Shown: one piece after another, positions 1 through 64,000 of the stretch
Layout of the letters: each line of letters opens with the position of its first letter
Numbering within the stretch: the first letter of the stretch is position 1
Assembly: GCA_043803105.1 (NCBI GenBank)
Contig: JAZDKJ010000006.1
Coordinates: 364,222-428,221, forward strand
DNA from: Candidatus Woesearchaeota archaeon
GTDB lineage: Archaea > Nanobdellota > Nanobdellia > Woesearchaeales > JAZDKJ01
DNA length: 64,000 nucleotides
Reading direction: 5' to 3'
Notes under the pieces: generated by a model
The model's database searches: none
Seen by the model: the letters and a program-made list of their open reading frames with translations, nothing else
Told to the model about the DNA's origin: nothing
Position numbers and translations under genes: made by a program

Positions 1-738
1 CTCAAGAACTGTCCTTAGGTTTGTTCCTGCAGTGATTATTATGAACTCCGCACCCCTTTTTACTGGAAGCACCTGCCTTATGCCTTTTACTCCCTTGATA
101 TATGCCTCCTTTACCTTCTCTTTTATCTTGTATACCTCGTTCAGGTTCTCGTTCTTTTTCTTGGCTTTGACAATTATTCCGTCTTTTGCAGCCTTGACTG
201 TTCCTTCCTTTAGGCTTTTCTCAAGTACTTTTGTGACCATGCCAAGGTTTAGTCCAAGAATCGACATTTTTTCCTTGCTAAGTTTCACTTCTATTGTTGA
301 TTCTATGACATTGATTAGGAACTCCGATGCTATGTCCTTTAATTTTGTCTCTTTAAGTGAAAGCGCCAGCTCTCTTATGTCCTTGCCCTTGTTGTATGGT
401 GGTTTCAGATAGACTTCCATCATCGGCGTATCAAGCTCTTTTCTTCCGTCGAGAATCTCAATTATTCTTGGCAGGCCCATTGTGACGTTCATCTCTGCAA
501 CTCCAGCAAAGTGGAAGGTGTTGAGTGTCATCTGGGTTCCAGGTTCTCCAATCGACTCAGCCGCAATGATGCCCACGCATTCTCCTGCGTGAATCTTGGA
601 CTGCTCGTACTCCTGGTAAGTGCGCTCCACAATTTTCTTGATCCGTGCCTCGCTTGCGCCTCGCGGCATTTTCTCTTCCAGTTCCTGCAATATCTTTGGT
701 GGAAGTTTTCCGACATATCTTTTTAGTATTGGGTTCAT
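1..738 (-). CDS. rpoA2: DNA-directed RNA polymerase subunit A'' (partial, runs off window start)
   Basis: Minus-strand frame from the ATG at 738 reads [26 protein letters not shown]...[20 protein letters not shown]. The GE(A/C)[12 protein letters not shown] motif is diagnostic of RpoA''. It starts 3 nt after the rpoA' stop. The ORF track omits it because it has no stop inside the window. Confidence 0.85.
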
Positions 739-740
739 TT

Positions 741-3380
741 TCAGGTGTTGTCTATTATGCTCTGGACGTTTAACTTACCTCCCTCTGATTTTGATACGTC
801 CATGCTGTCTTCTCCGTAAAGGAATTGTATGATCTTTCCTGAAGCATCCCGCACAGTGTTGTCATACTCCACCTTCAGGTCCTGCATCGCGTTTGCCAGC
901 CTTCTATAGAGGTATCCTGATTTTGGGGTCCTCAATGCTGTGTCCATGAGTGAATCCCTTCCGGTCATTGAGCCGAAGAAGAATTCTGCTGGGCTTAGCC
1001 CTTTCTTGAATCCATCCCTGATAAATCCGTGCGCGCTTGATCCCAGATCTCCTTTCTTGAAGTGGCTGATAGTCCTTCCCTGGTAGCCCTTGTCAATCCT
1101 CTTTCCCCTCATTGCCTGCTGGCCTACGCATGCTGCCATCTGGGCAAGGTTTAGGGGCGTACCGCGTGCTCCTGATTCTGCCATGATTATCGTGTGAGTT
1201 TTCTTGTCAGCGAATTCTGCCACTATCTCTCCTGTCCTGTTCCTGGTCTTGTTGAGTAGCTCCAATATCTTCAATTCAAGCGTCTCTTTGAGAGTCCTCC
1301 CTGGGAATGTCTCCAGTTTTCCGTCGCGATAGAGCGCAATCAATTGATTTACGTCCTCATCTGCCTTGTTGAGTTCTTGCTCTATCATCTGCCTTGCGTT
1401 CTCTGGCAGGTCAGTATCTGATATTGCAGTTGTGAATCCTCGCTTTGAAAGGACTGCTATTCCAAGCCTGAAGATGTTTTCAAGGATCTTTATTGTCTCA
1501 TAAGGTCCATACTTCTTATGGAATTTCCTGAGCAAGAGTCCTGATCCCTCGCCAAGATTGCTTCTGTCCATCACTCCCTTTGTTAGCTGCCCTTTGCGTA
1601 TCGTAACAACGTTGCTTCCATCCAGGTCTTTGGACTTTGATTTTCCGTCAAAATCGAAGTCATCCGGTAAGAGCACTGAGAACATCTCTTTTCCTGTCAC
1701 CTTTTGCCTGCTTGGTAGCTTCGAGAGGTCTGAGATGCCAATTGAAATCATTAGCTCAACCGCTTGCGTTCTTGGCATTTCCATGAATTTTGTGAGTAGA
1801 TAATTGCCTGAGATTGAGTCCTGGATGCAGCCTATCACAGATAGCCCGTATCTTGGGCTTATGAGCTGGGTCGGGACTGACATAAGTATCTCTGCCTCAG
1901 CCCTTGCTTCCTCTGTCTGAGGTATGTGGAGGTTCATTTCGTCTCCGTCAAAGTCTGCGTTGTATGGATGGCACACTGCTGGATTCAGCCTAAGCGTCTT
2001 TCCAGGCAAGACCCTGACTTGATGGCACATCATGCTCATCCTGTGCAGGCTTGGCTGCCTGTTGAATATTGCGACGTCCCCATCAAGAAGATGCCTTTCA
2101 ACAGAATAACCTGGCTGAAGTTCTTCCAGGCTTGCTTCTTTTGTCTCGTCTGTAATTTTCTTTTTCTTGCCGTCAGGCCTTATGATATAGTTTGCTCCAG
2201 GATATGTTCCGGGGCCCCTCTCTACAAATTTCTTGAGGTAGGCCATATTCCAAGAGTTTACGATTTCAGGCACTGTGAGTTTCATTGCTATTTCCTTTGG
2301 CACCCCGACCTCGCTTAAGTTTAGCATTGGGTCTGGGCTGATCACTGTCCTTGCGCAGAAGTTTGTTCTCTTTCCTGCAAGGTTATGTCGTATCCTTCCT
2401 TCCTTGCTCTTGATTCGCTCAGTGATTGTCTTGAGCGGCTGTCCGCTTCGATGCCTTGCCGGTGGCAATTGTGCTATGTTATTGTCAAAGAATGTGGTGA
2501 CATGGTATTGAAGCAGGTCCCATAGGTCCTCGATAATTATTTCTGGTGCTCCTGCATTTATGTTTTCGAACAGTCTCTGATTGATTCTGACAATGTCTCC
2601 CAATTTGTGTGTGAGATCGTCTTCAGAGCGCTCTCCAGACTCCAGAGTGATTGAGGGTCTCATCGTGACTGGTGGTATTGGCAGGAGTGTTAGCACCATC
2701 CATTCTGGTCTTACAGCCTTGGGATTTATTCCGAAAAGGTCAGCATCATCATCGGGAATCCTCTCCAATCTTGTCCTTACCTCTATCGGATTCAGCCTTC
2801 GCTCGTTTTCCATGAAGGTTGTTGGTTTCTCGAGCAAAACCTTGTGTTGTCGTGCCTTGCAATAAGGGCACTTGTTTGCTGTCTTTAGGCTGTTCACAAT
2901 TTCTTTGATGGCCTTTCTGCGTCCCTCTACGCCAGATTCCTTTTCCACTTTCGCGAGCTGGTCTTGGTAGTATTCAATCTTGTTTTTTGGGATAAGAACT
3001 CTTCCGCAATCCCTGCATGTGCACTTGAGGAGCGTTAGAATCACTCCCACAAACTTCACGTGCATTATCGGCCTTGCAAGTTCTATATAACCGAAGTGTC
3101 CTATGCACTCCTTTAATTTTGATCCGCATGTCTTGCACTTGAGTCCTGGATCAATGACTCCTAGCCTGATATCCATTAGCCCACCGTCAACAGGATAACC
3201 CTCCTTGTCATAAAGCTCAGGCGTGACTATCTTTGCCGAGGCCATCTGCTTTACCATCTTTGGGCTTAGCACTCCAAATACTATGCTGCTTACCTGCTTG
3301 TAAATATATTGCACAGGCTCTTCAGCTAGTTCCACGACCTCTTTTGTTAGTTCAGCTGCTGCTGGTGTTTCGTCTGCCAT
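741..3380 (-). CDS. rpoA1: DNA-directed RNA polymerase subunit A'
   Basis: 879-aa ORF with a zinc-binding N-terminus ([16 protein letters not shown]) and the [10 protein letters not shown] catalytic motif. Confidence 0.95.
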
Positions 3381-3384
3381 TTTC

Positions 3385-5187
3385 TCAATATTTGTTTTTC
3401 AATACAAGTTTAGGGTAGATGCATAGTGACTTGAATTCGTCGAGCATCAATTTGAACGCATAGCTCAATTCGATATTGTTTATCTCCACATTCTCTCCGC
3501 AGACAGGGCAGTACTTCTTGTCCTTGTATGCGTCGTATATTGCAATTATTCCGCAGTTCTCGCAGACTGGTACGACTGTCTTGTCTGAGTCGAACCTTTC
3601 TTTGAGGAGTAATGATGCTCCGTGAGCCACAAAGGTGTCCTTTTCCATTTCTCCAAGCCTTAGGCCTCCCTCTTTTGCTCTTCCCTCTGTTGGCTGTCTT
3701 GTGAGCAGTTGTATTGGTCCCCTTGCTCTCGAGTGTATCTTGTTTGCAACCATGTGCCTTAGCTTGAGATAATACATGTTACCGATGAATATCTTTGCCT
3801 CGAACCTCTCTCCAGTCTCCCCATTGTACATGGTCTCTGTCCCATTCTCCCTGAAGCCAAGCCCGAGCAACTCCTTTCTTATGTCTGACTCTTTTTCTGA
3901 GCTGAATGTTGTTCCGTCTACGTATCTTCCTGCCAGTGCTGCAGTTTTTCCTGCCACTAGCTCAAGCAGGTGCGCTATTGTCATTCTGCTCGGTATTCCG
4001 TGCGGTGAGAATAATAGGTCTGGCACTATTCCTGATGCGCTGAATGGCATGTCAGCATGAGGCACGATTAGTCCGATTACCCCCTTCTGTCCATGTCTTG
4101 ATGTGAACTTGTCGCCTATCTCGGGTATTCTCTGGTCTCTTACCCTTACCTGCATGAGTTTGTTTCCCTCTTCGTTTTCTGTTATCAATACAAAGTCCAC
4201 TATTCCCTGCTCACCGTGCTTTAACGCCACTGAGCTCTCCCTTCTTGTGTTTGACGCTAAGCTATACTCATCCATGCCTGAGAGGAATCTTGGTGGGCTG
4301 GTCTTTCCTATGACAACGTCCTCTTCCTTGACTGGCGCTTCAGGGTATACTATTCCGTCAGGCTCAAGGAGCCTATAATCTCTCTCGCTCTTATAGCCCT
4401 TTACATCTTTGTTTGGTATGCAGACATCGTCCATTAGTCCGCCCGAATACCTGAGCTCTTCCGTTATTGATGGTCGATAATATGTGCTTCTTCCCATGCC
4501 CCTGTCTATCGATCCCTTGTTGATTATAATCGCGTCTTCCATGTTATAGCCCTTGTAGCTCATAACCGCAACAACAAGGTTTTGTCCTGCAGGGTGCTTG
4601 TCGTAGTCAGATATTTCGTGGATTATTGATTGCACGAGTGGCATCTGTGGTGTGTGCAGGAGGCTCACGTCCATGTCCATCCTTATGTCAAAGTTGGCAG
4701 CGTACAACCCTATTGCCTGCTTTTGGTTCTTGCTTCCCATGTTCAGCCTTGCTCCCTGGGTAAAGTTACCGAAGGGCACAAGCGCAACTGTTAGTCCGCA
4801 CATTGCCAAGGGTGTTATCTCCAGGTGGGTGTGTTCTGCTGTTACGTCCTCTGGCGTGAAGGCAACAAGGGTGTTCTCTTCCTCCATTGCATCCAGGTAT
4901 TCTATTACTCCTTGCTCTACAAGTTCCTTCCAGCCTATCTCCCCTTTCTGCAGCTGCTTGATGTGTTTTTCAGTTATGAGCGCTACTCCGTCCTTTACCA
5001 CGATTAGCGGCCTTCTTACCCTGCCCCTAAGGCTTTCTATTCTTACCTCGTCGATTTTGTCATTGTAGTATACGTTTACTGAGTCTGAGAGGACTCCCTT
5101 TCTTCTCTCTGCCTTTACCTGCTTTACAAAGTCCTCAGGATTATCGATTGTTCCCACATATTTGCCATTCAAAAAAACTTCGCTCAT
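3385..5187 (-). CDS. rpoB1: DNA-directed RNA polymerase subunit B' (C-terminal half of split RpoB)
   Basis: 600 aa with GIVPDLLFSPHGIPSRMTIAHLLE and a C-terminal Zn motif CPVCGE. It overlaps the rpoB'' stop. Confidence 0.93.
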   Translation of the reverse strand: MSEVFLNGKYVGTIDNPEDFVKQVKAERRKGVLSDSVNVYYNDKIDEVRIESLRGRVRRPLIVVKDGVALITEKHIKQLQKGEIGWKELVEQGVIEYLDAMEEENTLVAFTPEDVTAEHTHLEITPLAMCGLTVALVPFGNFTQGARLNMGSKNQKQAIGLYAANFDIRMDMDVSLLHTPQMPLVQSIIHEISDYDKHPAGQNLVVAVMSYKGYNMEDAIIINKGSIDRGMGRSTYYRPSITEELRYSGGLMDDVCIPNKDVKGYKSERDYRLLEPDGIVYPEAPVKEEDVVIGKTSPPRFLSGMDEYSLASNTRRESSVALKHGEQGIVDFVLITENEEGNKLMQVRVRDQRIPEIGDKFTSRHGQKGVIGLIVPHADMPFSASGIVPDLLFSPHGIPSRMTIAHLLELVAGKTAALAGRYVDGTTFSSEKESDIRKELLGLGFRENGTETMYNGETGERFEAKIFIGNMYYLKLRHMVANKIHSRARGPIQLLTRQPTEGRAKEGGLRLGEMEKDTFVAHGASLLLKERFDSDKTVVPVCENCGIIAIYDAYKDKKYCPVCGENVEINNIELSYAFKLMLDEFKSLCIYPKLVLKNKY

Positions 5188-6671
5188 TTGATTACCTTCA
5201 GCCCCAAGCCTTTGAGTGCCTTGAGCACCTCTTCCTCGTTTGTGTCTGCCGAGACGCTTGCGAGTAGCGCAAGGTTCTTTCTTAACCCTATATTTGTTCC
5301 TTCAGGTGTCTCGATAGGGCATAGCCTTCCAAGGTGGGTGCTGTGCAGCTCCCTTGCCGCAAAGTTCTCCTGCGAGGCTGAGAGCGGGCTCACCACCCTT
5401 TGCAGGTGCGAGACTGTCTCCAGGAAGTTTAGCCTCTGAATTCTTTGGCTGATTCCCTTCCTGCCGCCTACCCAGGCTCCTGTTGCCATCGAGCTGTATA
5501 TCCTCTGGGTTAATAGCTTGTCCCTGATTATCACTTTGATGCTTGGGAATTTTCCCCTCTTTACTATTCTCTGGAAATTGTATAGTAGGTCTCCGATCAG
5601 CACTTTAAGGTTTACCCTGAATAGGTCTGCCAATAGGTCTCCTGAGCACTTGAGCCTCTTGTTCTTGTAGTGGTCCTTGTCGTCTTCCTCTACCTCTCCG
5701 TTTGACACAAGGATATATTTCTTGAGCATCTTGCAAAGGTTGTATGCTTTGTATATTCTCTCTTCTTTTTTCATTCCGATATGGGGCATCAGGTAGCGGT
5801 CAATTATCTCGGTTGTTCTTTCGATCCTGATTTCCTTTGCTTGTGTTATGCCTATCCTTTTTGCTATGAAGTCTAATGCGTCTTCACTCGTCTTTATATC
5901 TGCGAAGCTGTATAGGTTCACGACCACCTCATCGAATTGCCTCTCCTTGGATACTGACTTCATTATATCTTCATCGTTCAGGAGGCCAAGTGATTTTATG
6001 ACGATTATTAACGGAATTCTCTTAACTCTTGTAAAGGACAAATAGAAGATTCCATCCTTCATCTTTTCCAGTGTATGAGGTATCTTGTAATACCCATGCT
6101 CTGAGAATAGCTTGCCTGTGTATTCCGAAACCCCAATGTTTTGCTTCTCCACCAAAAGTTGGTTTGATGCGAGGTCTTCGACATCGATTAGTACCTTTTC
6201 TGTTCCGTTGATTATGAAATATCCTCCTGGGTCATCAGGGTCTTCACCCTTTTCTATAATCTCGTCCCTTGACATGTTGTGCAGGTGGCAAAACTTGCTC
6301 CTCAGCATGATTGGTATTGAGCCAACCTGGGTTACAAATGATTCTCTCTGCACATCATTGATATGGGCGCTTACCTCGATGAAGCATGGGCTTGCATAAG
6401 TTATCTTTCTTAGTCTTGCTTCAACAGGGTATATTGCCCTCCTTGAGCCGTCTGCTTCTGTTATCTCCGGCTTTGTGAGCCATATCTTGTCAAGCCTTAT
6501 CTTGAACTTGTCGACATTGCTTGGGATTATTGTGGGCTCTATATCTTTGTTTTCTTCTATAATCTTCTGCAGCTCGTGCTCTATAAAATAATTGTAGGAC
6601 TCTATGTCTGACTTTATGAGGGAATAGCTTTCAAAATATTTTTGTATCAGCAATTTTGCAGTGTTAACCAT
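5184..6671 (-). CDS. rpoB2: DNA-directed RNA polymerase subunit B'' (N-terminal half of split RpoB)
   Basis: 495 aa. Position and similarity match the RpoB N-terminal region. Forms an operon with rpoH and rpoB'. Confidence 0.9.
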   Translation of the reverse strand: MVNTAKLLIQKYFESYSLIKSDIESYNYFIEHELQKIIEENKDIEPTIIPSNVDKFKIRLDKIWLTKPEITEADGSRRAIYPVEARLRKITYASPCFIEVSAHINDVQRESFVTQVGSIPIMLRSKFCHLHNMSRDEIIEKGEDPDDPGGYFIINGTEKVLIDVEDLASNQLLVEKQNIGVSEYTGKLFSEHGYYKIPHTLEKMKDGIFYLSFTRVKRIPLIIVIKSLGLLNDEDIMKSVSKERQFDEVVVNLYSFADIKTSEDALDFIAKRIGITQAKEIRIERTTEIIDRYLMPHIGMKKEERIYKAYNLCKMLKKYILVSNGEVEEDDKDHYKNKRLKCSGDLLADLFRVNLKVLIGDLLYNFQRIVKRGKFPSIKVIIRDKLLTQRIYSSMATGAWVGGRKGISQRIQRLNFLETVSHLQRVVSPLSASQENFAARELHSTHLGRLCPIETPEGTNIGLRKNLALLASVSADTNEEEVLKALKGLGLKVIK

Positions 6672-6906
6672 TTATCGCACATCTGTAATAGTATGATTCT
6701 CCTGCAGTGCTGCTCTTTCGCGTTATCTTGACGACATCTCTCGGCTTTAGCTTTAGATCAATTACCGCAGGATCCTTGATAAGTAGTTTTGGTAGTTCGT
6801 TCTCAGTAATGTGGAAATGCTCGAGCAGCTGTTTTTTTTCAGCCTCGCTAAGTTTTTTATGCTTAGGCACAAGAATGTGTTTGCTTATGTTGAATGATGG
6901 CTTCAT
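6664..6906 (-). CDS. rpoH: DNA-directed RNA polymerase subunit H (Rpb5 homolog)
   Basis: MKPSFNISKHILVPKHKKLSEAEKKQLLEHF...VVKITRKSSTAGESYYYR. I trimmed the start to the internal Met because the longer ORF (to 6960) overlaps the tRNA-Lys 3' end. Confidence 0.85.
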   Translation of the reverse strand: MKPSFNISKHILVPKHKKLSEAEKKQLLEHFHITENELPKLLIKDPAVIDLKLKPRDVVKITRKSSTAGESYYYRCAING

Positions 6907-6917
6907 TTTAGATTGAA

Positions 6918-7044
6918 TGGGCCGGACGAGATTTTCTTTGTTTTTTTTTCCAAGTTGCATTCGAACTCGCGACCACCTGATTGCTTTGCAGCTTAAAAGT
7001 CAGGTGCTCTATTGCCCTTATACTCCAGGCTGAGCTACCGGCCC
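6918..7044 (-). tRNA. tRNA-Lys(UUU), apparently with three introns (D-loop, canonical 37/38, T-loop)
   Basis: Minus strand GGGCCGG-TA-GCTC-AGCCTGG[+14 nt]AGAGC-A-CCTGA-CTTTTA[12-nt intron]A-TCAGG-TGGTC-GCGAG-TTCGAAT[28-nt insertion]CTCGT-CCGGCCC-A. The acceptor, D, anticodon and T stems all pair perfectly or with a single GU. Confidence 0.6.
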
Positions 7045-7059
7045 ATCGTGATTGAAAAA

Positions 7060-7225
7060 CGCCCTGGTCGGGACTTCCAACAACAGACATGCCGTATGAC
7101 ATTTTCAGCTGATTTGAACCCGAGTCGAAGCCTTTTTGCGGTAGCAAACAGTAATTCAACCCTCCCTCTGGTTGAAAAGCCACCTCGACAGGGCTTCATG
7201 ATAGGCCAGACTACACTACCAGGGC
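7060..7225 (-). tRNA. tRNA-Asp(GUC), with a canonical intron (~52 nt) and a T-loop intron (~39 nt)
   Basis: GCCCTGG-TA-GTGT-AGTCTGGCCTATCAT-GAAGCC-CTGTCG[intron]A-GGCTTC-GAC-TCGGG-TTCAAAT[39 nt]CCCGA-CCAGGGC-G. The D-arm resembles archaeal tRNA-Asp/Glu. Confidence 0.6.
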
Positions 7226-7432
7226 TTTGACCTAGTTAAGCCTAATTTAAGCTTTCTAGCCACCAAGCAGTCCACATAGGTCTTCTTAAGCGCATAGAAA
7301 GATTGAATTGGCATGGCCCACCTATCTTCACACCTGTTTATAAAGCTTGTGGTTTTTTCCTGACTTATTCAGGTCTGCTTGAACTTTTGCTTGATTACTT
7401 TCAAATGTTCTGCTCGAATTAAAGCGAGAATA

Positions 7433-7559
7433 TCCCCGAGGCCGGAGTCGAACCAGCAACCTTTCGGTAACGGCTGAGTGTTTTTCACATTCTGCACTGA
7501 GTGCAATATCAAAACACTATCCCTACAGCCGAACGCTCTAGCCATTGAGCTACTCGGGG
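7433..7559 (-). tRNA. tRNA-Tyr(GUA), with a 54-nt canonical intron
   Basis: CCCCGAG-TA-GCTC-AATGGCTA-GAGC-G-TTCGG-CTGTAG[54-nt intron]A-CCGAA-AGGTT-GCTGG-TTCGACT-CCGGC-CTCGGGG-A. The T-arm is nearly identical to that of M. jannaschii tRNA-Tyr. Confidence 0.7.
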
Positions 7560-7563
7560 AAGC

Positions 7564-7632
7564 TTTTTTCCTTAGGAAAAAACCTTGGAAAATATGTTTT
7601 TGCCAAGGCAAAAACGCTGCCTTTAAGGCAGC
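7564..7632 (-). terminator. Three stable hairpins with T/A-rich flanks between the leader element and tRNA-Tyr
   Basis: Plus strand: CTTTTTTCC-TTA-GGAAAAAA at 7564-7582, GTTTTTGCC-AA-GGCAAAAAC at 7596-7615, and GCTGCC-TTTAA-GGCAGC at 7616-7632. Confidence 0.4.
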
Positions 7633-7636
7633 TAAA

Positions 7637-7680
7637 GTTGCGAGCTGACTTTTCAGCTCAGCTATTGAGCTACTCAGGGA
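7637..7680 (-). ncRNA. tRNA-Tyr leader element: copy of the tRNA-Tyr 5' end plus a conserved hairpin
   Basis: Minus strand CCCTGAGTAGCTCAATAGCT matches the tRNA-Tyr 5' end at 18 of 20 nt. It is followed by GAGCTGA-AAAG-TCAGCTC-GCAAC. A TATA box (TTTATAAAAAG, plus 7707-7717) lies ~30 nt upstream. Confidence 0.55.
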
Positions 7681-7777
7681 TAATTCAATGAATAACAAAC
7701 AAGGGTCTTTTTATAAACATTTCTTATCTCTGTGTGTGCTTCTTTCTTCGGAACGACTCAGAATTTTGCTATTGCTA

Positions 7778-8137
7778 TTAGTGTACAATTCTCATTTTTC
7801 CAGCCATGACTAAATTGTGCTCAATCTCTAGCTTGTTGAATCTTTTTTCCATCGCTAGGATCTTATCGACTTTTTGCTCTGTTTGCTCTACACCGTTCTT
7901 TATCTTACCTAATTTGTATGCTCCCCCGAGAATCGAAATGCCTCCTCCAAGATATGGTATCATCTCTACCCACACTGGAGAGCGCACAATTCCAAAAACC
8001 TTAAGCAGCGCCCACAGGAGTATTGCCAGTGCTCCTATGACAATCAGGGAATCCCAGAGGTCAAAACTTGCGTTGAAGAGTTTTTTTAGCTTTTGAATTG
8101 TCCTCATGCTGGCAGCAATAATAAAAAGGTCGTTCAT
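7778..8137 (-). CDS. small membrane protein (2 TM, coiled-coil C-terminus), hypothetical
   Basis: 119-aa ORF with a hydrophobic segment (LIVIGALAILLWALLKVFGIV), last gene of the surface-protein operon. Confidence 0.5.
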   Translation of the reverse strand: MNDLFIIAASMRTIQKLKKLFNASFDLWDSLIVIGALAILLWALLKVFGIVRSPVWVEMIPYLGGGISILGGAYKLGKIKNGVEQTEQKVDKILAMEKRFNKLEIEHNLVMAGKMRIVH

Positions 8138-8204
8138 AAACTTTTGTCTTCGATAAATCCAGATTGTATGAATGAGCCGTAAATCTTCCGAAAGTCACAA
8201 CATC

Positions 8205-10154
8205 TTATTTCTGCGGTTCGCTCGATGTCCAGTCCTGCTTGCACATGTTGTCGATTGCAGAGTATGCAAAGCTGCCCAGAGTATAGTCGAGAAGTTTCCA
8301 TGTCAAATCTCCTGCCAGGGCCTTGTTTGCCTGCTGTTGGGCTTCCCTCTCTGCTATTGCTTTTTGCTCGGCAGGGTCATTGTATGCTCCTGCAGTCTTC
8401 GCACTCAACACACTGGCGTATACTATTCCATCCGTACCGAGCACTGTTTTTTCCCCACTTAGTGCTATCCTTTCAGACCTGATTGGCCCACCCTCATCAA
8501 ATGTGTACTCTGTAACCATGGCCCCTGCTTGTGCAATATAGGTGCTTGATATTGCTCGTGTTGGAGGTGGAAAACTTTGTGGTGTACACACAGTGGGAGG
8601 AAATCCCTGCTTGACATATGCACCGTAAGGATACTCACTGTTAGGTTCTTGGTATTGGTAGTCCTGTTGTGCAAAATAGACTTGGGTGAGTGTAGGATCC
8701 TGCGCAGCTTGGCTGGCGCTTATGTCTATGATATTTATATCCGGATATATTGTGCTTTTCCAGCAGTTGCAGTTTGTATTGAAATGGTAAGAACCTTCTG
8801 ATGCTATGCTTGATATCTTCCCGTTATACCCGTTTTGGGTTAGGTCAGTTTGGAGTGTAAGATAGCTCATCCCTGATTTTAGGAGAGGGGTGTTGCCCCC
8901 AGCCACAATATAGTAACTGTATTTACCTTCCTTGTCAGTTGCAGATTGGCTATCAATTTTGCTTATTATTATCTGCCCCTTGTTCCCGTCAAAAACAACC
9001 CCTGCCTTCACATCATCAACCGTAACTGAAGGTTTGACTACCTGTCCGTTCTTCGCTACCCCATCATACATTTTGTCTCCATTCTTGTCAACCAATCTGT
9101 AATTATAGGGCACGGGTCTTCCAGACAACCTGTTCTTTATGTCCTCAAAGTGCAGGTCAGTGCATGTTGGTTCATTAAAGCTCGTTGACATCCAGTTCCA
9201 TGACTCTGTTACCTGTGATATCATTCCAGGAATGTTGGTGAGCTCCATCAATTTCAATACGCATTTTGGTATGGCTGCCTGCTTGATGATTTCTCCCAGC
9301 TGGCTTGCAAGGTATTTTGCCAGGATTGACATAAGTATCTTAGCCACAGTCTTTAGTATAGAACCTTTCCAGTACATGCACAGCGCTTCATCTAGTTGTT
9401 TCTCGCATGCCTCTGTTGATATTCCTGCGGTGCACGCCTGTTCGATGCAGCAATTATACACCTGGTAGATTGTCTTGAGCTTTCTTATGTTAAATAGTAT
9501 TGCAACTGGGCACAGGCAGTAAGTTGCAGTGTAGATGTTCTCATAAGGATTCAGGTGGAAATCTCCGATAGCCAGGTTTCCGTACCCTCCGCCTGTTGTT
9601 GTCTTTCCAACTCCAACCGTGTTGCTCAGGCTTTCAGAGTTCTGTCCTAGCACCGGCACGTTCTTCACTATTCCTCCGCATCCAAACTTTCCTGTGCACC
9701 AGCCGCAGCTTACAAGACAGCACAATCCCTGCACTACCGGCAATTTGTACACGCTAGACCATGCCTTAAACACTTTTTGCATTGCTATGCAAAGTTTGGT
9801 GCCAGTGAGTAGTCCAAGCAGGCAGCAGTCCCCTGCCTCGTCTCCTGAGAACCCTATTAAGCTTGATATTGCCGATAGCACGATGTCTATGGCGCTCATT
9901 ACAGTGCATATCATGAGCATTATTGACGCTACGCTCTCAAGCGTTCCTATTACTCCATTGTCAAGCGAGTCAGCTATGCCTGAGCTTTTCTTGTGCTTCT
10001 CAATGCACTGCTGTCCAGCCTCAAGGTCTGTTGTGCCAGTTTCCTCTGTTGCCTTACCAGTAACTGGATTTACCTCTGCAAATGCGATTGAAGTGCAAAA
10101 TGGGATGCTGATTATGAGAAAGATTAGGATTTTGGCTACTTGCTGTTTTATCAT
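8205..10154 (-). CDS. secreted cysteine-rich large protein (signal peptide plus one TM), hypothetical
   Basis: 649 aa. N-terminus MIKQQVAKILIFLIISIPFCTSIAFAEV is a signal peptide. Many Cys, CC and CxC motifs. Starts 2 nt after the upstream gene's stop. Confidence 0.6.
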   Translation of the reverse strand: MIKQQVAKILIFLIISIPFCTSIAFAEVNPVTGKATEETGTTDLEAGQQCIEKHKKSSGIADSLDNGVIGTLESVASIMLMICTVMSAIDIVLSAISSLIGFSGDEAGDCCLLGLLTGTKLCIAMQKVFKAWSSVYKLPVVQGLCCLVSCGWCTGKFGCGGIVKNVPVLGQNSESLSNTVGVGKTTTGGGYGNLAIGDFHLNPYENIYTATYCLCPVAILFNIRKLKTIYQVYNCCIEQACTAGISTEACEKQLDEALCMYWKGSILKTVAKILMSILAKYLASQLGEIIKQAAIPKCVLKLMELTNIPGMISQVTESWNWMSTSFNEPTCTDLHFEDIKNRLSGRPVPYNYRLVDKNGDKMYDGVAKNGQVVKPSVTVDDVKAGVVFDGNKGQIIISKIDSQSATDKEGKYSYYIVAGGNTPLLKSGMSYLTLQTDLTQNGYNGKISSIASEGSYHFNTNCNCWKSTIYPDINIIDISASQAAQDPTLTQVYFAQQDYQYQEPNSEYPYGAYVKQGFPPTVCTPQSFPPPTRAISSTYIAQAGAMVTEYTFDEGGPIRSERIALSGEKTVLGTDGIVYASVLSAKTAGAYNDPAEQKAIAEREAQQQANKALAGDLTWKLLDYTLGSFAYSAIDNMCKQDWTSSEPQK

Positions 10155-10156
10155 TT

Positions 10157-12328
10157 CTAACTTACCTCTGGCGCAACAAACTGTGAATAATCGTTAACTG
10201 TGTAATCTACCTGTTTTGTCTTGCCGTCGCAGTTATCATCGACAGTGATCTTTCCGCTTAGCCTGCTGCCATCAATGACTGTCTCAGTGATGCTGTTTAC
10301 CTCAAGGTTCTGGTCTGAGAGGAAATCCACCATGCAGTAGAATTTTATTTTGCTGCCCCTTAGGCTGGTTGCTTTCCATCCAAAGTTCCCGTTGCCAATT
10401 ATCCAAGGTCCTTCGTAGTTGGAATGCGTCAAGGGATTGTTGTCAAAGTCCACTGTCACTGTGTTGTCTCCTTCTTTATAGGTTGAGGGCTTTATGACCA
10501 CGTTGCCTTTGGCCAGCATTCCCACCCGATAGTTTCCGCTTCCTATTATCATGCTCTTCATTGTTGGGTATAGGACAGTAGGGTTTGCAGACGCCCCGTT
10601 TATTGATATTGTTATCTCGTCTTTTGGCCTTGGCTGGTAGCGTGTTTCCTGCAACATTTCTTCAGGTGTTTTTCCGCAGCTGCTTCGTAAATATCCATTT
10701 GTCAGATAATAGTTCTCCAGGAATTTTCTTGCAAGCACAAGCTCCACTTCAATGCTGTAATTCTTCAGTTTCTCCAGTTTGTATTCGCTTTTTACAGCAT
10801 CAACAATCGTGCTGTAACCTGCCTTCTGCAACTTAAGCTGGAGCCCTGCGCATTTCGGCAGCTTTAAGGAGGCTCTGCCGCTGGAGGCTGTCTCTCCTGC
10901 ATCGCATTCGTTGATTGTGTTGTTGCATTGGAATCTGACACCAACTCCAGGCAATAATCCTGTTTCATTCGTTGTGACTACACTAGCCTGCGTGCTTACG
11001 TTGTTGCAGTCAAAGACACTTTTCATGGTCTCGCTTCCGAAAAATGCTGTCAGGTTCACTTCGCTATATGGATTCTGTCCAGTGCACTGCCTGTTCTGGT
11101 TTCCGCACAGGAAGAGTTGCATCGGGAAATAAAACGAGAAGCCCTGTTTTTCCTGCACCAAATTACCAATAATCTTGGCAGAATCGCTGTCTGTGATTTT
11201 TATCACCACAGGATGTGTCAAGAAGTACTTGAACCTGTAATCATAAATGCAGAAGCTTGGGAGGAATGGTATGCTTGTCTGCGATTCCTTGTCCGGGCTA
11301 ATCACGTTGCCGCTTGTGGGTTTGATGTCAAATTTGTTATCTGATTGTGCAGGGTAACTGAATTCTACGCTTATTGAGCTAAGATTTTCGAAATAATTCC
11401 TGATAAAGCTGTCATAAACTCCCTGGACTGAAGCGTCGTTTGAAATCACTCTTTCAAACTTTGTTCCGGCCATCTTTAGGTATGGAAAATTTTTTGAAAG
11501 TATGCCTTCAAGATTTTCCTTGACTTCATCTTTCGTCCATGTTACGTATTTGCAATCTGTGCTTGAGTCAGAGAAGCTGAACGGCGGAAGGTCTTTTGCT
11601 CCCTTTTCTGCCCCGGTATAGCTGTACAGAGAAATCAGTGACTTTGCGTGGTCTTCAAGATAAGTGTCTGCAAACTCTCTTGTGACTAATTCCATAGCTA
11701 TCTCATGGATCAGCGCCAGGTTTACATCCACCTGATAATTGTAGTTGTCCACTTCATACTGTTTTTCGTTCTGTGTGATCTGGATTGGCCAGTGAAGATC
11801 AATTGTTGCCTGTTTGCCGAACCTCACTGTGGTGTTTATTGTTCCAGTCTTGATAACATAACTTTTTTTTCTGAAGACCTCAAAGTCCGTGCATCTCGGC
11901 AGGTTTTCTGTGATGTATCTAGCTAGCTCATTTTGCATGTAATCTGTTGAAGGTACAGAAATCGAATCTTCGGTGATCCAGTAAGGGACCTTGTTCTTTC
12001 CTGTGGCGTCAATAACCTGAATCATGCTCCCAGTTTTAACCACAGTCCTATCGCCGCTTATGCCTGTTGTTTGTAGCTCGGTAGGAATGTATATGAACCC
12101 CGCCTGAAGCCCAAGGATTTCTATTCCTGAATTTGCATAATCACTTAGACACTGTTCCACATATGTCTTAACCTGTTGAGCAGGCTCTGCAAGTTGTAAT
12201 GCCCTTACCTGTTCGACCTGGATTGGCTGCTCTGTTGTTCTTGCCCAGCTAAAGTAGAAGATTGCCGCAGCTATCAGCATGATTATTCCGATGATTATGA
12301 ATATGGTTATCTGTCCTCTTTTTTCCAT
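10157..12328 (-). CDS. large class-III signal peptide (archaeal type IV pilin-like) surface protein
   Basis: N-terminus MEKRGQITIFIIIGIIMLIAAAIFYF has a short basic n-region and an R-G|Q site followed by a hydrophobic helix, as in PibD/FlaK substrates. 723 aa. Confidence 0.5.
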   Translation of the reverse strand: MEKRGQITIFIIIGIIMLIAAAIFYFSWARTTEQPIQVEQVRALQLAEPAQQVKTYVEQCLSDYANSGIEILGLQAGFIYIPTELQTTGISGDRTVVKTGSMIQVIDATGKNKVPYWITEDSISVPSTDYMQNELARYITENLPRCTDFEVFRKKSYVIKTGTINTTVRFGKQATIDLHWPIQITQNEKQYEVDNYNYQVDVNLALIHEIAMELVTREFADTYLEDHAKSLISLYSYTGAEKGAKDLPPFSFSDSSTDCKYVTWTKDEVKENLEGILSKNFPYLKMAGTKFERVISNDASVQGVYDSFIRNYFENLSSISVEFSYPAQSDNKFDIKPTSGNVISPDKESQTSIPFLPSFCIYDYRFKYFLTHPVVIKITDSDSAKIIGNLVQEKQGFSFYFPMQLFLCGNQNRQCTGQNPYSEVNLTAFFGSETMKSVFDCNNVSTQASVVTTNETGLLPGVGVRFQCNNTINECDAGETASSGRASLKLPKCAGLQLKLQKAGYSTIVDAVKSEYKLEKLKNYSIEVELVLARKFLENYYLTNGYLRSSCGKTPEEMLQETRYQPRPKDEITISINGASANPTVLYPTMKSMIIGSGNYRVGMLAKGNVVIKPSTYKEGDNTVTVDFDNNPLTHSNYEGPWIIGNGNFGWKATSLRGSKIKFYCMVDFLSDQNLEVNSITETVIDGSRLSGKITVDDNCDGKTKQVDYTVNDYSQFVAPEVS

Positions 12329-13050
12329 ATGAACCTCTCTGTGTAATGAGCATAATAGTTTCGTGCCCAGCTGATTAGTGGCAGTGCTATCATAACCATC
12401 ACTAACAGCTTGAAGAACTGGTCTAATCTAGGGAGCACAAGAAATCGCAATATCACAACCATGAATCCTATCACCGCGTAGGGAACCACAAATTTATGGA
12501 ACCTGCATCCAGTCCAGAAAAGCGCCTTGATGGATTTTTTTATGCTCCGCGTTCTGGCATAAGAGAAAAGTATAATGGTGTTGAAGTGCAATGTAGCCAT
12601 CCCAATGATGACAAACAGGACATTATTATTCAGTTTGATTATTGAAAACAAGGCAATTACGATTGCGACACATAACAGGCCATAGTTGAGCAACGCCATT
12701 TGCCAGAAGTCTTTCAAGGAAAATCTCGTGCCAACCAGCCTGCTCCATATAATCCCTTTGAAGAGGCTAAACTCCGCTATTGCTGCCACAAAGAACAATC
12801 CTATCAAAATGAACAGCGTCGAAAGAAAACCTGCCAGCATATGTAACTGTTCCTGCGCATGGGCTGGGTCAATTGCTGCATTTAGGTTTACCGGCGTGGT
12901 TGCCCTGACTGTCAATGCCCACACAAGAAAGGTGCAGAATAGCGTAGCATAGAAAAGCAGGTCATAGCCATAGGCCACTAGAATCTTCTTGACTTCAAGA
13001 CTTTGCAGAAGAACCTTAAGTTCCTGCTTAAAATACCCTCTTTCAGTCAC
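12307..13050 (-). CDS. polytopic membrane protein, hypothetical
   Basis: 247 aa with about six TM segments. First gene of the operon, overlapping the next ORF by 22 nt. Confidence 0.5.
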   Translation of the reverse strand: MTERGYFKQELKVLLQSLEVKKILVAYGYDLLFYATLFCTFLVWALTVRATTPVNLNAAIDPAHAQEQLHMLAGFLSTLFILIGLFFVAAIAEFSLFKGIIWSRLVGTRFSLKDFWQMALLNYGLLCVAIVIALFSIIKLNNNVLFVIIGMATLHFNTIILFSYARTRSIKKSIKALFWTGCRFHKFVVPYAVIGFMVVILRFLVLPRLDQFFKLLVMVMIALPLISWARNYYAHYTERFIWKKEDR

Positions 13051-13076
13051 AGATCTTTCTCAGACTGCAGCCCTAT

Positions 13077-13784
13077 TTATATCTTTTTATGGATGTCCTT
13101 TACCTTGCCGAAATCCAATATTTCTCCATCAGAGACCACATAGGCCTCAAAGTCCCGGATTTTATTGTATGGTCCTAACAAATCATCGCTTGTGATGTCA
13201 GTTCCGTAGCTGGCTGAGCTGAATGATGGCATCACTATCAAGTCTGCCTTGCCATATTTTCCCTTCAGAAAACACTTGTAAGTCTCTGCCCTGGCCCCTT
13301 CCCTGATGGTTATTGCAGGATGCATATGCCCGATTATTATTGTCTTTGCTTTCTTTGGAATCTTCTGCTCGACATGCCCATGCATGAGAAAGACATCATC
13401 TATCATTATGTTGTCCACTATCCGTACATTCTTTTTCTTTGCTATTGGTTCGAGTATGATGTCATGGTTGCCCTTGATTAGCGTGACTTTTGCTGACTTG
13501 CTTAAAAGATCAAGCACCTTCATTGTCTCTCTCCATTCCTGGCTAGACACCTCTCCAAATTCGTGCTTGACGTCGCCATTTATGATGATATGTTCTGGTT
13601 TTGTTTTTGCCATTATCTTTTCGAGTTGTTTCAATAATTCGCGGAGCTGAAACCTAGGTATGAAGAAGCCCTGCTTGTTCAATGCCTCCTCAAAGCCAAT
13701 GTGCAGGTCAGAAATGACCAGTGTCTTACATTTCTTAAGGTGCAAGGCAAGGTCGATTATCTCGATTCCAGGATGTATTTCCAT
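13077..13784 (-). CDS. metallophosphoesterase (calcineurin-like phosphoesterase family)
   Basis: Motifs DLHIG, GDVKHEF, GNHD and GHMH. Confidence 0.75.
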   Translation of the reverse strand: MEIHPGIEIIDLALHLKKCKTLVISDLHIGFEEALNKQGFFIPRFQLRELLKQLEKIMAKTKPEHIIINGDVKHEFGEVSSQEWRETMKVLDLLSKSAKVTLIKGNHDIILEPIAKKKNVRIVDNIMIDDVFLMHGHVEQKIPKKAKTIIIGHMHPAITIREGARAETYKCFLKGKYGKADLIVMPSFSSASYGTDITSDDLLGPYNKIRDFEAYVVSDGEILDFGKVKDIHKKI

Positions 13785-13789
13785 GAGCT

Positions 13790-14212
13790 GTGCAAAACCA
13801 GGTGGCTATAAAAGCTTTAGTAAAAAATATAAACCCTGATTGCCCGCCTTGTATTATGAGAGAAACACAGGAGATAATAAAGAAATTCAATGATGAGCGG
13901 GCTTGGAGCACCCCACACAGCATCAAGGACCTGATGCTTAACATGAACGAGGAGATCGGCGAGTTCTGGACCTTGATAAAATAGGTTGACATCCCAACTC
14001 AGCAGAGGCTCATAAAAGAGAACAAAGCTGAGGTCGAGAATTTTGTTGGTGACATGATTTATCTCATCCTCAAGATAGCCTATCTTTGCGAAATAGATTC
14101 CAAAAAGGCCATTGATGATGTAATGCAGGAATATGAGATGCGCTTCCCAAAGGAGCAGACTAAGGGCAGGCACGGCAACAAGCTTGCAGGCGGCATCGAC
14201 CTTAAAGAATAA
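13790..14212 (+). pseudogene. MazG-like nucleoside triphosphate pyrophosphohydrolase interrupted by an in-frame TAG
   Basis: The 5' ORF (13790-13984) encodes ...FNDERAWSTPHSIKDLMLNMNEEIGEFW. After TAG at 13982-13984 the same frame continues with ...ENFVGDMIYLILKIAYLCEIDSKKAIDDVMQEYEMRFPKE to TAA at 14210-14212. Both halves match the MazG/NTP-PPase fold. Confidence 0.6.
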
Positions 14213-14216
14213 ATTT

Positions 14217-14346
14217 ATTCCAGCACAAAGCCGCACTTCTTGCAGAACAATTCATCATTTTCAAAGACTACGCTGTCGCTTCCGCACTCAGGGCAGGTCT
14301 TCTCCTTGTCCTCGTTCTTCAAGTCATTAAGTGAGTGCTCATTCAT
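14217..14346 (-). CDS. TFB N-terminal zinc-ribbon-only mini-protein (43 aa)
   Basis: MNEHSLNDLKNEDKEKTCPECGSDSVVFENDELFCKKCGFVLE matches the TFB/TFIIB Zn-ribbon (CPECGS...GE.VC..CG.V). Its ATG overlaps the upstream ORF's stop as ATGA. Below the 60-aa ORF-track cutoff. Confidence 0.5.
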
Positions 14347-14612
14347 TGCTCTTCCTCTTCAAGCATTTTTTTAACCCTTCGTGCCTTTTCTTCGACTTTT
14401 TCCAGGAGCTCAAGGTCGCTGAAATTCTCTTTTGCACAGCTGTCGCAATAATAGTCAGAAGTGTCCTTTATCTGGAACTGGGCATCGGTGCCGCAGATGA
14501 TGCATTTCTTGGGCATGAGATTCTTACAATGTTTGTGCTGCTTAAAAAGGTTTTGGTTTTGCTTTTGCGGTTTTAAGTCGACAGAATCATTCAAGCCCAA
14601 AGGATTCGACAA
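14343..14612 (-). CDS. small zinc-ribbon protein, hypothetical
   Basis: CIICG...YYCDSC four-cysteine ribbon with an acidic C-terminus. Confidence 0.5.
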   Translation of the reverse strand: MSNPLGLNDSVDLKPQKQNQNLFKQHKHCKNLMPKKCIICGTDAQFQIKDTSDYYCDSCAKENFSDLELLEKVEEKARRVKKMLEEEEQ

Positions 14613-14862
14613 ACTCTGTGATCAGTTTGTACTTGTTCAGGTATTCGTATCCCTTTTCGGTTAGCGAGTAGGTTCTTCCGTCCTTTGTGGTGTGCTGTAC
14701 CATGAATCCTTTTCCCATGAGTTCAGTCAGGTACTCGTCCATCATGACATGGGAAAGGTTTGATTTGTAGAGTATGTGTGTGGGCTTTATTCTGCCGTCT
14801 CTCTCCCTTATGGCATTCAGGATGTCATGTATTACCTGAAGCCTGTCCCGCTTCTTGCTCAT
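14587..14862 (-). CDS. winged-helix DNA-binding protein
   Basis: 91 aa with a typical small archaeal wHTH. Confidence 0.55.
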   Translation of the reverse strand: MSKKRDRLQVIHDILNAIRERDGRIKPTHILYKSNLSHVMMDEYLTELMGKGFMVQHTTKDGRTYSLTEKGYEYLNKYKLITEFVESFGLE

Positions 14863-15521
14863 TTTTTTACAATCAAAATAAGATCTATAAGTATCAAGAT
14901 ATATGCTATCATCTCAAGGCCGTGCGCGATGAAGTAAAAAACTGCGTGGTTGACCGAGAAAATAAAGTGTATGCTTCCAAACAGGAGGAATGTAAACGCA
15001 ACAAATACCATCAAGGTTTTTCCTTGCTTGTTTCCAAGAAAATTCATAAGGTAGTGTGATGTCACAAATATCAGAAGTATGCTTGAAATGATGTAGTATG
15101 CATACAGTTTGTTTGCACTGAGCAGAAGCGCAAAAAGGGAGAGCAGGAACACCAAATACCAGAGCTTCGGGCCTCTTGTTTTGAATGACATGTAGACAAG
15201 AGTGACAAGCGCTGTTATGAACAGTAGGATATGCGTGTAAATGCCCACAAAATTGAGAATTGCAACATTGTTCAGCTGTATGAGCCTTGAGATGCCTTCG
15301 TTTAGCTCGGTCATGACTGCGTAATTCATTGCAGATTGCACAAAATACGCAATTGAAAACAGCAAGAACGCTATTCCAAAAAGCCTGGATTGTTTTTGGT
15401 CGGAAAGCTTGTACACCTTAAAGGCAAAGATACTTACTGCCATGGTGATGATAGCAAAAGTGAACTGCAGCGCAACATCGTAACCAAGAAACCAGGCCGG
15501 TATTAGGTAAATATGAGGCAT
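14859..15521 (-). CDS. polytopic membrane protein, hypothetical
   Basis: 220 aa with about seven hydrophobic helices. Confidence 0.5.
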   Translation of the reverse strand: MPHIYLIPAWFLGYDVALQFTFAIITMAVSIFAFKVYKLSDQKQSRLFGIAFLLFSIAYFVQSAMNYAVMTELNEGISRLIQLNNVAILNFVGIYTHILLFITALVTLVYMSFKTRGPKLWYLVFLLSLFALLLSANKLYAYYIISSILLIFVTSHYLMNFLGNKQGKTLMVFVAFTFLLFGSIHFIFSVNHAVFYFIAHGLEMIAYILILIDLILIVKK

Positions 15522-15659
15522 TTATCCTTGATAAACAGTCTGCCTTTTTTAAGGTTTATGGAACATTCTTTCAGAATAATCTTCAGTATAACTCTTTAAC
15601 AACGAATAAATAAAAGCCTTTGCTATTGATTTCTAACAGCTAAATGGAGGTGGGTGTAA

Positions 15660-15895
15660 TGAAAACCCGTCAAGACTATACGCATGAATTGAAGGCCAAG
15701 GAGGCAAGGATATCTGCATATGAGCCTGACTACATCAGGACAATTTATGACTTTGACTTTGAGGAGGTGCAAGCATGAGGGTCGAGGATTATGAGTTCCT
15801 GCTTGTGGGCGACATATACCATTGGCAGCTGGATGGGCAGGGCCGCATTATGATTATGGAGAACGTCAGCCAAAAGCCTGCTACGTCTTATTAAA
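15660..15895 (+). CDS. two overlapping 39-aa small ORFs behind a Shine-Dalgarno-like GGAGGTGGGTG
   Basis: ORF1 is MKTRQDYTHELKAKEARISAYEPDYIRTIYDFDFEEVQA. ORF2 starts at an ATGA overlap (about 15776) and reads MRVEDYEFLLVGDIYHWQLDGQGRIMIMENVSQKPATSY. Confidence 0.25.
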
Positions 15896-15964
15896 ATTTT
15901 ATTTTTATTGTTCAAACAAAGGCTTATCTATTTGATAAGGTCAAATTGTAGTTGAGGTGAAAAT

Positions 15965-16195
15965 ATGCCTATGATGTATGATTATGGTTACGGCCATGGA
16001 TGGGGATCCTTCGGAGCCTTTTGGATGATAGTCTTTTGGGCTGCATTGATTTGGTTTATTGTCTGGCTCGTAAGGAGGAGCGATTGGCACTCGATGCGCG
16101 GCACAGAATCCTTAGAGATTGTAAGGCAAAGATACGCAAAAGGAGATATAACCAAGAAGCAGTTTGATGAGATGAAAAAGGACCTTAATGGTTAA
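15965..16195 (+). CDS. SHOCT-domain small membrane protein
   Basis: One TM plus C-terminal LEIVRQRYAKGDITKKQFDEMKKDL, a SHOCT motif. Confidence 0.6.
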   Translation: MPMMYDYGYGHGWGSFGAFWMIVFWAALIWFIVWLVRRSDWHSMRGTESLEIVRQRYAKGDITKKQFDEMKKDLNG

Positions 16196-19049
16196 TTCTT
16201 TGCTTGACCAGTTCTGATAACTCTTTCGGCCATTTTTCAATCTCAGATTTTTTCTTTCTTAAGAATTCAATAAATCCATCTTTAACTTCCCTTCCTTCTA
16301 TCATTTCTGCCAATTGTTCCTTCTCTGTTATTGAAAGCCCCTCGATGTTCCATGCTTGCATCTTAAGGCTGTCGATTTTGTCTTCTTTTTCTGCCTCAAG
16401 TTTTTCTTCCTGCTCTATCCAAAGCTCTTCATAGCTCTTGATTTTGTTCTCTGGCTGCTTCTTTCCCTGTTTCAAAGATATTTTTGCCAGTACCATCTCG
16501 TGCATTCTTTTCAGGAACTCCATCCTGTCCTCGATTTTCAACAGGTCTGTGTAGCCCTGCACTATGAGGTTGAAGGCGAACGGGCTTGGCACTGTTGTTG
16601 CGTATTGCTGGATCTTTATCTTGCCATCTTCGATTTGCTTTAGCACAATGCTTGCGCTTTTTTCGTCCATCAGGTCTTCAAGCACCTCTCTTCGTGCCTC
16701 TTCGAGTATCGGAAATCTTGGGTTTATCCTCCTTACAGCGCTTATAAGTATTGTGGATGATACTTGCTGTCTCCCCACCCTTTGCGTCCTTCCCTTATAT
16801 TGCCTTAGTATCATTAATGCCCTTGTTGCGCAGTGCCTAAACCTTCTTTTCAGTACCTCGCTCGTTTCTATTGCGTTTCTTAACACCAGGTCCAGCTTTT
16901 CTGATTTCAATAGCTCAAAGGCCTTCATCACATTGACCTTCTGATTGGTCATCAGGTAGAATCCATTGTCGTTGATTCCTACTGAAACATCCCTGTGGCT
17001 AACCCTTGATACTGCAAATCCTACCGCCCTTGATAGTGCGTCGTTTACCCTTCTCCCAAACAGGCTGTGCAGCAGGTAGTATGTTTGCTTGCCGTCGTTG
17101 TAGGTTTCCATGATTATTGACTTGTCTGTTGGTATTTCCAGGTACTCTGCCTGTTCTTTGAAATAATTGTATAATGCTTTCGCTGCTTTGCTGTCCACGT
17201 AAAGGTACTGGTTGATGAAGCCCATAACCTCTTCCTCGTTCTGCCTGGCTGAAAATTTCTCTTTGATTAATCTCCTGAATCTGCCTATTTCTAAAGCAAG
17301 GTCAAAGCTTAATGGCAGCATCTCTGAGAACCATGATGGTATTGTTGGCGGCCTATACACTGATGTTCTCACGTACGCAACCATGCCCTTTGCGTACAGG
17401 AACTCATATTTTTCCCCTCCCAAGACAAATACGTCTCCCTTTTTTAGCCTTTCAAGGAAAGCCTCGTCTATCTGTCCTATTGCCTGCTCACCTATCTTCA
17501 CTGTTATGTACATCTCGTCTGGTATCGTTCCTATGTTTGTCATGTAGATTACCCTGCCGAGCCTTCCTTTTTTCCCTATCATATTGCTTTCAGGGTCATA
17601 CCATATCTTTGCGTAGATGTGCCTGTCTTCGAGCGATGTGAACTTTCCCGCAAGGTATTGGAGTATATCGATGTAGTCCTTTCTTTGCAGGTCTTTGAAC
17701 GGGTAGCTCTGCTTGATTATTTTGAAAAGCTCGTCAACATTCCATTTCTGCTCTAAGGCAAAACCATCTATCTGCTGTGCAAGCACGTCAAGGCAGTTTG
17801 TTGGCAGGTGTATCTTGTCAATCTTTTTCTCTATTGCGCACTTTAGCAATACTGAGCATTCCACCAGGTCGTCCCTGTCAAGCACTATTATCCTTGCCTT
17901 GACCTTGTCGTGCAGTTTGTGTCCTGACCTTCCTGCTCTCTGAAGAAATCTTGCTACTGACTTTGGCGAGCCAAGGCAGATTACAAGGTCTATGTATCCT
18001 ATGTCTATGCCAAGCTCCAGGGAGGTGCTTGACACAATGACCTTGAGCTCTCCATTTCTTAGTCTGGTTTCTATGTCATGCCTGAGTGTTTTCGACAATG
18101 ACCCATGGTGCGCTCCTATGTTTGAGGTGTACTTTTGCGGCCACCTGTCCTTGAGATGGTCGATTACTCTCTCTGTTGCCGACCTTGTGTTTGTAAATAT
18201 GAGTGTTGTCCTATGGCTTTGCACCAGGTTGTCTATGAGCTCATACATTTTCTGGTGCATTACGCTGTGAGGCGTGCTTATCAGGTCTTCAACTGGTGAC
18301 ATTACTTTCAGGTCCATTTCCTTTAGGAATTGCACGTCTGCTATTTTGCAGTCTCTTGGTTTATCATCCTTGAAGCCTACCAGGAACAATGCAATCTCTT
18401 CTAATGGTGCGATTGTTGCGGAGAGGCCTATCCTTGTCATGTGCGGAGATAAGTAGTCAAGCCTTTCCAAAGACAATGATAAATGAACACCCCTCTTGTT
18501 CTCCGCTAACGCATGTATTTCGTCTACTACACACCACTCCACTGCCTTGAGGTGGTCCCTAAACTTAGGTGAGGTCAGCATGATGGCAAGGCTTTCAGGT
18601 GTTGTGATCAATATGTGCGGCGGCTTCCTTAGCATCTTTTGCTTTTCCGCTGTCGTTGTGTCTCCTGTCCTGACCCCTACTCTTATCCCAAGCTTTTTTC
18701 CTGCAGCCTCTTCCATTTCTTTCAAAGGTTCCACAAGGTTGTGCTGGATGTCGTTTCCGAGTGCCTTTAGCGGGCTCACGTAAACGCAGTAGATTTTATC
18801 CTGCAAAATTTCCTTTTGGGAGGAGTCTATTAGCTCGTTCAGAATCGATAGAAATGCTGTAAGTGTCTTTGTCGCTCCTGTCGGAGCGCTGACTAGGATG
18901 TTTGCCCTGGAGTGTATCTCCATCACCCCAAAGAGCTGCGGCAGTGAGAACTTCTCGAATTTCTTGAAGAACCATTCCTTAACGATTGGATTGAGGATTT
19001 GTTTCAGTTCTTCTTCAGTATTGGCTTTAACCTTATGCTCTATCATCAA
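16185..19049 (-). CDS. lhr: Lhr-like ATP-dependent helicase (large helicase-related protein)
   Basis: 954 aa with SF2 motifs (APTGATKT, VDEIH, SAT) and an Lhr-type C-terminal domain. Confidence 0.8.
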   Translation of the reverse strand: MMIEHKVKANTEEELKQILNPIVKEWFFKKFEKFSLPQLFGVMEIHSRANILVSAPTGATKTLTAFLSILNELIDSSQKEILQDKIYCVYVSPLKALGNDIQHNLVEPLKEMEEAAGKKLGIRVGVRTGDTTTAEKQKMLRKPPHILITTPESLAIMLTSPKFRDHLKAVEWCVVDEIHALAENKRGVHLSLSLERLDYLSPHMTRIGLSATIAPLEEIALFLVGFKDDKPRDCKIADVQFLKEMDLKVMSPVEDLISTPHSVMHQKMYELIDNLVQSHRTTLIFTNTRSATERVIDHLKDRWPQKYTSNIGAHHGSLSKTLRHDIETRLRNGELKVIVSSTSLELGIDIGYIDLVICLGSPKSVARFLQRAGRSGHKLHDKVKARIIVLDRDDLVECSVLLKCAIEKKIDKIHLPTNCLDVLAQQIDGFALEQKWNVDELFKIIKQSYPFKDLQRKDYIDILQYLAGKFTSLEDRHIYAKIWYDPESNMIGKKGRLGRVIYMTNIGTIPDEMYITVKIGEQAIGQIDEAFLERLKKGDVFVLGGEKYEFLYAKGMVAYVRTSVYRPPTIPSWFSEMLPLSFDLALEIGRFRRLIKEKFSARQNEEEVMGFINQYLYVDSKAAKALYNYFKEQAEYLEIPTDKSIIMETYNDGKQTYYLLHSLFGRRVNDALSRAVGFAVSRVSHRDVSVGINDNGFYLMTNQKVNVMKAFELLKSEKLDLVLRNAIETSEVLKRRFRHCATRALMILRQYKGRTQRVGRQQVSSTILISAVRRINPRFPILEEARREVLEDLMDEKSASIVLKQIEDGKIKIQQYATTVPSPFAFNLIVQGYTDLLKIEDRMEFLKRMHEMVLAKISLKQGKKQPENKIKSYEELWIEQEEKLEAEKEDKIDSLKMQAWNIEGLSITEKEQLAEMIEGREVKDGFIEFLRKKKSEIEKWPKELSELVKQRINH

Positions 19050-19158
19050 ATACTCAAGAAATTCTGTTGTTTAAAAAGGTTGGTTTCAATTGGTAATCCA
19101 CAAACTGACTCAAAGTTATGAAAACTTATATATACTGATCATTTGATATAACAAAACC

Positions 19159-19410
19159 ATGAAGAAGGCAATAATCATTTCAATAATGCTGTTGGTAATG
19201 CTGGTTGCCGGATGCAAAGAAAAAACATTAGAAACTGGACCTGAAACACCTTGCACAACTGACAATGACTGCTGGTGTAGGTCTTATACCGGCCTAGGTT
19301 TTATAGCAGGGAAGGGTCCAAGCAGATGTTGCACAGAAGAACTACAAGAAAATATGAACCAAAAAATCTGTCCTGCTGTCAACAAATGCAAGCGATGTTT
19401 ATATCAATAA
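19159..19410 (+). CDS. small cysteine-rich lipoprotein or secreted protein
   Basis: MKKAIIISIMLLVMLVAGC lipobox, and 9 Cys in 83 aa. Confidence 0.45.
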   Translation: MKKAIIISIMLLVMLVAGCKEKTLETGPETPCTTDNDCWCRSYTGLGFIAGKGPSRCCTEELQENMNQKICPAVNKCKRCLYQ

Positions 19411-19429
19411 TGCTCCTTGGCATCACTTT

Positions 19430-20392
19430 TCACACCAACTCACTTTGCAGTATATTTAACAGATACCCAGTAAAGATTATTGCCAGAGTTGTTATTCCAA
19501 AAAATATTCCTATCAATTTTAGATTCATAGCCCTTCTAAGCATGATTGCTTCAGGCAGGCTTAAGGCAGCTACCGCCATCATGAAAGCCAATGCAGTCCC
19601 CAAAGGGATTCCTTTTTGGAAGAGCACCACTGCAATCGGGACGATTGCTGCACAGCTGCCATACATTGGAACTCCTATCAACGTGGCTATTGGTACTGAA
19701 AAAATGCCTCCCTTGCTTATCAATCCTTGAATCAATTCAGAAGGCACATAGTTGTGGATTGCCGCTCCGACCCCTACTCCAACCAGCACCCATATCCATA
19801 ATTTCTTGGCAATTGATACGGATTCATTGAACCCGAATTGCACTCTTTTTTTGATAGAATCATAATTAATTTCTTTGATATGTTTAGAGTTTGTAGATAT
19901 AAGATCTTTAACAAGATGTTTGTCCAATTTCATGCCGCCAAGTATTAATCCGGATACAACTCCTATCAGAATGCCGCTTAATACATATGCCATAGTGATT
20001 TTCCATCCAAAGAACCCGAGCATTAGGACTACCAAATATTCGTTTATCAGTGGGGAAGTTATTAAGAAGGAAAAAGTCACTCCTAAAGGGATTCCTGCCT
20101 CAAGAAAACTTATGAAAATGGGAATTGAAGAGCATGAACAGAAAGGTGTTATAGCCCCAAACAATGAAGCCAGTACGTTTCCGATGCCTTTTTTCTTTCC
20201 GCTTAGCCATTGCTTGACTTTATTTTGGGGAATGTATGTTCTGATGAAGCCTATTGCAAGGATCATGAAGAACAGAAGGAAGAGTATTTTGATAGAATCA
20301 TAAACAAAATAATTAATGGATTGGATCAGCCTTGAAGAAGAATCAAGTCCTAAAAGGTTGTACAGGATCCAATCAACAATCACTTGCAGCAT
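19430..20392 (-). CDS. arsP: organoarsenical efflux permease ArsP (COG0701 permease)
   Basis: Conserved TPFCSCS motif ([14 protein letters not shown]), eight TM helices, next to an ArsR. Confidence 0.7.
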
Positions 20393-20493
20393 GAGTCATC
20401 GCAGCAGCATTTTTTCTCTTTGGATTTCTTTTTGAGTTTCTTGTCCATTTTATCAATAATTTTTCCAATAAAATTCTTCTTCTTTTCGGTCAT
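20380..20493 (-). CDS. small Lys-rich peptide with C-terminal CCCDDSCC, translationally coupled to arsP
   Basis: [37 protein letters not shown] (37 aa). Overlaps the arsP start by 13 nt. Not in the ORF track. Confidence 0.4.
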
Positions 20494-20502
20494 GTTTATC
20501 AC

Positions 20503-20838
20503 CTAGCATACAGTTTTCGTGGTTTTATTCTTGCCAATTCCCAGCAATTTGCAGATAGAGTATACCCTCTTGTCCTTAATTGAGTAGAAAATATTCCTGC
20601 CTTTTCTTCTGGATTTCAGGATATTTTCTTTTTCCAGGTCATTCAAGTGTGTTGAGACTGTTGATTGCGCTCTCCCTGTAACCGAAATAAACTCGCATGA
20701 GCACACTTCGCCCTTAAGGAGATGCCTTATTATCTTGAGTTTTGTCTCATCACCCAAGATTCTCAAGAATACAGCACTTTCCTTTAGCATAAATATCGAT
20801 AAATGTAGATATATAAATAATTTTCGGATGGACAGCAC
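20503..20838 (-). CDS. arsR: ArsR/SmtB-family metal-sensing transcriptional regulator
   Basis: LRILGDETKLKIIRHLLKGEVCSCEF...QSTVSTHL, with a CxC metal site in helix α3. The true start may be the internal Met at 20790. Confidence 0.75.
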   Translation of the reverse strand: MLSIRKLFIYLHLSIFMLKESAVFLRILGDETKLKIIRHLLKGEVCSCEFISVTGRAQSTVSTHLNDLEKENILKSRRKGRNIFYSIKDKRVYSICKLLGIGKNKTTKTVC

Positions 20839-20939
20839 TTATGTTCCCTCTCAGGTTCCTTTTATAAACTGAAGTCGCCCCGAATGTAAGAACGGACAGA
20901 ACAATAATCTTTATATATCACTTTAGAGTTACTATTGGA

Positions 20940-21191
20940 ATGCAGCACCAAGTTAACGTGTTTTATGATCCGAAAACAATGGATATAGGTTTGTTGCAGA
21001 AGTTTTACTCAGCGTACGGTCTCGCTTCCCCGTCAGAAGACGCGTTAAGATTTCCTCTGTTTCGCCGCAACGGCGATGGATTGGAAACAGCCCTGGCAAA
21101 ATATGAGTTCTTGACAAAGGCTCAAGCTATGGAATTGATAAGTGCTGTTAGTGATTTCAAGAATATCCAAACAGAGATGTCTGACCTTTAG
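20940..21191 (+). CDS. hypothetical protein
   Basis: 83-aa ORF with no recognisable motif. Confidence 0.3.
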   Translation: MQHQVNVFYDPKTMDIGLLQKFYSAYGLASPSEDALRFPLFRRNGDGLETALAKYEFLTKAQAMELISAVSDFKNIQTEMSDL

Positions 21192-21272
21192 TGCTTCACC
21201 TAATTTTATATTGTAATTCTTCACCAATTTCTCATATAACTGTCTCTTGTATGAGCTTTATAGAATTCCAAC

Positions 21273-21818
21273 TTATTTCTTCCTTACCTTTTCCGGATTC
21301 AACTTCTTGTATCCCATCCATATAAGTATTGCCAGAGTCAAGCCTAAAATTATGACCCTGAGATAGTTTGAGGCATTGCTCCAGTACCTTATGATGCCAT
21401 ATATTATTGATATTACTCCTCCACCCATCAGCCCTGAGGAAACGCTCTCAAGCTTGAGGATAAATCCTCCTAAGGCCACTGCTATTAACCCTAATATTGT
21501 TGCTGCAATGAATACATTTTTTGTATAGCCTTTGTCTGCATCCTCGTATTGTTTTTGACATTTTGAATACATGTCGCAAAAACCCTGTGGGCACTCAATT
21601 ACTCCAGGTTCGCACTTCTGCTTACTTGGATATGGGTTCCAAACCCCTCCTGTTGCATTGCAGGCTGCCTCAGTCATTGTTGGTGGTGTTGCAACATTCT
21701 TGCAATAGTCATTATATTCTGGTCCTGGTTTGACAGCATGAATTGAGAATCCTACGAAAAGCGCAAGCACGATCGCTATCGCGACCCCAAGGATTGTTTG
21801 CTTGACTTTGGATACCAT
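21273..21818 (-). CDS. membrane protein with Cys-rich ectodomain, hypothetical
   Basis: N-terminal TM, 8 Cys in the middle domain, and two C-terminal TM helices. Confidence 0.45.
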   Translation of the reverse strand: MVSKVKQTILGVAIAIVLALFVGFSIHAVKPGPEYNDYCKNVATPPTMTEAACNATGGVWNPYPSKQKCEPGVIECPQGFCDMYSKCQKQYEDADKGYTKNVFIAATILGLIAVALGGFILKLESVSSGLMGGGVISIIYGIIRYWSNASNYLRVIILGLTLAILIWMGYKKLNPEKVRKK

Positions 21819-21907
21819 ACATCTGCCTAAGGTTGCCTATTATTTAAATTTATTGATTTGAGGCAGTTATGTAGGTAATCAAAGAATCTTGTTTCCATGA
21901 ATTGCCC

Positions 21908-22654
21908 CTACCTTTTAGTCCTGTAAAAACATGCGTGGTCAAAATCCCCTGGCACGATCTTTGCTGTATGGTCAGTAGCCACTTGAAGAAAAAACATCTT
22001 CCTGAATGCGTCTGAATGACTGCCTTTTTCATTGTGTCTGCCGATTCTGACAGACCATTCCTGTTTGTTATCTTCATATTTGTGGTACAGCTGGTCAAGT
22101 TTTTCCATATAATGCAAGAATACTTGCTTAATCTCTTGACCGTTTTTGAAAGCCTTGAAGTCTTCTCTTGGGCGTATATCCCTTACCAGGTAGCGTCCTC
22201 CTTCAGTAAGGTTGGGCATGATCATAAAGGTTCCGTGAGTGCTCGGGTACCATTGGGCTTTACCCTCTTTGTTCTTTAAGCACCCAGAAATTGCGGGTAT
22301 ATCAAACCCAAATTCTTGATATAGGAAGGTCATCATATCGTGCTGCTTTGGCGTATAGTTCGGCGACAAGTGCATCACATAATATTTCTTGAACTTGAAA
22401 TGGTTGGCCGCTTTCGCCACCCAGCGATCATCAAGCTTGATAACCAACTGTCCCTCACCGCGATTTAAGTATCGCCTTGAGTCAGTGCGGAGGTAGAACT
22501 CATCGCTTAGAAAGTCTTCAATGAGGTCAGTTGTGTCGCACCCGCATGCCGCGCACCATTCTGCATGAAACTTTCTTCTGGCAGCAACTATTTCTTCAGT
22601 CCTGTTCTGCGCTATTATCTCTTCGAGTTTTCCTATTTGTTCTGTAAAGGGCAT
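21908..22654 (-). CDS. hypothetical protein (248 aa)
   Basis: Long ORF with a CAACGC motif. I do not recognise the family. Confidence 0.4.
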   Translation of the reverse strand: MPFTEQIGKLEEIIAQNRTEEIVAARRKFHAEWCAACGCDTTDLIEDFLSDEFYLRTDSRRYLNRGEGQLVIKLDDRWVAKAANHFKFKKYYVMHLSPNYTPKQHDMMTFLYQEFGFDIPAISGCLKNKEGKAQWYPSTHGTFMIMPNLTEGGRYLVRDIRPREDFKAFKNGQEIKQVFLHYMEKLDQLYHKYEDNKQEWSVRIGRHNEKGSHSDAFRKMFFLQVATDHTAKIVPGDFDHACFYRTKR

Positions 22655-22736
22655 TAGTAGGTGCAGTTGCTTCTGGATTCTTAAGATTAATGGCTGCTAG
22701 CGCCTCACTCCTGATCCATCTGAAAGGATTAAATAC

Positions 22737-23132
22737 TTGGAAAACAATCTGTGCCCTGTGAAACCATTCATTATCATCTTACTGATTATATTCTTGCCCA
22801 TTCTGGCCTGCTCTCAACAGCAAGGCATCATTCAAGGTAAGGTTAGCATCGGCCCTTTGTGCCCTGTTGAGAGAAATCCTCCTGACCCAAATTGTCAGCC
22901 TACTCTTGAGACCTTTCGCAATTGGCCTATTGGGGTTTATTCAGAAAACACAAAGGTAGGTGATATCATGCCTGATTCAAGCGGTACATACACTCTTGAT
23001 TTGAACCCTGGTGTCTACACAGTCAAGCTTGAGCTAAACCAGGGCATAGGTCGCAACCTGCCGATGGAAATTGTTGTGAAATCTGGCGAGACAACATCCC
23101 TTGATGTGAATATCGATACTGGCATCAGATGA
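22737..23132 (+). CDS. secreted protein with a carboxypeptidase-regulatory-like beta-sandwich domain
   Basis: Signal peptide, then GVYTVKLELNQG...VVKSGETTSLDVNI. Confidence 0.4.
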   Translation: MENNLCPVKPFIIILLIIFLPILACSQQQGIIQGKVSIGPLCPVERNPPDPNCQPTLETFRNWPIGVYSENTKVGDIMPDSSGTYTLDLNPGVYTVKLELNQGIGRNLPMEIVVKSGETTSLDVNIDTGIR

Positions 23133-23193
23133 ATTTACACTATTTCTTTTCCATATGGAAAACTATTTAAATGCCCGACCCTGACCAAACCAC

Positions 23194-23511
23194 ATGCCCC
23201 GAGGTCGTCCTGTTTATAGTGAAGTCCGCCAGAACATGGTTGAGATTCTTGCAGCCCTAAAAAAAGGGTGCGGTTATGACATCTATAGAGTGTACCGCAA
23301 TATCTATCCCAAGATTACTCTGCGCCTTGTTTACTACCATTTGAAGAAGGGCGTTGTTCTGGGTGAGTTCAAGGTCCACACTGTTGTATCTGAAAAGGGT
23401 GATTACAGCTGGGGTCCAGAAGCTCAGAAGATTTATTATTCGCTTGGGGAAAAAGCCACTCCTAAAGGAGATCCCAGAGTGACCAAATATATAGACAGAA
23501 AAACAAAGTAA
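23194..23511 (+). CDS. hypothetical protein
   Basis: 105-aa ORF. Confidence 0.3.
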   Translation: MPRGRPVYSEVRQNMVEILAALKKGCGYDIYRVYRNIYPKITLRLVYYHLKKGVVLGEFKVHTVVSEKGDYSWGPEAQKIYYSLGEKATPKGDPRVTKYIDRKTK

Positions 23512-23778
23512 CTATCTTTTCTTTGCGCTTAAAGAGGTTAGCTTATGCACAACCTGTTTCAGGCTCTCTATGTCCTTTCTCACTTCAACCAAGTCAAAGA
23601 ACTTGATGTATTTCAGGTAAGGAAGGAGCATTAAGACAAAGATTAAGCTGACCATGAAGAATGCGAACTTGTCTGTCTTCAGTGGCATAACATCAAATAC
23701 GTGAAGGATCATCAGAACATAAAGCGTGAAAACGAGCAAGATAAACGGCAGCGGGTTCTTGGCTATCTTGTCTTCCAT
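23512..23778 (-). CDS. small membrane protein
   Basis: 88 aa with two TM helices. Confidence 0.4.
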   Translation of the reverse strand: MEDKIAKNPLPFILLVFTLYVLMILHVFDVMPLKTDKFAFFMVSLIFVLMLLPYLKYIKFFDLVEVRKDIESLKQVVHKLTSLSAKKR

Positions 23779-23813
23779 GGTATTGCCCCCTCTTTGGAAC
23801 TTTATAATTGTTT

Positions 23814-24050
23814 CTATTTGTGCATCCCTTCAATCATTTTCTTCTCAAGAAATCTTGACATGTTGATGTTCTTCTCTGTGCAATACGCCTTGAACCTTCT
23901 AAGTACATTCTCGTCAATCGTTATATTGAGCCTCTTCCTCCTGTAAAGTTTTGGAAGTTTTTTGGTTCTCTCATACTCCAGGAGACTCTCAAATACTTCG
24001 GGATATTTGCGTATTATTTCCAGTCCTTTTGCTACTTCCCGTTTTCCCAT
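23814..24050 (-). CDS. ribbon-helix-helix (CopG-like) DNA-binding protein
   Basis: LNITIDENVLRRFKAYCTEKNINMSRFLE, an RHH motif. Confidence 0.5.
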   Translation of the reverse strand: MGKREVAKGLEIIRKYPEVFESLLEYERTKKLPKLYRRKRLNITIDENVLRRFKAYCTEKNINMSRFLEKKMIEGMHK

Positions 24051-24106
24051 TTGACTGTTGGCTTCATACGTACATATACGTATAAATATTTAAGCCTTAT
24101 GATTTA

Positions 24107-24790
24107 TTATTTAATCCGCTTAAAGAACCCAAAGAGCGCAAAAGCCTCTCTTTTGGTTAGGAAGCTCTTATTAAGAATTCGTTTCCATACCTTTCTCTGT
24201 GTTTCCTTTTTTTCTTTTGTAGGGAATTTCATCTTGCCGAGCACCTTGTCCACAAGCTTTAGCAGCAAGTCCTTTTCTTTCTTTGTTGCCAGCACAAATT
24301 TTTCTTCAGTCTGCTTTTCTGATTCCGCCCTTCTTAGTTCATAAAGCAATATTGCCACTGCGTGGCTTATGTTTAGTGTCGGATGCTTAGAGGCAGTTGG
24401 TATGTGCACAATGAAATCACAGTCCTGCACTTCTTTGTTTGTCAGCCCTATTCCTTCTCTCCCGAACAGTAGCGCAATCCTTGTCTTGCGCGGAATTACG
24501 CTTGCGAGTTGTCTCGGTGTTATCGGGCTCCTTGGAAGGTTGTAGTCAGTACCCAATCGTGCAGTTGTTCCAATGATATAGTCATATTCCTTCAGAAGTC
24601 TCTTTTTCCCAATAATTGCGTTAGCCAATATCCTGTTTCCGAACTTTGAGCGCGCAATCGCCTCAGAACTTTTGATGTCGCACTTTGGGTCAATCAGAAC
24701 AAGTCTTCCATATCTAAAATTGTGTAAAACCCTTGCTATCGCTCCAACATTGCCTGCGTTCTCCGGCTGCATAAGCACAATGTCTATCAT
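24107..24790 (-). CDS. SpoU/TrmH-class RNA 2'-O-methyltransferase
   Basis: MIDIVLMQPENAGNVGAIARV and IGTTAR motifs. I trimmed the start to the Met at 24790. Confidence 0.7.
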   Translation of the reverse strand: MIDIVLMQPENAGNVGAIARVLHNFRYGRLVLIDPKCDIKSSEAIARSKFGNRILANAIIGKKRLLKEYDYIIGTTARLGTDYNLPRSPITPRQLASVIPRKTRIALLFGREGIGLTNKEVQDCDFIVHIPTASKHPTLNISHAVAILLYELRRAESEKQTEEKFVLATKKEKDLLLKLVDKVLGKMKFPTKEKKETQRKVWKRILNKSFLTKREAFALFGFFKRIK

Positions 24791-24828
24791 GCTAACAATG
24801 GATTGTATGGCGAATTTAAAGCTTTTTG

Positions 24829-26013
24829 TTATCTTGTGAATCCAAAGAAGACATTGACTAAGATAAGCGTAATGAAAAATGCGCTGATAAGCATCCAATA
24901 GAATCTTGCCTTTTTCTGGTCGAAGTATTTCTCAAGGGTTGTGAGCATCATTCTGCCTCCATCCACCGGTCCTAAAGGCAGCAGGTTGAACAGCCCTATT
25001 CCAACACTTAGAAGGTAAAGCCAATAAAGTAATCCTAGCAACCAGACTATTGCCTCAGGTAGGAACCCCCCTATAGAGTTCTGCACTCCTGGCTTCAGTA
25101 TGCTGTTCTGTCGGACGAATATCCCGAGGTATGGGGCGCTAAGGTTTGATGGGTTTGCTGCCAAGATCATATCATATCCTGTTTTATTGGTTGTGATATG
25201 CAGGTTCTCACCAGGTGTTTTCATCTTGAGTGCCTGCACAAAGCTTTCAATATCTGTGATGGAGTTATTATCAAGTCCTGTAACTATCTCCCCTGGCTTT
25301 ATCCCTGATGTCTCTGCAGGGAATTTGGCTGTTGAGTTGATGAAGCCAGTTACCTGAACCCCGTTGTATTGGTATAATGCCCCAGTTATCGGACCGGCAA
25401 ACGCGAAAAGCAGCAACAGCGCAATTGCCCCTAGTATAATGTTCGAAAATGGGCCTGCTGCAAAGACCGATAGTTGCTGCTTGACTTTTCTTTTTGACAC
25501 CTCTTTTTCATCTGGCTCAACAAAGGCCGCTGGTAGTATAGGAATAATAATTCCGAGAAATGCGATTCCGCTGGATTTTATCTTCATCTTGTATGCCCTG
25601 GCGATTAGCCCATGTGAGAATTCGTGCACTGCTGCGATGATCATGATTGAGATAATCCAGTAAAAGAACGGCACATAAAATGTTCCCGGTACCTTTACAG
25701 GAAGCACGAGCTGTACCCCAGGCAATGCGGTTGGGTTGGTCAGAAGTTTTACCAGGTTTTGCACCAGCGCAAACGCTATAAGTGCCATCCCAAGAAAACC
25801 GATAAAAATGCCTGCTGTTGCAAGCCATTTCAGCAGTTTTGGCAACCTGGATGCCCAGCTGTCCATTGCTTTTAAGCCTACTTTGGAACGGTACATCAGC
25901 ACGTACAGCACTGGGAAGAAGATTTTCTGCAACCTTAGCCTGTCTCTCCTTGCGTACAAGAAAACTCCCAAAAGAACAACAAAGAGAATGGCACTTGTTG
26001 TCTGGAAATCCAT
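24829..26013 (-). CDS. site-2 protease (M50 family zinc metalloprotease) with PDZ domain
   Basis: HEFSHGLIA (an HExxH motif) within a membrane domain, plus a PDZ-like region. Confidence 0.8.
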   Translation of the reverse strand: MDFQTTSAILFVVLLGVFLYARRDRLRLQKIFFPVLYVLMYRSKVGLKAMDSWASRLPKLLKWLATAGIFIGFLGMALIAFALVQNLVKLLTNPTALPGVQLVLPVKVPGTFYVPFFYWIISIMIIAAVHEFSHGLIARAYKMKIKSSGIAFLGIIIPILPAAFVEPDEKEVSKRKVKQQLSVFAAGPFSNIILGAIALLLLFAFAGPITGALYQYNGVQVTGFINSTAKFPAETSGIKPGEIVTGLDNNSITDIESFVQALKMKTPGENLHITTNKTGYDMILAANPSNLSAPYLGIFVRQNSILKPGVQNSIGGFLPEAIVWLLGLLYWLYLLSVGIGLFNLLPLGPVDGGRMMLTTLEKYFDQKKARFYWMLISAFFITLILVNVFFGFTR

Positions 26014-26015
26014 TT

Positions 26016-26177
26016 TTACTTCTTTCTAACAGGCCTAAGTGCTTTGCTCCCGCACTTTCTGCAGCTGATCCTTTTTTGGATCACTGCCATTGAAGGTGCT
26101 TTCACAACAGTCTTGCACTTTCTGCAGACAAAATGATTTTTGAACATTCGCGCTTCTGCTTCTGGGAATTTAACCAT
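26016..26177 (-). CDS. rpl40e: ribosomal protein L40e
   Basis: MVKFPEAEARMFKNHFVCRKC...ISCRKCGSKALRPVRKK (53 aa). Not in the ORF track. Sits 2 nt upstream of the S2P protease. Confidence 0.75.
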   Translation of the reverse strand: MVKFPEAEARMFKNHFVCRKCKTVVKAPSMAVIQKRISCRKCGSKALRPVRKK

Positions 26178-26186
26178 TTCTCACAC

Positions 26187-26588
26187 CTAATCAGGTTTAA
26201 TCTGTTTCATTATCTTGTCATTCAGCACTACCCAATACAAGATAATTTTTCCTTCCTTTAATTCTGCTTTCAATTCATCTGGAATCTTTAGGTCAAAGGT
26301 CTCGTATGTCTGGCTGTCCATCACGTTTGCCATTTCTCCGGTTATTGATAGCACTTGTGCGTCTCTTTTCTCGATTATGGGGACTTCCACAGTGTCGTGT
26401 CCTGGCATGACCACTTCCCTTTTCTTGTCATCGATCATGCCTATGCCCACAATCCTGACCTTTGCGTGTCCGTGCTTTCCAGGTCTTGATATTTGTAGGT
26501 CACTTACAACGCAAGCTGCTCCGTCCATTACTAGGTAGCTTCCTTTCTTGAGGGTACCTGCACTTGCGTTTTTTGTCTCTCCCATCAA
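26187..26588 (-). CDS. eif5a: translation initiation factor 5A (aIF-5A)
   Basis: Hypusine loop SRPGKHGHAK. Confidence 0.9.
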   Translation of the reverse strand: MMGETKNASAGTLKKGSYLVMDGAACVVSDLQISRPGKHGHAKVRIVGIGMIDDKKREVVMPGHDTVEVPIIEKRDAQVLSITGEMANVMDSQTYETFDLKIPDELKAELKEGKIILYWVVLNDKIMKQIKPD

Positions 26589-26672
26589 ATCACCGTGATT
26601 ATCAGAGACTATAGGCTATTTATAAAGGTTATGGTGGCATGCTGCCTTAGACAATTAGTTTTTTAAGGCGCA

Positions 26673-27659
26673 TTGTATTTGCAGCTGGGTATGGATGCGT
26701 CAAACGAATACTATGCTTTTGTTATCACTTCATGCCGTGGCAATCGCCTCAAGGAGTTTTGCCTGACACCTGCGAAGCGCCTTGTCACCTCACGCGTTTG
26801 TGTCAAAGCAAGCTTGGTTGACTACCAACATAAGCTTGCAGCTCGAGCTGTCTATAATTATAGGGTCGGAGATTCTGTTCTTGTACCGAGTGCAAGCATA
26901 GACAGTTTGACTGACGTTGTCAGCGAGTCCTGGGATGAATTCGTTGTGAATCTTGGGCCATGTTTGAAAAAGGGTGACCATGTCCAGGCGCCAGGGCATA
27001 AAACTTCTCGTGGTTACCATCAGAGCAATTCAGACATAAAGTCAGTTTTTCACACCTCGGTTTCGTTTGGTGGCCTTGATTTGTACTGCAGTCTTTTGCT
27101 CAAGAATACAAAGATTACAGAGGTCATCGAGACTAGGCAGCCCTTCGATTGCCGAGTTAAGAAAGTGGCTAAGTCAAAGAACATCGAGCACGGCACAGTT
27201 GTTGTTGCAGAGCCTGTTGACGAGAACCTCAAATACAAGGGCAATGAAGTTTTTGTCGCGAATATGGGAGGTTTTTTCGTGCGTGATGGCAAGGCTTATA
27301 ATGGCTTGGCGGAATCGCTGACTCCTACCTTTTTGCATATGAAATACCCTGCCCTTGAAAGAGTCAACACTTATGTTCTTGTTGATAAAGAAGATGACTC
27401 CGCATTCCATGCGGCAAAAGGGGTCTATATTCTTGAGAATTGTGGGGTCACAGTGCTCAAGGAAAATTTAAACGATGAGGAACTGAGATATTTTTTGCAT
27501 TTTTTGCAGGAGATGTTTACCTTGCACAAAGGAAGGGATCATCCGTTTGTTGTGGTGCGTAACTGTCCAGCATACAAGGAGCCTGAACATCTCTTGGAGC
27601 ATTTTGGTTTTGATGCAGTGCGGCTGAGCCCGACCAAGTATTCTGATGTGTTCTATTAG
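26673..27659 (+). CDS. hypothetical protein (328 aa)
   Basis: Long ORF. I do not recognise the family. Confidence 0.4.
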   Translation: MYLQLGMDASNEYYAFVITSCRGNRLKEFCLTPAKRLVTSRVCVKASLVDYQHKLAARAVYNYRVGDSVLVPSASIDSLTDVVSESWDEFVVNLGPCLKKGDHVQAPGHKTSRGYHQSNSDIKSVFHTSVSFGGLDLYCSLLLKNTKITEVIETRQPFDCRVKKVAKSKNIEHGTVVVAEPVDENLKYKGNEVFVANMGGFFVRDGKAYNGLAESLTPTFLHMKYPALERVNTYVLVDKEDDSAFHAAKGVYILENCGVTVLKENLNDEELRYFLHFLQEMFTLHKGRDHPFVVVRNCPAYKEPEHLLEHFGFDAVRLSPTKYSDVFY

Positions 27660-27717
27660 CCAGTCAATTTGATGACTGGCTGCAGTGTATCGAATCCTGG
27701 GTTAAATTGTTGAATAA

Positions 27718-28371
27718 TCAACCGAAGAAATCTATAATGCTCTTGCGTGTTATCCTTCTTATCTTCCTTTCTATCTCCTCAGCATTTTCAAATTCCTTTT
27801 CCTTTTCCTTGAAAACCCTTGAGTGATAGAGGTTGCTCTTGGTGTTTGCCTTGTATTGCAGCTTCTTATGCAATAGTTCGTGATACATTACATAATCAAT
27901 TGCATCATCCCCGACCTTTCTCAGTATAGGACTTATGCTTATAGTGTTTGTGTGAAAGTTATAGCTACCCAATGTTCTCCTTGAGCCTTTTCCGAACAAG
28001 AGATTTGGTGCCTCCATCAATCCATAGAAATACTTTTTGTTAACCCGAAAGAAAGAATCAACCAATATTGGGTCCATCCGTGTTGCCGGAACCACTGTTC
28101 CAAGGTTTTTGATAAAGTGGTGATACAAGTCGATGTTAGTGCTTTTTGCAGGCTTTTTGAAAACCTTCACGAGCAGGCTCTGTACCAACCCTATCTGGAT
28201 GTCTTCGCTCACAGTCTTCCATTTCGAGCTCAATTGCATACTCAAGCTGCTTCTAGAAAATCTTACCCTTGCATTGTACGCCTTAAGCCGTCCGTATTCA
28301 AGCTTTGTTTCATAACCGGCAAGCTCTTTGTGATAGAGTCCTGAAAATGCTGCTTTGATTAGGTCGCTCAT
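27718..28371 (-). CDS. SprT-like/WLM (DUF45-like) putative zinc metalloprotease
   Basis: YVMYHELLHK, an HExxH motif. Confidence 0.5.
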   Translation of the reverse strand: MSDLIKAAFSGLYHKELAGYETKLEYGRLKAYNARVRFSRSSLSMQLSSKWKTVSEDIQIGLVQSLLVKVFKKPAKSTNIDLYHHFIKNLGTVVPATRMDPILVDSFFRVNKKYFYGLMEAPNLLFGKGSRRTLGSYNFHTNTISISPILRKVGDDAIDYVMYHELLHKKLQYKANTKSNLYHSRVFKEKEKEFENAEEIERKIRRITRKSIIDFFG

Positions 28372-29468
28372 CCCTGCAATTCATACCTTAGGATTGCTGC
28401 CACTTTGCCAAGGTCTCGCAATTGTACCCCTTCTCTTGTCTCTGTGGAGATTATCTTTACTTCGCTTCCCATCTCCTGCGCCTTTTTGTCTAGTTCTGTC
28501 ACAGTGTTCTCGTCAAGCGCGTCTGACACAAGTAGTGTGTTTACCATCCCTATCTCCAGGGCATGGCGTACTTCCTTTAGCCCATAGGCGACCATTCCTT
28601 GCTTTGTTGCTAGTAATTCAAAGAACCTTGCCATTATCTTTTTCTCGTCAGCTATTTCCTCATTTGCTAGCACATCCTGGCTTTTGTCAAGAAGTTCCTG
28701 AAGCCCGAAATCCCCAGTATAGGATAAGTCCTTTATAGCGATTATCTTTTTCTTCACCTCGTTTGTGATAAAATCTCCGTCAACAAACTCATATTTTGTT
28801 GGCCCAGGCCCTCCCACAAGTATTCCCTTTATTTCGCTCTTCCCAAGGAATGCGTCTTTTGCCATCTCCCCAATCTTTTGGTAGAATTCCTTCGCTGAAT
28901 CCTCCCTTATCCTCATGAATCTTGCTGCTGATTGCCCTCCTGCCCTTGTCTTTCCAGGAACGTTTGATTTGGCAGAAGCGATTGGTATTATGCTTTTTCC
29001 TTTGAGCATTGCCACATCTCCATCGCGCCTATCCAAGACTATCATACCGAAAGCGTCCTTGATATCAGTCATGTCCCTCAGCAAGTCAAGCACGAATTCC
29101 TTGTCGCACCTGTAAATCCTTGTTTTAAGCGGCTCTGGGGGCTCAATGCTCCACACCCTGAAATCTTGCCCTCCCTCCCGTTCTGATACGTTTCCGGAAA
29201 AAACCGCCAATCCATCGGGAGGTGTTCTCTTGAAAAGCTTAAGGTGCTGTATCATTTTTTCCAGCGCATCCTGCACATTCTTGCGTGTTGCTGAAGACTT
29301 TATGTTTGACGCAGTGCCCTGCTCCTGAGAAAGATGGTTTATTATCTTGTTCAAGTCATAGTCTGCTGGCACGTAAACGCTCACAAGCTCAGTGTGCCTA
29401 CCCTTGTATTTTTCCAGTTCCTTCACAAACTTCTGAAGGTCATATCTTTGTTTTGCAGTTAATGTCAT
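28368..29468 (-). CDS. prf1: peptide chain release factor aRF1
   Basis: NIKS motif (TASNIKSSATR), YxCxxxF (YRCDKEF), and GGQ (KTRAGGQSAARF). Confidence 0.9.
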   Translation of the reverse strand: MTLTAKQRYDLQKFVKELEKYKGRHTELVSVYVPADYDLNKIINHLSQEQGTASNIKSSATRKNVQDALEKMIQHLKLFKRTPPDGLAVFSGNVSEREGGQDFRVWSIEPPEPLKTRIYRCDKEFVLDLLRDMTDIKDAFGMIVLDRRDGDVAMLKGKSIIPIASAKSNVPGKTRAGGQSAARFMRIREDSAKEFYQKIGEMAKDAFLGKSEIKGILVGGPGPTKYEFVDGDFITNEVKKKIIAIKDLSYTGDFGLQELLDKSQDVLANEEIADEKKIMARFFELLATKQGMVAYGLKEVRHALEIGMVNTLLVSDALDENTVTELDKKAQEMGSEVKIISTETREGVQLRDLGKVAAILRYELQG

Positions 29469-29637
29469 GATTCAAACTAACTTATCAGGGTATTTAAAAA
29501 TTGTGTTGTGTTCATGCCTGCAAAAAGCTGCCTTGCCAGTCAGATTGACAGGCTCAGGCAAAAAGCATTAACTTTATAAATCACTGGTCGGCTCTGTACA
29601 ATAATCAAGGAGCAGTACACTTGACCTTACAATCATT

Positions 29638-29672
29638 GGGGCTGCGGGGGAGCTGCGAAGTCAGCTCGCACC
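29638..29672 (+). ncRNA. tRNA-Pro(UGG) leader element: copy of the tRNA 5' end and flank, plus a conserved hairpin
   Basis: GGGGCTGCGGGGGAGCT matches the tRNA-Pro 5' end at 15 of 17 nt. The repeat extends about 17 nt into the 5' flank, about 29 of 36 identical overall. It is followed by GAGCTG-CGAAGT-CAGCTC-GCACC. Confidence 0.55.
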
Positions 29673-29710
29673 TTCGTGGGACATAAAGTCCCCCTGACAT
29701 CACAATCAAT

Positions 29711-29827
29711 GGGGCTGTGGGGTAGCTTGGTCTAGCCTATCTGGTTTGGGGCAATGCAAAAAACCAGATGACCCCGGTTCGAAAGTTTTATAAAAGGCTG
29801 ATTAACTCGAAAATCCGGGCAGCCCCA
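29711..29827 (+). tRNA. tRNA-Pro(UGG), with a 12-nt canonical intron and a T-loop insertion of about 30 nt
   Basis: GGGGCTG-TG-GGGT-AGCTTGGTCTA-GCCT-A-TCTGG-TTTGGG[GCAATGCAAAAA]A-CCAGA-TGA-CCCGG-T-loop plus insertion-CCGGG-CAGCCCC-A. Confidence 0.6.
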
Positions 29828-29977
29828 CTCATGTTCGTGGTTGGTCTTCCCAATGGGAAGACGCACCCTTTAGGGTGCCGATGCAGTCAACAGGCATTTC
29901 TGTTGATCCGGGCCGCCCCCACTCAGTTTTGTTGGCTAAAAACATGGGAAAACGCTGCACAAAGGGCAATTCGCAAA

Positions 29978-30286
29978 ATGGGAGAAAAACAATTCGGTTC
30001 AATCAAGAGGTTTGGAGCAAGGTACGGTCGTACTGTCAAACATAACCTCGCAAAGATAGAGGAAGGATTAAGGAATTTCCAGAAGTGCCCGTACTGTTTT
30101 GCAGTCAAGGTCAAGAGAGTATCTTCTGGAGTGTGGCATTGCCGCAAGTGCGATGCCAAGTTTACAGGCAAGGCATATATTGTTTCAGGCAAGCTAAAAC
30201 CTATTGTCCTTGCAAAACCTATCGAGGAAGTTGATGAGGAGATGTCTTTAGGGAAAAAGAAGGAAAAGGTTTCTGAGGAAGAATGA
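29978..30286 (+). CDS. rpl37ae: ribosomal protein L37Ae
   Basis: GSIKRFGARYGRTVKHNLAKIEE...CPYC...WHCRKC, a C4 ribbon. The ORF-track N-terminal extension (from 29768) overlaps tRNA-Pro and is rejected. Confidence 0.8.
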   Translation: MGEKQFGSIKRFGARYGRTVKHNLAKIEEGLRNFQKCPYCFAVKVKRVSSGVWHCRKCDAKFTGKAYIVSGKLKPIVLAKPIEEVDEEMSLGKKKEKVSEEE

Positions 30287-30420
30287 CAAAATACAAGTGT
30301 TTTAATTGCAATAAAAGGGTGAGCGAGGAGTATGTAGGCAAAAGGGTTAGATGCCCTTATTGCGGAAGCAAGATGCTGTTTAAGCCTCGCAGCGTGCTGA
30401 CCAAGGTCAAAGCCCGATAA
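30283..30420 (+). CDS. rpoP: RNA polymerase subunit P (Rpb12/RpoP)
   Basis: MTKYKCFNCNKRVSEEYVGKRVRCPYCGSKMLFKPRS (45 aa). ATGA overlap with rpl37ae. Not in the ORF track. Confidence 0.75.
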   Translation: MTKYKCFNCNKRVSEEYVGKRVRCPYCGSKMLFKPRSVLTKVKAR

Positions 30421-30767
30421 TGAAAATTGACAAGGATGTTGAGCAGAAGATTAAGCGCCTTCAGCTCTATGAACAAAACATGCAGGCGCTTGCTTCACAA
30501 AAGCAGCAGTTCCAAAACCAGCTTGTTGAGATTGAATCAGCATTGGCTGAGCTGGAAACCGCAGAAGTCTCGTACAAAATCATAGCAAATATCATGGTGA
30601 AGTCAGAGAAGCCCGCATTGAAGGCTGAGCTGGAGCAGAAAAAGGAGATGCTCGAGCTTCACATCAAGACCCTGGACAAACAAGAGTCCAGCATTCGCGA
30701 CAAGTCAAAGCAGATTCAGCAGGAAGTTCTAGGCACGATCAAAAATGAAGAAGACAAACCCAAGTGA
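30420..30767 (+). CDS. pfdB: prefoldin beta subunit
   Basis: Coiled-coil beta-hairpin-coiled-coil pattern in the conserved L37ae-RpoP-PfdB neighbourhood. Confidence 0.8.
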   Translation: MKIDKDVEQKIKRLQLYEQNMQALASQKQQFQNQLVEIESALAELETAEVSYKIIANIMVKSEKPALKAELEQKKEMLELHIKTLDKQESSIRDKSKQIQQEVLGTIKNEEDKPK

Positions 30768-30999
30768 TCTGGAGCTCATTTTCTTAGCACTCCAAGAGTT
30801 GATTGATGATACAACTGTTCCCAGGAACGTTAAGTCAAAGGTTGAGGCAGTGCAAAAGATTTTGAAGGAAGAATGCGGGCTGTCCACCCGAGTAAACAAG
30901 GCCTTGAACGAGCTGGAGGAGATTGCTAACGACACGAACATGCAGGCTTACACAAGAACCCAGCTCTGGAATGTTGTCAGCCTTCTTGAAAAGCTTTAG
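30745..30999 (+). CDS. small conserved archaeal protein (UPF0147-like)
   Basis: VPRNVKSKVEAVQKILKEE...RVNKALNELEEIANDTNM...TRTQLWNVVSLLE. Confidence 0.4.
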   Translation: MKKTNPSDLELIFLALQELIDDTTVPRNVKSKVEAVQKILKEECGLSTRVNKALNELEEIANDTNMQAYTRTQLWNVVSLLEKL

Positions 31000-31531
31000 A
31001 TAATGTAGCGTTCGGAACATAAATCTTATCTCCAGTTTCTGTTTCTATGAGTGTCTCTGTCATTCCTATGTGCTCAAGCCTTCCGTGCAATCCCTTGAGC
31101 CTTAGCCTTTTGCCTTTGGCTGGATATTTCTTCTTGAGTTTAAACCCTGCTACCAGGTTTGGAAAAAAACTTCTTAGTCCAAGGAATGTTGAGATGATTA
31201 AGATTATCAGGAGTGCTGAGGCGCTCAAGAACAATACCGGCCTTGTCAGGCCTAACTGGTTTAATGCTGCTATGATTGCAATGAAGTAAATGGTTAAGGT
31301 GCACAATGTTCCTATGAGAGCATCTGGCGCCACCTTCAGGTGCATTTTCTTCGACAATGTTTTCAGCTCTGCCTCTTTGAGTATCCTTTGTACAAGCCTT
31401 CCCACCACCTTGCCTACTATGATGCCTATAAGTATTATGAGCACAGCAAGGACCATTCGTGCTAAAATGCCCGAGAATATTCTTGTGACCCATGGAAACT
31501 GGGTTATTGCAAGGAGTTCAGCTTCTGCCAT
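30977..31531 (-). CDS. small-conductance mechanosensitive channel (MscS-like, short form)
   Basis: Three TM helices plus a C-terminal beta domain. Confidence 0.6.
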   Translation of the reverse strand: MAEAELLAITQFPWVTRIFSGILARMVLAVLIILIGIIVGKVVGRLVQRILKEAELKTLSKKMHLKVAPDALIGTLCTLTIYFIAIIAALNQLGLTRPVLFLSASALLIILIISTFLGLRSFFPNLVAGFKLKKKYPAKGKRLRLKGLHGRLEHIGMTETLIETETGDKIYVPNATLSKAFQEG

Positions 31532-31613
31532 GCCTGTTCAAAGCATTTCAAGATTATTTAAAACTTGTGTTGAGACCAAAACATTTTAATTCTTCGCTGT
31601 TAAACTGTGGCTA

Positions 31614-32708
31614 ATGGATGAAATCTCCAGGAATATCCTGCCTCAGAAGATAAAGGAGTTGGAAGACGAGCTCGCCAAGACCAAGTACAACAAGCGAACA
31701 CAGCATGCCATTGGGCTCCTCAAGGCAAAGATTGCCTTATTGAAGGAGAAGCATGAGCAAAAGTCAAAGAAGGGCGGCCCACTCTATGGCTTTGCTGTAA
31801 AGAAGACTGGCGACGCTACCGTAGTTTTTTTCGGCTATCCCTCTGTCGGCAAAAGCACTCTTCTCAATAGGTTGACAAACGCAAAGTCAGCTGTTGCAGG
31901 TTATGCCTTTACCACAGTATCAGTCATTCCAGGATTGATGGATTACAACAACACCAAGATCCAGCTTCTTGACATCCCGGGCATTATTGCTGGCGCTGCC
32001 ACAGGTTCTGGCCGCGGTAGGGAAGTTCTTGCCATTGTCAGGAATGCTGACCTTCTTGTCATTATTGTTGAAGCACTTCACACTGAGCAAATCAATATAC
32101 TAAAGGATGAGTTGTACAGGTCAGGCGTACGGATAAATCAAAAACCTCCTCAAGTGAAGATTACTAATACCATGCAAGGTGGTATAGTGGTGGATTCTAC
32201 AATCAAGCTCTCAAAGCTAGGTCGTGATACAATAAGGGATATATTGAGGGAATTCAGGATAATGAACGGACATGTGCTCATAAGGGAGGACATCTCTACT
32301 GACCAGTTGATTGATGTGCTTACAGCCAATTGCAAATATCTTCCCTGCATCGTTGTGGCAAACAAGAGCGACCTTCTCAGTCAAAAGCAGCACATCAAGG
32401 GTTGCGACCTCATGATTTCTGCAAAGCATGACCCTAGTCTGGAAGAGCTGCGCAAGCTGATTTTTCTAAGACTCGAACTTATTCGCGTTTTCTGCAAAGA
32501 GGCTGGCAAGCCTGCAGATATGCAGGTTCCGCTGATTCTGAAGAAAGGCAGCAATGTTGAGGATGTTTGCCTCAAGCTTCACAGGGATTTTGTGCCCAGG
32601 TTCAAGATTGCCAAGGTCTGGGGGAAGAGCGCTAAGTTCCCTGGCCAGCAGCTTGGTATAAATCATGTTGTGCAAGATATGGACATAGTTGAGCTTCATC
32701 TGCACTAG
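31614..32708 (+). CDS. Drg-family GTPase (Obg-like, TGS domain)
   Basis: GYPSVGKSTLLNRLT, DIPGII, NKSD, and a TGS C-terminus. Confidence 0.85.
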   Translation: MDEISRNILPQKIKELEDELAKTKYNKRTQHAIGLLKAKIALLKEKHEQKSKKGGPLYGFAVKKTGDATVVFFGYPSVGKSTLLNRLTNAKSAVAGYAFTTVSVIPGLMDYNNTKIQLLDIPGIIAGAATGSGRGREVLAIVRNADLLVIIVEALHTEQINILKDELYRSGVRINQKPPQVKITNTMQGGIVVDSTIKLSKLGRDTIRDILREFRIMNGHVLIREDISTDQLIDVLTANCKYLPCIVVANKSDLLSQKQHIKGCDLMISAKHDPSLEELRKLIFLRLELIRVFCKEAGKPADMQVPLILKKGSNVEDVCLKLHRDFVPRFKIAKVWGKSAKFPGQQLGINHVVQDMDIVELHLH

Positions 32709-32738
32709 CTTTAAATACATCCTGCAAACTGCAAAGAC

Positions 32739-34040
32739 TTGATGAAACCAATAACCATAATTGCATTATTGTGCCTTTTCCTTGTTGCCTGCTCCGTCCA
32801 ACAGCCTGTACAATCTCCTACAGCCAAGGACCTTGGAGAAAGGCAAGTTAAGACCACCATTCCTGATAAGCAAACTATTCCCGAAAAGCAGACCATCGTT
32901 GCCCTTCCAAACACAAATTTCTCTCTTAGGCAAATTGAGTCTTTGATTTACTCTCTCTCAGCCGTGGACTATGAGTTCAGCCAAGACCTTACTGATGAGC
33001 CAATCGTTTCAGAACTAAGAAAAAAACAGCAATTCCTCGCAATGTCCGAAAATACAAACAAGTTTTTTGTTGTCCAACAGCTCAAGCAAGGCAAGCTACA
33101 GACACTCTCAGATTTCTATAACTTCGAGAAGAGTCCGGATTGGCAGCTTTGGCGTTATTATATTAATGAGACAAAGTGGCACTGGGCTTACAAGCCACTC
33201 AGCCAGAAAGAACTTGCTAGGTTGCTTCCAGGTTATTCCTATTTGTCTTATACTGCTCCCGACTCTGATTGGATTGATGTGGATATTTTCGAGCAGCCGG
33301 TCATGACAAGCCTTGGCCCGATCCTGGAGTACAGGATGTTCTTGACAAAGTATAACCAGTTTGGTTTTGCCCAGGATGAGTGGCAGCCTGCAGTGATTTT
33401 ATATAAGGTTCCGTGCTCAGAATCAACAGTCTTTTACCTGAGGCCAAAAAGAGGCCTTGACTTTGGTTATGCTGTGCAGCTTAACCAGAAAAAGTCTGAT
33501 TATCTTCACAACTGGGACAGGGAAATCTTAAAAAAACAGCCATTGATGATAAATTATAGTGAATCAATAATGCGTGCCTGCGGCTTAAACAGATCATCCT
33601 TCACCTCCGCAAATCCATCAACTTATGAGGACCATTTTAGTTTGGTAGTGAACAACAAGGTCTATTTCAAGAAGTTGTTCAATTTTTCAATGGATGCTAG
33701 GGTCTCGCTCAGGGAAAAGCCGCCTTATGATGCTTATCACATTGAAGACCTCAATCTGAGTTTTGTCTATTCAGACAAGTTCATGAGGATCACCGATTAT
33801 CATGTGAGCGTGAAGATTTTGATCAATGATTCAGGATGGATTAAGGACTATGCTGAGTACCAGATTGTTGGTGACCCTGTTCCTTTCGGTAGGCAGGTCC
33901 AGAGGAATTTCAGTGTCTTCAAGGACATCACTTTTGGCCCTAACGCAACCATTATACTGATTCCCTATCTTGGCACAGTGGACACTTTTGAGGCATGGCG
34001 CTATTATATTGGTGAGCCTATAGCCAGGAAGATAAGCTGA
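32739..34040 (+). CDS. lipoprotein or secreted protein, hypothetical (433 aa)
   Basis: N-terminus MMKPITIIALLCLFLVACS, a lipobox-like signal. Confidence 0.5.
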   Translation: MMKPITIIALLCLFLVACSVQQPVQSPTAKDLGERQVKTTIPDKQTIPEKQTIVALPNTNFSLRQIESLIYSLSAVDYEFSQDLTDEPIVSELRKKQQFLAMSENTNKFFVVQQLKQGKLQTLSDFYNFEKSPDWQLWRYYINETKWHWAYKPLSQKELARLLPGYSYLSYTAPDSDWIDVDIFEQPVMTSLGPILEYRMFLTKYNQFGFAQDEWQPAVILYKVPCSESTVFYLRPKRGLDFGYAVQLNQKKSDYLHNWDREILKKQPLMINYSESIMRACGLNRSSFTSANPSTYEDHFSLVVNNKVYFKKLFNFSMDARVSLREKPPYDAYHIEDLNLSFVYSDKFMRITDYHVSVKILINDSGWIKDYAEYQIVGDPVPFGRQVQRNFSVFKDITFGPNATIILIPYLGTVDTFEAWRYYIGEPIARKIS

Positions 34041-34079
34041 CGAAAGCATTAAATACGAACCAAGAAACAAGGTTCAAAG

Positions 34080-34316
34080 GTGAGATTTATGGCAAAGAAG
34101 AATGAATCAAGCAATGACGAGCAAATCGGTTTTCACAAGGGTGCCCTTTCCACACTCGCAAAGGAGCGTGAGGAGATGGCAAAGATTCTGTCCATTGTCG
34201 AGCAGCTTATGCAGATGCACGTCAAGGCTCTAAAGGAACTTGGTGTTGACCTTGCTGCCCAGGCAAAGGAGTTTGAGGCAAAGCAGAAATCCAAGAAGAT
34301 TGATGATATGTTATGA
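34080..34316 (+). CDS. small hypothetical protein
   Basis: 78-aa ORF, helical. Confidence 0.3.
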   Translation: MRFMAKKNESSNDEQIGFHKGALSTLAKEREEMAKILSIVEQLMQMHVKALKELGVDLAAQAKEFEAKQKSKKIDDML

Positions 34317-34702
34317 AGGTTTCTTTTTCTGCTTTTGGCCATCCCAACATCACTGCAACCCACAAGACCACTTTAGAGATAACAAGCGATTCTGAAGTCT
34401 CAGCTTCAGGAACGTGCATTATCGGAGTTAGGGCAAAGATTCCTGACCTGAGATGTTTTCTTGACAAGCCCTCGATTATCATATTGCTCAAGGTAGCTGG
34501 ACTGGAGGACAAGATAAGATGTGTGCCGAACCCCTCGTTTCAAAGTGATAAAGAGCTGGTTGTTAGGATGGGAGAATTCAAGTCACCAAGGACATTTGGG
34601 TTAAGGGCTGACAAGGCTTCAAGACACATTGACCGGAGGATTGCGCAATTGCTCAAGGATAGTTCAATGCGCCTTCAAATTGAGGTGACTGATGAGGCGT
34701 AA
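34313..34702 (+). CDS. conserved archaeal protein (possibly DUF371)
   Basis: 129-aa ORF (HPNITATHKTTLEITSD). Family assignment is tentative. Confidence 0.3.
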   Translation: MKVSFSAFGHPNITATHKTTLEITSDSEVSASGTCIIGVRAKIPDLRCFLDKPSIIILLKVAGLEDKIRCVPNPSFQSDKELVVRMGEFKSPRTFGLRADKASRHIDRRIAQLLKDSSMRLQIEVTDEA

Positions 34703-35150
34703 GCAGCTCAGTAAGGCAGAGATAAAGGAGTTCGCAGATAAGCTCTGTGCCCTATACCCTGGTTATCAGCTTTCAAAAAAAGACCAGGTCGAGTTGGTTG
34801 ACGAGAAGATCATTCTTATCAACAGGCAATCCTCTTTCTTCCTGCGTGAAGGCGTTCCTGTTCCAACTCTCAGGCTGCTTTTGAAGAATCAATTTCTTAA
34901 GACCTTAGTGGTTGATATGGGCGCTGTTGGGTTTGTTGCCGAAGGCGCTGATGTGATGCGGCCAGGAATAGTTGGTTTCGACAATGACATAACTGAAGGC
35001 GAGTTTGTTGCAGTCGTTGACTTGCAGAACCGAAAACCGCTTGCTGTTTGCCAGGCTGTTATGTCCTCAGAACAATTGAAGTCGACCGGCTCGGGCAAGT
35101 CGTGCAAGAACCTGCATCATGTAGGGGATGAGATCTGGTCCGTTACTTGA
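34692..35150 (+). CDS. PUA-domain RNA-binding protein (pre-PUA plus PUA, Tma20/MCT-1-like)
   Basis: C-terminal PUA-like region (GADVMRPGIVGFD...GEFVAVVD). Confidence 0.5.
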   Translation: MRRKQLSKAEIKEFADKLCALYPGYQLSKKDQVELVDEKIILINRQSSFFLREGVPVPTLRLLLKNQFLKTLVVDMGAVGFVAEGADVMRPGIVGFDNDITEGEFVAVVDLQNRKPLAVCQAVMSSEQLKSTGSGKSCKNLHHVGDEIWSVT

Positions 35151-35586
35151 TGCGTCTTGTCTTTGGCACATAGTTCAATATCCTTCCCTGTCTTGCGCTT
35201 CCGCAGCCAAGATAATGTTCCTTATGTTTCACGATCACAAATCCGTCCTGGCATTCCTTTTCTAAGTCAAAGCCTTTCAGCCAGCTCATTTCTTCCTGTT
35301 CATTCACTTCAACAATATTTTTTGTTGCGCCTGGGCCTATGATTTGGCTTCCTTCCATTGACAGCCTAAGCCTTTCGTGTGTTATCTCTCCGAAATAAAG
35401 CCCTACAGAATTGATTCGTAGCGCCTTTAGCTCTATCAACCCAAAATCCCGAGTGGTTAGGAAAATCCTTGACTTGTTGTTCATCAGGAATACGTACTCA
35501 AGTTTTGCCTTGAATCCCCATTGGTCTTCAAGGAGCACAGCTATCTTCTTTATTTCATGGGTGTTTAATATACTAAGGTTGTCCAT
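35143..35586 (-). CDS. Nip7-like/pre-PUA RNA-binding protein
   Basis: KIAVLLEDQWGFKAKLEYVFLMNNKSRIFL...GLYFGEI. Confidence 0.45.
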   Translation of the reverse strand: MDNLSILNTHEIKKIAVLLEDQWGFKAKLEYVFLMNNKSRIFLTTRDFGLIELKALRINSVGLYFGEITHERLRLSMEGSQIIGPGATKNIVEVNEQEEMSWLKGFDLEKECQDGFVIVKHKEHYLGCGSARQGRILNYVPKTRRIK

Positions 35587-35590
35587 AATT

Positions 35591-35791
35591 CTATGAGTTT
35601 AGCATTCCATCCATTGTGTCATGTACAACTTCCTTGAAAGTCCTGTACTCGTTAGGGTCTATAGCCTTCTGATAGAGCGCTTCAAGCACAGCACAACCCA
35701 CAGACATCCCATATTTAATGCTACCTGCTTCAGGAAGCGCTGCCAGCACAGCCACTGAGTTCACTATTGCTGCTTCAAGGTTTACATCCAT
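35591..35791 (-). CDS. small hypothetical protein
   Basis: 66-aa ORF. Confidence 0.3.
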   Translation of the reverse strand: MDVNLEAAIVNSVAVLAALPEAGSIKYGMSVGCAVLEALYQKAIDPNEYRTFKEVVHDTMDGMLNS

Positions 35792-35877
35792 ACAAACCTT
35801 TCTCTCAGTGTGATATTTAAATATTTAGTTTCATTCAAACATAAAAGCTTAAATATCCATTTTAACAGTATATCCTT

Positions 35878-36495
35878 ATGAAGAAGCTGGTTGCCTTTGC
35901 CTTTCTCCTTGTCCTTTTGGCCTGCGTTGTGAAAGCTGCAGGAATCTCAGTCACTTATGCCTATATCGAGCTGAACGTGACTAATGAGCCTCCGAGCATT
36001 GTCTCTCTATCTGTTGGAGACCCTGTGGTGTACGAGGACTCGGAAATTGTCTGCAACGCCACGGCTTTAGACAGGGAAAATAATGATATCAATTATCATT
36101 ATTCTTGGTCTATAAACAATCAGCCTGTTGCAGAAACCGGCCGCGTGTTTCATACCGGAGCGTTAAAGCCAGGCGATTCTGTGAGTTGCATTGCTGTTCC
36201 TTTTGACATGTTTGCAAACGGCACTTCTGCTGTTGCCTCAACAACAATCCAAGACATGCCTGTCGCAGTGAGGGCAGTTAAGCAAGGTCTCTCCCTTGTT
36301 GGAGTTGACGCAAAAGCACAAGCAATCTCTGGAGCTACACAAAGAGGCCTGCTCGCCACAACCGGTTTTGTTGCTGGACAGGTTTCTTCAAGCACTGCCG
36401 GCTCTGTTGGTTTGCTCCTTGCCATTGTTGCTTTTCTTGTTTTCCTGAACCTTAACCTTGCCCTAAGGTTGAAAAAGAAGCTTTCTCGGGGTTAG
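35878..36495 (+). CDS. cell-surface protein with signal peptide and C-terminal TM anchor
   Basis: Signal peptide, beta-rich ectodomain, and C-terminal LLLAIVAFLVFLNLNLALRLKKK. Confidence 0.5.
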   Translation: MKKLVAFAFLLVLLACVVKAAGISVTYAYIELNVTNEPPSIVSLSVGDPVVYEDSEIVCNATALDRENNDINYHYSWSINNQPVAETGRVFHTGALKPGDSVSCIAVPFDMFANGTSAVASTTIQDMPVAVRAVKQGLSLVGVDAKAQAISGATQRGLLATTGFVAGQVSSSTAGSVGLLLAIVAFLVFLNLNLALRLKKKLSRG

Positions 36496-36526
36496 CTTTA
36501 TAACAACAAGCGCACTGCCAAGATTC

Positions 36527-36874
36527 ATGGGTATCGATAATATTGCAAACGAGATTATGAAATCACACTTTACAGTTATTGACCTTGGCAAGGAAACTGA
36601 TATCTCAAAACTCTGGGAAACACTTCTTATCATAGCTGCTTCTAAAAAACCTGTTTATATCCTCAAAGAAGCAGGCTTTGAAGGAGCAATTCCAGGCGGC
36701 TTGCTTATCAAGCGCATGATTACCTATGAGGGTCCCGAAGACTCGGCATCACATAAAGAAGCTAGCAGGCAGCTCGAGTCATGGGCAAGGATAGAGACCA
36801 ATGCAGAACCTATCAGGGAATTGTTTGACCATTTCCCTGCATGCCTGTTGCACAAAAAGCTTATATACCATTAG
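36527..36874 (+). CDS. hypothetical protein
   Basis: 115-aa ORF. Confidence 0.35.
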   Translation: MGIDNIANEIMKSHFTVIDLGKETDISKLWETLLIIAASKKPVYILKEAGFEGAIPGGLLIKRMITYEGPEDSASHKEASRQLESWARIETNAEPIRELFDHFPACLLHKKLIYH

Positions 36875-36889
36875 GCTTTTTGTTCTGCC

Positions 36890-37201
36890 ATGGCGATTTC
36901 TTACAAGCAAAGATGCATGCGGTGCAAAAAGAATATGGTCATGGTGACTTCAAGGACTTTTTTCCCAGTCTGTTACGATTGTGAAAAGAATGATTTGCAT
37001 GGTCTGGTCAAGAACCCTAAGATGAAAAAGCTCTTTAATATTCCAGAATCCTTCTATGTAGAGAATACTTTCCTGCGCTCAATAAAGATCAATTACCTGA
37101 AGTTTGGCAGCCTCTCAGAAAAGCAGATTGCAAGCTTCAAGAAGACTGTGGAAGAGTTAAAGAAAAAACCCGTAAGCCTCATACCCCCCAGACAGGGTTA
37201 G
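36890..37201 (+). CDS. zinc-finger protein, hypothetical
   Basis: CMRCKK...CYDC four-Cys finger. Confidence 0.4.
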   Translation: MAISYKQRCMRCKKNMVMVTSRTFFPVCYDCEKNDLHGLVKNPKMKKLFNIPESFYVENTFLRSIKINYLKFGSLSEKQIASFKKTVEELKKKPVSLIPPRQG

Positions 37202-38942
37202 ATTTTCTCATTATTATGGCTATCTCTTTCAAGACCTCAGTCTCTTCACGGCCAAGAAGCTTCCTGTACTCCTTTAGTTTTCGGAAATCATCCTCAGGCA
37301 CCGAGCTGTAAAGTGTGTCTCCTTCTTTTATCTGTCTTCCAACAGTGAGGTGCTCAAGGCTCACCGCAACCTGCTTTCCCCGCTCAGCTTTCTCAAGGTT
37401 TTCCTGCTCTGCTTGTATGCTTTTTATCCTGCTAATCTCCTTGCCTTGCGCGTTCATTACAGGCATTCCTGTTCTTATTGTCCCTGCCTCCACCTCTACT
37501 CCTACTACTGCAGGATTGTTTTGCCTGAAAACATAGCCTTTCATGAGTTTGAATTTTGCCGGCCTGACCACCTTGTCCAGTTCTCCCAGCTCTTGTTTCT
37601 TTGACATCTCCTGTTTCCATGCCTCAAGGTCTTCCAGCAGTTTATAGATTATGTCGTGGACTATCACCTTCACATGGTCCAGGCACAACCCTGATTCGTC
37701 CTTGACATTGAACCCGAGCACCACTGCCATCAGCGGATCTTTTTCATAGTTGCTTTCCGCTTCCATAAGGTCTTTTCTCGTTATCGGCCCAACCCCTGCC
37801 TTTCTTATCTCGACTCCGCCGTCCTTCAGGAGCTTGACCATAGCCTCCATGCTGCCAAGCGTGTCTGCCTTTACTATTATTCCTTCCTTGTTTGTTTCAA
37901 TTAGTGCCTCGCTTATCTCGCGCATTATTTCTCTGCTGGTTTTCTCCAGGTTCTGCTGGCTTGTTGCCCTGATTGGCATTCCTGCTATCGCTGTCTCAAT
38001 GTCCGGTGCAGCAATCTTTACCCCTGTCGCTGCAACTGCTTTTCTGACCTTTGTGTATTTTGCCTTTTTGTCTCGCATCTCTTCAAGTGGCAATGGTTCA
38101 AGAAGAGCCTTAACTTTTGTTATGATGGGTTTCTCTATGCCCCCAATTACTATGATATCATTTACCTTGAGGATCCCATCGTATATGATCACATCGATTG
38201 TTGTACCAAAACCACGTTCCTCCTTCACCTCGAGGATTGTTCCCTTGGCTGGTCCGCTTGCATCAATTTTTAGGTTGGTTTCAAGGTATCTTTGAGCTAG
38301 GCCTGTTAGCATTACGAGGAGTTCTGGTATGCCCTCTCCTGTTTTTGCAGATACTGGGACGATGATTATTTGTTTTGTAAAGTCCTCTACTCTGTCATAT
38401 CTTTCAGAATTAAGGCCGAGCTTGCTTAATTCTCCCAGTATCTGATAGACTCTCTTGTCAAGCTGCTCTTGCACTGAACTGCTCTGCTTGCTTATGTTCT
38501 CCAGCAAATGCTCTGCCTTATGCTGCCAGCCTGCAATTAAGTCTATCTTGTTCGCAGCGACAATAAATGGTGTCTTGCTATGCTTGAGTATCTCTATTGC
38601 CTCGACTGTCTGTGGCTTGAATCCCTCGTTGACATCGATAACCACAATTGCGATGTCAGCTAGGCTGCCTCCTCTCTTTCTTAGGCTTGTGAATGCAGCA
38701 TGCCCTGGAGTGTCAATGAAAAGAAGGCCTGGTATCGTGAATTTTGTGTTGAGCGCTTCCAGCAATGGGCCGCATATCTTCTTTATGACTTCAAGCGGTA
38801 TTATTGAAGCGCCTATTGCCTGTGTTATCCTTCCCGCTTCTGTCTCAACTATGGCAGTGCCCCTGATCTTGTCTAGCAGGCTTGATTTTCCATGGTCCAC
38901 ATGCCCAAGCACTGTGCATATTGGGCTTCTTATCTCTGGCAT
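37179..38942 (-). CDS. infB: translation initiation factor aIF-2 (IF2/eIF5B)
   Basis: VLGHVDHGKSSLLD G1 motif, DTPGH, NKID. 587 aa. Confidence 0.92.
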   Translation of the reverse strand: MPEIRSPICTVLGHVDHGKSSLLDKIRGTAIVETEAGRITQAIGASIIPLEVIKKICGPLLEALNTKFTIPGLLFIDTPGHAAFTSLRKRGGSLADIAIVVIDVNEGFKPQTVEAIEILKHSKTPFIVAANKIDLIAGWQHKAEHLLENISKQSSSVQEQLDKRVYQILGELSKLGLNSERYDRVEDFTKQIIIVPVSAKTGEGIPELLVMLTGLAQRYLETNLKIDASGPAKGTILEVKEERGFGTTIDVIIYDGILKVNDIIVIGGIEKPIITKVKALLEPLPLEEMRDKKAKYTKVRKAVAATGVKIAAPDIETAIAGMPIRATSQQNLEKTSREIMREISEALIETNKEGIIVKADTLGSMEAMVKLLKDGGVEIRKAGVGPITRKDLMEAESNYEKDPLMAVVLGFNVKDESGLCLDHVKVIVHDIIYKLLEDLEAWKQEMSKKQELGELDKVVRPAKFKLMKGYVFRQNNPAVVGVEVEAGTIRTGMPVMNAQGKEISRIKSIQAEQENLEKAERGKQVAVSLEHLTVGRQIKEGDTLYSSVPEDDFRKLKEYRKLLGREETEVLKEIAIIMRKSNPVWGV

Positions 38943-39094
38943 ATTCTCTGCATATTTTGGGCTGTATTTAAAGGTTTTCAGGATACAAGGAAAGTTAGGA
39001 TTTCATGTCCTTTTGTAATTTCTTCAGAAGGCAATCCACACCTTGTAATATATTATCTTCTTGAGGTTTTCAATATCGATAAATTTTGCGCCCG

Positions 39095-39400
39095 GTCAGG
39101 GATTTTCACTTGATGAGATTTGAACTGTCAGAAATTCACTGAATTTCTGAGCATGCTCGGAAACATAGTTTCCGACACCTGGAGACCTGTGATGGTCAAT
39201 TGCTTTTCAGGCAACCGCGATACCCGATTACGCTAGCCCGGCCTCGCACATTTCTAAATTGACCTGAACCTTAATATGTTCAATTGAGAATTTTCCGTAA
39301 GTTCTGCGACAAAACCGAGCAAAATCTTATATACCAGAATGCTTACAAACTTTATGACCTGCGATTTAATTACCTGATTACGCGAGCCCTTTTTATATAG
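39095..39400 (-). repeat. tRNA-derived fragments: two direct copies of GGGCT(C/A)GCGTAATC(A/G)GGTA, the second continuing as a tRNA-Phe(GAA)-like 5' half
   Basis: Minus strand, copy 1 begins at 39388 immediately after ACTATATAAAAA. Copy 2 at about 39247 folds as GCCGGGC-TA-GCGT-AATCGGGTA-TCGC-G-GTTGC-CTGAAAA-GCAAT. No matching 3' acceptor strand was found. Confidence 0.35.
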
Positions 39401-39452
39401 TATTTTCTGTAGATTTGACCAATGGCTCAAGTAGCCTTGGCCAGAAATAAAA

Positions 39453-39654
39453 TGGGGCTGCTGGGATTTCCATGCTTCTAGGACGGTCTTTTGGCATCAG
39501 CCAAAAGCCTTTTCCCAGGTTTTTGCATATTGCAAAAAGCTGTTTGGACCCAGATTAGGAGGTTTTCCGCTGAAAACCTTAGGTCAAATGCCCCGAACCT
39601 CCAGTGATAGTTTCTCGAAGAGTTTCTCTCTTCTCCAAGTTACACTACAGCCCC
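39453..39654 (-). tRNA. tRNA-Pro(CGG), heavily interrupted (D-loop, canonical 37/38, and T-arm/variable insertions; 202 nt)
   Basis: GGGGCTG-TA-GTGT-AACTTGG[about 25 nt]ACTATCAC-T-GGAGG-TTCGGG[28 nt]A-CCTCC-TAAT...CTGGG...[insertion]...CCCAG-CAGCCCC-A. All four stems pair. Exact intron boundaries in the 3' half are uncertain. Confidence 0.5.
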
Positions 39655-39811
39655 ATAGGTTGAACTGGAAAGCCACACTGTTGTATGACCTTCCTATAAC
39701 TGCTAAACAGCAGGGTGTTAAAAAGGTTGCGATGGAACGTAACGATGTGATATATTAGAATTTTATGTGCCTCTTACCCTTCAGCAATGTGCAGATTCTG
39801 CTAATTAAATT

Positions 39812-39825
39812 TATATATAAAGAAC
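39812..39825 (+). promoter_or_regulatory. TATA box for tyrS, about 30 nt upstream of the ATG (leaderless or short-leader mRNA)
   Basis: ATTTATATATAAAG, centred about 35 nt upstream of the ATG at 39856. Confidence 0.45.
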
Positions 39826-39855
39826 TGTTTTATTGTTGCAATCGCTTGCATCACT

Positions 39856-40989
39856 ATGGATAACAGAGCAAAATTTGAACTTATAACGAGAAATTTAGAA
39901 GAAGTACTAACACCTGCAGATTTAATGAAACTCATTGAAAATGATGAGCCTTTAAAGCATTATATTGGTTTTGAAATAAGTGGTAAGGTGCATCTTGGAA
40001 CTGGACTTATGTGTATGTCCAAAATTAAAGACTTCATGGATGCAGGTGCGGATGTTTCTGTGTTTCTTGCTGACTGGCATAGTTGGATTAATGATAAACT
40101 TGGTGGAGACAGAGAAGTTATCAAAAAAATTGCCGTCGGATATTTCAAAGAAGCGATGAAGGCTAGCCTTCTTTGTCTTGGTGGTAATCCTGAAAAAATA
40201 AGATTTGTACTTGGTACAGAACTTTATCACAATAATGACGATTATTGGGCAACCATGATTGATGTAAGTAAAAATACGACTCTAGGCAGGATGACTCGGA
40301 GCATTACAATCCTTGGAAGAAAAGAAGGGGAGGGAGTTGATTTTGCAAAATTGATCTATCCTGCAATGCAGGTTTCAGATATTTTTGTTCAGAAATTGAA
40401 CATACCTCATGCAGGAATTGATCAAAGGAAAGCGCAAGTTATTGCAAGAGAAGTTGCTTTAAAAATGAAAGTAAGTCAAATTACTGATAAAGAGGGTAAT
40501 AAAATTAAACCCGTTGCCCTGCATCATCATCTGTTACTAGGTCTTGGCAAACCCCCGGTATGGCCTGTTCCTCAAGATAAATTACAGGATTTATGGTCAT
40601 CAATGAAGATGAGCAAGTCCAAGCCGGACACTTGTGTTTTTGTTCACGATAGTCCTGATGAAATTAAAAGAAAGATTGCAAAGGCATTCTGCCCTGAAGG
40701 TGAAACTGTGTTCAATCCAGTACTTGATTGGGCTAAATATTTATTGTTCAGAGAGACGACTGATGAACTTATAGTAAAAAGGCCTGAAAAATTCGGTGGA
40801 ACTGTTATATATACAACTTACGAAAAACTTGAAAAAGATTTTGCAGACAAAAAAGTTCATCCAATGGACCTTAAAGATTCAGTTGCTGAAAGTTTAATTA
40901 AACTACTTGAACCTGCAAGAATCCATTTTGAAAAACCTGAAATCAAAAAGACGTTGGATCAGCTTAACAAGCTCATAACCACAAGGTGA
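39856..40989 (+). CDS. tyrS: tyrosyl-tRNA synthetase (archaeal type), in an AT-rich island
   Basis: KMSKS motif (KMSKSKPDT) and HYIGFEISG. The C-terminus, KRPEKFGG...HPMDLKDSVAESLIKLLEP, aligns with M. jannaschii TyrRS. GC is visibly lower than the flanking genes. Confidence 0.85.
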   Translation: MDNRAKFELITRNLEEVLTPADLMKLIENDEPLKHYIGFEISGKVHLGTGLMCMSKIKDFMDAGADVSVFLADWHSWINDKLGGDREVIKKIAVGYFKEAMKASLLCLGGNPEKIRFVLGTELYHNNDDYWATMIDVSKNTTLGRMTRSITILGRKEGEGVDFAKLIYPAMQVSDIFVQKLNIPHAGIDQRKAQVIAREVALKMKVSQITDKEGNKIKPVALHHHLLLGLGKPPVWPVPQDKLQDLWSSMKMSKSKPDTCVFVHDSPDEIKRKIAKAFCPEGETVFNPVLDWAKYLLFRETTDELIVKRPEKFGGTVIYTTYEKLEKDFADKKVHPMDLKDSVAESLIKLLEPARIHFEKPEIKKTLDQLNKLITTR

Positions 40990-41079
40990 TTTTATTCCTT
41001 TTTGTATGTTTATTCTAGATAGTTAATATTAGAATACAAAATTTCAGGATTAGCCTAAAATGTTTTATGCTTCTTTTCG

Positions 41080-41183
41080 AATTCCGGTCGGACGCATTCT
41101 GGTTTCATCCTCAAGCGTAAGTGATAGTTGCTTCAGGCAACCGAGCGAACTGGTTGGCGCTGGCCAAGTTACACTACAGCCCC
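41080..41183 (-). pseudogene. truncated tRNA-like copy sharing the tRNA-Pro(CGG) 5' exon segments
   Basis: GGGGCTGTAGTGTAACTTGG[35 nt]ACTATCAC, then a different anticodon-arm-like hairpin (TACGC-TTGAGGA...GCGTC). No 3' acceptor strand before the tyrS stop. Confidence 0.4.
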
Positions 41184-41290
41184 GTTGATTGTTATTGTTT
41201 CGCGAAGCTCACAAGAAACCTGATAGTTTCTTGGGAGTCCCAAAAAACTTCAAGTTTTTTGTGACGAAAGGCGACTGAAAGGAGTGTAAA

Positions 41291-41330
41291 GGTGCCAGCT
41301 GACTTCTCAGCTGAGTAGCACTACAGCCCC
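41291..41330 (-). ncRNA. third copy of the leader element: tRNA 5'-end copy plus conserved hairpin
   Basis: GGGGCTGTAGTG-CTACT-CAGCTG-AGAAGT-CAGCTG-GCACC. An AT-rich box (AAATTTTTTAAG) sits about 30 nt upstream. It is followed by the AAAAAAC-TTCAA-GTTTTTT and GAAAC-TATCAG-GTTTC hairpins, then the tRNA-like copy at 41183. Confidence 0.5.
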
Positions 41331-41374
41331 AATTACTCAAACCAATTCGGTCGATTGCTTAAAAAATTTGTGCT

Positions 41375-41920
41375 TTGCCAAGCTTTTTAAGGGTTTTAGA
41401 TACTCCGTCCTGCATGGAGAGGGCACCACAGCAAAAACCTAGCCGTGAGTTGTTGATAGAAAAATTCCTCCAGGACAACCAGTTTAATCTCGAAGATGTG
41501 ATATCCAAGGACGAGATTTTCCAAAGCGCGAATGACCTTGCTTCAGCTATATACAAGAAGAGACCATCATACATAACCTTCAAGGATTATAATTTAGGTA
41601 TAACAAGCAGGTTTCCACAGACACCAGAATTTGAGGTCATGATGCTTTACCAGGTCCACGAGACTGCTTTGAAGTTCAAGCAGCAAGGATACAACGAACT
41701 TAGCTGGAACCAGCTTAAATCAGCATACCTAAAAGTCCACTTACAATCAAGGCATGACGCTGCTGGACGCCATGCCAGGTACAACTCACATTTTCCAAAA
41801 GCCCCAAAAGAGTTTGTTAGAGGCAAACATCCTGTGCACAGCATGCTGCTTACCTTGGACAGCATGGCTGTAGATATACTCCTCCATTATGCCACTTTGC
41901 GAATATACAAGAAAAGATAG
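41375..41920 (+). CDS. hypothetical protein
   Basis: 181-aa ORF. The true start may be the internal Met. Confidence 0.35.
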   Translation: MPSFLRVLDTPSCMERAPQQKPSRELLIEKFLQDNQFNLEDVISKDEIFQSANDLASAIYKKRPSYITFKDYNLGITSRFPQTPEFEVMMLYQVHETALKFKQQGYNELSWNQLKSAYLKVHLQSRHDAAGRHARYNSHFPKAPKEFVRGKHPVHSMLLTLDSMAVDILLHYATLRIYKKR

Positions 41921-41926
41921 AAAATA

Positions 41927-42529
41927 TTGGTCTGGCAGAAAATATTAAATAGTTGCGTTTCAGGTTCATTGTTTATGGACAAGCTGGAACAGGCAGGTTT
42001 CTTCCAGGCAGCGCTTATCAATCTATTGCTTGGAAACTTTATACTTGGCGGGCTTCTGGCGTCGATTTTCTTTCTTTTCTTTGAAGCTATTATTGTGCAA
42101 TTTATTTGTATAGCATTAGTTGGCTTATACAGTGGTTGGCTGACAATCTCTGTGATGGCCGGCTTTGAAATGAACTCAAGCCAAAAAGTCCTTGCAGGAG
42201 CGCTTTGCCCTATTCCTGTTGTTTGCCTGTTATTTGTCGAGCAATTCATTTTCAGCAGGCTTGGAGCACAGCTTCAGATGCTTGGAGCCCCTGTGCAGAG
42301 CACTGCTGCATCAATTTCGAATATTTTTGGCCATCCCTCTCTGCAGGTCACCATTATCTTCATTTCTGTCTACTATCTTGCATTCAATTTCTTTGCGATA
42401 CGGGAGATTGACCGAGCAAAACAATTCAGTTCTTTAGGTTGGTACTCATTCGGCTTGATTTTGTTGACATTGATTGTTCTATTAGCAAGGTTCCTGGCTG
42501 CATCAGTCACCGGTGCCAAAGTGTCCTGA
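41927..42529 (+). CDS. polytopic membrane protein, hypothetical
   Basis: 200 aa with five or six TM helices. Confidence 0.45.
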   Translation: MVWQKILNSCVSGSLFMDKLEQAGFFQAALINLLLGNFILGGLLASIFFLFFEAIIVQFICIALVGLYSGWLTISVMAGFEMNSSQKVLAGALCPIPVVCLLFVEQFIFSRLGAQLQMLGAPVQSTAASISNIFGHPSLQVTIIFISVYYLAFNFFAIREIDRAKQFSSLGWYSFGLILLTLIVLLARFLAASVTGAKVS

Positions 42530-42569
42530 TTTGGCAACTTTTATATATTGAAGTTTGTGATAATGTGTT

Positions 42570-43121
42570 GTGCCAAGAAAAAAGAGGGTTGTTCAGCATA
42601 ATGTGCTTGAGTACCTATACATGATGATATTTATTGCCTCTGTTGCGCTGGTGGTATTTATCCTTTTTTCTGGAGGTCTTAGAGCAAAGTCAGAGGAGCT
42701 TCGCAGGCTTAAGGTGATTGATGATTTCAAGACCTCGCTTAACCTTGAGAGGCAGGCTTGCGGTTATAAGTGCGACACAGCCTGGTCTTCTGGCTGCGAA
42801 GAAGATTCTGTTGCCCAGTTCTGTTTAATTTCAGTAGAGCTCGATGTTGAGCACAATGGAAAGTTTGACTACAGTGAAAATATTATCCCGGGAACAGGCG
42901 TTTGCGAAGACAAGGTCTTTTGCTCCCAGCTTGTCAGTTGCGATTGTGTCCAAGGGATGAGAGAATGCATTGATTTCCTGTGCCATTACTGGAAGGAGAG
43001 AGACATGGACGGTTCCAAGGCATTGAACATGAACCTTGTTCCTGGCTCATGCGATTACCTTAACGAGCCTTTGCATTGGTACAATCAATTGAGAACCTCT
43101 GAAGGCTTGGCCTGCAGTTAA
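42570..43121 (+). CDS. membrane-anchored cysteine-rich extracellular protein, hypothetical
   Basis: N-terminal TM and 14 Cys in the ectodomain. Confidence 0.45.
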   Translation: MPRKKRVVQHNVLEYLYMMIFIASVALVVFILFSGGLRAKSEELRRLKVIDDFKTSLNLERQACGYKCDTAWSSGCEEDSVAQFCLISVELDVEHNGKFDYSENIIPGTGVCEDKVFCSQLVSCDCVQGMRECIDFLCHYWKERDMDGSKALNMNLVPGSCDYLNEPLHWYNQLRTSEGLACS

Positions 43122-43456
43122 CGCTTCTGTTCCCTTAAGAGCCGCACAGTGTCCCTTAGTGCTGCAGTAAGTTCGTCTTTTCCACTGGATTTATCGAACA
43201 CAACTGACTCTCTCATCTCTCTGATGATATCATTTCTTGCTGCCCTGATGGCATTTACTGCTTCTCCCTGCTGCCCTGTCTGCTGGAGTATGTTCGTAAC
43301 CTTCTCTTCAAAATCCTTCAGCGCCTTGAAGATGTAGCTGTGCTGGCTATGTATCAGCTGGTGAGTGCTATTTAGGTCAAGCTTGTCTATCTTGTGGTGC
43401 AATGCCTCTATGCTTCTAGAGAGGTTTGCGATTTGTTCCTCAACCGCTAATGGCAT
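43118..43456 (-). CDS. coiled-coil hypothetical protein
   Basis: 112-aa ORF. Confidence 0.35.
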   Translation of the reverse strand: MPLAVEEQIANLSRSIEALHHKIDKLDLNSTHQLIHSQHSYIFKALKDFEEKVTNILQQTGQQGEAVNAIRAARNDIIREMRESVVFDKSSGKDELTAALRDTVRLLREQKR

Positions 43457-43503
43457 GTGCGCTCCTCCTGTTTGCGCTTATATAAACTTTTGTAATCACT
43501 TCT

Positions 43504-44031
43504 CTAAGGTATTCTTCTCAATTGCCTGACAAGGTAATTTTGCGAGTCATCAGGCAGCTTATGTCTTGCCTCTTCCTGCACAATTGGCTTTGCCTCTTCT
43601 TTTTTGGCGAACGGATTCTCTGCCAAGGGCTTGAGGATAAGTTCTACAGTTGACATTTCCTCTTCGCTTAGCTGTTTCGTCTTCCACTCAAGGTTAAGGC
43701 CGTCGTTCTCCATCCTTGGTATTATCTGGATCGTGAAATGTGCGTACATTTGTCCAGCAGCAACTCCATTGTTGACAAGGATATTTGTGCCGTGCATGCC
43801 CAGGCTTTCGAACACTGAGGTTGATATCTTGTTTGCCATAACAAAGAGTTTTTCGAGCTCGTCGTCCGGCACCTGTTCGAGTATTGTATAATGCTTTTTC
43901 GGGAAGAGAAGTACCTGGCCTGGAGTGCTCGGTTTGTCATGGAGCACCGCCTTCATCATGTCATCTTCATAGACAGTGAATTCTGCCCTGCCCAAGGCAA
44001 GGTTGCATATTGTACAATCTTCTTTGTTCAT
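43504..44031 (-). CDS. HIT-superfamily-like protein with a degenerate histidine triad
   Basis: CTICN...LLFPKKHY...GQMYAHFTIQIIPR. The usual HxHxHxx motif is replaced by H-F-T-I-Q. Confidence 0.55.
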   Translation of the reverse strand: MNKEDCTICNLALGRAEFTVYEDDMMKAVLHDKPSTPGQVLLFPKKHYTILEQVPDDELEKLFVMANKISTSVFESLGMHGTNILVNNGVAAGQMYAHFTIQIIPRMENDGLNLEWKTKQLSEEEMSTVELILKPLAENPFAKKEEAKPIVQEEARHKLPDDSQNYLVRQLRRIP

Positions 44032-44657
44032 TTGAATAGTCTGCTTATTGAGTCAAGGTCTGTTTGCCCGGCATCTGTTTTAGCAGGTTTTTCTGCAGGT
44101 TTTTTCTCTTCTACATGGCTCGTTTCTCTTTTTGCAGGCAGTTCCTCAGTTACCATATCCTTCACTCCCAAGATTTCATAGAGCCGCTTCTTTATCCTTT
44201 TCTGCACTTCATGCATGTCGTTTGCAGTCATCTGCTTTGCGGGAAGCTTGAACTCGATTCCATCGTCTGCCATTCTCGGTATGACATGCATCATGAAGTG
44301 CTGCGCCTTCTGGCCTGCCACTAATCCGTTGGCAATAAATACTGTGGTTCCTCCTGCCTTAAGGCCTTTCAAGATTGCGTTTGACAATCCCTTGGCTACT
44401 CTGGAGAGTTTTCCAGTAGTCTTGTCTGGGATCAAGGGCATTATTGCGTAATGCTCGTTTGGTAATAGCAAGATGTGTCCAGGATTTGCAGGATTGATGT
44501 CAAGGACTGCAGTGCAGTCATCGTCTGAGAAAAGCTTTCTTGATTGTACCTTGCTGGAAATTATTTGGCAGAAAATGCATTGCTTTTTTTGGAACTCCTT
44601 GAGCTCTTCTGGAGACATGTTCTTGATTTTTTCCTCATACTCCTGCTGCGGGTCCAT
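44028..44657 (-). CDS. HIT-superfamily-like protein (paralog) with a degenerate triad
   Basis: CIFCQI...LLLPNEHY...GQKAQHFMMHVIPR. I trimmed the start to the Met at 44657. The long low-complexity N-terminal extension of the ORF overlaps the opposite-strand gene. Confidence 0.55.
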   Translation of the reverse strand: MDPQQEYEEKIKNMSPEELKEFQKKQCIFCQIISSKVQSRKLFSDDDCTAVLDINPANPGHILLLPNEHYAIMPLIPDKTTGKLSRVAKGLSNAILKGLKAGGTTVFIANGLVAGQKAQHFMMHVIPRMADDGIEFKLPAKQMTANDMHEVQKRIKKRLYEILGVKDMVTEELPAKRETSHVEEKKPAEKPAKTDAGQTDLDSISRLFK

Positions 44658-44712
44658 TATTCTTTTGTCTTCCGAAGAAACTATAAAAATGTTTCCAGAA
44701 AGAATTAAATAG

Positions 44713-45504
44713 GTGGATTCCGATTTTCGGGTTATGGTTGAAATAAAGCTTGACCTGCGAAAATCGGTTGAAGAGAACGCTGGGCTACATTTTGAGAAAG
44801 CGAAAAAGCTAAAGAAAAAACTTGTTGGTGCAAAGGCAACAGTTGAGCGCGTCAGAAAAGAGCTTGATAGGTTTGAGAAAAAGGAGCTGGCTGCTGTTGA
44901 GCTGCCTAAGGTCGACAGGAGAAAACAATGGTTCGAAAAGTTCCGCTGGTTCTTGAGTTCAGAGGGTTTTCTTGTGGTTGGCGGCCGCGACGCAACTACC
45001 AACGAAATAATAATCAAGAAGCACACGGAGCCTGAAGACCTTGTTTTTCATACTGACATGTCAGGCTCTCCTTTTTTCGTTGTTAAGGCTGATGGAAAAC
45101 AACCTGGTGTCCAGACCTTAAGGGAGGCTGCAGACGCCACTTTTTCTTTTAGTCGCAGCTCAAAGACAGGTATGACCACTTCTCCTGTTTTTTACGTTAC
45201 GCCTGCTCAGGTCTCAAGGACTCCTAATCCTGGTGAGTCATTGCCTAAAGGCGCTTTCATCATTCGTGGCAAGACCAATTACATAGAAAACAAGTTTAAT
45301 GTTGCTGTCGGTATCTATAAGGGAGCTGTTATGGCTGGCCCGCTTGAAGCAGTGCAGAAGCATTGCGAAAAATATCTCCAATTGATTCCTGGGGAAAAAA
45401 AGCCTTCTGACATTGCAAAGATGGTTAGGAAGCTTATTGGTGGAGAGCTTGATGAGATAATTAGGGCTCTCCCCAGTGGCAACTGTGACCTGAAGAAACC
45501 TTAA
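44713..45504 (+). CDS. NFACT-R (DUF814) domain RNA-binding protein (Rqc2/FbpA-family C-terminal module)
   Basis: VGGRDATTNEIIIKKHTEPEDLVFHTDMSGSPFFVVK. Confidence 0.55.
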   Translation: MDSDFRVMVEIKLDLRKSVEENAGLHFEKAKKLKKKLVGAKATVERVRKELDRFEKKELAAVELPKVDRRKQWFEKFRWFLSSEGFLVVGGRDATTNEIIIKKHTEPEDLVFHTDMSGSPFFVVKADGKQPGVQTLREAADATFSFSRSSKTGMTTSPVFYVTPAQVSRTPNPGESLPKGAFIIRGKTNYIENKFNVAVGIYKGAVMAGPLEAVQKHCEKYLQLIPGEKKPSDIAKMVRKLIGGELDEIIRALPSGNCDLKKP

Positions 45505-46063
45505 CACTATCTCCTTTTCTTGCAATATAATGGTAGTTCACATAGAGTTCAACGTTCGTTGCATTCACACCGAGGCCGTTGTGCACCATGATTAATCCAC
45601 TCTTCTCGATTTCTCGCCTTAACGTTCTTGCTTGCCCAAGGTAGGAGGGAATATCAATTGCAAGCTTTAAGAGTCTTCCCCTTTCTCTGAATTCTCTCAT
45701 TGGTCTCATTGGAACGTCTCCGACAAGGTAGCCTCCCGGTTTCAGCACTCGTGCTGTCTCTGTAAAAAGCATGTTCCTGTCATGAACCAGGTCTGCAAGA
45801 TATCCCTGAACCACAACGTCGATGCACTCATCCCTAAAGGGGAGGCGCAGCGCATCTCCTGCAACCGCATCCTTTACAAGCAGTGGTTTTTGCTCTCTGT
45901 AGCAAAGGTCGAGTGCGATAGTCTGTCCTGATGAAGCCAAGTGAAGCGAGCTGTCCAAGGCAAAATATCCAGCTCCAAGGTCAAGCATGCTCTTTGATTC
46001 TAGTTCAGGCACAAATGCCAGAAGCGTCCTGTGGTCATACAAAATCATGCCATGTTGTTCCAT
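45461..46063 (-). CDS. class I SAM-dependent methyltransferase
   Basis: LDLGAGYF motif I and VLKPGGYLV. Confidence 0.7.
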   Translation of the reverse strand: MEQHGMILYDHRTLLAFVPELESKSMLDLGAGYFALDSSLHLASSGQTIALDLCYREQKPLLVKDAVAGDALRLPFRDECIDVVVQGYLADLVHDRNMLFTETARVLKPGGYLVGDVPMRPMREFRERGRLLKLAIDIPSYLGQARTLRREIEKSGLIMVHNGLGVNATNVELYVNYHYIARKGDSVKVSSGHSCHWGEP

Positions 46064-46206
46064 ATATCACTTTTAAAGCTTGCTGCTGACATCTCGTGCC
46101 AGAGCAATATCATATATCAAAATGTTACTATTCCAGAATAGAAATGCTTTAATAAGGGGCGTCTAAGGTTCTTTGCAGGGTGTTTAGAGAAAAGCGAGGT
46201 GTCTAG

Positions 46207-47511
46207 ATGAAAGTCCTTATTGTAGGTTCAGGAGGTCGGGAGCATGCTCTGGCCTGGAAAATAGCCAAAAGTCCGCTGGTTTCTAAGGTATATTGTGCTC
46301 CAGGTAATGACGGAATTTTGCAGACGCCAAAGGCAGATTGTTTCTCAGAAATCAAGGCAACAGATATTGAAGGCCTTGTTTCCCTGGCGAAAAAGAAAGG
46401 TGTTGATTTCACTCTTTTTGGTCCTGAAGATTCTTTGGTCAACGGCGCCTATGACAGGTTCAGGAAAGAAGGCCGTCTTGCTTTAGGCCCTGATAGCTGG
46501 GGAGCTGATATTGAAGGCAGCAAAGCCTGGACAAAGGACTTGATGCAAAACTATGGTATACCTACTGCCTTTGGCCAGTCAACCTCAAGGATTTCACAAG
46601 CTAAGGATATTGCCAAGGAATTTGTGCAGCATTATGGTGGTGTAGTTGTCAAGGCAGATGGGCCTTGTGGCGGAAAGGGAGTTTTTGTATGCAGAACCTT
46701 GCTTGAAGCCATTTTAGCCATAGACCGGATTATGGTCAAGCGAGTCTTTGGCCCTGCTGGAAAGCGAGTTGTCTTGGAAGAACTGCTTGTTGGCGAGGAA
46801 GCATCATTCATGGCATTGGTAAACAGCGTCGAAGATTATATCTTGCCTTTTGCTTCATCGCAAGACCATAAGAGGCGTGATGATGGAGATAAAGGCCCAA
46901 TGACCGGCGGCATGGGTGCTTATTCGCCTGCGCCTGTAGTAACACCTGTAATTCATAAAATGATAATGAAAGACACCTTGTACCAGACTATGCGCGCTAT
47001 GGCTCAGGAAGGCAGGCCTTATGTTGGGGTCATGTATGCTGGCCTAATGATAGTTAAAGGAAAACCAAAGGTGCTGGAATTCAACTGCCGCTTCGGAGAC
47101 CCAGAGATCCAGCCAATACTAATGAGGATGAAACCTGACATTATGCCTTTGCTCATTGGCTGTGCAGAAGGCAACCTCAGAAAACAGACGGTTGAATGGT
47201 ACGACGACGCTGCGGTCTGCGTAGTTATGGCCTCAAAAGGTTATCCTGAATCAGAGCAATTGAGAGGCCAGCAGATTCACGGCCTTGAGGATGTTACACA
47301 CATGGAAAATGTCTATGCCTTCCATGCAGGCACTGCTTACAAGAATGGTGTTTGGACTAATAAGGGTGGCCGTGTCTTAGGTGTAACTGGCAGAGCGCCC
47401 ACCATAAAGGAGGCACAAGACCTTGCCTATGAAGCAGCCAAAATGATTACATTCAATGGTGCTCATTATCGCACTGACATAGGCAATAAAGCAATCCAGA
47501 AAACAGTCTAG
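46207..47511 (+). CDS. purD: phosphoribosylamine--glycine ligase
   Basis: MKVLIVGSGGREHALAWK and an ATP-grasp fold. Confidence 0.9.
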   Translation: MKVLIVGSGGREHALAWKIAKSPLVSKVYCAPGNDGILQTPKADCFSEIKATDIEGLVSLAKKKGVDFTLFGPEDSLVNGAYDRFRKEGRLALGPDSWGADIEGSKAWTKDLMQNYGIPTAFGQSTSRISQAKDIAKEFVQHYGGVVVKADGPCGGKGVFVCRTLLEAILAIDRIMVKRVFGPAGKRVVLEELLVGEEASFMALVNSVEDYILPFASSQDHKRRDDGDKGPMTGGMGAYSPAPVVTPVIHKMIMKDTLYQTMRAMAQEGRPYVGVMYAGLMIVKGKPKVLEFNCRFGDPEIQPILMRMKPDIMPLLIGCAEGNLRKQTVEWYDDAAVCVVMASKGYPESEQLRGQQIHGLEDVTHMENVYAFHAGTAYKNGVWTNKGGRVLGVTGRAPTIKEAQDLAYEAAKMITFNGAHYRTDIGNKAIQKTV

Positions 47512-47550
47512 TATTGCGAATAACAGAAAAGCAAGTTAGAGGTATCTCAA

Positions 47551-48504
47551 GTGTCTGATAAACTGTTGCTGATTGGTATGGGTTCGCCTAGTGATTTGAA
47601 GCATTTTGAAAAGCCTTATGCAAGCCTTGACGGCACCATCCCGGAATATCTCTTAAAAAAGGGTGTGAGACTATATTTGAGCCCTGGCACAGGAAAGCCT
47701 CTTGTTACCTCAATACATCGCACCACTGATACAGCAATGAAATTTGCAGATTCTCTTGATAGCTTGGTTGCTATAGAAGGAAGAAATGACAGGTTTGTTG
47801 CCTTATTGTTTGGCGGGCTTGCTTTTCATCTTGGTGGGGCTTTTGCTGGAAAGAATCCTGCAATACCGACGATTGTAGCTGCGATGGATGAGCATGCCTT
47901 CATGAGCGCCTATGCTATGCCTAAAGGAACTCCGGTTGGATTGGTTGGAGTCAACCAGCTTGACAAGGCTGTGATGATGGCAACTAAGATTCTTGACTAT
48001 AACGATTCTAACCGAGCATGGATCATACACCATCATTTCACCAATCCTCCATCGACTGATAGGGAGCATCTCGTAAAGTCTTCATATGATGCTGCCACTC
48101 AGCTTCTGCAAAAGTGCAATGTTTTGTCTTGGGCAGTTGAATTTATTTTTGTCGCGCAGAAGAAATATAAAGGTGTTTCATTAAGCCTGCCAGCGCTGCC
48201 ACAAACCGCAATAGAAATGGACAAGAGGTTAATTTTGGGTTCTGTTTCGTTTGTCAATCCTGCTGCGTTAAGTCCTTGCACCACAGGTCAGTATCAGACC
48301 CTCATGGATGTTGCTGGTCAGCTCAAGAACTCTTTGCTGGTCCATGACCCTTACAACGCAGCCCTTTTTACAATCCAGGTTATCGCAAACAAGTATCCAG
48401 ACTTACGTCTTGGGCTTGACAGGATAAAGGAAGAATCGAGGCTGCCGACTGCGAAGGGTGGGTATTCTCAGTTTTTGCCAATAAAAAAGGATGATTTCAA
48501 GTGA
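47551..48504 (+). CDS. PurE-like (AIR carboxylase family) protein with a C-terminal extension of about 150 aa
   Basis: LLIGMGSPSDL, SIHRT, FGGLAFHLGG...IPTIV resemble the PurE motifs GSxSD, HRTP, AGGAAHLPG. 317 aa against about 160 for canonical PurE. Confidence 0.45.
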   Translation: MSDKLLLIGMGSPSDLKHFEKPYASLDGTIPEYLLKKGVRLYLSPGTGKPLVTSIHRTTDTAMKFADSLDSLVAIEGRNDRFVALLFGGLAFHLGGAFAGKNPAIPTIVAAMDEHAFMSAYAMPKGTPVGLVGVNQLDKAVMMATKILDYNDSNRAWIIHHHFTNPPSTDREHLVKSSYDAATQLLQKCNVLSWAVEFIFVAQKKYKGVSLSLPALPQTAIEMDKRLILGSVSFVNPAALSPCTTGQYQTLMDVAGQLKNSLLVHDPYNAALFTIQVIANKYPDLRLGLDRIKEESRLPTAKGGYSQFLPIKKDDFK

Positions 48505-48515
48505 GGTGAAATAAC

Positions 48516-49796
48516 GTGGGCAGTACAAAAGATTTGGTTACTACAGGAAAGCTTGGTGAGCAATGGTATGCGCCTCCAACCGCTGTCAAGTTTGGTTATG
48601 GACCAATGCAGGTAAAAGGAACCTTCTCTGTGGCAGACTTAAAGAAGCTTATTCCTGAGTCTATCATAAAAAACAAGGCAGAAGCCCTTGCCATGCAGCA
48701 GGCAGCATTTGCAGAGTATCTGCAATATAATCACCCTGAGATCCCAAATTCCTATTATGGTATATTGGACAAAGATTTCAAACGTACTGACGTTCAGCAC
48801 TTGTTGTCTAAGGGAGAAACATCGAGCATCGTAGTCATGAAGCTTGCCCACACGCCAGATAGCTTTTGCGAAGGTAACCTTGATAAATATCGGGCTGCCC
48901 TGCAATCAGGAGAATTACAGTGCGGCGTTGCAGACGTGGAGTCAATCTTCAGGCTGGGCTTTCCGCTCGGCAGCTCGACTTTCGAGGATATTTTCAAGGC
49001 TGTCAGGTTAGGAGAAAAGTACGAGCATTTAGCCACTTACAATGAGACTGCGGCCGAACTCGACAAAATCAGGGCTATGGTTTCCGAGCAAGGTCTTGAC
49101 ATCTTCGAAGGTTTGGAGGAATTGCTTCAAAAAAAAGGCCTGGGCACCACTATTCCGAATCCAGGATTTGTCCTCAAGCATTTTGTTTATGATACAACCA
49201 CAAAATTCGTGAGTTACGGCGACCTTAAGATATCTGAGGAAGATGCTGAGAAACTTAGCGGCCTAAGCCATGAGAGTTATCAGCTCTGGAAGAATGACAT
49301 GTTCCCGAAGATTGCTGCTGCGCAGATAAAATTTTGCATGGAAAGGAACATATTCAATATTGATGGCAAGAGTGAAATCGTGGCATACCATCGCATGCCA
49401 GTTGTTGCCGACTTCCAATGCACTGTTGACGAAAACAGGGAAATGATAGTTGTGGCGGTTGACGGGGTTGAATGGCTGATTCCCAGCAATAAGGAAATAC
49501 AGCGGGCGATTTTCAGAAAAGAGGGAGTTTATGCAGCAAAGGCTGAGGCTTTAAGGCGGTCAGTAAAAGACAAAGGAGTCTTTGACCATTGGAAGGAGTA
49601 TTTTCCGGCTGTCATCAAGGAGCGAAAGATTGATTTGGTGGGTGTTACAGAATTCTCGTGTGATTTGATGGCAAATGCAATCATGGAAGTTGCCAACCGG
49701 ACTCTCGGCCATAGGGTGTTTGATGCAAAGCCGCTTGACTCGTGGGTTAGAGACTTTGTTCCTTATGCTAGTAAGTTACAAAGGCAAGGTGATTAA
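48516..49796 (+). CDS. hypothetical protein in the purine cluster (possibly a divergent SAICAR synthetase/PurC-like fold)
   Basis: 426 aa with weak resemblance to PurC segments. Confidence 0.3.
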   Translation: MGSTKDLVTTGKLGEQWYAPPTAVKFGYGPMQVKGTFSVADLKKLIPESIIKNKAEALAMQQAAFAEYLQYNHPEIPNSYYGILDKDFKRTDVQHLLSKGETSSIVVMKLAHTPDSFCEGNLDKYRAALQSGELQCGVADVESIFRLGFPLGSSTFEDIFKAVRLGEKYEHLATYNETAAELDKIRAMVSEQGLDIFEGLEELLQKKGLGTTIPNPGFVLKHFVYDTTTKFVSYGDLKISEEDAEKLSGLSHESYQLWKNDMFPKIAAAQIKFCMERNIFNIDGKSEIVAYHRMPVVADFQCTVDENREMIVVAVDGVEWLIPSNKEIQRAIFRKEGVYAAKAEALRRSVKDKGVFDHWKEYFPAVIKERKIDLVGVTEFSCDLMANAIMEVANRTLGHRVFDAKPLDSWVRDFVPYASKLQRQGD

Positions 49797-49798
49797 GA

Positions 49799-51751
49799 AT
49801 GGGGCATGTTTTGTTCGGTCGTTATCCAAGCAAGGAGATGAAGGAAATCATCGGTCCTCAACCCAAGGATTACAGGACGCTTTGCTCTCCTGATATGGAA
49901 AATATTTTCTCCAAGGAGTCAAAACATAATGGTTGGGATGACGTTTGGTATGCCCATATGAAAGCACAAAAAGAAACAGGCCTGCCAATACCGCAGGAGC
50001 ATTTGGATGCCTTCCAAGTTATTCTACACAAGATTAATTATCAACGCATGGATGAGATTGAACGAATCCTGAAGCATGATGTTGATTCTGGCAGGAAGCA
50101 TCGTGCTGAAGAATTGGAGAAGGTGTTGGAAGGCTCTTCCGCATGGCTGCATGCTGGTGCAACTAGCTGCACGGTCACAGATAATCAGGAGCTTACTGCA
50201 ATGTATAACGGCTTGCAGCTCTTGGCAGACAAAGGATACAATCTCCTTAACAAGCTTGAGCGTTTTGATTCTGGTCTGATTGTTAACCAGCACAAGTCAG
50301 ATCTAGAATATGCCTTGAATATATTAGACAGCAGGATCAACAACTTCAAGATAAGAGGTGCAAAAGGCACCACAGGCACCCAGGCAAGCTATCTCGAGCT
50401 GTTTGATGGCAATGCAGAAAAGGTCAGCGCTTTCGAACAAGCCTTCATCCAAAGACTTGGGTTTGGTAGGGCATTCACGATAACCGGTCAGACCTATCCA
50501 CGGATTGCGGATTACCAGCTCGTATCAACCTTGGGCGTGCTTGCGACTGCGCTTTCAAACATTGCAGAGTACTCAGTCAGCTTTTCCGAAGAATTAGCTC
50601 ATCCTTTGTCTGATGTGAAGAGCTTTGCAAAAAGCGCTGCGCACATGGCATCCAAGCAGTGGTTGGAGCGAACACTAGATGACTCTGCCCAGAGACGGAT
50701 TATCATCGAAGATTCCTTCAAGGCAGTTGAGTATGTTCTGGATAGGCTGAACTCTGCAGAAATTAACCCGATAGAGATAAGGGACCCTGACTTTCAGCTA
50801 AGCCAGCCATTGTCAGAAACGCTTGAAGGCACTACAGGCAAGGCTCTTGAGCTGTTGCGTGACAAGACTGTGAATACAATTTTCAGAATTCACACATTTG
50901 CAGAGAAGTTCAAGGACCAGCCTTGCATGGCATACACTCATTATCAGGTTGCCCAGCCTACAACTGTAGGCAAGCGGCTTGACCTTTGGGCCTATAATTA
51001 TGTTTTGGCACTTCAGGACATTGAAGACTTTTTGGAGTCTGACAAGAACCTTGAAGTAAGCCAGAATATTGTTGAATATCGCATCGCCACACTGTTAACA
51101 CAGATTGCGGTTGCTGCCCATAAGCAAGCCGCAGATGTCAGGTTGTGCCAGCATGACGGGATAATGACTGAGCCTTTTGCAATTGGCCAAAAAGGTTCAA
51201 GTGCTATGCCTCATAAGCGCAATCCTATGAAGAATGAGCGCATCTGTTCTCTATCTACAGAGTTGATTCAGTATGCTGATTCCAATAATGCCAACCCTTA
51301 TAGCTTTTTGCTAGCTGACTCAGTCTTGAATCTTGCAATGGCTGTTTTTGTTGAGGATACTCCTAAACAAAAGGGCTTTACTGTTAACCCAGAGGTTATT
51401 GCAAAGAATTTCAGGGAATTTCTGCCATATATCTGCCTAGAGCAACTGGTTAACAAAGTGCTCAAGACAGGAAAATACAAGCGCGAGGAGCTGTATGACA
51501 TCGCTTACAATTGCTCAATACAGGCCCGAACCAATGTCGAGGTACACGGCAAGGCAAACAACACGCTTGAATTAGTGTGCGAATACCCTCAATTTGGGCT
51601 CACTCCAGAAATGATTCCTGCGATGCTTGATCCTATGCTCTATATCGGTCTAGCGTCAAAACAGGTAGAATTGTTTGGAAGGGTGCATGTGGACCCCTTG
51701 AAAGAGAAGTACAAATCTGTTCAGGCGTTAGAGTCTGACGTGAAAGTTTAA
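49799..51751 (+). CDS. purB: adenylosuccinate lyase, unusually long (650 aa)
   Basis: Fumarate-lyase signature GSSAMPHKRNP. The N-terminus resembles PurB. Extra length implies insertions. Confidence 0.8.
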   Translation: MGHVLFGRYPSKEMKEIIGPQPKDYRTLCSPDMENIFSKESKHNGWDDVWYAHMKAQKETGLPIPQEHLDAFQVILHKINYQRMDEIERILKHDVDSGRKHRAEELEKVLEGSSAWLHAGATSCTVTDNQELTAMYNGLQLLADKGYNLLNKLERFDSGLIVNQHKSDLEYALNILDSRINNFKIRGAKGTTGTQASYLELFDGNAEKVSAFEQAFIQRLGFGRAFTITGQTYPRIADYQLVSTLGVLATALSNIAEYSVSFSEELAHPLSDVKSFAKSAAHMASKQWLERTLDDSAQRRIIIEDSFKAVEYVLDRLNSAEINPIEIRDPDFQLSQPLSETLEGTTGKALELLRDKTVNTIFRIHTFAEKFKDQPCMAYTHYQVAQPTTVGKRLDLWAYNYVLALQDIEDFLESDKNLEVSQNIVEYRIATLLTQIAVAAHKQAADVRLCQHDGIMTEPFAIGQKGSSAMPHKRNPMKNERICSLSTELIQYADSNNANPYSFLLADSVLNLAMAVFVEDTPKQKGFTVNPEVIAKNFREFLPYICLEQLVNKVLKTGKYKREELYDIAYNCSIQARTNVEVHGKANNTLELVCEYPQFGLTPEMIPAMLDPMLYIGLASKQVELFGRVHVDPLKEKYKSVQALESDVKV

Positions 51752-53220
51752 TGCGACCACTAAAAAACGAGCCTTCAAGGAGCTTGAAGGAGTACAGGCT
51801 TCTTACAGGCAGGACTACTGCTAAGACTGTTATGTCTTCTGTCAATCTCAGGACAAGACTCTGCACGAGTCCTAATGGCAAGGACTTTCTCTATCTGAAC
51901 ATTCCATTGATGAGCGCAGCAATGCAGGCTGTTTCAGGAACAAGGTTATCTGTTGCGCTTGCACAGTTTGGAGGCATTTCTGTTTTGCCGTGCTCTATTC
52001 CGGTTCAGGAGCAGGTTGCAATAATCAAGGAAGTGAAGCGCTTCAAGGCAGGCTTCCAGGAGGATGTGACAACCTTTTCCAAGGATGACCTGATTGCCGA
52101 TGCTGTTAAGGTAATGAGTACAAAAGGCTATCACACTTTTCCCATAACAGAAAATGGGAGATCGCACGGGAGGCTCCTTGGCATATTATCAGACAGGAAT
52201 TTTGACCCCAAAGAGCACGTAAAGAATAAGATCGAGAAACACATGGTGAAGAATGTTGTGACAGCAAGGGAGGGCATTTCATTGCCTGATGCAAACAAGG
52301 TGATGATAAAATACGGCAGGAGCATACTACCTATTGTTGACTCAAGGAAAAACCTACGATACGTTGTCTTCAAGAAAGACCTGGAAAAGCACAGGAACTT
52401 TCCTGATGAGCTCGTCGACCATAACAAGCGCTATATGATCGCTGCAGCAGTCTCGACCTTGCCTAGTGACCACTCAAGGATTGATGCCCTGATTAAGGCA
52501 GGAGTTGATGCCTTGATCATTGATTCCTCCGATGGTTTTTCTGATTTCCAAATTGAGACCTTGAGCTATATCCGTAATAAAACAAGGAAGATTCCGGTGA
52601 TTGGGGGAAATATAATCACTAAAGAAGGCTTTTTTCACTTGGCTGAAGCTGGTTTTGATGCAGTTAAGGTCGGAATGGGAATTGGTTCTGGCTGCACGAC
52701 ACAAGAGCAGAAAGGTGTTGGTCGAGGCCAGGCTTCTGCCTTGATTGATGTCTGCGCTGCTCGCGACGAGTTTTATTCAAACACCAACAGATATCTTCCA
52801 ATAATTTCTGATGGCAGCATTTCAAATCCTGGCCAGATTGTAATTGCCTTGGCTCTAGGCGCAGATTCTGTCATGATGGGTCGGTTCTTTGCCCAATTCT
52901 CCGAGTCTGAAGGCGGTGTGAGGAATCATCCTCAATACGGTCCATTGAAAGAATTCTGGATGGAAGCCTCTGCCAGGGCGAGGAGTTATGGCCGCTATGA
53001 AACCAAGCCAGAATTCTTTTTTGAGGAAGGTGTCGAAGGCTATGTTCCGCACATTGGATCAATCTATGATAATCTCGGCCAGACTTTGATCAAGATAAAG
53101 TCTGCCTTGTCCAATGCTGGCTGCAAGAATATAGATGAATTGCACAAGACTGCAGTGCTTGAATTGCAATCAATAGCATCATTGCAGGATGCTGCAGTGC
53201 ATGATATTATAACTAAGTGA
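51751..53220 (+). CDS. guaB: IMP dehydrogenase (CBS-domain containing)
   Basis: LNIPLMSAAMQAVSG, a CBS pair, and the catalytic loop GMGIGSGCTTQE. Confidence 0.8.
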   Translation: MRPLKNEPSRSLKEYRLLTGRTTAKTVMSSVNLRTRLCTSPNGKDFLYLNIPLMSAAMQAVSGTRLSVALAQFGGISVLPCSIPVQEQVAIIKEVKRFKAGFQEDVTTFSKDDLIADAVKVMSTKGYHTFPITENGRSHGRLLGILSDRNFDPKEHVKNKIEKHMVKNVVTAREGISLPDANKVMIKYGRSILPIVDSRKNLRYVVFKKDLEKHRNFPDELVDHNKRYMIAAAVSTLPSDHSRIDALIKAGVDALIIDSSDGFSDFQIETLSYIRNKTRKIPVIGGNIITKEGFFHLAEAGFDAVKVGMGIGSGCTTQEQKGVGRGQASALIDVCAARDEFYSNTNRYLPIISDGSISNPGQIVIALALGADSVMMGRFFAQFSESEGGVRNHPQYGPLKEFWMEASARARSYGRYETKPEFFFEEGVEGYVPHIGSIYDNLGQTLIKIKSALSNAGCKNIDELHKTAVLELQSIASLQDAAVHDIITK

Positions 53221-53230
53221 GGTGTCATAA

Positions 53231-54643
53231 ATGGGTTTTTCAGAATTGGTGTCAGGTAAGCAGACAATTGCTATTGTTTGCAATCAATGGGGTGATTCAG
53301 GCAAGGGAAAGTTTGTCCACTTGTTTAGCGAGTGGGCTGACATTATCGCACGTGGTACTGGAGGTCCGAATGCAGGTCATACTGTTGTAATAAACGACAA
53401 GACATACATCTTCCACACGATCCCTTCTGGAATTTTGTATGACTGCGCTGGAAAGACTAATGTGATGGGACCTGGAATGGTTATTGATTTGAAAGGCCTT
53501 GGTGAAGAGTTGGACACGCTTGACAAAGAGCGTGCCTCATATAATCACTTGGTTATCAGCAATGCAGCAAATGTGATTTTGCCCCAGCACAAGATTCGAG
53601 ATGGTGCTGCTTTCGCATCCATGGCCAAAGGGTCTGTTGGTTCAACCGGCCGAGGCATCGGCCCTTGCTATGCTGATGCGACTGCCAGAACAGGAATTAC
53701 CTTAGCAGATCTGTTTGACAAAGATATATTGGCAAAGAAATTGAGGGAAAACCTCAAGAACTATCCTGATTTGGTTGACAAGCTAGACGTGGACGAGATT
53801 ATTGAAGAGCAGCTCAAACATTTTGAAAGAATAAGACCTTTTGTCCGCGAAACGCATTATCTTATGAACGAGTCCCTTGCTGCAGGAAAGAAGATCCTCC
53901 TGGAAGGTGCACAGGGATTATTGCTGAGCATAATGTTTGGTACCACACGATATCAGACCAGCTCTGATTGCTCTATTATCGGAACAGCTCAAGGTGTAGG
54001 CCTGAATCCAGCAGTCGTTGACTTAACTCTTGGGATAGTCAAGGCACCTTATATGACTCGTGTTGGCAACGGCCCATTCCCTACTGAGTTTGGAGGAGTA
54101 CTGGCTGAAGAGTATTGTGCAGATGTGAGCCACAACAAGAAGGTTGAACTGGCAAATTACAATCTTGAAGCGCTTCTACGCTCTCCACGCGAGTTCGACC
54201 AGGGGTTATATGCGAGAATTAAAGGAAATGAGTATGGGGCCACCACTGGCCGTCCAAGGAGAACCGGATGGATTGACTTGGTTGCCCTTCGCTATGCTGC
54301 CATGATTAACAAGAGCGCAAAGGCGAAAAGGGCTGATGTTATCATAACAAAGCCCGATGTGATGGATGAGTTTGACAAGATAAAATTATGTGTTGGCTAC
54401 ACCCTTGGGGGTGTGATCACCACCAGGTTCCCGCACCGTTCTGAACTGCTTGAACAATGTGCACCTATTTACGTAACCATGGACGGGTGGAAGACCCCAA
54501 TAAGCGACTTCAGGGATTACAATGAAATAAAGAGGAAAGCGCCAAACCTTGCCAACATTCTGTTCTTCATTGAAGAATATGCTGGTGTTAATATCAGGAG
54601 CGTATCTGTTGGCGCTGATAATGACCAAACAATCTTTAGGTGA
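53231..54643 (+). CDS. purA: adenylosuccinate synthetase
   Basis: QWGDSGKGK and GGPNAGHTV motifs. Confidence 0.9.
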   Translation: MGFSELVSGKQTIAIVCNQWGDSGKGKFVHLFSEWADIIARGTGGPNAGHTVVINDKTYIFHTIPSGILYDCAGKTNVMGPGMVIDLKGLGEELDTLDKERASYNHLVISNAANVILPQHKIRDGAAFASMAKGSVGSTGRGIGPCYADATARTGITLADLFDKDILAKKLRENLKNYPDLVDKLDVDEIIEEQLKHFERIRPFVRETHYLMNESLAAGKKILLEGAQGLLLSIMFGTTRYQTSSDCSIIGTAQGVGLNPAVVDLTLGIVKAPYMTRVGNGPFPTEFGGVLAEEYCADVSHNKKVELANYNLEALLRSPREFDQGLYARIKGNEYGATTGRPRRTGWIDLVALRYAAMINKSAKAKRADVIITKPDVMDEFDKIKLCVGYTLGGVITTRFPHRSELLEQCAPIYVTMDGWKTPISDFRDYNEIKRKAPNLANILFFIEEYAGVNIRSVSVGADNDQTIFR

Positions 54644-54652
54644 GGTGTAAAA

Positions 54653-55426
54653 ATGCAAAAAACTTTAATGGATGTTTTAAAAGATTTTCCCTATCTAGGG
54701 AGGTTTGTTCTTATAGGCGTTGACCTCACAGATACATTTAATTTTATAGCCTGTGGCATCCAGGGTCGAAGCCCGCCAAGTAGAGAAAGGTATTATGAAG
54801 AAAGCACTGACAGGAAGACTCTCTCTGTAAAACCTCTTGCGTATGACAAGATGGTCCGTGAATTCCAGGGAGGCAACCTTAGCGCCAATCCAGAACTTCT
54901 GTTATACAATGTGATAAAAGCTCACCTGACCGGCGTTGCAGTCAGCAACGGAAAACAGACTGATTCGATTGCTGACCTTATACAACCTGGCCAAAAGCCA
55001 AAATCCATTCTTGAAAGAGGCTTATCCAATTGGAGTTATGAATCTGATCCTCCAAATAACACTCCAAGAGTTAACGGGGTGGTGAATGATAATCAGGCAT
55101 GCTTGGCAATTCTGAAAAAGGACAAGGATGGATCACGATTGCCACTATATTTTAACGTCCCGATGACAAGAGGCAGAGGCATGTTACTCCCAACTTATAC
55201 AGGGGTTAATATGAATCCTCTTCCTTCGTTTCAAGGCGAGCCTCTGGAATTGGAGCTCACTGCCACAACCCCAACTGAGATGGTGCTTATGCTTTATGGT
55301 GCCTTAGTGCCACAGTCAGGAGATGATTTACGCGTTGCTGTCGGAGCAATGTTCCAGAACAGGATGGACTTTTCCACAATGCTCTACAGCAAGAGCCGTT
55401 ACGAAAAACCAGTCGAGGTGAAATAA
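54653..55426 (+). CDS. purO: IMP cyclohydrolase, archaeal PurO type
   Basis: YLGRFVLIGVD...AVSNGKQTDSIAD aligns with the PurO family pattern (YLGRI...AVVSNGSHTD.IAD). Confidence 0.65.
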   Translation: MQKTLMDVLKDFPYLGRFVLIGVDLTDTFNFIACGIQGRSPPSRERYYEESTDRKTLSVKPLAYDKMVREFQGGNLSANPELLLYNVIKAHLTGVAVSNGKQTDSIADLIQPGQKPKSILERGLSNWSYESDPPNNTPRVNGVVNDNQACLAILKKDKDGSRLPLYFNVPMTRGRGMLLPTYTGVNMNPLPSFQGEPLELELTATTPTEMVLMLYGALVPQSGDDLRVAVGAMFQNRMDFSTMLYSKSRYEKPVEVK

Positions 55427-55427
55427 G

Positions 55428-56891
55428 ATGGCAGCAATGCGAGAAGAGAAGCAGAAGTATTTCAACAGGATGCAGGATAATTTCCCGCAAGCACTCCTGG
55501 TTGGCTTCGCTGATTTGGATGCATCCAAAATACTGGCTGTCAACGTCTCACACCTCAACCAACATGGAGAAACCATAGAGACGACTCTCCAGCCATTAGC
55601 CTACCGCAAAGTGACTTGGACTCTTCCTAATGCAAAAGGTGAGTTGGAAGAGATGGGTTTGCGTTACGGAGACAATCCTGACCAAAAATCTGCTATGTTC
55701 AAATTAGTGGGAGGAAATCTTGCTCTTGCAGCCTGTAAGTTTGTTGGAGCAAATAACGGGCTTGTAAGTGCAATAACTGAGGCTGACATGATCCAAGCAG
55801 GTAAGCATCCAGGTAAAACAAACCTTACTGATGTGGATTCCGCGCTGAATATACTTAGGTATTTGGGTGAAAAACCGGCATGCGCTATAATGAAGCACAA
55901 CAATCCCTCCGGCTTAGCCTATGGAGGTTCTTCTGAAGTGACAGGTGCTGCCTTCGGGTCTGACGTCTCCGAAGCATACAGGAAGGCAAATGATGCTGAC
56001 AGGATAGCTGCTTTTGGTGGGGCTGCTGTTTTCAATAAGCCCATAGATACAGTCACAGCAGAAATGATTAATCGCAATTACCTGGAGGTGGTCTGTGCCC
56101 CGGACTTTGAAAGAGGTGCTGTTGAAATCCTTAAGGGTAGGAAGAACTTGAGAATAATTCGCTTGGACAATATCAATCGCCTAGAGAATTATTCAACCAC
56201 CCAGATTATTGATTTTAAGGCATTGATGGATGGTGGGTTCATAGTCCAGGAGTCCCAGGTGAATAAGGTTCGTTCATTGGCAGACCTGAAAAGAGCCAGT
56301 CACAAAGGTTATCAGACAGAACGGTGGCCCCCAGACCCCAACGAAGTTAGGGACATGATTTTTGGTGTGGCAGTAGAGTGTGGGGTTACATCAAACTCTG
56401 TCCTTTACGTTAAGGACGAAACAACAGTATCTGTTGGGACAGGTCAGCAGGACAGGCTTGATGTTACAGTCTATGCCATAGCTAAAGCGTATAGAAAGCG
56501 CCGTGACAGGGAATGTTTCAAAGAGTTTGGTATTCCCTATCCAGCGCTTGAAACAATGATATTTCACAAAGAGCAAGGCATAGACAGGGATTATGGAAGC
56601 ACTGCGGTCAATAACGCTAACCTGAACGGAGTTGGTATGCTAAGAGAGTGGAAAAAAGAGATAGATGCAAGAGTCAACAGTATACATGGTGGATTGATTG
56701 GCGCGACAAAGGTTTCAGACGCTTTCTTCCCTGAGCCTGACGCCATCGATTACTCGCTTATGGAATTCATTTCCGCAGTTGTGCATCCCGAAGGTTCGGA
56801 TAAGGATTGGGCTACCATTGATGCCTGCAATAAGGCTAAGCCGAGGCCAGTTATTGTGGCGCATACAACTCAGAGATTGTTCAAGCACTGA
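55428..56891 (+). CDS. purH: AICAR transformylase (PurH AICARFT domain only)
   Basis: GLRYGDNPDQ and MKHNNPSGLAYGG motifs, and no MGS-like IMPCH domain. Confidence 0.8.
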   Translation: MAAMREEKQKYFNRMQDNFPQALLVGFADLDASKILAVNVSHLNQHGETIETTLQPLAYRKVTWTLPNAKGELEEMGLRYGDNPDQKSAMFKLVGGNLALAACKFVGANNGLVSAITEADMIQAGKHPGKTNLTDVDSALNILRYLGEKPACAIMKHNNPSGLAYGGSSEVTGAAFGSDVSEAYRKANDADRIAAFGGAAVFNKPIDTVTAEMINRNYLEVVCAPDFERGAVEILKGRKNLRIIRLDNINRLENYSTTQIIDFKALMDGGFIVQESQVNKVRSLADLKRASHKGYQTERWPPDPNEVRDMIFGVAVECGVTSNSVLYVKDETTVSVGTGQQDRLDVTVYAIAKAYRKRRDRECFKEFGIPYPALETMIFHKEQGIDRDYGSTAVNNANLNGVGMLREWKKEIDARVNSIHGGLIGATKVSDAFFPEPDAIDYSLMEFISAVVHPEGSDKDWATIDACNKAKPRPVIVAHTTQRLFKH

Positions 56892-56893
56892 GA

Positions 56894-57850
56894 ATGTTAA
56901 ACAACAAAACCCTCGAGTCAGCCCTGTCAATACTTGGCTCTCTTGGTCCAGGACCTGCCTGCCTTATCTATAATGATGGCATGCTCTCGAGTGCTGCATG
57001 CAGCATTTCTGCTGCTGACGCTTTCGAGAAGGCTCGTGATAGTTGCTGGACAGGAACCATTGCAGGCTCTGCATTCTTCAACAGGCCTCTGTGCTTGGAC
57101 ACAGCTAAAATGATTGAAGAGACTGATCTTCTTCAGGTGTACGCTCCTTCATTTGATGATAAGGCAGTGAAGGTTTTAGAGAAGAAGACGATGGTTCCAA
57201 TAAACCTCAATAAAGCGCCAAACACAATTCAACTAATTTGCTTGAATAAGCGGAATAGTCAGTTGCGCACTTCTTTTTCTGCTCAGCAAAATGATTTGTA
57301 CTTGGCCATTGCGTGCATGCAAGATACGCCATCCCGTGCCCTGGTATTAGCCAAGGAAAGCAAGACTGCCGCGATTGTTGCGTCTGAAACACTGGAGGAT
57401 TGTGCTTTGCTTGCGTTGAGGGACGCAGGGAGAAACTATAAGAACATGATTTGTTACAATGATTACCATCTCTCCTATGACTTTCTTGAAAGCAGCATCT
57501 CCTGCGTCGCCCTCAGAGTGATTACAGAGCCAGAGGCAATTGCCAAAATTGAGGATATACAAGCAAGGAGTAAGATCATTGGTGGTGCTGTTAAGGTAGA
57601 AAAGCTTAGTGTAATGGACACCATAAACAAGCTTGCCAATCAAGACAGGTCGGGTCTTAATTACGCTGTTGCAGTCACCAAATGCGAATTTGACATGGCC
57701 ACCCTTAGCTTTCTTGCTGACAAAGGCATAATTGCTGTGGCACAGCCAAGCCATAATCCTGAGATTGAAAAAGGATGCCGTAAATTAGACCTTACTTTGT
57801 TGCTCTATCACATTAATGAAAAGCCAAAATGCTGCGAGGTGCGAATATGA
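56894..57850 (+). CDS. divergent AICARFT-like paralog (PurH-like domain protein)
   Basis: AGSAFFNRPLCLDTAKMIEETDLLQVYAPSFDDKAVKVLEKK resembles the PurH C-terminal region (SAFGGIIAFN...VEVIIAPSF...LKILAKK). It lacks the catalytic signatures. Confidence 0.4.
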   Translation: MLNNKTLESALSILGSLGPGPACLIYNDGMLSSAACSISAADAFEKARDSCWTGTIAGSAFFNRPLCLDTAKMIEETDLLQVYAPSFDDKAVKVLEKKTMVPINLNKAPNTIQLICLNKRNSQLRTSFSAQQNDLYLAIACMQDTPSRALVLAKESKTAAIVASETLEDCALLALRDAGRNYKNMICYNDYHLSYDFLESSISCVALRVITEPEAIAKIEDIQARSKIIGGAVKVEKLSVMDTINKLANQDRSGLNYAVAVTKCEFDMATLSFLADKGIIAVAQPSHNPEIEKGCRKLDLTLLLYHINEKPKCCEVRI

Positions 57851-58884
57851 ATGATAAAAAAGAATTTATGACTTACAAAGGTTCAGGTGTGGATGTTGAA
57901 AAAGGTGAGGCTGTTGCAAAAAATCTGGAGGAAGAATTGGGCTCGACTCTTAACGACCATGTGGTTCCAGGAAAGTCTGGATTCAAGAGGTTTTGGAGGG
58001 ACGAAAATCATACTTATGTTGCAGGTGCTGACGGTGTTGGAACAAAGCTCAAGGTTGGATTCTTGCTAAAAAAGATTGACACTGTAGGCATAGACCTGGT
58101 TGCAATGTGCATTAACGATATTGTCAGGGTGGGTGCAGAGCCAATGTTCTTTCTTGATTATCTTGCTACCGGTAAATTGGATGAAGGTGACCATCTTAAG
58201 ATTGTCAGTGGAATCGTAGAAGGCTGCAGGCGTGCAGGGGTTCCTTTGCTGGGAGGCGAGACTGCTGAACTGCCAGGGTTCTACTCGCCTAAAGAATTTG
58301 ATCTTGCAGGTTTTGCAGTTGGCAGAGCGAAACACCAAGATCTGATTGACGGCACCAATATAAAGGTTGGGGCTGCGCTTTTAGGCATTGAGTCATCAGG
58401 CCTGCACAGCAATGGCTACTCTTTGGCGAGAAAGGTGCTTATGGAAAAGCTAGGCCTTGGAATGTTTGATTATGTGGCCAAGCTTAGGTGCACAGTTGGA
58501 CAAGAGCTGATAAGGTCAACCATCATCTACTCCAAGCCAGTTCTTGATCTACTGAGTCACTTTCCTGGCCAGGTTCAGGGAATGGCTCATGTTAGTGGAG
58601 GAGGTATGCCAAACAAGGTTCCAAAATGTTTTCCTGAAGGCTGCGGCGCAGTCATAAATGAGGGCAGCTGGCCTGTGCATCAGATTTTCTCGTACATTGC
58701 AGAGAACGGCCCAGTTGCACCTGAGGAAATGAGAAGGACCTTCAACATGGGTATTGGTATGGTTATGGTAATAAACGACAAGGGTGTGGTGCCAGAGATA
58801 TCTTCGCTTTTGTTGGAAAGCCACAAACTCAAGAGTTATGACATAGGCAACATTGTTGCTGGCAGAGGATTGCAGTATATCTAG
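57829..58884 (+). CDS. purM: phosphoribosylformylglycinamidine cyclo-ligase (AIR synthetase)
   Basis: GVDVEKGE, GADGVGTKL and LLGGETAELPG motifs. Confidence 0.9.
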   Translation: MLRGANMNDKKEFMTYKGSGVDVEKGEAVAKNLEEELGSTLNDHVVPGKSGFKRFWRDENHTYVAGADGVGTKLKVGFLLKKIDTVGIDLVAMCINDIVRVGAEPMFFLDYLATGKLDEGDHLKIVSGIVEGCRRAGVPLLGGETAELPGFYSPKEFDLAGFAVGRAKHQDLIDGTNIKVGAALLGIESSGLHSNGYSLARKVLMEKLGLGMFDYVAKLRCTVGQELIRSTIIYSKPVLDLLSHFPGQVQGMAHVSGGGMPNKVPKCFPEGCGAVINEGSWPVHQIFSYIAENGPVAPEEMRRTFNMGIGMVMVINDKGVVPEISSLLLESHKLKSYDIGNIVAGRGLQYI

Positions 58885-58905
58885 CACCAAACCTTTTTAA
58901 AGCAA

Positions 58906-59913
58906 GTGCCTTATCGGGCTTTTATGTTCTTAGACAGATTGGGCAAGGTTGAGCACTCCAAGTTCTATGTAGAGCTTGCTATAAGGCACGCTAATGCGCG
59001 ATGCAAGCTCTTGAAGCAGAAACTGCCTGTCAAGGAACGCCTGCTAAGGGAGAAAAAGGTTGGCTCTTACAGGCTGCAGATGATTGACAAGTATTTGGGA
59101 GCAGAGCTTAACAGGCTCATAGCCTGCTTTCCAGACTTTGAGTCTATTCCTGTCTTCTACCTTGAGCTTGTCAAGCTCACAACAGATTATGAGGCGACAA
59201 CGTCAGCATTAAAAAAGCTTGATTGGCTGAGAAGAAGCACGCGCTCATTGGCTAAGGCATATATTGACAGGATTTCAAAACGTAATGACATTAAATTTAT
59301 TCTCTCCAGCGAGAAAGCATTTTATGGCAGGCTTTTCGGCTTAGCAAGGAAGGTCGACCCTAGCTTAGAAGTCCTTGAGACGGTTAGGAAGGTCATGAGA
59401 GAATACCCTGTTGTAAAGACCTCGTTGTTCACTGTTGCTATTGCAGGCTTTCCAAATGTCGGCAAGACCACTCTGCTTTTCAAGCTGACAGGTTCACAGC
59501 CAGAGATAAAGAACTATGCCTTCACAACAAAAGGCATCAACACTGCTTACATGTCTTTTGAGTCAAGGAAGGTTCAGCTTCTTGACACCCCCGGCACTTT
59601 GGACAGGATTGAGAAGATGAACAATCTTGAAAAACAGTCTTTCCTTGCAATACAGCATCTTGCAAACTGCATAGTCTATGTTTTTGATGTTACAGAATCT
59701 TATCCTCTTGATGACCAGATAAAGCTTTACCTCAGGTTAAAGGAGCTTGACAAGCCGATGATTGTGTATGCCTCAAAGACTGACATTTCCAAGGATAACC
59801 TTGCACTGCTTTCAGATTATGAGCCGATCACTGACTTACAGATTCTTCAGGAAAAGTTGAAATCCTTGGCAGAAAAATCCGATATTCTGCCACCGCCATC
59901 TTCAGATTCTTAG
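58906..59913 (+). CDS. NOG1-family GTPase
   Basis: VAIAGFPNVGKTTLL, DTPG, and a Nog1-type N-terminal helical domain. Confidence 0.8.
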   Translation: MPYRAFMFLDRLGKVEHSKFYVELAIRHANARCKLLKQKLPVKERLLREKKVGSYRLQMIDKYLGAELNRLIACFPDFESIPVFYLELVKLTTDYEATTSALKKLDWLRRSTRSLAKAYIDRISKRNDIKFILSSEKAFYGRLFGLARKVDPSLEVLETVRKVMREYPVVKTSLFTVAIAGFPNVGKTTLLFKLTGSQPEIKNYAFTTKGINTAYMSFESRKVQLLDTPGTLDRIEKMNNLEKQSFLAIQHLANCIVYVFDVTESYPLDDQIKLYLRLKELDKPMIVYASKTDISKDNLALLSDYEPITDLQILQEKLKSLAEKSDILPPPSSDS

Positions 59914-61026
59914 CCTCTCATCATCAATGTATATGGTTGGATTTCTGAAGACCTGGTCAAGGTGCGTGCTAGAATACACGCTTCCTCCGAACCATTCGTT
60001 GCTTCCTATGGCTATATGAGCAGTGCCTAATGTTTTCTCATTAATTAGGTTTGGCCCCATTATCTTTGCGTTTGGGTTTATGCCTATGCCAAGCTCCCCT
60101 ATCCTTCTTGTTCCTGCAGGATTTTTCTTTTCTGCAGCACAAAGTGTTTTTTCAAGAAGCTCTGCCTCTTCCCCGCCTTTGATGCTTGTTATCTCTCCCC
60201 TGCTCACGTCCAGCACTATCGGTTCTCTGACAAGGATTGTCTGGTCTTTGATCTTTGCGGAGCCGTCGATTACAACTCGCCCGTCAACTCCCTTTCCGTT
60301 TGGTGCTATGTAAACCTCTCCTGCAGGGATGTTCCCTCCCGATCTCGGCTCATCATAGTTTGCAGTATTGGCTACAGCATATTTCCTGCTTATGTCTATC
60401 GTCACGTCAGTTCCTGCAGGGCTTGTTACCCTTACTGTGTTCCCGTTGTCAAGCTTCTGCTTGATCAATGAGGCCCTCCTCTGCATTTCGCCGTAGTCAA
60501 CATCTATCGCTGCCACCAGGGCGCCAAACTGTTTTGTTGTCAGTTCCTGCAAGCTCACTGTTGTTGCGAATTTATGTGCCTGAGACTTAGCATATCTCCT
60601 GAAGCTTTTGCCCAGCACTTTGGCGCTGCTCAACTTGCCGCTAATCGCTATGGCAAGTGCATTGCACTCATTGAACTCTGACAATGCCTTTACAAGAGGA
60701 TCATCCTCTGTTGAGTGGATCTTTTTGGGCTCCTGTACAACAAGGCTGTACTTTAGCCCTAGTCTTTTTGCTGCCAGGAGATAGCATCCGGTCATGATGG
60801 CAGATGCTCGCCTGTCTTCATAGCCATAGTCTCCGATTATCAGGAGGTACTCCTTCCTTAGCCCAAGTGATTTTGTAAGAAGGGATTCAAATACAGGATA
60901 GTGCCGTTCTGCAACATGAAATAGGCTGTTTTCCTTTAGCCACTGCACAAATTCTTGGGGTGTCATCTCTCTGCCTTTGTTCTGTGAGGGGGTTTTTATA
61001 CTTTTTCCCAAAATTACAGTACACAA
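59902..61026 (-). CDS. M29-family aminopeptidase (AmpS/PepS-like)
   Basis: 374-aa ORF with thermophilic-aminopeptidase-type conserved blocks (GAEVYIAP-like GEVYIAPNG and IGSNEWFGG). Confidence 0.65.
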   Translation of the reverse strand: MCTVILGKSIKTPSQNKGREMTPQEFVQWLKENSLFHVAERHYPVFESLLTKSLGLRKEYLLIIGDYGYEDRRASAIMTGCYLLAAKRLGLKYSLVVQEPKKIHSTEDDPLVKALSEFNECNALAIAISGKLSSAKVLGKSFRRYAKSQAHKFATTVSLQELTTKQFGALVAAIDVDYGEMQRRASLIKQKLDNGNTVRVTSPAGTDVTIDISRKYAVANTANYDEPRSGGNIPAGEVYIAPNGKGVDGRVVIDGSAKIKDQTILVREPIVLDVSRGEITSIKGGEEAELLEKTLCAAEKKNPAGTRRIGELGIGINPNAKIMGPNLINEKTLGTAHIAIGSNEWFGGSVYSSTHLDQVFRNPTIYIDDERLRI

Positions 61027-61075
61027 CGTGCCCCGATTACAAAGGTTTTTAAAGACTCACAAATTTTTTTAACCT

Positions 61076-61366
61076 ATGACCAAGCGCATAGGCAAGGGCC
61101 GAAAAGGCACCAGGCACATCTACAGGAAAAAGCCTGCTTTGCGTGGAAAGGTTCCTATAAGAAAGTTCATGCAGAAATTTGCTGTAGGAGACAAAGTGAT
61201 GCTAAAGCTCGATCCTTTCTACCAGAAAGGTGTTTATTTCCCAAGGGTTCATTGTAAGGTCGGTGTAGTCAAAGGCAGCACAGGCAGGTGCTATCGAGTG
61301 GAGATTTCTGACAGGAAAAAACAAAAGATTTTTATTGTCAATCCAGTTCATCTGAAGAAGGTGTAA
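61076..61366 (+). CDS. rpl21e: ribosomal protein L21e
   Basis: MTKRIGKGRKGTRHIYRKK...FAVGDKVMLKLDP. Confidence 0.9.
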   Translation: MTKRIGKGRKGTRHIYRKKPALRGKVPIRKFMQKFAVGDKVMLKLDPFYQKGVYFPRVHCKVGVVKGSTGRCYRVEISDRKKQKIFIVNPVHLKKV

Positions 61367-61368
61367 TT

Positions 61369-61719
61369 TTGGCAAGACTTGAAGTTTTCAGCGAAACTCC
61401 CATATCGTATTCTGTGCTAGCTTCTGAACTTAAGAGGATAAAGAAGCGCGACAAGGAATTGAGTTTTCGCGCCCTGAAGACTGAGGAATACCTTCAGCAA
61501 ATCATTGTTCTTGAAGAGGATAAGGCCAAGGAGTTATTGGAAAAGCTTAACAAGCTAAATGTCCCAAGGCTTAAGGAAAACCACATGATAAAGCTCATTG
61601 ACCTCCTGCCGACCTCACCCGAAGAGGTTAAGCTTATTCTCCAGGGATATACCATCACAGTCAATCAAGATAATCTGAAGAAGATTTCAAAGACATTTGA
61701 AGAGTTTATGGCCAAGTGA
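61369..61719 (+). CDS. rpoF: RNA polymerase subunit F (Rpb4 homolog)
   Basis: Conserved rpl21e-rpoF-DUF655 neighbourhood, and an Rpb4-like helical protein of 116 aa. Confidence 0.65.
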   Translation: MARLEVFSETPISYSVLASELKRIKKRDKELSFRALKTEEYLQQIIVLEEDKAKELLEKLNKLNVPRLKENHMIKLIDLLPTSPEEVKLILQGYTITVNQDNLKKISKTFEEFMAK

Positions 61720-61808
61720 ATACTGCCATAAGGGGTTTTCTTGCTAGCTTTTAGCATAAGGTTTATATAGTCAGCCGGTTGTGATTCCTTGCAATTAGGG
61801 GGATTGTA

Positions 61809-62372
61809 ATGGAAAAGCAGACGATTAGAGAAGAGACAGCTGTAGTGTTAGACTCCCTGCCGAACGGCTATCCCTTTGACACGCGCCCCAGCCACATCAA
61901 GACCCCTATAGTCCAGGCGCTTGGCAAGACTCATTTTTCCCTGCTCGAGCTTGTGCCCAAGAAGGGTGTTTCTATCAAGCCTAATGAGGATATTTACATC
62001 GGTGAGGGCAAGAGGGATAAGATACATCATATCCTCGGAAAGCTTCCATTTTCCAAGCTAACAAGTACCGCAAAGTCTGAGCTCGAGTTTGTTGTTGCAG
62101 ACATAGTCGCGAAGGATGAGCAGCATTTCGTTGACTTCTTTAATACTGCTCAGCCCCTAACAATGAGGATGCACCAGCTTGAGCTTCTGCCAGGTGTGGG
62201 GAAGAAGCACATGTGGGAGATCCTGGCAAAGCGGGACGAGTTGAAGTTCGCAAGCTTTGACGACATCAAGTATAGGGTAAAGCTGATGCCTGACCCAAAG
62301 AAGACAATCGTCAAAAGGATTATCATAGAAATTGAAGGCTCGGAAAAGCATCATATTTTCATAGACTCATAA
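61809..62372 (+). CDS. DUF655-family protein with HhH motif
   Basis: LELLPGVGKKHMWEIL, a helix-hairpin-helix. Conserved downstream of rpoF in archaea. Confidence 0.65.
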   Translation: MEKQTIREETAVVLDSLPNGYPFDTRPSHIKTPIVQALGKTHFSLLELVPKKGVSIKPNEDIYIGEGKRDKIHHILGKLPFSKLTSTAKSELEFVVADIVAKDEQHFVDFFNTAQPLTMRMHQLELLPGVGKKHMWEILAKRDELKFASFDDIKYRVKLMPDPKKTIVKRIIIEIEGSEKHHIFIDS

Positions 62373-62387
62373 AAAAAGAGGTGCAGT

Positions 62388-62777
62388 ATGGCAAATGAGA
62401 GTGTTGACGACTTGGAAGTTCCGCTCTTCCCACGTCCATCTGATAATATACCAAAACCTGGATTCTTTACAAAGCTTTTCAACAGACGCAAGACTGCAGA
62501 GCCTCAGCCAGAGCTGGCTGTGCCATCAGTAGTACCTCCTCAAGAGGAATCTAAAGCGCTTGAGGTAGTGCTCCCGCAGATTAAGATGCTTGAGATCAAC
62601 AGTCAGGCGTTGAAAAAAGAGGCAAAAAAGAAAGCTAAAAAGCAGGAGATAAAACCTCCGCTTGATGCAAAACAAGCTGCACTCCAGACCAAGATTAAGT
62701 CTTTTGATGAGGAGCTTTCCAGTATAAACACTGATATTGCAAAGCTTAACGATGAGCTGACAAAGACTAAGGTTTAA
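62388..62777 (+). CDS. coiled-coil hypothetical protein
   Basis: 129-aa ORF with a K/E-rich C-terminus. Confidence 0.35.
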   Translation: MANESVDDLEVPLFPRPSDNIPKPGFFTKLFNRRKTAEPQPELAVPSVVPPQEESKALEVVLPQIKMLEINSQALKKEAKKKAKKQEIKPPLDAKQAALQTKIKSFDEELSSINTDIAKLNDELTKTKV

Positions 62778-62841
62778 GGAAATAATATTGCATTATTGTA
62801 CCTTCACGATAAATTTCTTCTGCAATATCTGCATAAATCAA

Positions 62842-63465
62842 TTATGAGAACAGTAGCCCTTTAAGGGCTCTGACAGTGCTTGCCTCAAAATCAGCCTTCA
62901 CATTGTCAAACCTGTCCCACTTTGCAAGGACTGACTTAATCCTAAGCGTTTTGCAGGCAGTCACATCTTCTCTGCTATTGCCAATATAGCAGGTTGGCTT
63001 GCCGTATCTCGCAGTAAAACGCCTTAACAGGACTAGTTTTGAAGGTTTCTCGTGGAGTGGCTGCAGAAATACTATATCAAATAAGGCTCCAGATGCTTTC
63101 AACAAAGGTTTGACAACATCTTCTGGGGAAGTGGTCACTAAGGCTGTTCTGTATTTTTTCCTTAAGGTTTTCAGGAGTTGGGTCATATCCTTGACCAAAA
63201 TGTCATGTTCTTGTGCTTTGCCCAGGAGAATCAGCTGGTAAAGGTTCCTTGCAAGCTTGACAAGGACTACCTTGTCTTGAATTCCAGTATATCTCTTTGT
63301 TATTGTAATTACTGATCCCATAAAATCTTTTTTCCCTGCAAGCCTAACTACCTTAGGGTCTTTGAGGAGTATTGACATTATCCTGTACCAATCCTTGTGC
63401 GCCTCTTCGCTAATCGCCGACTTTATCGTTGTGCCGTCAAAGTCAAATGCTATTATTGGTTTCAT
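62842..63465 (-). CDS. HAD-superfamily hydrolase
   Basis: N-terminal IIAFDFDGTT, HAD motif I (DxDGT). Confidence 0.7.
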   Translation of the reverse strand: MKPIIAFDFDGTTIKSAISEEAHKDWYRIMSILLKDPKVVRLAGKKDFMGSVITITKRYTGIQDKVVLVKLARNLYQLILLGKAQEHDILVKDMTQLLKTLRKKYRTALVTTSPEDVVKPLLKASGALFDIVFLQPLHEKPSKLVLLRRFTARYGKPTCYIGNSREDVTACKTLRIKSVLAKWDRFDNVKADFEASTVRALKGLLFS

Positions 63466-63842
63466 TGCTTCTTTGCTTTTTTCTTTTTTGGCTGTTCCTC
63501 TTGTGCCGGTTGCTCGATGCTTGTCTCATCTGCTTTTTGGTCTTTTTTTTCATGTTCTTTTTCAAGCTCTTCCACATAGTTCACCTGCAGCTGTGTAATC
63601 GCACCTGACAGCAGGCTTTCTTCTGCCCTTGAAAGGTTTCCCCTGGTCTTTTTCTGCAGCATTACAAGAACATCTATTGTCTGTTTTGCAGCAGCAAGAT
63701 TTTTTTCCTGTTTTCCCGTTATTGGATTGGCGATCTTTCCAAGAAGCATCCATGTGCTTCCTTGAAGCCCCATTACCAGCTGCATGAATTCTGATTCAAA
63801 ATTTTCATCCATCTTATCACCCCGGGATGATGGTCTTTGCAT
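63462..63842 (-). CDS. DUF1844-like small protein
   Basis: FMQLVMGLQGSTWMLLGKIANPITGKQEKNLAAAKQTIDVLVMLQKKTRGNLS pattern. Confidence 0.4.
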   Translation of the reverse strand: MQRPSSRGDKMDENFESEFMQLVMGLQGSTWMLLGKIANPITGKQEKNLAAAKQTIDVLVMLQKKTRGNLSRAEESLLSGAITQLQVNYVEELEKEHEKKDQKADETSIEQPAQEEQPKKKKAKKQ

Positions 63843-63935
63843 TCATATTTAAGATTTGTTGCAAAAGTCAAGTTTTATAAACCATTCAAGAAACCTTGAC
63901 CTCGCTGAGTCATACTGGCTCGGGAGGTAACACCT

Positions 63936-64000
63936 ATGGCTGAATTCAAGCTTGTTTTGTCAACAAAGGATGGCAAGAGCCACCAACGTGATGTTAAAGA
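63936..64000 (+). CDS. rps6e: ribosomal protein S6e (N-terminal fragment, continues past window end)
   Basis: MAEFKLVLSTKDGKSHQRDVK matches the S6e start (MA.FK.V.SDPKTG..YQ). Preceded by GGGAGGT. Confidence 0.6.
   Translation, partial: MAEFKLVLSTKDGKSHQRDVK

Follow-up and report, generated by a model that had tools for sequence, protein, structure and literature searches.

In Thermoproteales and other Crenarchaeota, tRNA genes carry 1 to 3 short introns each (Sugahara 2007/2008; PMC4090602). These introns occupy positions 20/21, 30/31, 37/38 and 59/60, the first two and the last being known archaeal intron positions, and they rely on relaxed hBH motifs that make use of the neighbouring tRNA stem. 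Transposed intron families have also been described, in which one intron family is spread across several tRNA species and positions (Fujishima 2010; PMC4090602). Heavy disruption of tRNA genes is also already known in DPANN. Kaneta et al. (2018; PMC5829648) found it markedly increased in DPANN lineages, associated it with EndAs (tRNA splicing endonucleases) having an L3 loop (their Figure 7), and predicted that further disrupted tRNA genes had gone undetected; their survey, based on tRNAscan-SE, took in one Woesearchaeota genome. Finally, in Caldiarchaeum, the 5' end of a tRNA gene is partly duplicated ahead of the intact gene, so that a direct repeat surrounds an insert of 1.8 kb encoding a recombinase (Sugahara et al., 2012; PMC3293823).

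Here, we describe tRNA genes in a 64,000-nucleotide stretch of archaeal DNA (hereafter the window). Judging from RpoB'' and aRF1, its host is a Woesearchaeota (DPANN) MAG, and thus another member of the group in which heavy tRNA gene disruption is known. The genes resemble those of Thermoproteales and Crenarchaeota in the number of short introns per gene, in the four positions used and in the recourse to an adjoining tRNA stem. The host, however, is no crenarchaeote, but a DPANN archaeon of mesophilic-type GC content (~44%) with a split rpoB, a feature reported in an initial annotation of this DNA and borne out by Pfam. Relative to the survey of Kaneta et al., the present analysis provides exact intron sites, covariation of the BHB motif and a record of intron turnover over ~50 orthologous loci.

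Standard finders are blind to four of the five tRNA genes of the window. With default settings, ARAGORN reported 0 tRNAs in the unspliced window, and both ARAGORN -i and Rfam recovered tRNA-Tyr alone. After in-silico removal of the introns, ARAGORN identified Lys(ttt), Asp(gtc), Tyr(gta), Pro(tgg) and Pro(cgg), all of 73-76 nt and with the expected anticodons. A scan for the T-arm/acceptor pattern with a standard UUCRA T-loop recovered Lys, Asp, Tyr and Pro(UGG). Pro(CGG) was missed because its T-loop is UCCAAAU (C55). Reading the latter gene on the plus strand gave a meaningless alignment with eight 'introns', and on the minus strand a clean three-intron gene. It may be that DPANN genomes scored as 'lacking' tRNAs simply hold multi-intron genes, which would affect inferences of completeness and auxotrophy.

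The tRNA-Lys(UUU) gene (7044..6918, minus strand) spans 127 nt and gives a spliced form of 74 nt, as established by spliced alignment and by ARAGORN on the spliced form. Its four exons (7044-7025, 7011-6994, 6981-6960 and 6931-6918) are separated by a D-loop intron of 13 nt at 20/21 (AGTATAAGGGCAA; 7012..7024), an anticodon-loop intron of 12 nt at 37/38 (6982..6993) and a T-loop intron of 28 nt at 59/60 (6932..6959), all read on the minus strand. In the D-loop intron, the central helix H of the BHB motif is GCCU/gggc (4/4 pairs), with bulges GG|a and aa|U. At 37/38, H is CUUU/aaag (4/4) and the anticodon stem serves as outer helix h; at 59/60, H is UUCG/agaa (3/4) and the T stem plays this part. 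The tRNA-Asp(GUC) gene (7225..7060, minus strand), resolved into three exons by the same two methods, is reduced from 166 to 75 nt by removal of an anticodon-loop intron of 52 nt at 37/38 (7134..7185; H 3/4, h 6 bp, inner helix h' 6 bp) and of a T-loop intron of 39 nt at 59/60 (7074..7112; H = UUCA/ugga, 4/4), both on the minus strand. The tRNA-Tyr(GUA) gene (7559..7433, minus strand; Rfam tRNA 54.6 bits; ARAGORN -i) has a single canonical intron of 54 nt at 37/38 (7469..7522, minus strand), with an imperfect central helix (C-g, U.c, G-c, U.g).

Two proline genes complete the set. That of tRNA-Pro(UGG) (29711..29827, plus strand; ARAGORN on the spliced form) contains introns of 12 nt at 37/38 (29751-29762) and 30 nt at 59/60 (29784-29813), both with H=4; the orthologue in a relative, L101, has introns at both of these places as well. 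The tRNA-Pro(CGG) gene (39654..39453, minus strand; 202 nt) contains introns of 22 nt in the D-loop (39633-39612), 28 nt at 37/38 (39591-39564) and 76 nt at 59/60 (39542-39467). The last two were script-scored at H=4. The D-loop intron scored H=2 by script at the first boundaries, and CUUG/cgag was read by hand with adjusted 22-nt boundaries. The sizes given in the initial annotation for the two Asp insertions (52 and 39 nt), for the canonical Tyr intron (54 nt) and for the Lys insertions at 37/38 and in the T-loop are those found by spliced alignment, as are the canonical and T-loop insertions proposed for the Pro(UGG) gene at 29711. The Lys D-loop insertion had been put at about 14 nt and measures 13. 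The gene proposed at 39453 with three or more insertions is real and has exactly three, but it lies on the minus strand. Split or permuted arrangements were rejected: the exons of all five genes are colinear, within 117-202 nt, and the partial copies found upstream of some genes are degenerate.

The features of these insertions make it very probable that they are archaeal BHB introns, at the canonical position 37/38 as well as at the non-canonical positions 20/21 and 59/60, in keeping with the initial reading. In the window, H has 4/4 pairs in 9 of 12 introns, eight scored by script and the Pro(CGG) D-loop intron read by hand after the boundary shift and not re-scored, and 3/4 pairs in the three others (Tyr, Lys T-loop and Asp 37/38); 3-nt bulges flank H. 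The score of the Lys 37/38 intron was reached by 0/300 shuffles. Taken singly, the Tyr and Lys T-loop introns are not significant against shuffles (p 0.31 and p 0.14, respectively). Over ~140 orthologous introns, the mean number of H pairs is 3.3-4.0, versus 1.4-2.0 in shuffled introns. In Lys genes, the D-loop site is filled in 28/51 orthologues, 27 of which were scored, with H=4 in 21/27; introns at 30/31 have H=4 in 9/9 cases, and at least three pairs are formed in 17/17 introns at 37/38 and 22/22 in the T-loop. In Asp genes, at least three pairs are formed in 18/19 introns at 37/38 and 27/30 in the T-loop, and the D-loop count is 14/16. Compensatory changes maintain H (UUCG/cgaa, UUCA/ugaa, UCCG/ugga, CACC/ggug, CAUC/gaug). 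The inner helix h' is missing from most motifs, which are thereby of the relaxed 'hBH' type. The G(G/A)AA(A/G)U-like ending noted earlier for the T-loop insertions recurs in 49/52 orthologous T-loop introns, and corresponds to the intron side of the central 4-bp helix, whose exon side is U54-U55-C56-R57, together with the 3' bulge.

Comparison of related loci shows how variable the intron content is. Lys genes (n=51) with 0, 1, 2 and 3 introns number 10, 13, 18 and 10, respectively, and Asp genes (n=47) 9, 14, 17 and 7. Intron-free Lys and Asp orthologues, near-identical to the spliced forms of the window, occur in relatives at the same Tyr-Asp-Lys-rpoH-rpoB'' site (for instance L024 for Lys, nearly identical to the spliced gene, and L027 for Asp), so that the insertions exceed what chance would give. 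In the nearest relatives (RpoB'' identity 86-91%), the same sites are kept with intron lengths of 12-135 nt, and the Lys 37/38 intron is absent from L001. From these alignments, positions 20/21, 30/31, 37/38 and 59/60 appear as recurrent intron sites in the clade, at which intron length and sequence turn over fast. The ~50 orthologous Tyr-Asp-Lys loci provide a closely spaced natural series in which introns are gained, lost and resized at four fixed sites.

Since the description of intron 'transposition' in 2010, no mechanism for the gain and loss of introns in archaeal tRNA genes has, to our knowledge, been established. A covarying two-hairpin module offers a concrete and testable handle on the movement of BHB introns between tRNA genes. 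The module has no Rfam counterpart, appears to be previously undescribed, and behaves like a mobile intron family. In metagenome contigs, at least 13 tRNA genes carry it inside a BHB intron: it occupies the 5' end of 11 introns in the T-loop (82-94 nt; nine with H=4) and of 2 in the D-loop. Samples containing the module include Ga0209541, Ga0210057 and Ga0315277. As in the families of Fujishima (2010), one intron family spans several tRNA species and positions, here D-loop and T-loop. Compared with those families, the module is of another sequence family and lineage, has a covarying two-hairpin structure, and also occurs outside introns, adjoining duplicated tRNA ends. Attempts to read the module as a hammerhead, k-turn or C/D structure gave no fit. 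A search of viral contigs returned three matches, in unrelated-looking sequence and without tRNA context.

All four copies in the window lie outside introns, each next to a partly duplicated tRNA gene end. Upstream of tRNA-Tyr (7615..7679, minus strand; CM 38.3 bits), Tyr positions 1-20 recur in degenerate form (7679-7660; G18->A) and are followed by hp1 (GAGCUGAAAAGUCAGCUC), GCAAC and hp2, and hairpins with T/A runs continue from there to 7560; this unit is kept in relatives L096 and L097. Upstream of tRNA-Pro(UGG) (29638..29695, plus strand; CM 34.2 bits), a copy of the leader and positions 1-13 (U8->C) precedes the module. Downstream of the same gene (29828..29925), the minus strand carries a reverse-complemented copy of the Pro 3' end, then an hp1 variant (CAACAGAAAUGCCUGUUG), GGCACC and hairpins. 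Both Pro(UGG) units are absent at the orthologous locus of L101. The fourth unit (41288..41330, minus strand; CM 31 bits), a copy of positions 1-12 followed by the module, lies upstream of a Pro-like gene X. The Asp T-loop intron begins with uCAGCUGAAAAuGUCA; its likeness to the module was judged by eye only.

Two readings of these units were set aside. A role in split-tRNA genes or trans-splicing was rejected in view of the degeneracy of the copies and the completeness of the adjacent genes. Intron loss via a cDNA copy of a spliced transcript, which would have left the units behind as relics, was down-weighted, because the duplicated segment of L078 keeps an unspliced T-loop intron, and because units and intron alike are lacking at the Pro(UGG) sites of a close relative. 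Tentatively, and with considerable doubt, we propose a small mobile element, acting at the DNA level in Woesearchaeota-like archaea, with tRNA genes as its target and the module as its conserved part; the units would be intermediates of intron gain or loss caught in the act. A module landing in a D-loop or T-loop with a splice-competent junction would be tolerated as a BHB intron. Landing with duplication of a 12-63-bp terminal segment, it would yield a harmless leader or trailer insertion, able to pile up in tandem. The units may in addition be expressed as ~75-nt RNAs bearing tRNA-end sequence.

Alternatively, following the model of Sugahara et al. (2012), the units could be attL/attR scars left where plasmids or viruses integrated by means of an integrase, and be unrelated to intron mobility. 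As at integration borders (PMC3293823), each insert is bordered by direct repeats of a tRNA 5' or 3' end. These repeats, of 12-63 nt, extend past the tRNA end by 0-24 nt, tandem arrays exist (L073, L081 and L096), and the Pro(UGG) units are missing in a close relative. The inserts, however, measure only 37-135 nt and are gene-free, with no ORF and no recombinase, and no integrase was found nearby in the window, where the neighbours scanned with Pfam are housekeeping genes. Compared with Caldiarchaeum, the units are multi-copy, occur at both gene ends and have a conserved hairpin in common. Moreover, the module is found repeat-free inside bona fide BHB introns, and a single conserved module beside many tRNA species would need a different attP for each of them. 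We regard integration scars as possible, but rather unlikely.

The intron reading itself has to be weighed against decay. The interrupted genes could be decaying pseudogenes, or their insertions could be kept as expansion segments, with functional tRNAs encoded elsewhere. The failure of ARAGORN and Rfam on four of the five genes would fit this idea, and real tRNA debris does exist in the window. Besides the partial copies, it includes a tRNA-Phe(GAA)-like gene (39242..~39090, minus strand), which lacks a 3' acceptor strand pairing at 6 or more of 7 positions and is a pseudogene or a more complex arrangement. It also includes gene X (41183..~41068), which combines a Pro-like 5' part with an insertion in the D-loop and a UUGAGGA loop, but has neither T arm nor 3' acceptor strand and was classed as a fragment. 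Against decay, the exons of the 51 Lys and 47 Asp orthologues are almost invariant, whereas the insertions vary freely in length and sequence; the cloverleaves are perfect once spliced; and the ends of the insertions covary with the exon, so that the BHB helix is kept. One gene per tRNA is, besides, the archaeal norm (PMC3293823). Taken together, these points make decay or retention very improbable. Self-splicing of the insertions (group I-like), or splicing by another route that needs no endonuclease, as in tRNA genes of Patescibacteria, can practically be dismissed: group I introns are known from the tRNA genes of bacteria with small genomes (PMC13011429) and from archaea (PMC6125680), but the insertions measure 12-76 nt against more than 200 nt for a group I catalytic core with P3-P8, no intron family was matched in Rfam scans, and the junctions have BHB geometry instead.

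With BHB introns as the preferred reading, each tRNA gene would be transcribed as a long precursor, in which the 3'-terminal nucleotides of the intron would pair with the last four exon nucleotides before the 5' splice site. The D, anticodon or T stem next to it would extend the resulting 4-bp helix, which would lie between two 3-nt bulges. EndA would then cut both bulges and a ligase of the RtcB type would join the exons, which would presumably call for an EndA of broad specificity. Since most motifs have no adjacent h', a strict alpha4-type enzyme is not expected to cut them. No EndA was found among the window ORFs scanned with Pfam, and tblastn with an M. jannaschii EndA query gave no match in the window or the comparison loci. 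Going by PMC5829648, the host EndA is expected to differ in type from the crenarchaeal one and to be an alpha4 enzyme with an L3 loop. The orthologue series constrains what the Woesearchaeota endonuclease would recognise, namely a 4-bp helix and one tRNA stem, usually without h'. At the Tyr locus, the orthologous introns (48-61 nt) keep the sequence cagcYgNN|A. The Tyr intron of the window also contains a box D'/C'-like (k-turn-like) motif.

Default-mode ARAGORN reported no tRNA across the whole 64-kb window, and Rfam returned only one at the gathering score (7559..7433, minus strand), whose anticodon loop shows a gap of 57 nt. When its intron search was applied to this gene, ARAGORN identified a tRNA-Tyr(GUA) with an intron of 54 nt. 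Minus-strand reading of the 6918-7559 region showed two more tRNA-like genes with interrupted cloverleaf elements. Using a spliced aligner written for this analysis (mature tRNA against genome, long gaps at a flat cost), a single insertion was placed in tRNA-Tyr at 37/38 (7522..7469, 54 nt). On the same strand, tRNA-Asp(GUC) (7225..7060) carries two insertions, at 37/38 (7185..7134, 52 nt) and 59/60 (7112..7074, 39 nt), and tRNA-Lys(UUU) (7044..6918) carries three, in the D-loop after position 20 (7024..7012, 13 nt), at 37/38 (6993..6982, 12 nt) and at 59/60 (6959..6932, 28 nt). Further along, tRNA-Pro(UGG) (29711..29827, plus strand) is interrupted at 29751-29762 (12 nt) and 29784-29813 (30 nt). 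tRNA-Pro(CGG) (39654..39453, minus strand) contains insertions of 22, 28 and 76 nt; its 5' part reads GGGGCUG UA GUGU AACUUGGA[22]ACUA UCAC U GGAGG UUCGGG[28] and the remainder after the 28-nt insertion A CCUCC UAAU CUGGG UCCAAA[76]U CCCAG CAGCCCC A, with insert lengths bracketed. Its acceptor halves GGGGCUG/CAGCCCC read identically on either strand; the plus-strand alignment at 39453 was meaningless and the proper gene lies on the minus strand. Once all 12 insertions are removed in silico, ARAGORN calls each of the five as an ordinary tRNA (73-76 nt) carrying the anticodon expected for it. The observation of inserted sequences made in the initial annotation is confirmed: the sizes proposed for Asp (about 52 and 39 nt) and Tyr (54 nt, canonical) and the canonical plus T-loop pair in Pro(UGG) all hold. 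For Lys, the number of insertions and two of the lengths (12 and 28 nt) stand, the D-loop insertion being 13 rather than about 14 nt, and the "three or more" insertions of Pro(CGG) become exactly three in a real gene.

Comparison among orthologues provides proof, at the sequence level, that the insertions are introns. The Tyr-Asp-Lys-rpoH-rpoB'' order is kept among relatives and, at this conserved locus, more distant ones have Lys and Asp genes without introns, as detected by ARAGORN. Once spliced, Lys from the window differs very little from its uninterrupted counterparts at two loci from relatives (L024 and L005), and the same holds for Asp compared with that of L027. Run on every locus, the spliced aligner scored zero, one, two and three introns in 10, 13, 18 and 10 of 51 Lys genes, at D-loop 20/21 (28), 30/31 (9), 37/38 (17) and T-loop 59/60 (22). 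The corresponding numbers for 47 Asp genes are 9, 14, 17 and 7, with the D-loop (16), 37/38 (23) and T-loop (30) as occupied sites. In the three closest relatives, chosen via RpoB'' (L096, 91%; L097, 88%; L100, 86%), the occupied sites match those of the window and the lengths vary: respectively 91, 14 and 15 nt for the Lys D-loop intron, 12, 12 and 15 nt at Lys 37/38, 29, 12 and 13 nt in the Lys T-loop, and 52/87, 51/25 and 49/31 nt for the Asp introns. In L001, Lys lacks the 37/38 intron. Introns vary freely in this comparison and exons are nearly frozen.

The intron interpretation is also supported by the bulge-helix-bulge (BHB) splice motif. Its geometry was defined by a central 4-bp helix H pairing exon a-5..a-2 with intron b-5..b-2, bulges a-1, a | a+1 and b-1, b | b+1, and an outer helix h starting from a-6:b+2. 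Script scoring gave four of four H pairs for the Lys D-loop (GCCU/gggc), Lys 37/38 (CUUU/aaag), the Asp T-loop (UUCA/ugga), both Pro(UGG) introns, and Pro(CGG) 37/38 and T-loop, and three of four for the Lys T-loop, Asp 37/38 and Tyr. For the D-loop intron of Pro(CGG), the script score was 2/4 with the first boundaries, and a hand reading with adjusted boundaries gave 4/4 (CUUG/cgag). Among orthologues, H is complete in 21/27 Lys D-loop and 9/9 Lys 30/31 introns, and comprises at least three pairs in 17/17 at Lys 37/38, 22/22 in the Lys T-loop, 18/19 at Asp 37/38, 14/16 in the Asp D-loop and 27/30 in the Asp T-loop; shuffled introns give 1.4-2.0 pairs. Moreover, H covaries, both in the T-loop (UUCG/cgaa, UUCA/ugaa, UCCG/ugga) and at 30/31 (CACC/ggug, CAUC/gaug). 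The G(G/A)AA(A/G)U ending that had been noticed in the T-loop introns is accounted for by this covarying helix: its GAA is the strand paired with U54-U55-C56, the two nucleotides that follow make up the 3' bulge together with U60, and the T stem serves as outer helix. The inner helix h' is frequently missing or offset, which makes most of the motifs relaxed ones (hBH). Seven introns aligned to the 38/39-44 region fit the BHB poorly (H at most 2) and are presumed to be aligner boundary artefacts.

U55, the site of pseudouridine 55, is near-universal in tRNA. It is replaced by C55 in the Pro(CGG) T-loop (UCCAAAU, 39543-39549, minus strand) and in Lys (UCCGAAU) of six related loci (L006, L009, L014, L025, L029, L030). 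Where present, T-loop introns compensate C55, ugga pairing with UCCG/UCCA.

The aRF1 encoded in the window shows 100% identity to an NCBI protein from a 'Candidatus Woesearchaeota archaeon' MAG, evidently the genome of origin. All 62 loci retrieved with RpoB'' from a species-genome collection are DPANN, the nearest being labelled Candidatus Woesearchaeota (L001, 86%; next, 76-77%); the best relatives in a large protein collection reach 91, 88 and 86% identity. The split rpoB proposed earlier is borne out as B'' plus B', with Rpb2 domains 1-3 in ORF 5184-6671 and domains 4-7 in ORF 3385-5187 (Pfam). No EndA was found among the Pfam-scanned ORFs of the window, nor by tblastn of the window and collected loci with an M. 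jannaschii EndA query. Known non-canonical intron sites in archaea include 20/21, 30/31 and 59/60, and broad-specificity endonucleases are tied to relaxed hBH/HBh' motifs (PMC4090602). A survey of tRNA genes in several DPANN genomes, one Woesearchaeota among them, took incomplete tRNA sets in DPANN as pointing to disrupted genes that escape detection (Kaneta et al., 2018; PMC5829648). The window's multi-intron tRNAs are a solid further example of this known phenomenon, with much comparative detail. On the minus strand, the rpoH start codon (6906) lies just 11 nt (6917-6907) past the 3' end of tRNA-Lys (6918), and the rpoB'' start (6671) falls within rpoH (region 6664-6918). Relatives show an equally tight arrangement, and the RNA polymerase operon and the tRNA cluster may be co-transcribed.

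The part worth following up is a hairpin module flanking these genes. A degenerate copy of the tRNA 5' end precedes three genes of the window: Tyr (unit at 7679..7615, minus strand), Pro(UGG) (29638..29695, plus strand) and an incomplete Pro-like gene, gene X (41330..41288, minus strand). After each copy stands the same 24-mer, (G/C)AGCUGnnAAGUCAGCU(C/G)GCA(C/A)CUU, which matches the window three times (0.03 expected) and is intact where the tRNA copies are damaged (G18 to A in Tyr, U8 to C in Pro). In metagenome contigs it was found at 30 loci, nearly all adjoining tRNA genes. The module consists of a first hairpin, hp1 (CAGCUGnnAAGUCAGCUG), GCACCUU and a second hairpin, hp2. An alignment of 17 copies supports both: hp1 has a 7-bp stem, and hp2 a covarying outer stem, a conserved internal loop and an inner stem. 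In this alignment 93% of cells are paired, and in 10 pairs both partners have changed; none of 500 shuffles reached the observed values, and slid controls gave 26-49%. A covariance model recovered the three window copies (31-38 bits), further diverged copies in metagenome contigs and the module upstream of Tyr in L096 and L097; on 62 more distant Woesearchaeota loci it found none except one weak match. No Rfam family matches the module, and a limited literature search yielded no description of it.

The module occurs in three contexts. In the first, seen in metagenome contigs, it lies in sense orientation at the 5' end of genuine introns: 11 introns in the T-loops of different tRNAs, 82-94 nt long (H 4/4 in nine, 3/4 in two), and two D-loop introns. 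In four of these (L077, L086, L087, L091), inspection by eye shows complementarity between the 3' portion of the intron and part of hp1, a pairing that would close the intron. Judged from sequence, this is a conserved intron family common to different tRNAs and positions. The same pattern has been named intron transposition in Thermoproteales (Fujishima 2010, as cited in PMC4090602). The second context, that of the window, comprises a copy of the leader and of tRNA positions 1 to ~12-25, the module, 37-135 nt and the complete tRNA. The third is its mirror image at the tRNA 3' end and reads, on the module strand, reverse-complemented copy of the T-loop, T-stem, acceptor 3' strand and a few trailer nucleotides, module, spacer, and reverse-complemented complete tRNA. 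In these two contexts the duplicated segments span 12-63 nt, and hp1 faces the distal copy in all cases examined. Units can be arrayed in tandem: two in L081, two with different module variants in L073, and three upstream of tRNA-Tyr in L096, where compensatory changes distinguish the hp1 stems (CAACAG...CUGUUG, GAGCUGA...UCAGCUC, GAGCGUA...UACGCUC).

The reading judged most likely, held with modest confidence, is that the module is a small DNA-level mobile element targeting tRNA genes. These genes would accommodate such an element in one of two ways: as a BHB intron, or as an insertion in the leader or trailer accompanied by duplication of the gene's end. Pro(UGG) also has a 3'-type unit just downstream (29828..29925, module on the minus strand), whose variant CAACAGAAAUGCCUGUUG adjoins the copy of the Pro 3' end. 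A close relative (L101/L102) carries both Pro(UGG) introns at its orthologous locus and no units; there, a TTTATAAAT box precedes +1 by 24 nt, and the start codon of L37ae comes 7 nt past the tRNA 3' end. Since units are absent there, those at Pro(UGG) in the window are most simply read as lineage-specific insertions with target duplication, the single outgroup polarising the change incompletely. Alternatively, the units could be scars of integrase-mediated integration. The second and third contexts do resemble the tRNA fragment plus insert described in Caldiarchaeum (PMC3293823), but the inserts here are tiny and gene-less. The units could also be functional leader or trailer RNAs. The Tyr unit (7560-7679) is kept in L096 (1641-2062) and L097 (2060-2184), at 88-91% RpoB'' identity; the Tyr-upstream units have four hairpins each, with stems differing by compensatory changes, plus T5-T6 runs. 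Because the sole TATA-like box, TTTATAAAAA (7709-7718), stands 30 nt before the Tyr unit, and hairpins with T5-T6 runs come after it, transcription of the unit as a discrete RNA of ~75 nt is conceivable; tRNA-Tyr itself may then need another promoter. Finally, an origin of the duplicated units by cDNA-mediated intron loss is disfavoured, since the duplicated segment of L078 retains an unspliced intron and the L101/L102 relative has no intron at the unit sites.

Several minor features may be added. Gene X (~41068-41183, minus strand) begins with the same 20 nt as Pro(CGG), is interrupted by 37 nt in the D-loop, and shows UUGAGG plus 12 nt at the anticodon loop, where GAG is one change from GGG. 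Neither a T arm nor a 3' acceptor strand was found, and decay of a Pro(GGG)-like gene is the probable origin. A tRNA-Phe(GAA)-like gene (39090-39242, minus strand) has a good 5' half (GCCGGGC UA GCGU ... CUGAAAA ...), apparent T-arm insertions and a 3' end, ACCGGGC, pairing with the 5' acceptor strand at only 5/7 positions; its 5' part recurs as a degenerate copy ~150 nt upstream (39355-39395, minus strand). It is either a pseudogene or a more complex arrangement. A weak C/D-box-like Rfam match (SNORD29, 11905-11968, plus strand; 31.4 bits, gathering score 48, E=0.03) falls within a large ORF and is probably due to chance. Lastly, Tyr introns keep internal (C)UGA ... RUGAUGA boxes flanking a small hairpin, in the window (7469-7522, minus strand) and in nine related loci (L016, L019, L033, L034, L037, L043, L046, L055, L096; for instance, CUGAC ... 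GUGAUGAUGG in L034 and AAGAC ... GGAUGACG in L046). Their resemblance to a box D'/C' k-turn suggests a possible L7Ae-binding site within the intron.

Follow-up and report, generated by a model that had tools for sequence, protein, structure and literature searches.

Three near-identical copies of a hairpin motif in a stretch of 64,000 nt from a Woesearchaeota MAG (hereafter the window) are probably members of a family of small (∼60–130 nt), non-coding, non-autonomous insertion elements of DPANN archaea. On balance, the family is best read as a tRNA-gene-targeting, intron-like mobile element, in which the copy of a tRNA 5′ end that precedes each motif in the window would be a target duplication. 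The sequence-only reading of this DNA had proposed a conserved tRNA leader and had listed, among other possibilities, the trace of a small element directed at tRNA genes; it is this last entry that our analysis favours, rather than a leader or processing signal.

A hairpin core at three tRNA-linked loci

Each motif follows the consensus (S)AGCUG-N2AAGU-CAGCU(S)-GCAMC, and a tRNA or tRNA-like sequence, whose 5′ end is copied in front of the core, lies 73–147 nt downstream (Table 1). AAGTCAGCTSGCAMC occurs exactly three times in the window, AGCTG-N4-6-CAGCT is observed four times against 0.46 expected, and a covariance model (CM) of the core scores 43–46 bits at the three sites, with the next best window match at 8 bits. 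The positions of the loci, their 5′-end copies and the hairpin agree with those in the sequence-only reading, and the covariation that it noted at the closing pair of the hairpin (H1) proved to be general: across 38 distinct cores this pair is C-G in 27 and G-C in 11 with no mismatches, its 5′ partner having been outside the search pattern used to collect these cores.

All three elements lie outside complete tRNAs (Tyr and Pro(UGG)) or a relic and none interrupts a tRNA gene; at the Tyr and Pro(UGG) loci an intact tRNA adjoins the fragment. Neighbouring mobility genes were considered and rejected, as the window neighbours are housekeeping genes (RpoB″, eRF1, L37ae, TyrRS and aIF5B). A known RNA family was also rejected, since Rfam scans at gathering and permissive thresholds returned only tRNA, both in the window (gathering or E ≤ 10) and in six loci (E ≤ 1). 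OMEGA-type guide RNA features were not found: there was no Rfam match in the window or the six loci, and the neighbours are housekeeping genes. Standard tools detect only one of the at least six tRNA genes in the window.

The proposal that the splicing endonuclease removes a 5′ leader found no support. Our own scan for bulge-helix-bulge (BHB) motifs, which correctly picks up both introns already known in tRNA-Pro(UGG) (37/38 and 59/60), found none at the three loci that joins the copy to the tRNA in register or cuts at tRNA +1, so both leader removal and copy-to-tRNA splicing by this enzyme were rejected. A split or permuted tRNA reading found no complementary partner or BHB within the window.

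Table 1. Positions of the elements, target tRNAs and associated features in the window
Feature	Position	Strand	Basis
tRNA-Tyr(GUA) with 54-nt canonical intron, intact putative target gene	7433..7559	-	Rfam 54.6 bits; ARAGORN -i
Hairpins H2 (7616-7632), H3 (7596-7615) and H4 (7566-7592), flanked by T/A runs	7566..7632	-	3′ part of Tyr-element subfamily
Tyr core: H1 GAGCUG-AAAAGU-CAGCUC, then GCAAC	7637..7659	-	CM R1 43.3 bits; H1 present in MFE fold
Copy of tRNA-Tyr positions 1-20 (18/20 identical)	7660..7679	-	Local alignment
TATA-like box TTTATAAAAAG	7707..7717	-	Sequence; ∼30 nt upstream of copy
BRE/TATA promoter of tRNA-Pro(UGG) CTTTATAAATCA	29572..29583	+	Conserved in L074, L079, L081 and L077
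Possible degenerate older copy of flank and tRNA-Pro 5′ end, GTACAATAATCAA/GGAGCAGTAC	29596..29618	+	Canonical distance from TATA
Copy of ∼10 nt of 5′ flank and tRNA-Pro(UGG) positions 1-12	29629..29649	+	Alignment
Pro(UGG) core: H1 GAGCUG-CGAAGU-CAGCUC, then GCACC	29650..29672	+	CM 43.4 bits
Second hairpin GUGGGAC-AUAAA-GUCCCCC	29676..29694	+	Sequence; follows Pro(UGG) core
tRNA-Pro(UGG) with introns at 37/38 and T-loop 59/60, intact putative target	29711..29827	+	Manual parse; BHB scan
Second insertion downstream of tRNA-Pro(UGG)	29828..29926	+	Sequence and comparison with relatives
17/19 copy of tRNA-Phe 5′ region, no core	39371..39389	-	Sequence
Truncated Pro-like tRNA relic	41073..41183	-	Manual parse
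Copy of Pro-type tRNA 5′ end (41313-41330) and core (41291-41313)	41291..41330	-	CM 45.6 bits
TATA-like box upstream of third element	41357..41369	-	Sequence; ∼30 nt upstream of copy

A candidate element family in DPANN archaea

The core together with a second conserved hairpin occurs more than 60 times in contigs labelled Woesearchaeota or Nanoarchaeota, and the core pattern alone matched 38 genome loci and 35 metagenome loci in a census that is biased by its seed (an exact 22-nt pattern) and by its coverage of parts of genomes. Nearly all genome matches carry a Woesearchaeota or Nanoarchaeota label and the four bacterial-labelled ones look like chance; the metagenome contigs are unlabelled as to organism. 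The eRF1 and TyrRS encoded in the window match proteins of a ‘Candidatus Woesearchaeota’ MAG at 100% identity. Up to ∼17 copies are present in one MAG, and near-identical cores (43–49 bits) recur across many different MAGs and metagenome contigs. At its 5′ end the element features H1 (6 bp with a hexaloop, NNAAGU) followed by GCACC-UU, then a second hairpin of the form GYGGGUUUCGC..GCUCAAGCCCRC or variants thereof, and a variable 3′ part. There are no terminal inverted repeats (TIRs), the ends being the 5′ hairpin and a variable AT-rich tail. Viral contigs gave no matches to the core and a viral origin was therefore rejected, and no transposase, integrase or reverse transcriptase (RT) gene adjoins the element in any locus examined.

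The family occurs in three settings: as an intron in the T- or D-loop of tRNAs, in extragenic positions beside a duplication, and as a passenger in MITEs. Many extragenic copies lie antisense downstream of tRNAs. Contexts away from tRNA genes comprise intergenic sites, an in-frame position within an ORF of more than 738 codons, and two TIR MITE families; the TIRs in the JACQXV MAG belong to these carrier MITEs, of which core-less versions exist. The generic dispersed palindrome that had been set against a tRNA-linked element fits only in part: the hairpin is dispersed, but it is strongly linked to tRNAs and accompanied by duplication at most extragenic copies.

Elements as tRNA introns

In T-loops the element forms an intron of 79–94 nt at position 59/60, and it is also found in D-loops. 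Intron-type copies were identified in L043, L045, L054, L056 (two), L064 (four), L067, L069 (two) and L071, the four of L064 being carried by four tRNAs on one 10-kb contig. In silico excision at 59/60 yielded a full tRNA by ARAGORN in nine of 11 T-loop cases. By inspection, these copies feature a central BHB helix (UUCA:UGAA or UUCG:CGAA) and the T-stem as outer helix, while the third helix is irregular. The consensus fold of the introns predicts 17 pairs in H1 and hairpin 2, of which six have changed in a compensatory manner, and the homology between introns and the other elements covers both of these hairpins and some of the 3′ module. No duplication flanks the T-loop introns, and the two types of copy (intron and duplication) might therefore have arisen by separate routes. 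The idea that intron 3′ ends are decayed target duplications was rejected, as one 3′ module (CUUGCAGARUGAAAG) is found in three introns of different tRNAs; this module is identical whatever the exon, and its likeness to one exon is therefore coincidental.

The Tyr unit is shared by three genomes

The TATA-like box at the Tyr locus is interpreted as the native tRNA-Tyr promoter, which would now stand ahead of the 5′ copy, and two relatives, L082 and L083, have the same TTTATAAAA box ahead of their first copy. TATA boxes ∼30 nt upstream had been reported for two elements, in agreement with what we see at the Tyr and third loci. When aligned locally, the Tyr copy scores higher than the 99th percentile among cross-locus controls. 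A single nucleotide separates this copy from the core, and we take it to be the left-hand repeat of a duplicated target. Between the element and the tRNA, the leader folds with an MFE of −42.9 kcal/mol (z = −4.9 against shuffles), consistent with the earlier description of three hairpins with T-runs; two of these (7616–7632 plus T5, and 7596–7615) are terminator-like, with the GC-rich stem and T-run that would be expected of intrinsic terminators. A terminator/antiterminator switch was considered and rejected, as the pairing AAGUCAGCU:AGCUGCCUU is possible at the window Tyr locus but is not preserved in L082 unit B.

The unit is present at the orthologous place in three genomes (RpoB″ 88–91% identical), right behind the native TATA box, as a single unit in L083 and as three tandem units in L082. 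Equivalents of H2–H4 are found in the L082 units, and stems H1–H4 have undergone compensatory changes. The copy equals tRNA positions 1–15/18 despite lineage-specific changes in the tRNA, including the lineage-specific acceptor base (A/T/C), and older mismatches at positions 19–26 remain. Conservation of the unit behind its promoter, the persistent match to the tRNA, the compensatory changes and the stable fold with terminator-like hairpins are all points in favour of a functional leader, in which the promoter-proximal copy and hairpin would be a selected cis element or an independent sRNA. Such a unit might serve as a cassette that insulates or terminates transcription, as a decoy of the 5′ half of the tRNA, or as a regulator that needs a tRNA-matching 5′ segment; in each case it would have been kept for its control over how the downstream tRNA is expressed or matures.

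Relatives lack the unit at tRNA-Pro(UGG)

The Pro(UGG) locus argues against a leader signal. Here the TATA box lies ∼55 nt upstream of the copy, which aligns over 36 nt, including mismatches, and ends 1 nt from the core; a stretch at the canonical distance from the TATA box may be a degenerate older copy of the flank and tRNA 5′ end. The orthologous tRNA genes of L074, L079 and L081 begin 23–29 nt past the same promoter box with neither copy nor hairpin, while the contig of L077 ends before the tRNA and only its promoter box is comparable. A second insertion follows the window tRNA: 78 nt (29828–29905) that include an antisense H1 variant (CAACAG-AAAUGC-CUGUUG plus GGCACC), then a duplicate of the tRNA 3′ end and flank (29906–29926). 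The same H1 variant is present in L082 unit A. This insert is also missing in the relatives, where the tRNA 3′ end is 6–25 nt from the start of L37ae. The empty sites of L074, L079/L080 and L081, whose eRF1 is 76–78% identical to that of the window, consist of promoter, 23–29 nt, tRNA-Pro(UGG) and L37ae, without the 5′ unit or the 3′ duplicate, and point to gain of the element. No filled and empty pair close enough to give the exact pre-insertion sequence was found among the relatives compared.

At the third locus (core CAGCUG-AGAAGU-CAGCUG GCACC) the downstream sequence had been described as a Pro-like tRNA copy. Its 5′ end is indeed Pro-like, with the first 20 nt equal to those of the real tRNA-Pro(CGG) at 39453–39654, but it is an incomplete, truncated relic that features a D-loop insert, an anticodon loop TTGAGGA and a poor T arm, and has no 3′ end before the TyrRS gene. 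When this locus is compared with relatives, the closest TyrRS homologues are only 72–73% identical.

A leader that precedes a dead relic, is missing from three relatives that retain the promoter, has no BHB at its junctions, and belongs to an element also found antisense behind tRNA 3′ ends, at non-tRNA sites, in an ORF and in MITEs is unlikely to be a functional signal of the tRNA, and the identity between copy and tRNA is explicable by unequal crossing-over in tandem units (arrays in L082, L003 and L058). We infer no role for the element in tRNA maturation and no host function. The concerted evolution of copy and tRNA and the compensatory hairpin changes leave some room for function, however, and the long persistence under some constraint hints at more than junk.

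Long direct repeats flank most extragenic elements

Among 49 non-redundant cores, 28 are flanked by a direct repeat that exceeds the 99th percentile of controls. The repeats are 12–64 nt long without a modal length, which sets them apart from a fixed short target-site duplication, and the left copy ends 0–6 nt from H1 in 27 of these 28 cores. Approximately 21 of the duplications are tRNA ends (7 sense 5′ ends and 13–14 antisense 3′ ends), and these extend from a loop to just beyond the end of the gene. In 15 non-redundant loci ARAGORN detected an intact tRNA, which always lay towards the tail and never towards the hairpin. The stretch enclosed by the repeats (∼60–130 nt) contains no ORF and has a constant 5′ boundary in more than 25 independent loci. 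Two sources of the copies were rejected: tRNA-primed reverse transcription stopping at m1A58, because no CCA complement is present in the antisense copies, which extend into genomic 3′ flank, and DGR-like template and variable repeats, because copy–target differences are not adenine-specific.

A tRNA-end direct repeat around an insert beside one intact tRNA is the classic signature of SSV-type and pNOB8-type integration, and the extension from loop to just beyond the gene terminus resembles an att identity block. In Caldiarchaeum subterraneum, the intact gene is preceded by a tRNA-Thr 5′ fragment and a 1.8-kb recombinase-encoding element (Sugahara et al. 2012, PMC3293823), so that, as here, a tRNA fragment repeats the intact gene across an insert. 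The elements could accordingly be relics of integrase-mediated integration that have since been almost wholly deleted, the hairpin being the att-proximal arm of that element family. This is quite improbable, as the inserts of more than 25 independent loci are all only ∼60–130 nt long and share one 5′ boundary. In contrast to Caldiarchaeum, the inserts are geneless, neither an integrase gene nor a large element separates the repeats, and the loci examined contain no integrase fragment; unlike a fixed att site, the repeat varies in length and a single element is associated with many different tRNAs as well as non-tRNA targets, whereas attP is element-specific. The element is also a precise intron without repeats, and the viral-contig scan was negative.

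Tandem arrays were found in L082, L003, L058 and L015. Together with the inheritance of the Tyr unit across species and the homology between elements and introns, they could be taken to indicate that nothing moves: ancestral intron-containing tRNA genes would have undergone local tandem duplication or recombination (for example, an intron-bearing copy beside an intron-less one) followed by decay, with spread only by vertical descent and unequal crossing-over. We regard this as distinctly unlikely, since it leaves unexplained both the antisense copies behind tRNA 3′ ends and those at non-tRNA sites, in MITEs and in an ORF, and the near-identity of cores across many MAGs and metagenome contigs, and the empty Pro(UGG) sites point instead to gain.

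By analogy with the 5′-guide RNAs of IscB and Cas9, the segment 5′ of the hairpin might also be a guide, such that copy-plus-hairpin RNA from the captured tRNA promoter directs a putative RNA-guided DNA-binding or DNA-cutting enzyme to the matching tRNA gene. This would explain homing or retention as well as copy–tRNA identity over evolutionary time, and it suits the invariable order of target copy then hairpin in either orientation, the co-evolution of copy and target, and the promoter ahead of the copy; it is nevertheless highly improbable, given that copies range between 12 and 64 nt and in many cases extend into non-genic flank, that mismatches gather next to the hairpin, where a seed would be, that intron-type copies lack a guide-like segment, that no associated protein gene was found in the loci examined, and that Rfam RNA families show no similarity. 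A weaker version would be an archaeal ‘introner’ that spreads from excised intron RNA by RNA-templated insertion, which would account for a 5′ boundary that always equals the intron 5′ splice site and a 3′ boundary that is variable.

A model for insertion and retention

In the mobile-element reading that we favour, the element would insert within a tRNA gene or next to it, with the D- or T-loop as its point of entry and in either strand. A copy that lands in the sense orientation and can form a (relaxed) BHB would be kept as an intron. Any other copy would survive only with a long target duplication (12–64 nt, past the gene end), so that one intact gene would lie towards the tail and a truncated copy directly next to H1. 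The three window elements are of this duplication type, so their ‘copy of the tRNA 5′ end’ would be the left target duplication. That the duplication arises at insertion is deduced from the end product: we know of no enzyme that makes target duplications differing so widely in length, and genes for a transposase, integrase or RT are absent next to the element in the loci examined.

A left duplication would keep the native tRNA promoter ahead of the copy. This promoter may now drive a short copy-plus-hairpin transcript that probably ends at the T-runs or, alternatively, a long leader that would be removed by RNase P, and transcription of the tRNA itself could rely on read-through or start at an AT-rich, promoter-like sequence within the element tail. 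Unequal recombination between the flanking direct repeats would generate tandem arrays and maintain the identity of the copy with the tRNA 5′ end.

Relationship to known mobile introns and repeats

Non-canonical BHB tRNA introns reportedly ‘transpose’ between tRNA genes in the Thermoproteales, as Fujishima et al. are said to have described in Mol Biol Evol in 2010. The intron form of the present family is similar: short, non-coding, located in D-loops and T-loops (59/60), and removed by the splicing endonuclease, with one sequence in many tRNA genes of a genome, which implies mobility. Unlike those introns, this family has a defined hairpin-led 5′ module and is also extragenic, in both orientations, with long target duplications on its flanks; none of the three copies in the window is an intron.

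Eukaryotic ‘introners’ are said to be transposon-derived spliceosomal introns, a finding attributed to Huff, Zilberman and Roy (2016). Bacterial IStrons (PMC4227781) are comparable. In both, as here, near-identical copies of a selfish insertion create introns at scale, and insertion is harmless because the host or the element splices it from RNA. The differences are that splicing here would rely on the archaeal protein endonuclease acting at a BHB rather than on the spliceosome or a group I ribozyme, that no transposase is known for this family, and that unspliceable insertions would be rescued by target duplication instead of being lost. MITEs and REP/BIME sequences are likewise small, non-coding, multi-copy, hairpin-rich and intergenic, sometimes in tandem and with terminator-like hairpins, but the present family differs in its lack of TIRs and of a fixed-length target duplication, its strong targeting of tRNA loops, its intron form, and its presence as a passenger within true TIR MITEs in one MAG.

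The tRNA genes of DPANN archaea are heavily disrupted (PMC5829648), and intron gain has been proposed to be linked to mobile-element insertion (PMC3293823). The long debate on intron gain in archaeal tRNAs, on the pile-up of introns at few loop positions and on tRNA gene fragmentation has so far drawn mostly on intron sequence similarity. One family in three states, namely a spliceable T- or D-loop intron, an insertion outside genes beside a duplicated tRNA end, and tandem arrays, together with empty sites in relatives, allows intron gain and the formation of tRNA fragments to be tested directly in DPANN archaea. For annotation, the 5′ copies are a potential source of error at tRNA genes and promoters.

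A possible fourth instance lacking the hairpin had been flagged in the window. It is a match to the 5′ region of tRNA-Phe, located ∼130 nt upstream of the gene (start 39242), and its lack of a core indicates that the duplication phenomenon is not bound to one hairpin.

The three elements of the window

The sequence-only reading had placed, before tRNA-Tyr, tRNA-Pro(UGG) and a Pro-like tRNA copy, a duplicate of the tRNA 5' end (the copy) followed by a 6-bp hairpin (H1) and GCA(A/C)C (together the core), and inspection of the window sequence bears out these three loci almost to the base. AAGTCAGCTSGCAMC occurs exactly three times in the window, and at these sites a covariance model of the core reaches 43-46 bits, against at most 8 bits elsewhere, so the motif is not due to chance. 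Shuffled sequences fold much less well than the Tyr leader (z = -4.9), two hairpins of which have a terminator-like score. The sequence after the third element is indeed tRNA-derived and shares its first 20 nt with the genuine three-intron tRNA-Pro(CGG), but it is a truncated relic and not a whole gene. The genes neighbouring the three elements are housekeeping genes (RpoB'', eRF1, L37ae, TyrRS and aIF5B), and no transposase, integrase or reverse transcriptase was found near any of the elements. Of the encoded proteins, eRF1 and TyrRS are 100% identical to those of a 'Candidatus Woesearchaeota archaeon' MAG (metagenome-assembled genome).

Coordinates of features in the window and at loci in other genomes and metagenome contigs (L numbers)
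Feature	Position	Strand	Basis or detail
TATA-like box, Tyr locus	7707-7717	-	sequence
Copy of tRNA-Tyr positions 1-20	7660-7679	-	18/20 identical
Tyr core	7637-7659	-	sequence; GAGCUG-AAAAGU-CAGCUC + GCAAC
Three further Tyr-element hairpins	7566-7632	-	sequence; flanked by T/A runs
tRNA-Tyr(GUA), 54-nt intron	7433-7559	-	Rfam 54.6 bits; ARAGORN
tRNA-Asp(GUC)	7060-7225	-	missed by standard tools
T-loop intron of tRNA-Asp	7074-7112		starts with UCAGCUGAAAAUGUCA
Lys-like tRNA gene	6918-7044	-	missed by standard tools
Pro(UGG) copy	29629-29649	+	sequence; ~10 nt flank + tRNA positions 1-12
Pro(UGG) core	29650-29672	+	sequence
Pro(UGG) second hairpin	29676-29694	+	sequence
tRNA-Pro(UGG)	29711-29827	+	sequence; missed by standard tools
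Second insertion at Pro(UGG)	29828-29926	+	78-nt insert (29828-29905), then duplicate of tRNA 3' end and flank (29906-29926)
tRNA-Phe(GAA)	start at 39242	-	missed by standard tools
Copy of tRNA-Phe 5' region	39371-39389	-	17/19
tRNA-Pro(CGG)	39453-39654	-	missed by standard tools
tRNA-Pro relic	41073-41183		
Third-locus core	41291-41313	-	sequence
Third-locus copy	41313-41330	-	sequence
Element in long ORF	L013 6400-6700		with 54-nt duplication
MITE with internal core (example)	L010 7421-7700		
MITE with internal core (example)	L016 3150-3530	reverse	
Tandem units before tRNA-Tyr	L082 640-1062		three units
GGGCCATGCCAATTCAATCTTTCTATG-type stretch	window ~7240-7350	-	between tRNA-Tyr and tRNA-Asp
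GGGCCATGCCAATTCAATCTTTCTATG-type stretch	L082 ~1190-1330; L083 ~1360-1480; L084 ~1340-1470		relatives

The second insertion, 3' of tRNA-Pro(UGG), holds in antisense within its 78-nt insert an H1-variant hairpin (CAACAG-AAAUGC-CUGUUG) and GGCACC. About 130 nt separate the copy of the tRNA-Phe 5' region from its gene; the intervening sequence is unrelated and lacks the core hairpin, which suggests that duplications of this type are also made by other small elements. At the Pro(UGG) locus (29603-29710), three Pro-type 5' ends are directly preceded by a short flank (ACAATCAAT/ACAATCATT/ACAATAATCAA), which is seen again at 41183 (41184-41200) and is absent from the orthologous flank of relatives; it may belong to a repeated unit or else be the 3' terminus of an element.

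A dispersed family with intron and extragenic forms

The window motifs belong to a dispersed family of elements homologous to real T-loop and D-loop introns. An exact-pattern scan with AGCTGNNAAGTCAGCTSGCAMC, a census biased by its exact 22-nt seed and limited to genome fragments, returned 38 stretches from a species-representative genome collection, nearly all labelled Woesearchaeota or Nanoarchaeota, 35 from metagenome contigs and none from viral contigs. A single MAG has about 17 copies, and four matches in MAGs labelled bacterial look like chance. Element-bearing contigs L037 (CP070655.1) and L003/L013/L031 are labelled 'Omnitrophota chromosome' and 'Methanosarcinales'; the L037 element adjoins an archaeal-style tRNA with an intron, and the labels probably arose through errors of binning or annotation, failing which the element has a wider host range.

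Covariation of the closing pair, proposed from the three window copies, extends to 38 distinct cores (27 C-G, 11 G-C, no mismatches), where the base before AGCUG, the partner of the S after CAGCU, lay outside the search pattern. Diverged copies found by covariance model or synteny carry compensatory changes in the H1 stem: GGCUG/CAGCC at L056, GAGCGU/ACGCUC in unit C of L082, and CAACAG/CUGUUG in unit A of L082 as well as antisense in the window. Most copies have a second hairpin after H1 (GYGGGUUUCGC...GCUCAAGCCCRC), and 6 of the 17 pairs predicted for the two hairpins in a consensus fold show compensatory changes. No Rfam family matches the element.

As an intron, the element occupies the D-loop (L043, L045, L034) or the T-loop between positions 59 and 60 (L054, L056 in two tRNAs, L064 in four within one 10-kb contig, L065/67, L069 in two, L071). 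With tRNAs called in these intron-rich genes by ARAGORN and manual parsing, excision after GGUUCRAA and between GAAAG and UCC gave full ARAGORN-recognised tRNAs in 9 of 11 T-loop cases, the introns measuring 79-94 nt. The expected bulge-helix-bulge (BHB) core, the motif of the splicing endonuclease, was assessed with a home-made scanner and inspection and is made up of the T stem and a central helix (UUCA:UGAA or UUCG:CGAA) with 3-nt bulges. The intron brings a conserved 3' module of its own (..UGAAAG), whose pairing with the T-loop, a sequence nearly universal among tRNAs, explains how a single intron can suit many of them. The window itself contains at least six tRNA genes, of which standard tools report tRNA-Tyr alone; those missed have two or three introns each (D-loop, 37/38, T-loop 59/60), and the UCAGCUGAAAAUGUCA that opens the tRNA-Asp T-loop intron is a decayed core.

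Copies outside genes sit between duplicated segments that directly adjoin the hairpin, and the truncated copy is always the one on the hairpin (5') side. The 80 nt upstream of the core were compared with the 300 nt downstream; in 28 of 49 non-redundant instances they share a direct repeat of 12-64 nt whose score is above the 99th percentile for cross-locus controls. In 27 of the 28 instances, the hairpin begins 0-6 nt after the upstream copy. About 21 of the duplicated segments derive from the termini of tRNAs. At the three window loci and at L015, L018, L020 and L058 the sense 5' end is repeated; at L014, L021, L027, L029, L036, L037, L039, L041, L042, L047, L049, L050 and L053 it is the 3' end, as its reverse complement, and there the break falls mostly in, or just past, the T-loop/T-arm. 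Other targets are intergenic. In 15 non-redundant loci ARAGORN finds an intact tRNA on the element's tail (3') side; it finds none on the hairpin side. At L013, element and duplication lie antisense in an ORF that exceeds 738 codons and continues beyond the locus; the reading frame is uninterrupted, and a giant protein may here tolerate an in-frame insertion.

In the JACQXV MAG (JACQXV010; L001-L033) the core is internal to two MITE families with their own terminal inverted repeats, A (~230 nt, GTATTTGTTTAGC..) and B (~370 nt, GGCGTTATTGAAAAGCTC..). Since core-less family A copies exist, the core apparently inserted into a MITE and then spread along with it.

Empty sites, persistence and amplification in relatives

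Sites can be empty in relatives and units can amplify in tandem. At the eRF1/L37ae locus of three relatives (eRF1 76-78% identical), the conserved CGAAACCTTTATAAA promoter is followed after 23-29 nt by tRNA-Pro(UGG), with 6-25 nt between the tRNA 3' end and the L37ae start codon; the 5' copy and hairpin, the 78-nt insert and the window-type 3' duplicate are all absent. These are empty sites, in which divergence hides the exact pre-insertion sequence.

At the rpoH/rpoB locus, L083 (RpoB'' 88% identical) has one unit, a copy and core (32 bits) with an unrelated tail, L082 (91%) has three tandem units, and in L084 (86%) tRNA-Tyr is absent from this locus. Each L082 unit comprises a tRNA 5' copy, an H1-type hairpin, GCA(A/C)C and the three window-type hairpins with T/A runs, with compensatory stem changes relative to the window. 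Its three different H1 stems share one geometry and form a natural covariation series. In every genome, position 6 of the copy is that genome's own acceptor-stem base (A, T or C), and older mismatches at positions 19-26 are common to L082 unit C and L083. The Tyr insertion is therefore old, and concerted evolution links the first 15-18 nt of the copy to the tRNA. Most simply, this concerted change would reflect unequal crossing-over between direct repeats, a process documented by tandem arrays at L082, L003, L058 and L015. Between tRNA-Tyr and tRNA-Asp, a strong TTTATAAA promoter precedes a ~100-nt conserved stretch (..GGGCCATGCCAATTCAATCTTTCTATG..), kept in three relatives including one without tRNA-Tyr; the stretch may represent a leader of tRNA-Asp or a small RNA.

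That the unit has persisted at the Tyr locus, that copy and tRNA evolve in concert and that the hairpin changes are compensatory remain arguments for some function. Leader processing by the splicing endonuclease, suggested earlier, is not supported: a BHB scan that recovered both known tRNA-Pro(UGG) introns found no motif cutting at tRNA +1 or joining copy to tRNA in register at the three loci, tRNA-Pro(UGG) does without the element in relatives, and the element is also found where no tRNA is transcribed through it.

Proposed mechanism and known systems

We infer that the loops of tRNA genes are the insertion sites and that the local strand sets the element's orientation; the two strands of the T-loop TTCRAA read nearly alike. 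Survivors would be spliceable insertions (sense, T- or D-loop) or those whose duplication extends past the gene end and spares one intact gene. Such a survival rule would account for the strict polarity, and also for antisense T-loop duplications all being at least 20 nt, the distance from T-loop to 3' end. The native promoters of the window would now precede the truncated copy. The T5/T6 runs of the Tyr unit would probably stop most transcripts and, speculatively, tRNA-Tyr would need read-through or the AT-rich, promoter-like ACATATTTT ~30-38 nt upstream of its +1. The extragenic 5' boundary coincides with the 5' splice site of the intron and the 3' boundary varies, a pattern that insertion templated by excised intron RNA would, hypothetically, fit.

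Thermoproteales have tRNA introns of common sequence in different genes and at different positions ('intron transposition'). In DPANN, strong disruption of tRNA genes is to be expected (PMC5829648). Integrase-mediated integration leaves tRNA fragments as direct repeats across the integrated element; such repeats are also known from Caldiarchaeum, where intron gain via a mobile element was proposed (PMC3293823). In the searchable literature we found no description of a very small element that lacks genes, begins with a fixed hairpin-led module and occurs across Woesearchaeota both as a splice-competent intron and, in either orientation, as an extragenic insertion whose target duplications are long and variable. 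The resemblance to the eukaryotic introner and the bacterial IStron is one of function and not of descent.

Elsewhere in the window, 11905-11968 (+) gives a weak C/D-box snoRNA-like Rfam match (SNORD29, 31 bits, E = 0.03, below gathering) and is possibly an archaeal C/D sRNA.

Follow-up and report, generated by a model that had tools for sequence, protein, structure and literature searches.

Within the window, the 64,000-nucleotide stretch of DNA analysed here, two adjacent genes of a Candidatus Woesearchaeota MAG form an obligate pair which, judged from sequence, most likely serves for attachment at the cell surface. One encodes a 723-aa surface protein bearing the signature of a class III signal peptide (V1837_04030, positions 10157..12328, minus strand), and the other a 649-aa Sec-secreted, Cys-rich partner (V1837_04025, 8205..10154, minus strand). 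We regard it as an evenly balanced proposition that the two make up a new surface complex, specific to Woesearchaeales/Nanoarchaeota, that displays a variable adhesin; cleavage, complex formation, display and adhesion are the parts of this proposal that we infer.

A conserved two-gene core

The initial annotation had placed the pair in a four-gene surface operon. All four open reading frames do lie on the minus strand at the coordinates given for them, and they are as tightly packed as was described, the 22-nt junction between the 247-aa and 723-aa genes being an overlap and the 2-nt junction between the 723-aa and 649-aa genes a gap. Three of the four (723, 649 and 247 aa) are genuine and conserved, P0001, P0025 and P0049 being the NCBI proteins V1837_04030, V1837_04025 and V1837_04035. 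The operon in its four-gene form did not survive comparison with related loci: the conserved core consists of two obligate genes, to which a six-TM gene is optionally added.

In all 31 cases that could be assessed, the 723-family gene lies directly upstream of the Cys-rich partner gene on the same strand, and the two usually overlap or lie a few nucleotides apart. Across the related loci fetched, which belong to a small set of tiny archaea that are probably symbionts, the pair is always kept, the 247-aa gene is an accessory and the 119-aa reading frame is missing. The loci come from Woesearchaeota/Nanoarchaeota genomes throughout, as do all source-named members among the 24 homologs of the 723-aa protein; a pattern-limited scan of 185,579 GTDB species genomes, queried with the alignment of the partner (649-aa) family, returned 21 loci with the family. 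Those 723-family proteins that are paired with ~1050-aa 'C-terminal module' partners form a clade of their own, and both types of pair occur in tandem in seven fetched loci, each from a different MAG. Where a second copy of the pair is present, the small ORFs immediately upstream of it encode ribbon-helix-helix-like proteins, not pilins. Fusions of the two proteins, sought as Rosetta-stone evidence of interaction, were absent from 156 partner-family proteins. A physical interaction between the 723-aa and 649-aa proteins is suggested by their obligate synteny (31/31) and by the co-diversification of cognate partners, and these are the two grounds on which we propose a complex.

The optional gene (V1837_04035, 12307..13050, minus strand, GTG start) encodes a 247-aa membrane protein with about six TM segments by hydropathy. 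Members of its family flank the pair in around a dozen loci, some lying upstream of the 723-family gene and others downstream of the partner, and jackhmmer recovered the family in L001, L002, L007 (three copies), L008, L011, L012, L014, L022, L027, L028 and L029. Conservation is confined to an Asp in TM1, a Phe and an 'IW' after TM2; the protein has no Pfam or NCBIfam match, and a search of 5.8 billion proteins returned only 2 matches. We considered and rejected two identities for it. As a CPBP (CAAX/Abi) protease it should carry the EExxxR, FxxxH and HxxxN/D motifs, which are not conserved: the look-alikes 'AEFSLFKG' and 'LHFN' are unconserved in a 14-sequence alignment, and there is no PF02517 match at E<=1. 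Nor is it a cryptic prepilin peptidase, since no catalytic motif is conserved.

The fourth reading frame (7778..8137, minus strand) encodes 119 aa with one hydrophobic segment and lies 67 nt downstream of the 649-aa gene. None of the fetched related loci has a homolog, not even L001, the closest relative, in which the matching space is occupied by a tRNA only, and the exact sequence is absent from the protein collection searched. Because of the gap, the lack of homologs and the absence from the collection, it is unsupported as a member of the operon, and it is possibly lineage-specific or spurious. The downstream edge of the locus is marked by a tRNA-Tyr(GTA) gene with a 54-nt intron (7432..7560, minus strand; Rfam tRNA 54.6 bits, ARAGORN intron mode), which is kept in L001, as are the syntenic chromosomal housekeeping neighbours. 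An origin in a virus or mobile element was rejected, there being no PHROG match below E 0.1 and no IMG/VR relative. Searches of Pfam, NCBIfam and PHROGs gave nothing meaningful for any of the four proteins, and no family in these or in the PDB (searched with single sequences and profiles) matched the 723-aa or the 649-aa protein.

The 723-aa protein and its prepilin-type N-terminus

The 723-aa protein begins MEKRGQITIFIIIG, and its sole hydrophobic segment spans residues 7-25 (Kyte-Doolittle 2.88). Residues 1-33 (12230..12328, minus strand) comprise the leader MEKRG, a predicted cleavage site before Gln6 and the hydrophobic helix QITIFIIIGIIMLIAAAIFYF. A prepilin-type N-terminus had been proposed at the outset, and the family bears this out: all 32 intact N-termini carry K/R/H, then G/A/S, then Q and a hydrophobic stretch. 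Position -2 is K or R in 31 of the 32 and H in one, position -1 is A, G or S in every one, and the +1 Gln (the Gln6 column) is invariant both in the alignment (24/24) and among the intact N-termini (32/32). The leaders themselves vary from ~3 to 30 aa, and the motif QITIFIIIGI is conserved in the family. At +5, Phe stands in at least 26 of the 32 N-termini, and Glu, the residue of EppA substrates, in none of them; +5 Glu is typical of EppA-type and bacterial pilins and absent in Sulfolobus and Haloferax pilins. EppA substrates in Methanococcus have a leader ending in Gly and a +1 Gln (PMC3875500), and the match of our family to this description supports a class III signal peptide. We therefore see a strong case, in a signature that is family-wide and tightly constrained, for a class III (prepilin-type) signal peptide. 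The curated N-terminal models (Pfam Class_IIIsignal, archaeal Pilin_N and N_methyl, and their NCBIfam equivalents) matched neither the 723-aa protein nor 24 family members, and eight isolated N-termini searched at E<=10 gave just sub-threshold matches to DUF7287, DUF7286 and Tad.

An AF2 model of the protein (mean pLDDT 83.8) has a helix at residues 3-33, followed by a linker (33-44) with pLDDT <50. Beyond this flexible linker, the ectodomain is predicted to have four parts, namely two α/β domains lacking structural relatives, one β-sandwich of transthyretin/CnaB-like type and, at the C-terminus, a further region rich in β-structure. The sandwich (residues ~440-520; 10769..11011, minus strand) has seven strands in about 75-80 residues and can be superposed on known transthyretin-like, CarboxypepD_reg and CnaB members; the β-sandwich domains are similar to domains found in adhesins, in Gram-positive pilins and in SlaB. 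No type IV pilin fold is apparent in the predicted structure of the remainder of the protein. Its N-glycosylation sequons number seven, as composition predicts.

The initial annotation had noted the absence of a pilus ATPase or platform gene, and for the ATPase this holds over a wider range of loci. About 35 window ORFs searched with Pfam included neither a T4P ATPase nor a platform protein nor an A24 peptidase, the 64-kb window, one part of a 542-kb contig, has no A24 homolog, and the ORFs of 31 loci, with flanks of up to ±10 kb, lack the pilus ATPase-like Walker A motif G.[TS]GSGK[ST]T, a regular expression that is a crude test for an assembly ATPase. A prepilin peptidase gene lies near the pair in one locus only, that of the distant relative L005, where Peptidase_A24 is encoded two genes upstream.

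Several known systems share parts of this design. The EppA/PibD-processed class III proteins of M. maripaludis (EpdA-C, MMP1685 and the larger MMP0600/0601/0709) likewise have a basic leader ending in a small residue, a +1 Gln and a helix next to it, and their genes lie away from the assembly ATPase and platform. However, the 723-aa protein has Phe rather than Glu at +5, has no DUF361/Class_IIIsignal match, carries a four-part ectodomain apparently unrelated to pilin heads on a chain of 723 aa, and is always accompanied by the gene of a Sec-secreted Cys-rich partner. Its size, thought unusual for a class III protein, is not so, since bindosome binding proteins and large adhesins of TFF loci are known (10.64898/2026.04.22.720090). 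The Sulfolobus bindosome also tethers a large globular extracellular protein by a prepilin-type N-terminus, with the peptidase encoded elsewhere (10.64898/2026.04.22.720090), but the 723-aa locus lacks a substrate-binding-protein fold, ABC transporter genes and detected Bas-type assembly genes, and what defines its family is the obligate partner gene beside it. Modular pilins and tip adhesins (S. sanguinis PilB; PilY1/PilC) are comparable in that a pilin-type N-terminus bears a large module and a non-pilin partner might give adhesion; in our pair, by contrast, no complete pilin module (α1 plus β-sheet), vWA or β-propeller was detected, and the Walker A expression revealed no T4P-locus linkage across the 31 loci. 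To Gram-positive sortase pilins and MSCRAMMs (BcpA, SpaA, CnaB) and to CarboxypepD_reg the likeness is at the level of fold only, at 8-23% identity, and the 723-aa protein, which is archaeal, has no LPXTG or sortase signal and would use another anchoring chemistry.

Architecture of the Cys-rich partner

The 649-aa protein has the classical, Sec-type signal peptide (…SIAFA before the cut, EV after it) and the clustered cysteines that were first noted for it, with 24 Cys in all, including CC at 110-111, 145-146 and 235-236, CxC at 213/215 and 462/464 and CxxxC at 146/150. It contains no N-glycosylation sequons, against 4.3±1.9 expected. At E<=1e-3 its family numbers 382 cluster representatives, which are ~340 to 1816 aa long, and the L005 partner exceeds 3559 aa.

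Three parts can be distinguished. The N-module (residues 45-345; 9120..10022, minus strand) is a disulfide-rich helical unit of ~300 aa with the core motif NIYxAxxCxCPxAILFNLRKLKxIYQxYxCCIExAC…C…C, 20 invariant columns among 24 sequences and 15 Cys columns conserved at >=70% among 101. It is followed by a hypervariable insert (346-584; 8403..9119, minus strand), poorly alignable and ranging in length across the family from 54 to 1028 aa (median 281), for which AF2 gives pLDDT <50. The C-module (585-649; 8208..8402, minus strand) has one conserved Cys and a conserved alignment block, AxxxxWxLLxxxLGxxAYxxIDxMCxxxW. Against the closest ortholog, the N-module is 65% and the C-module 57% identical and the insert only 29.5%, so the insert is diverging much faster; we presume it to be the displayed or ligand-binding part. 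In the split partners of L003, L010, L018, L023, L026 and L031, the C-module is encoded by a separate downstream gene, and the fact that the two modules share a chain in some genomes and come from neighbouring genes in others argues that they act together. Their conserved cysteines, 15 in the N-module and one in the C-module, add up to an even number, which fits extracellular disulfides.

The AF2 model of the partner is poor (pLDDT 52.4), with an all-helical N-terminal part, and a model of this quality gave no meaningful fold matches; for these reasons the term 'docking module' is a guess. A TM segment had also been ascribed to this protein. Residues 68-100 do form a strongly hydrophobic helix of 34 residues here (Kyte-Doolittle 2.3), but the same segment averaged over 101 family members is only borderline (mean 1.3-1.6), and the helix may lie buried in the protein core instead of crossing a membrane. 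A second hydrophobic helix, residues 264-291, lies within the otherwise amphipathic helical bundle of the N-module, and both helices could instead be membrane-embedded. Some partners carry carbohydrate-active domains (GH5), and that of L005 has weak matches to OmpA and to NAGPA and polysaccharide deacetylase; six long family members have no Pfam domains.

A proposed surface attachment device and its alternatives

These features can be combined into a scheme in which the 723-aa and 649-aa proteins would be co-translated as the obligate core of a complex. A PibD/EppA-type A24 peptidase encoded elsewhere would remove MEKRG and expose Gln6, leaving the N-terminal hydrophobic helix to anchor the 723-aa protein in the cytoplasmic membrane, in the way of the binding proteins with class III signals in the Sulfolobus bindosome, with the four-part ectodomain carried on the flexible linker. 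The partner would be exported by Sec, its N- and C-modules folding together and docking onto the 723-aa stalk, so that the hypervariable insert might face outward and bind the envelope of a host cell or a polysaccharide. The six-TM 247-aa protein would be an optional membrane accessory, and the 119-aa ORF would stand outside the system. Of the earlier suggestion of a module for adhesion or cell contact, a surface or adhesive role is the part that fits, given the conserved Cys pairs, the adhesin-like β-sandwiches, the hypervariable insert and the occasional carbohydrate-active domains; its function we can only infer.

Another way to view the pair is as a complex that primes a type IV filament or forms its tip. 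The 723-aa protein would be a modular minor pilin, built through its N-terminal helix into a pilus whose ATPase and platform are encoded far away, and the partner would be a non-pilin tip adhesin, on the model of PilY1/PilC with minor pilins or of the modular pilin PilB of S. sanguinis. The class III signature speaks as much for this as for the surface complex, Methanococcus and Haloferax have their pilin genes scattered at a distance from those of the ATPase and platform (PMC3875500), there are modular pilins onto which large domains have been grafted (PMC8179133), some DPANN TFF loci encode large adhesins (10.64898/2026.04.22.720090), and Peptidase_A24 lies two genes away in one related locus; we nevertheless think it unlikely. 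If the N-terminus were instead an uncleaved signal anchor, the pair might build an envelope layer of stalk and canopy like SlaB/SlaA, with no adhesin. This seems to us decidedly unlikely, as a simple anchor would not be expected to keep an invariant Gln right after a small residue behind very variable leaders, and a partner that ranges from ~340 to >3500 aa and is split or duplicated in many genomes is atypical of a lattice protein. Moreover, the family was found in just 21 loci among 185,579 GTDB species genomes (in the pattern-limited scan), and the likeness to SlaB extends to generic β-sandwich domains only, its architecture of Sec signal, β-sandwich domains, coiled coil, C-terminal TM anchor and large SlaA partner differing from that of the pair.

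The hydrophobic helices at 68-100 and 264-291 of the amphipathic bundle, and the confinement of the family to a lineage generally regarded as symbiotic, allow for a membrane-active contact apparatus in which the Cys-rich module forms a pore or bridge in the host's or its own membrane, the 723-aa protein acts as spacer or stalk, and metabolites or cytoplasm are exchanged in episymbiosis. Such an apparatus is very improbable: in the structural comparison no likeness to a pore former or fusogen rose above noise, refolding of the kind required of pore formers would be impeded by eight putative disulfides, and the hydrophobicity is just borderline across the partner family. No protein is known to account for DPANN-host bridges. 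It is conceivable, and quite improbable, that the processed stalk and the disulfide-locked module, with its two hydrophobic helices and recognition insert, engage or insert into the envelope of a partner cell, as a host-recognition determinant and possibly a means of membrane bridging in DPANN episymbiosis. Least probable of all we consider a cellulosome-like scaffold for extracellular polysaccharide-degrading or -binding domains, serving nutrition and not cell-cell contact, because in most inserts, including that of the window and those of six long members, an enzymatic or CBM domain cannot be recognised.

Among the lineage-specific families, many are located in the membrane or outside the cell and have unknown functions (Castelle et al. 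2021). Woesearchaeales and their relatives are abundant, uncultivated and generally regarded as dependent on other cells, and the literature found identifies no protein through which they make contact with a partner. A strictly syntenic, lineage-restricted pair that combines a processing signature with a hypervariable segment is a candidate for the recognition of a host or substrate. The pair would add a new kind of client to the processing of archaeal class III signal peptides, and the Cys-rich module, for which there are 382 cluster representatives, is suitable for registration as a new domain family. If the pair does act at membrane contacts, it would be a previously unrecognised contact apparatus of Woesearchaeales.

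A conserved gene pair and its surroundings

On the minus strand of the window, the gene for a 723-aa protein with a putative class III signal peptide (10157-12328; V1837_04030) is followed by that for a 649-aa Cys-rich secreted protein, its partner (8205-10154; V1837_04025). As the initial annotation reported, 2 nt separate the two ORFs, and a 247-aa ORF with a GTG start (12307-13050, minus strand; V1837_04035) overlaps the 723-aa ORF by 22 nt. All three tagged genes lie on a 542,637-bp contig of a Candidatus Woesearchaeota MAG, among whose proteins are MFH0978441-2. A 119-aa ORF (7778-8137, minus strand) begins 67 nt beyond the partner. Read from the sequence, a TATA-like A/T-rich element, AAAAGATATAAATA (13074-13087), lies 24-37 nt 5' of the GTG start and may be a promoter. 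An SbcD-like phosphoesterase gene (TIGR00024 match) lies upstream of the locus, with rpoH and split rpoB genes downstream. Rfam and the intron mode of ARAGORN identified a tRNA-Tyr(GTA) gene with a 54-nt intron (7432-7560, minus strand), which default ARAGORN settings missed and which is kept in the same place in L001, the closest related locus.

We obtained contexts from look-ups of individual homologs and from a scan with the partner alignment, using one genome per GTDB species (21 loci from the scan), and searched all ORFs of the loci with HMMs. A 723-family gene lies directly upstream, on the same strand, of every partner gene whose upstream region was present (31/31), with junctions that usually overlap or leave a few nt. 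Two pairs stand in tandem in seven loci, each from a different MAG (L003, L009, L018, L022, L027, L029 and L031). In a quick distance (neighbour-joining) tree, the 723-family proteins paired with partners of ~1050 aa, whose Cys module lies near the C-terminus, form a clade of their own, from which it follows that the pairs diversified as cognate units. The pair is a lineage-restricted, strictly syntenic unit whose two families have co-diversified. About a dozen loci have a member of the 247-aa family adjoining the pair, on one side or the other; this family shows no conserved catalytic motif. The 119-aa ORF has no homolog in any fetched locus, L001 included. No relatives were found on IMG/VR viral contigs.

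Several further features of these regions are recorded here. Between tRNA-Tyr and rpoH, the window (6950-7440, minus strand) and L001 (12555-13150) share near-identical blocks; the insertions that interrupt them are different in each. These blocks resemble pieces of tRNA (for example GGGCCGGTAGCTCAGCCTGG … AATAGAGCACCTGACTTTTAA … AATCAGGTGGTCGCGAGTTCGAAT) and may be additional tRNA genes whose introns lie at non-canonical positions; Rfam and ARAGORN detected no tRNA over them. In L003 (10651-10821) and L009 (11994-12167), the second (type 2) copy of the pair has immediately upstream of it a 56-57-aa ORF whose product looks like a ribbon-helix-helix protein (RITLSNEINDLL…KKSMLARELMEQKM) and may be a dedicated regulator. 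Pairs with a split partner are followed by a convergent, conserved gene for about 380-400 aa (L003 9228-10376, L009 10417-11610 and L010 9092-10297, all minus strand); its product combines a cytoplasmic part at the N-terminus, a single TM segment and an extracellular region that closes with repeated helical motifs containing Cys (…RDLCF…KDxCY…), and may be a further component in this subgroup. In L002 (4641-8591, minus strand) a gene for the large subunit of ribonucleotide reductase, with an intein and a LAGLIDADG endonuclease, adjoins the pair. Elsewhere in the window, a long purine nucleotide synthesis operon (46207-58884, plus strand) encodes GARS (purD), AIR carboxylase, an adenylosuccinate-lyase-like 650-aa protein, IMP dehydrogenase, adenylosuccinate synthetase, archaeal IMP cyclohydrolase, two AICARFT/IMPCHase-like proteins and AIR synthase. 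It merits mention because nucleotide biosynthesis is usually described as absent from DPANN archaea.

N-terminal signal and fold of the 723-aa protein

Pfam, NCBIfam and PHROGs gave no match above noise for any of the four proteins, and PDB sequences none for the 723-aa and 649-aa proteins, whether searched as single sequences or as family profiles. By hydropathy, the 247-aa protein has about six TM segments (3 Cys), the 723-aa protein a single hydrophobic segment at residues 7-25 (13 Cys), the partner a signal peptide and one hydrophobic segment at 68-100 (24 Cys), and the 119-aa product one hydrophobic segment and no Cys.

The 723-aa protein has 24 homologs at 21-50% identity, and all those with a source name come from Woesearchaeota or Nanoarchaeota. 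Their alignment shows the motif [K/R][G/A/S]-Q-[ILV]-[TS]-[ILV]-F-I-I-I-G, in which Gln6 is invariant behind a leader of about 3 to 30 residues. The motif is present in all 32 intact N-termini of the fetched loci, with K/R at position −2 in 31 of them, A, G or S at −1, and mostly Phe at +5. Substrates of Methanococcus EppA have leaders of 5-13 residues ending in Gly, with Gln at +1 and Glu at +5 (PMC3875500); the 723-family shares the features of the leader end and the +1 Gln, but not the +5 Glu. In sequence, these N-termini have the form of a class III signal peptide. A Gln at a fixed position behind leaders so unequal in length is not expected of a plain signal anchor.

The AlphaFold2 model of the 723-aa protein is good (mean pLDDT 83.8). 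It predicts a helix (residues 3-33), a linker with pLDDT <50 (33-44) that is variable in the alignment too, an α/β domain (about 48-235), another of α/β-plus-sheet type (about 236-410) and, beyond a loop of low confidence, a β-sandwich (about 440-520) and a C-terminal β-rich region ending in a conserved P-[EK]-F, with P720 invariant. The Foldseek matches to pilins and adhesins of Gram-positive bacteria (BcpA, E 2.7e-4) are weak and of tandem-β-sandwich type, and a type IV pilin head domain is absent from both lists of reported fold matches. The initial description of the protein as pilin-like therefore depends on its N-terminal signal. That such a signal is unusual on so large a protein was overstated, since large class III signal proteins and TFF-associated adhesins are known from archaea (10.64898/2026.04.22.720090). 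Two cysteines, C60 and C146, never vary in the alignment, and two more, C441 and C475, are almost invariant, a pattern that fits an extracellular location.

Modular architecture of the Cys-rich partner

A search with the 649-aa protein found 24 homologs, and in most of them conservation is limited to the first ~54% of the query. The alignment opens with a Sec signal peptide, which a variable linker joins to the N-module (residues 45-345 here); this spans about 300 residues and has 20 invariant columns, many of them Cys. After it come an unalignable middle (the insert, 346-584) and a conserved C-terminal block, AxxxxWxLLxxxLGxxAYxxIDxMCxxxW (the C-module, 585-649). An exhaustive profile search gave 382 cluster representatives at E<=1e-3 (122 at 1e-30), with lengths of about 340 to 1816 aa. 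Among 156 sequences, 81 have the N-module only, 51 both modules and 24 the C-module only; the intervening insert spans 54-1028 aa (median 281). Several genomes divide the partner between two neighbouring genes: the N-module is on one, the insert and C-module are on the other. Identity to the closest ortholog is 65% in the N-module and 57% in the C-module, and 29.5% in the insert. The second protein is Sec-exported and built as a constant module, a hypervariable insert and a constant module.

Fifteen Cys columns of the N-module are conserved at >=70% (101 sequences), with one more in the C-module, an even total compatible with eight disulfides, one of which would join the two modules. The segment at 68-100, annotated initially as a TM segment, is indeed strongly hydrophobic in the window protein, but the family mean (Kyte-Doolittle) is only 1.3-1.6, so the segment is only a candidate membrane span. 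Its predicted structure is not reliable. Six long family members contain no Pfam domain; in one member a GH5 cellulase match is weak (E 0.0033) and falls short of the curated cut-off. Two distant loci have a gene for a giant protein downstream of the 723-family gene, of 1775 aa in L007 and >3559 aa in L005; both proteins resemble the core Cys motif only weakly, at an internal position, and that of L005 matches NAGPA and polysaccharide deacetylase, with a weak OmpA match. N-x-S/T sequons number zero in the secreted 649-aa protein, against 4.3±1.9 expected from composition, and seven in the 723-aa protein, as expected.

Proposed surface display and its alternatives

The pair lacks linkage to pilus assembly genes. 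About 35 ORFs scanned in the window include no T4P gene, bearing out the initial annotation, and no A24 homolog; a regular expression for the T2SSE-type Walker A motif, a crude ATPase detector, matched no ORF of the 31 loci, and an A24 peptidase gene lies nearby only in L005/L006. An A24 peptidase encoded elsewhere would cleave the 723-aa protein, which its N-terminal helix would keep tethered; the partner's constant modules would dock on it, leaving the insert as a binding surface.

We favour such a membrane-tethered display complex over a complex at the tip of a pilus. Archaeal pilin genes are often scattered (PMC3875500), as a pilus-tip role would allow, but the assembly genes are consistently unlinked to the pair, and what comes after the helix is a disordered linker, not a pilin head. 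An S-layer-like, a membrane-active bridging or a polysaccharide-scaffold role of the pair would be weaker alternatives. The display complex would resemble the bindosome in its use of a class III signal (10.64898/2026.04.22.720090).

No curated family covers the pair or the Cys-rich module, and the literature searched yielded no description of either. In a survey of DPANN proteins, many Woesearchaeota- and Pacearchaeota-specific families are located outside the cell or in the membrane, with functions that are not known (Castelle et al. 2021). We rate the pair as belonging to a known kind, surface proteins that carry a class III signal, to which it adds an obligate partner family. The loci from the scan come from Woesearchaeota, Nanoarchaeota or Nanoarchaeia MAGs, barring three 'binchicken' TPA bins titled 'uncultured Methanosarcinales archaeon' (L015, L016 and L023). 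We suspect a labelling or binning issue; if these titles are real, the family of the pair extends beyond DPANN.
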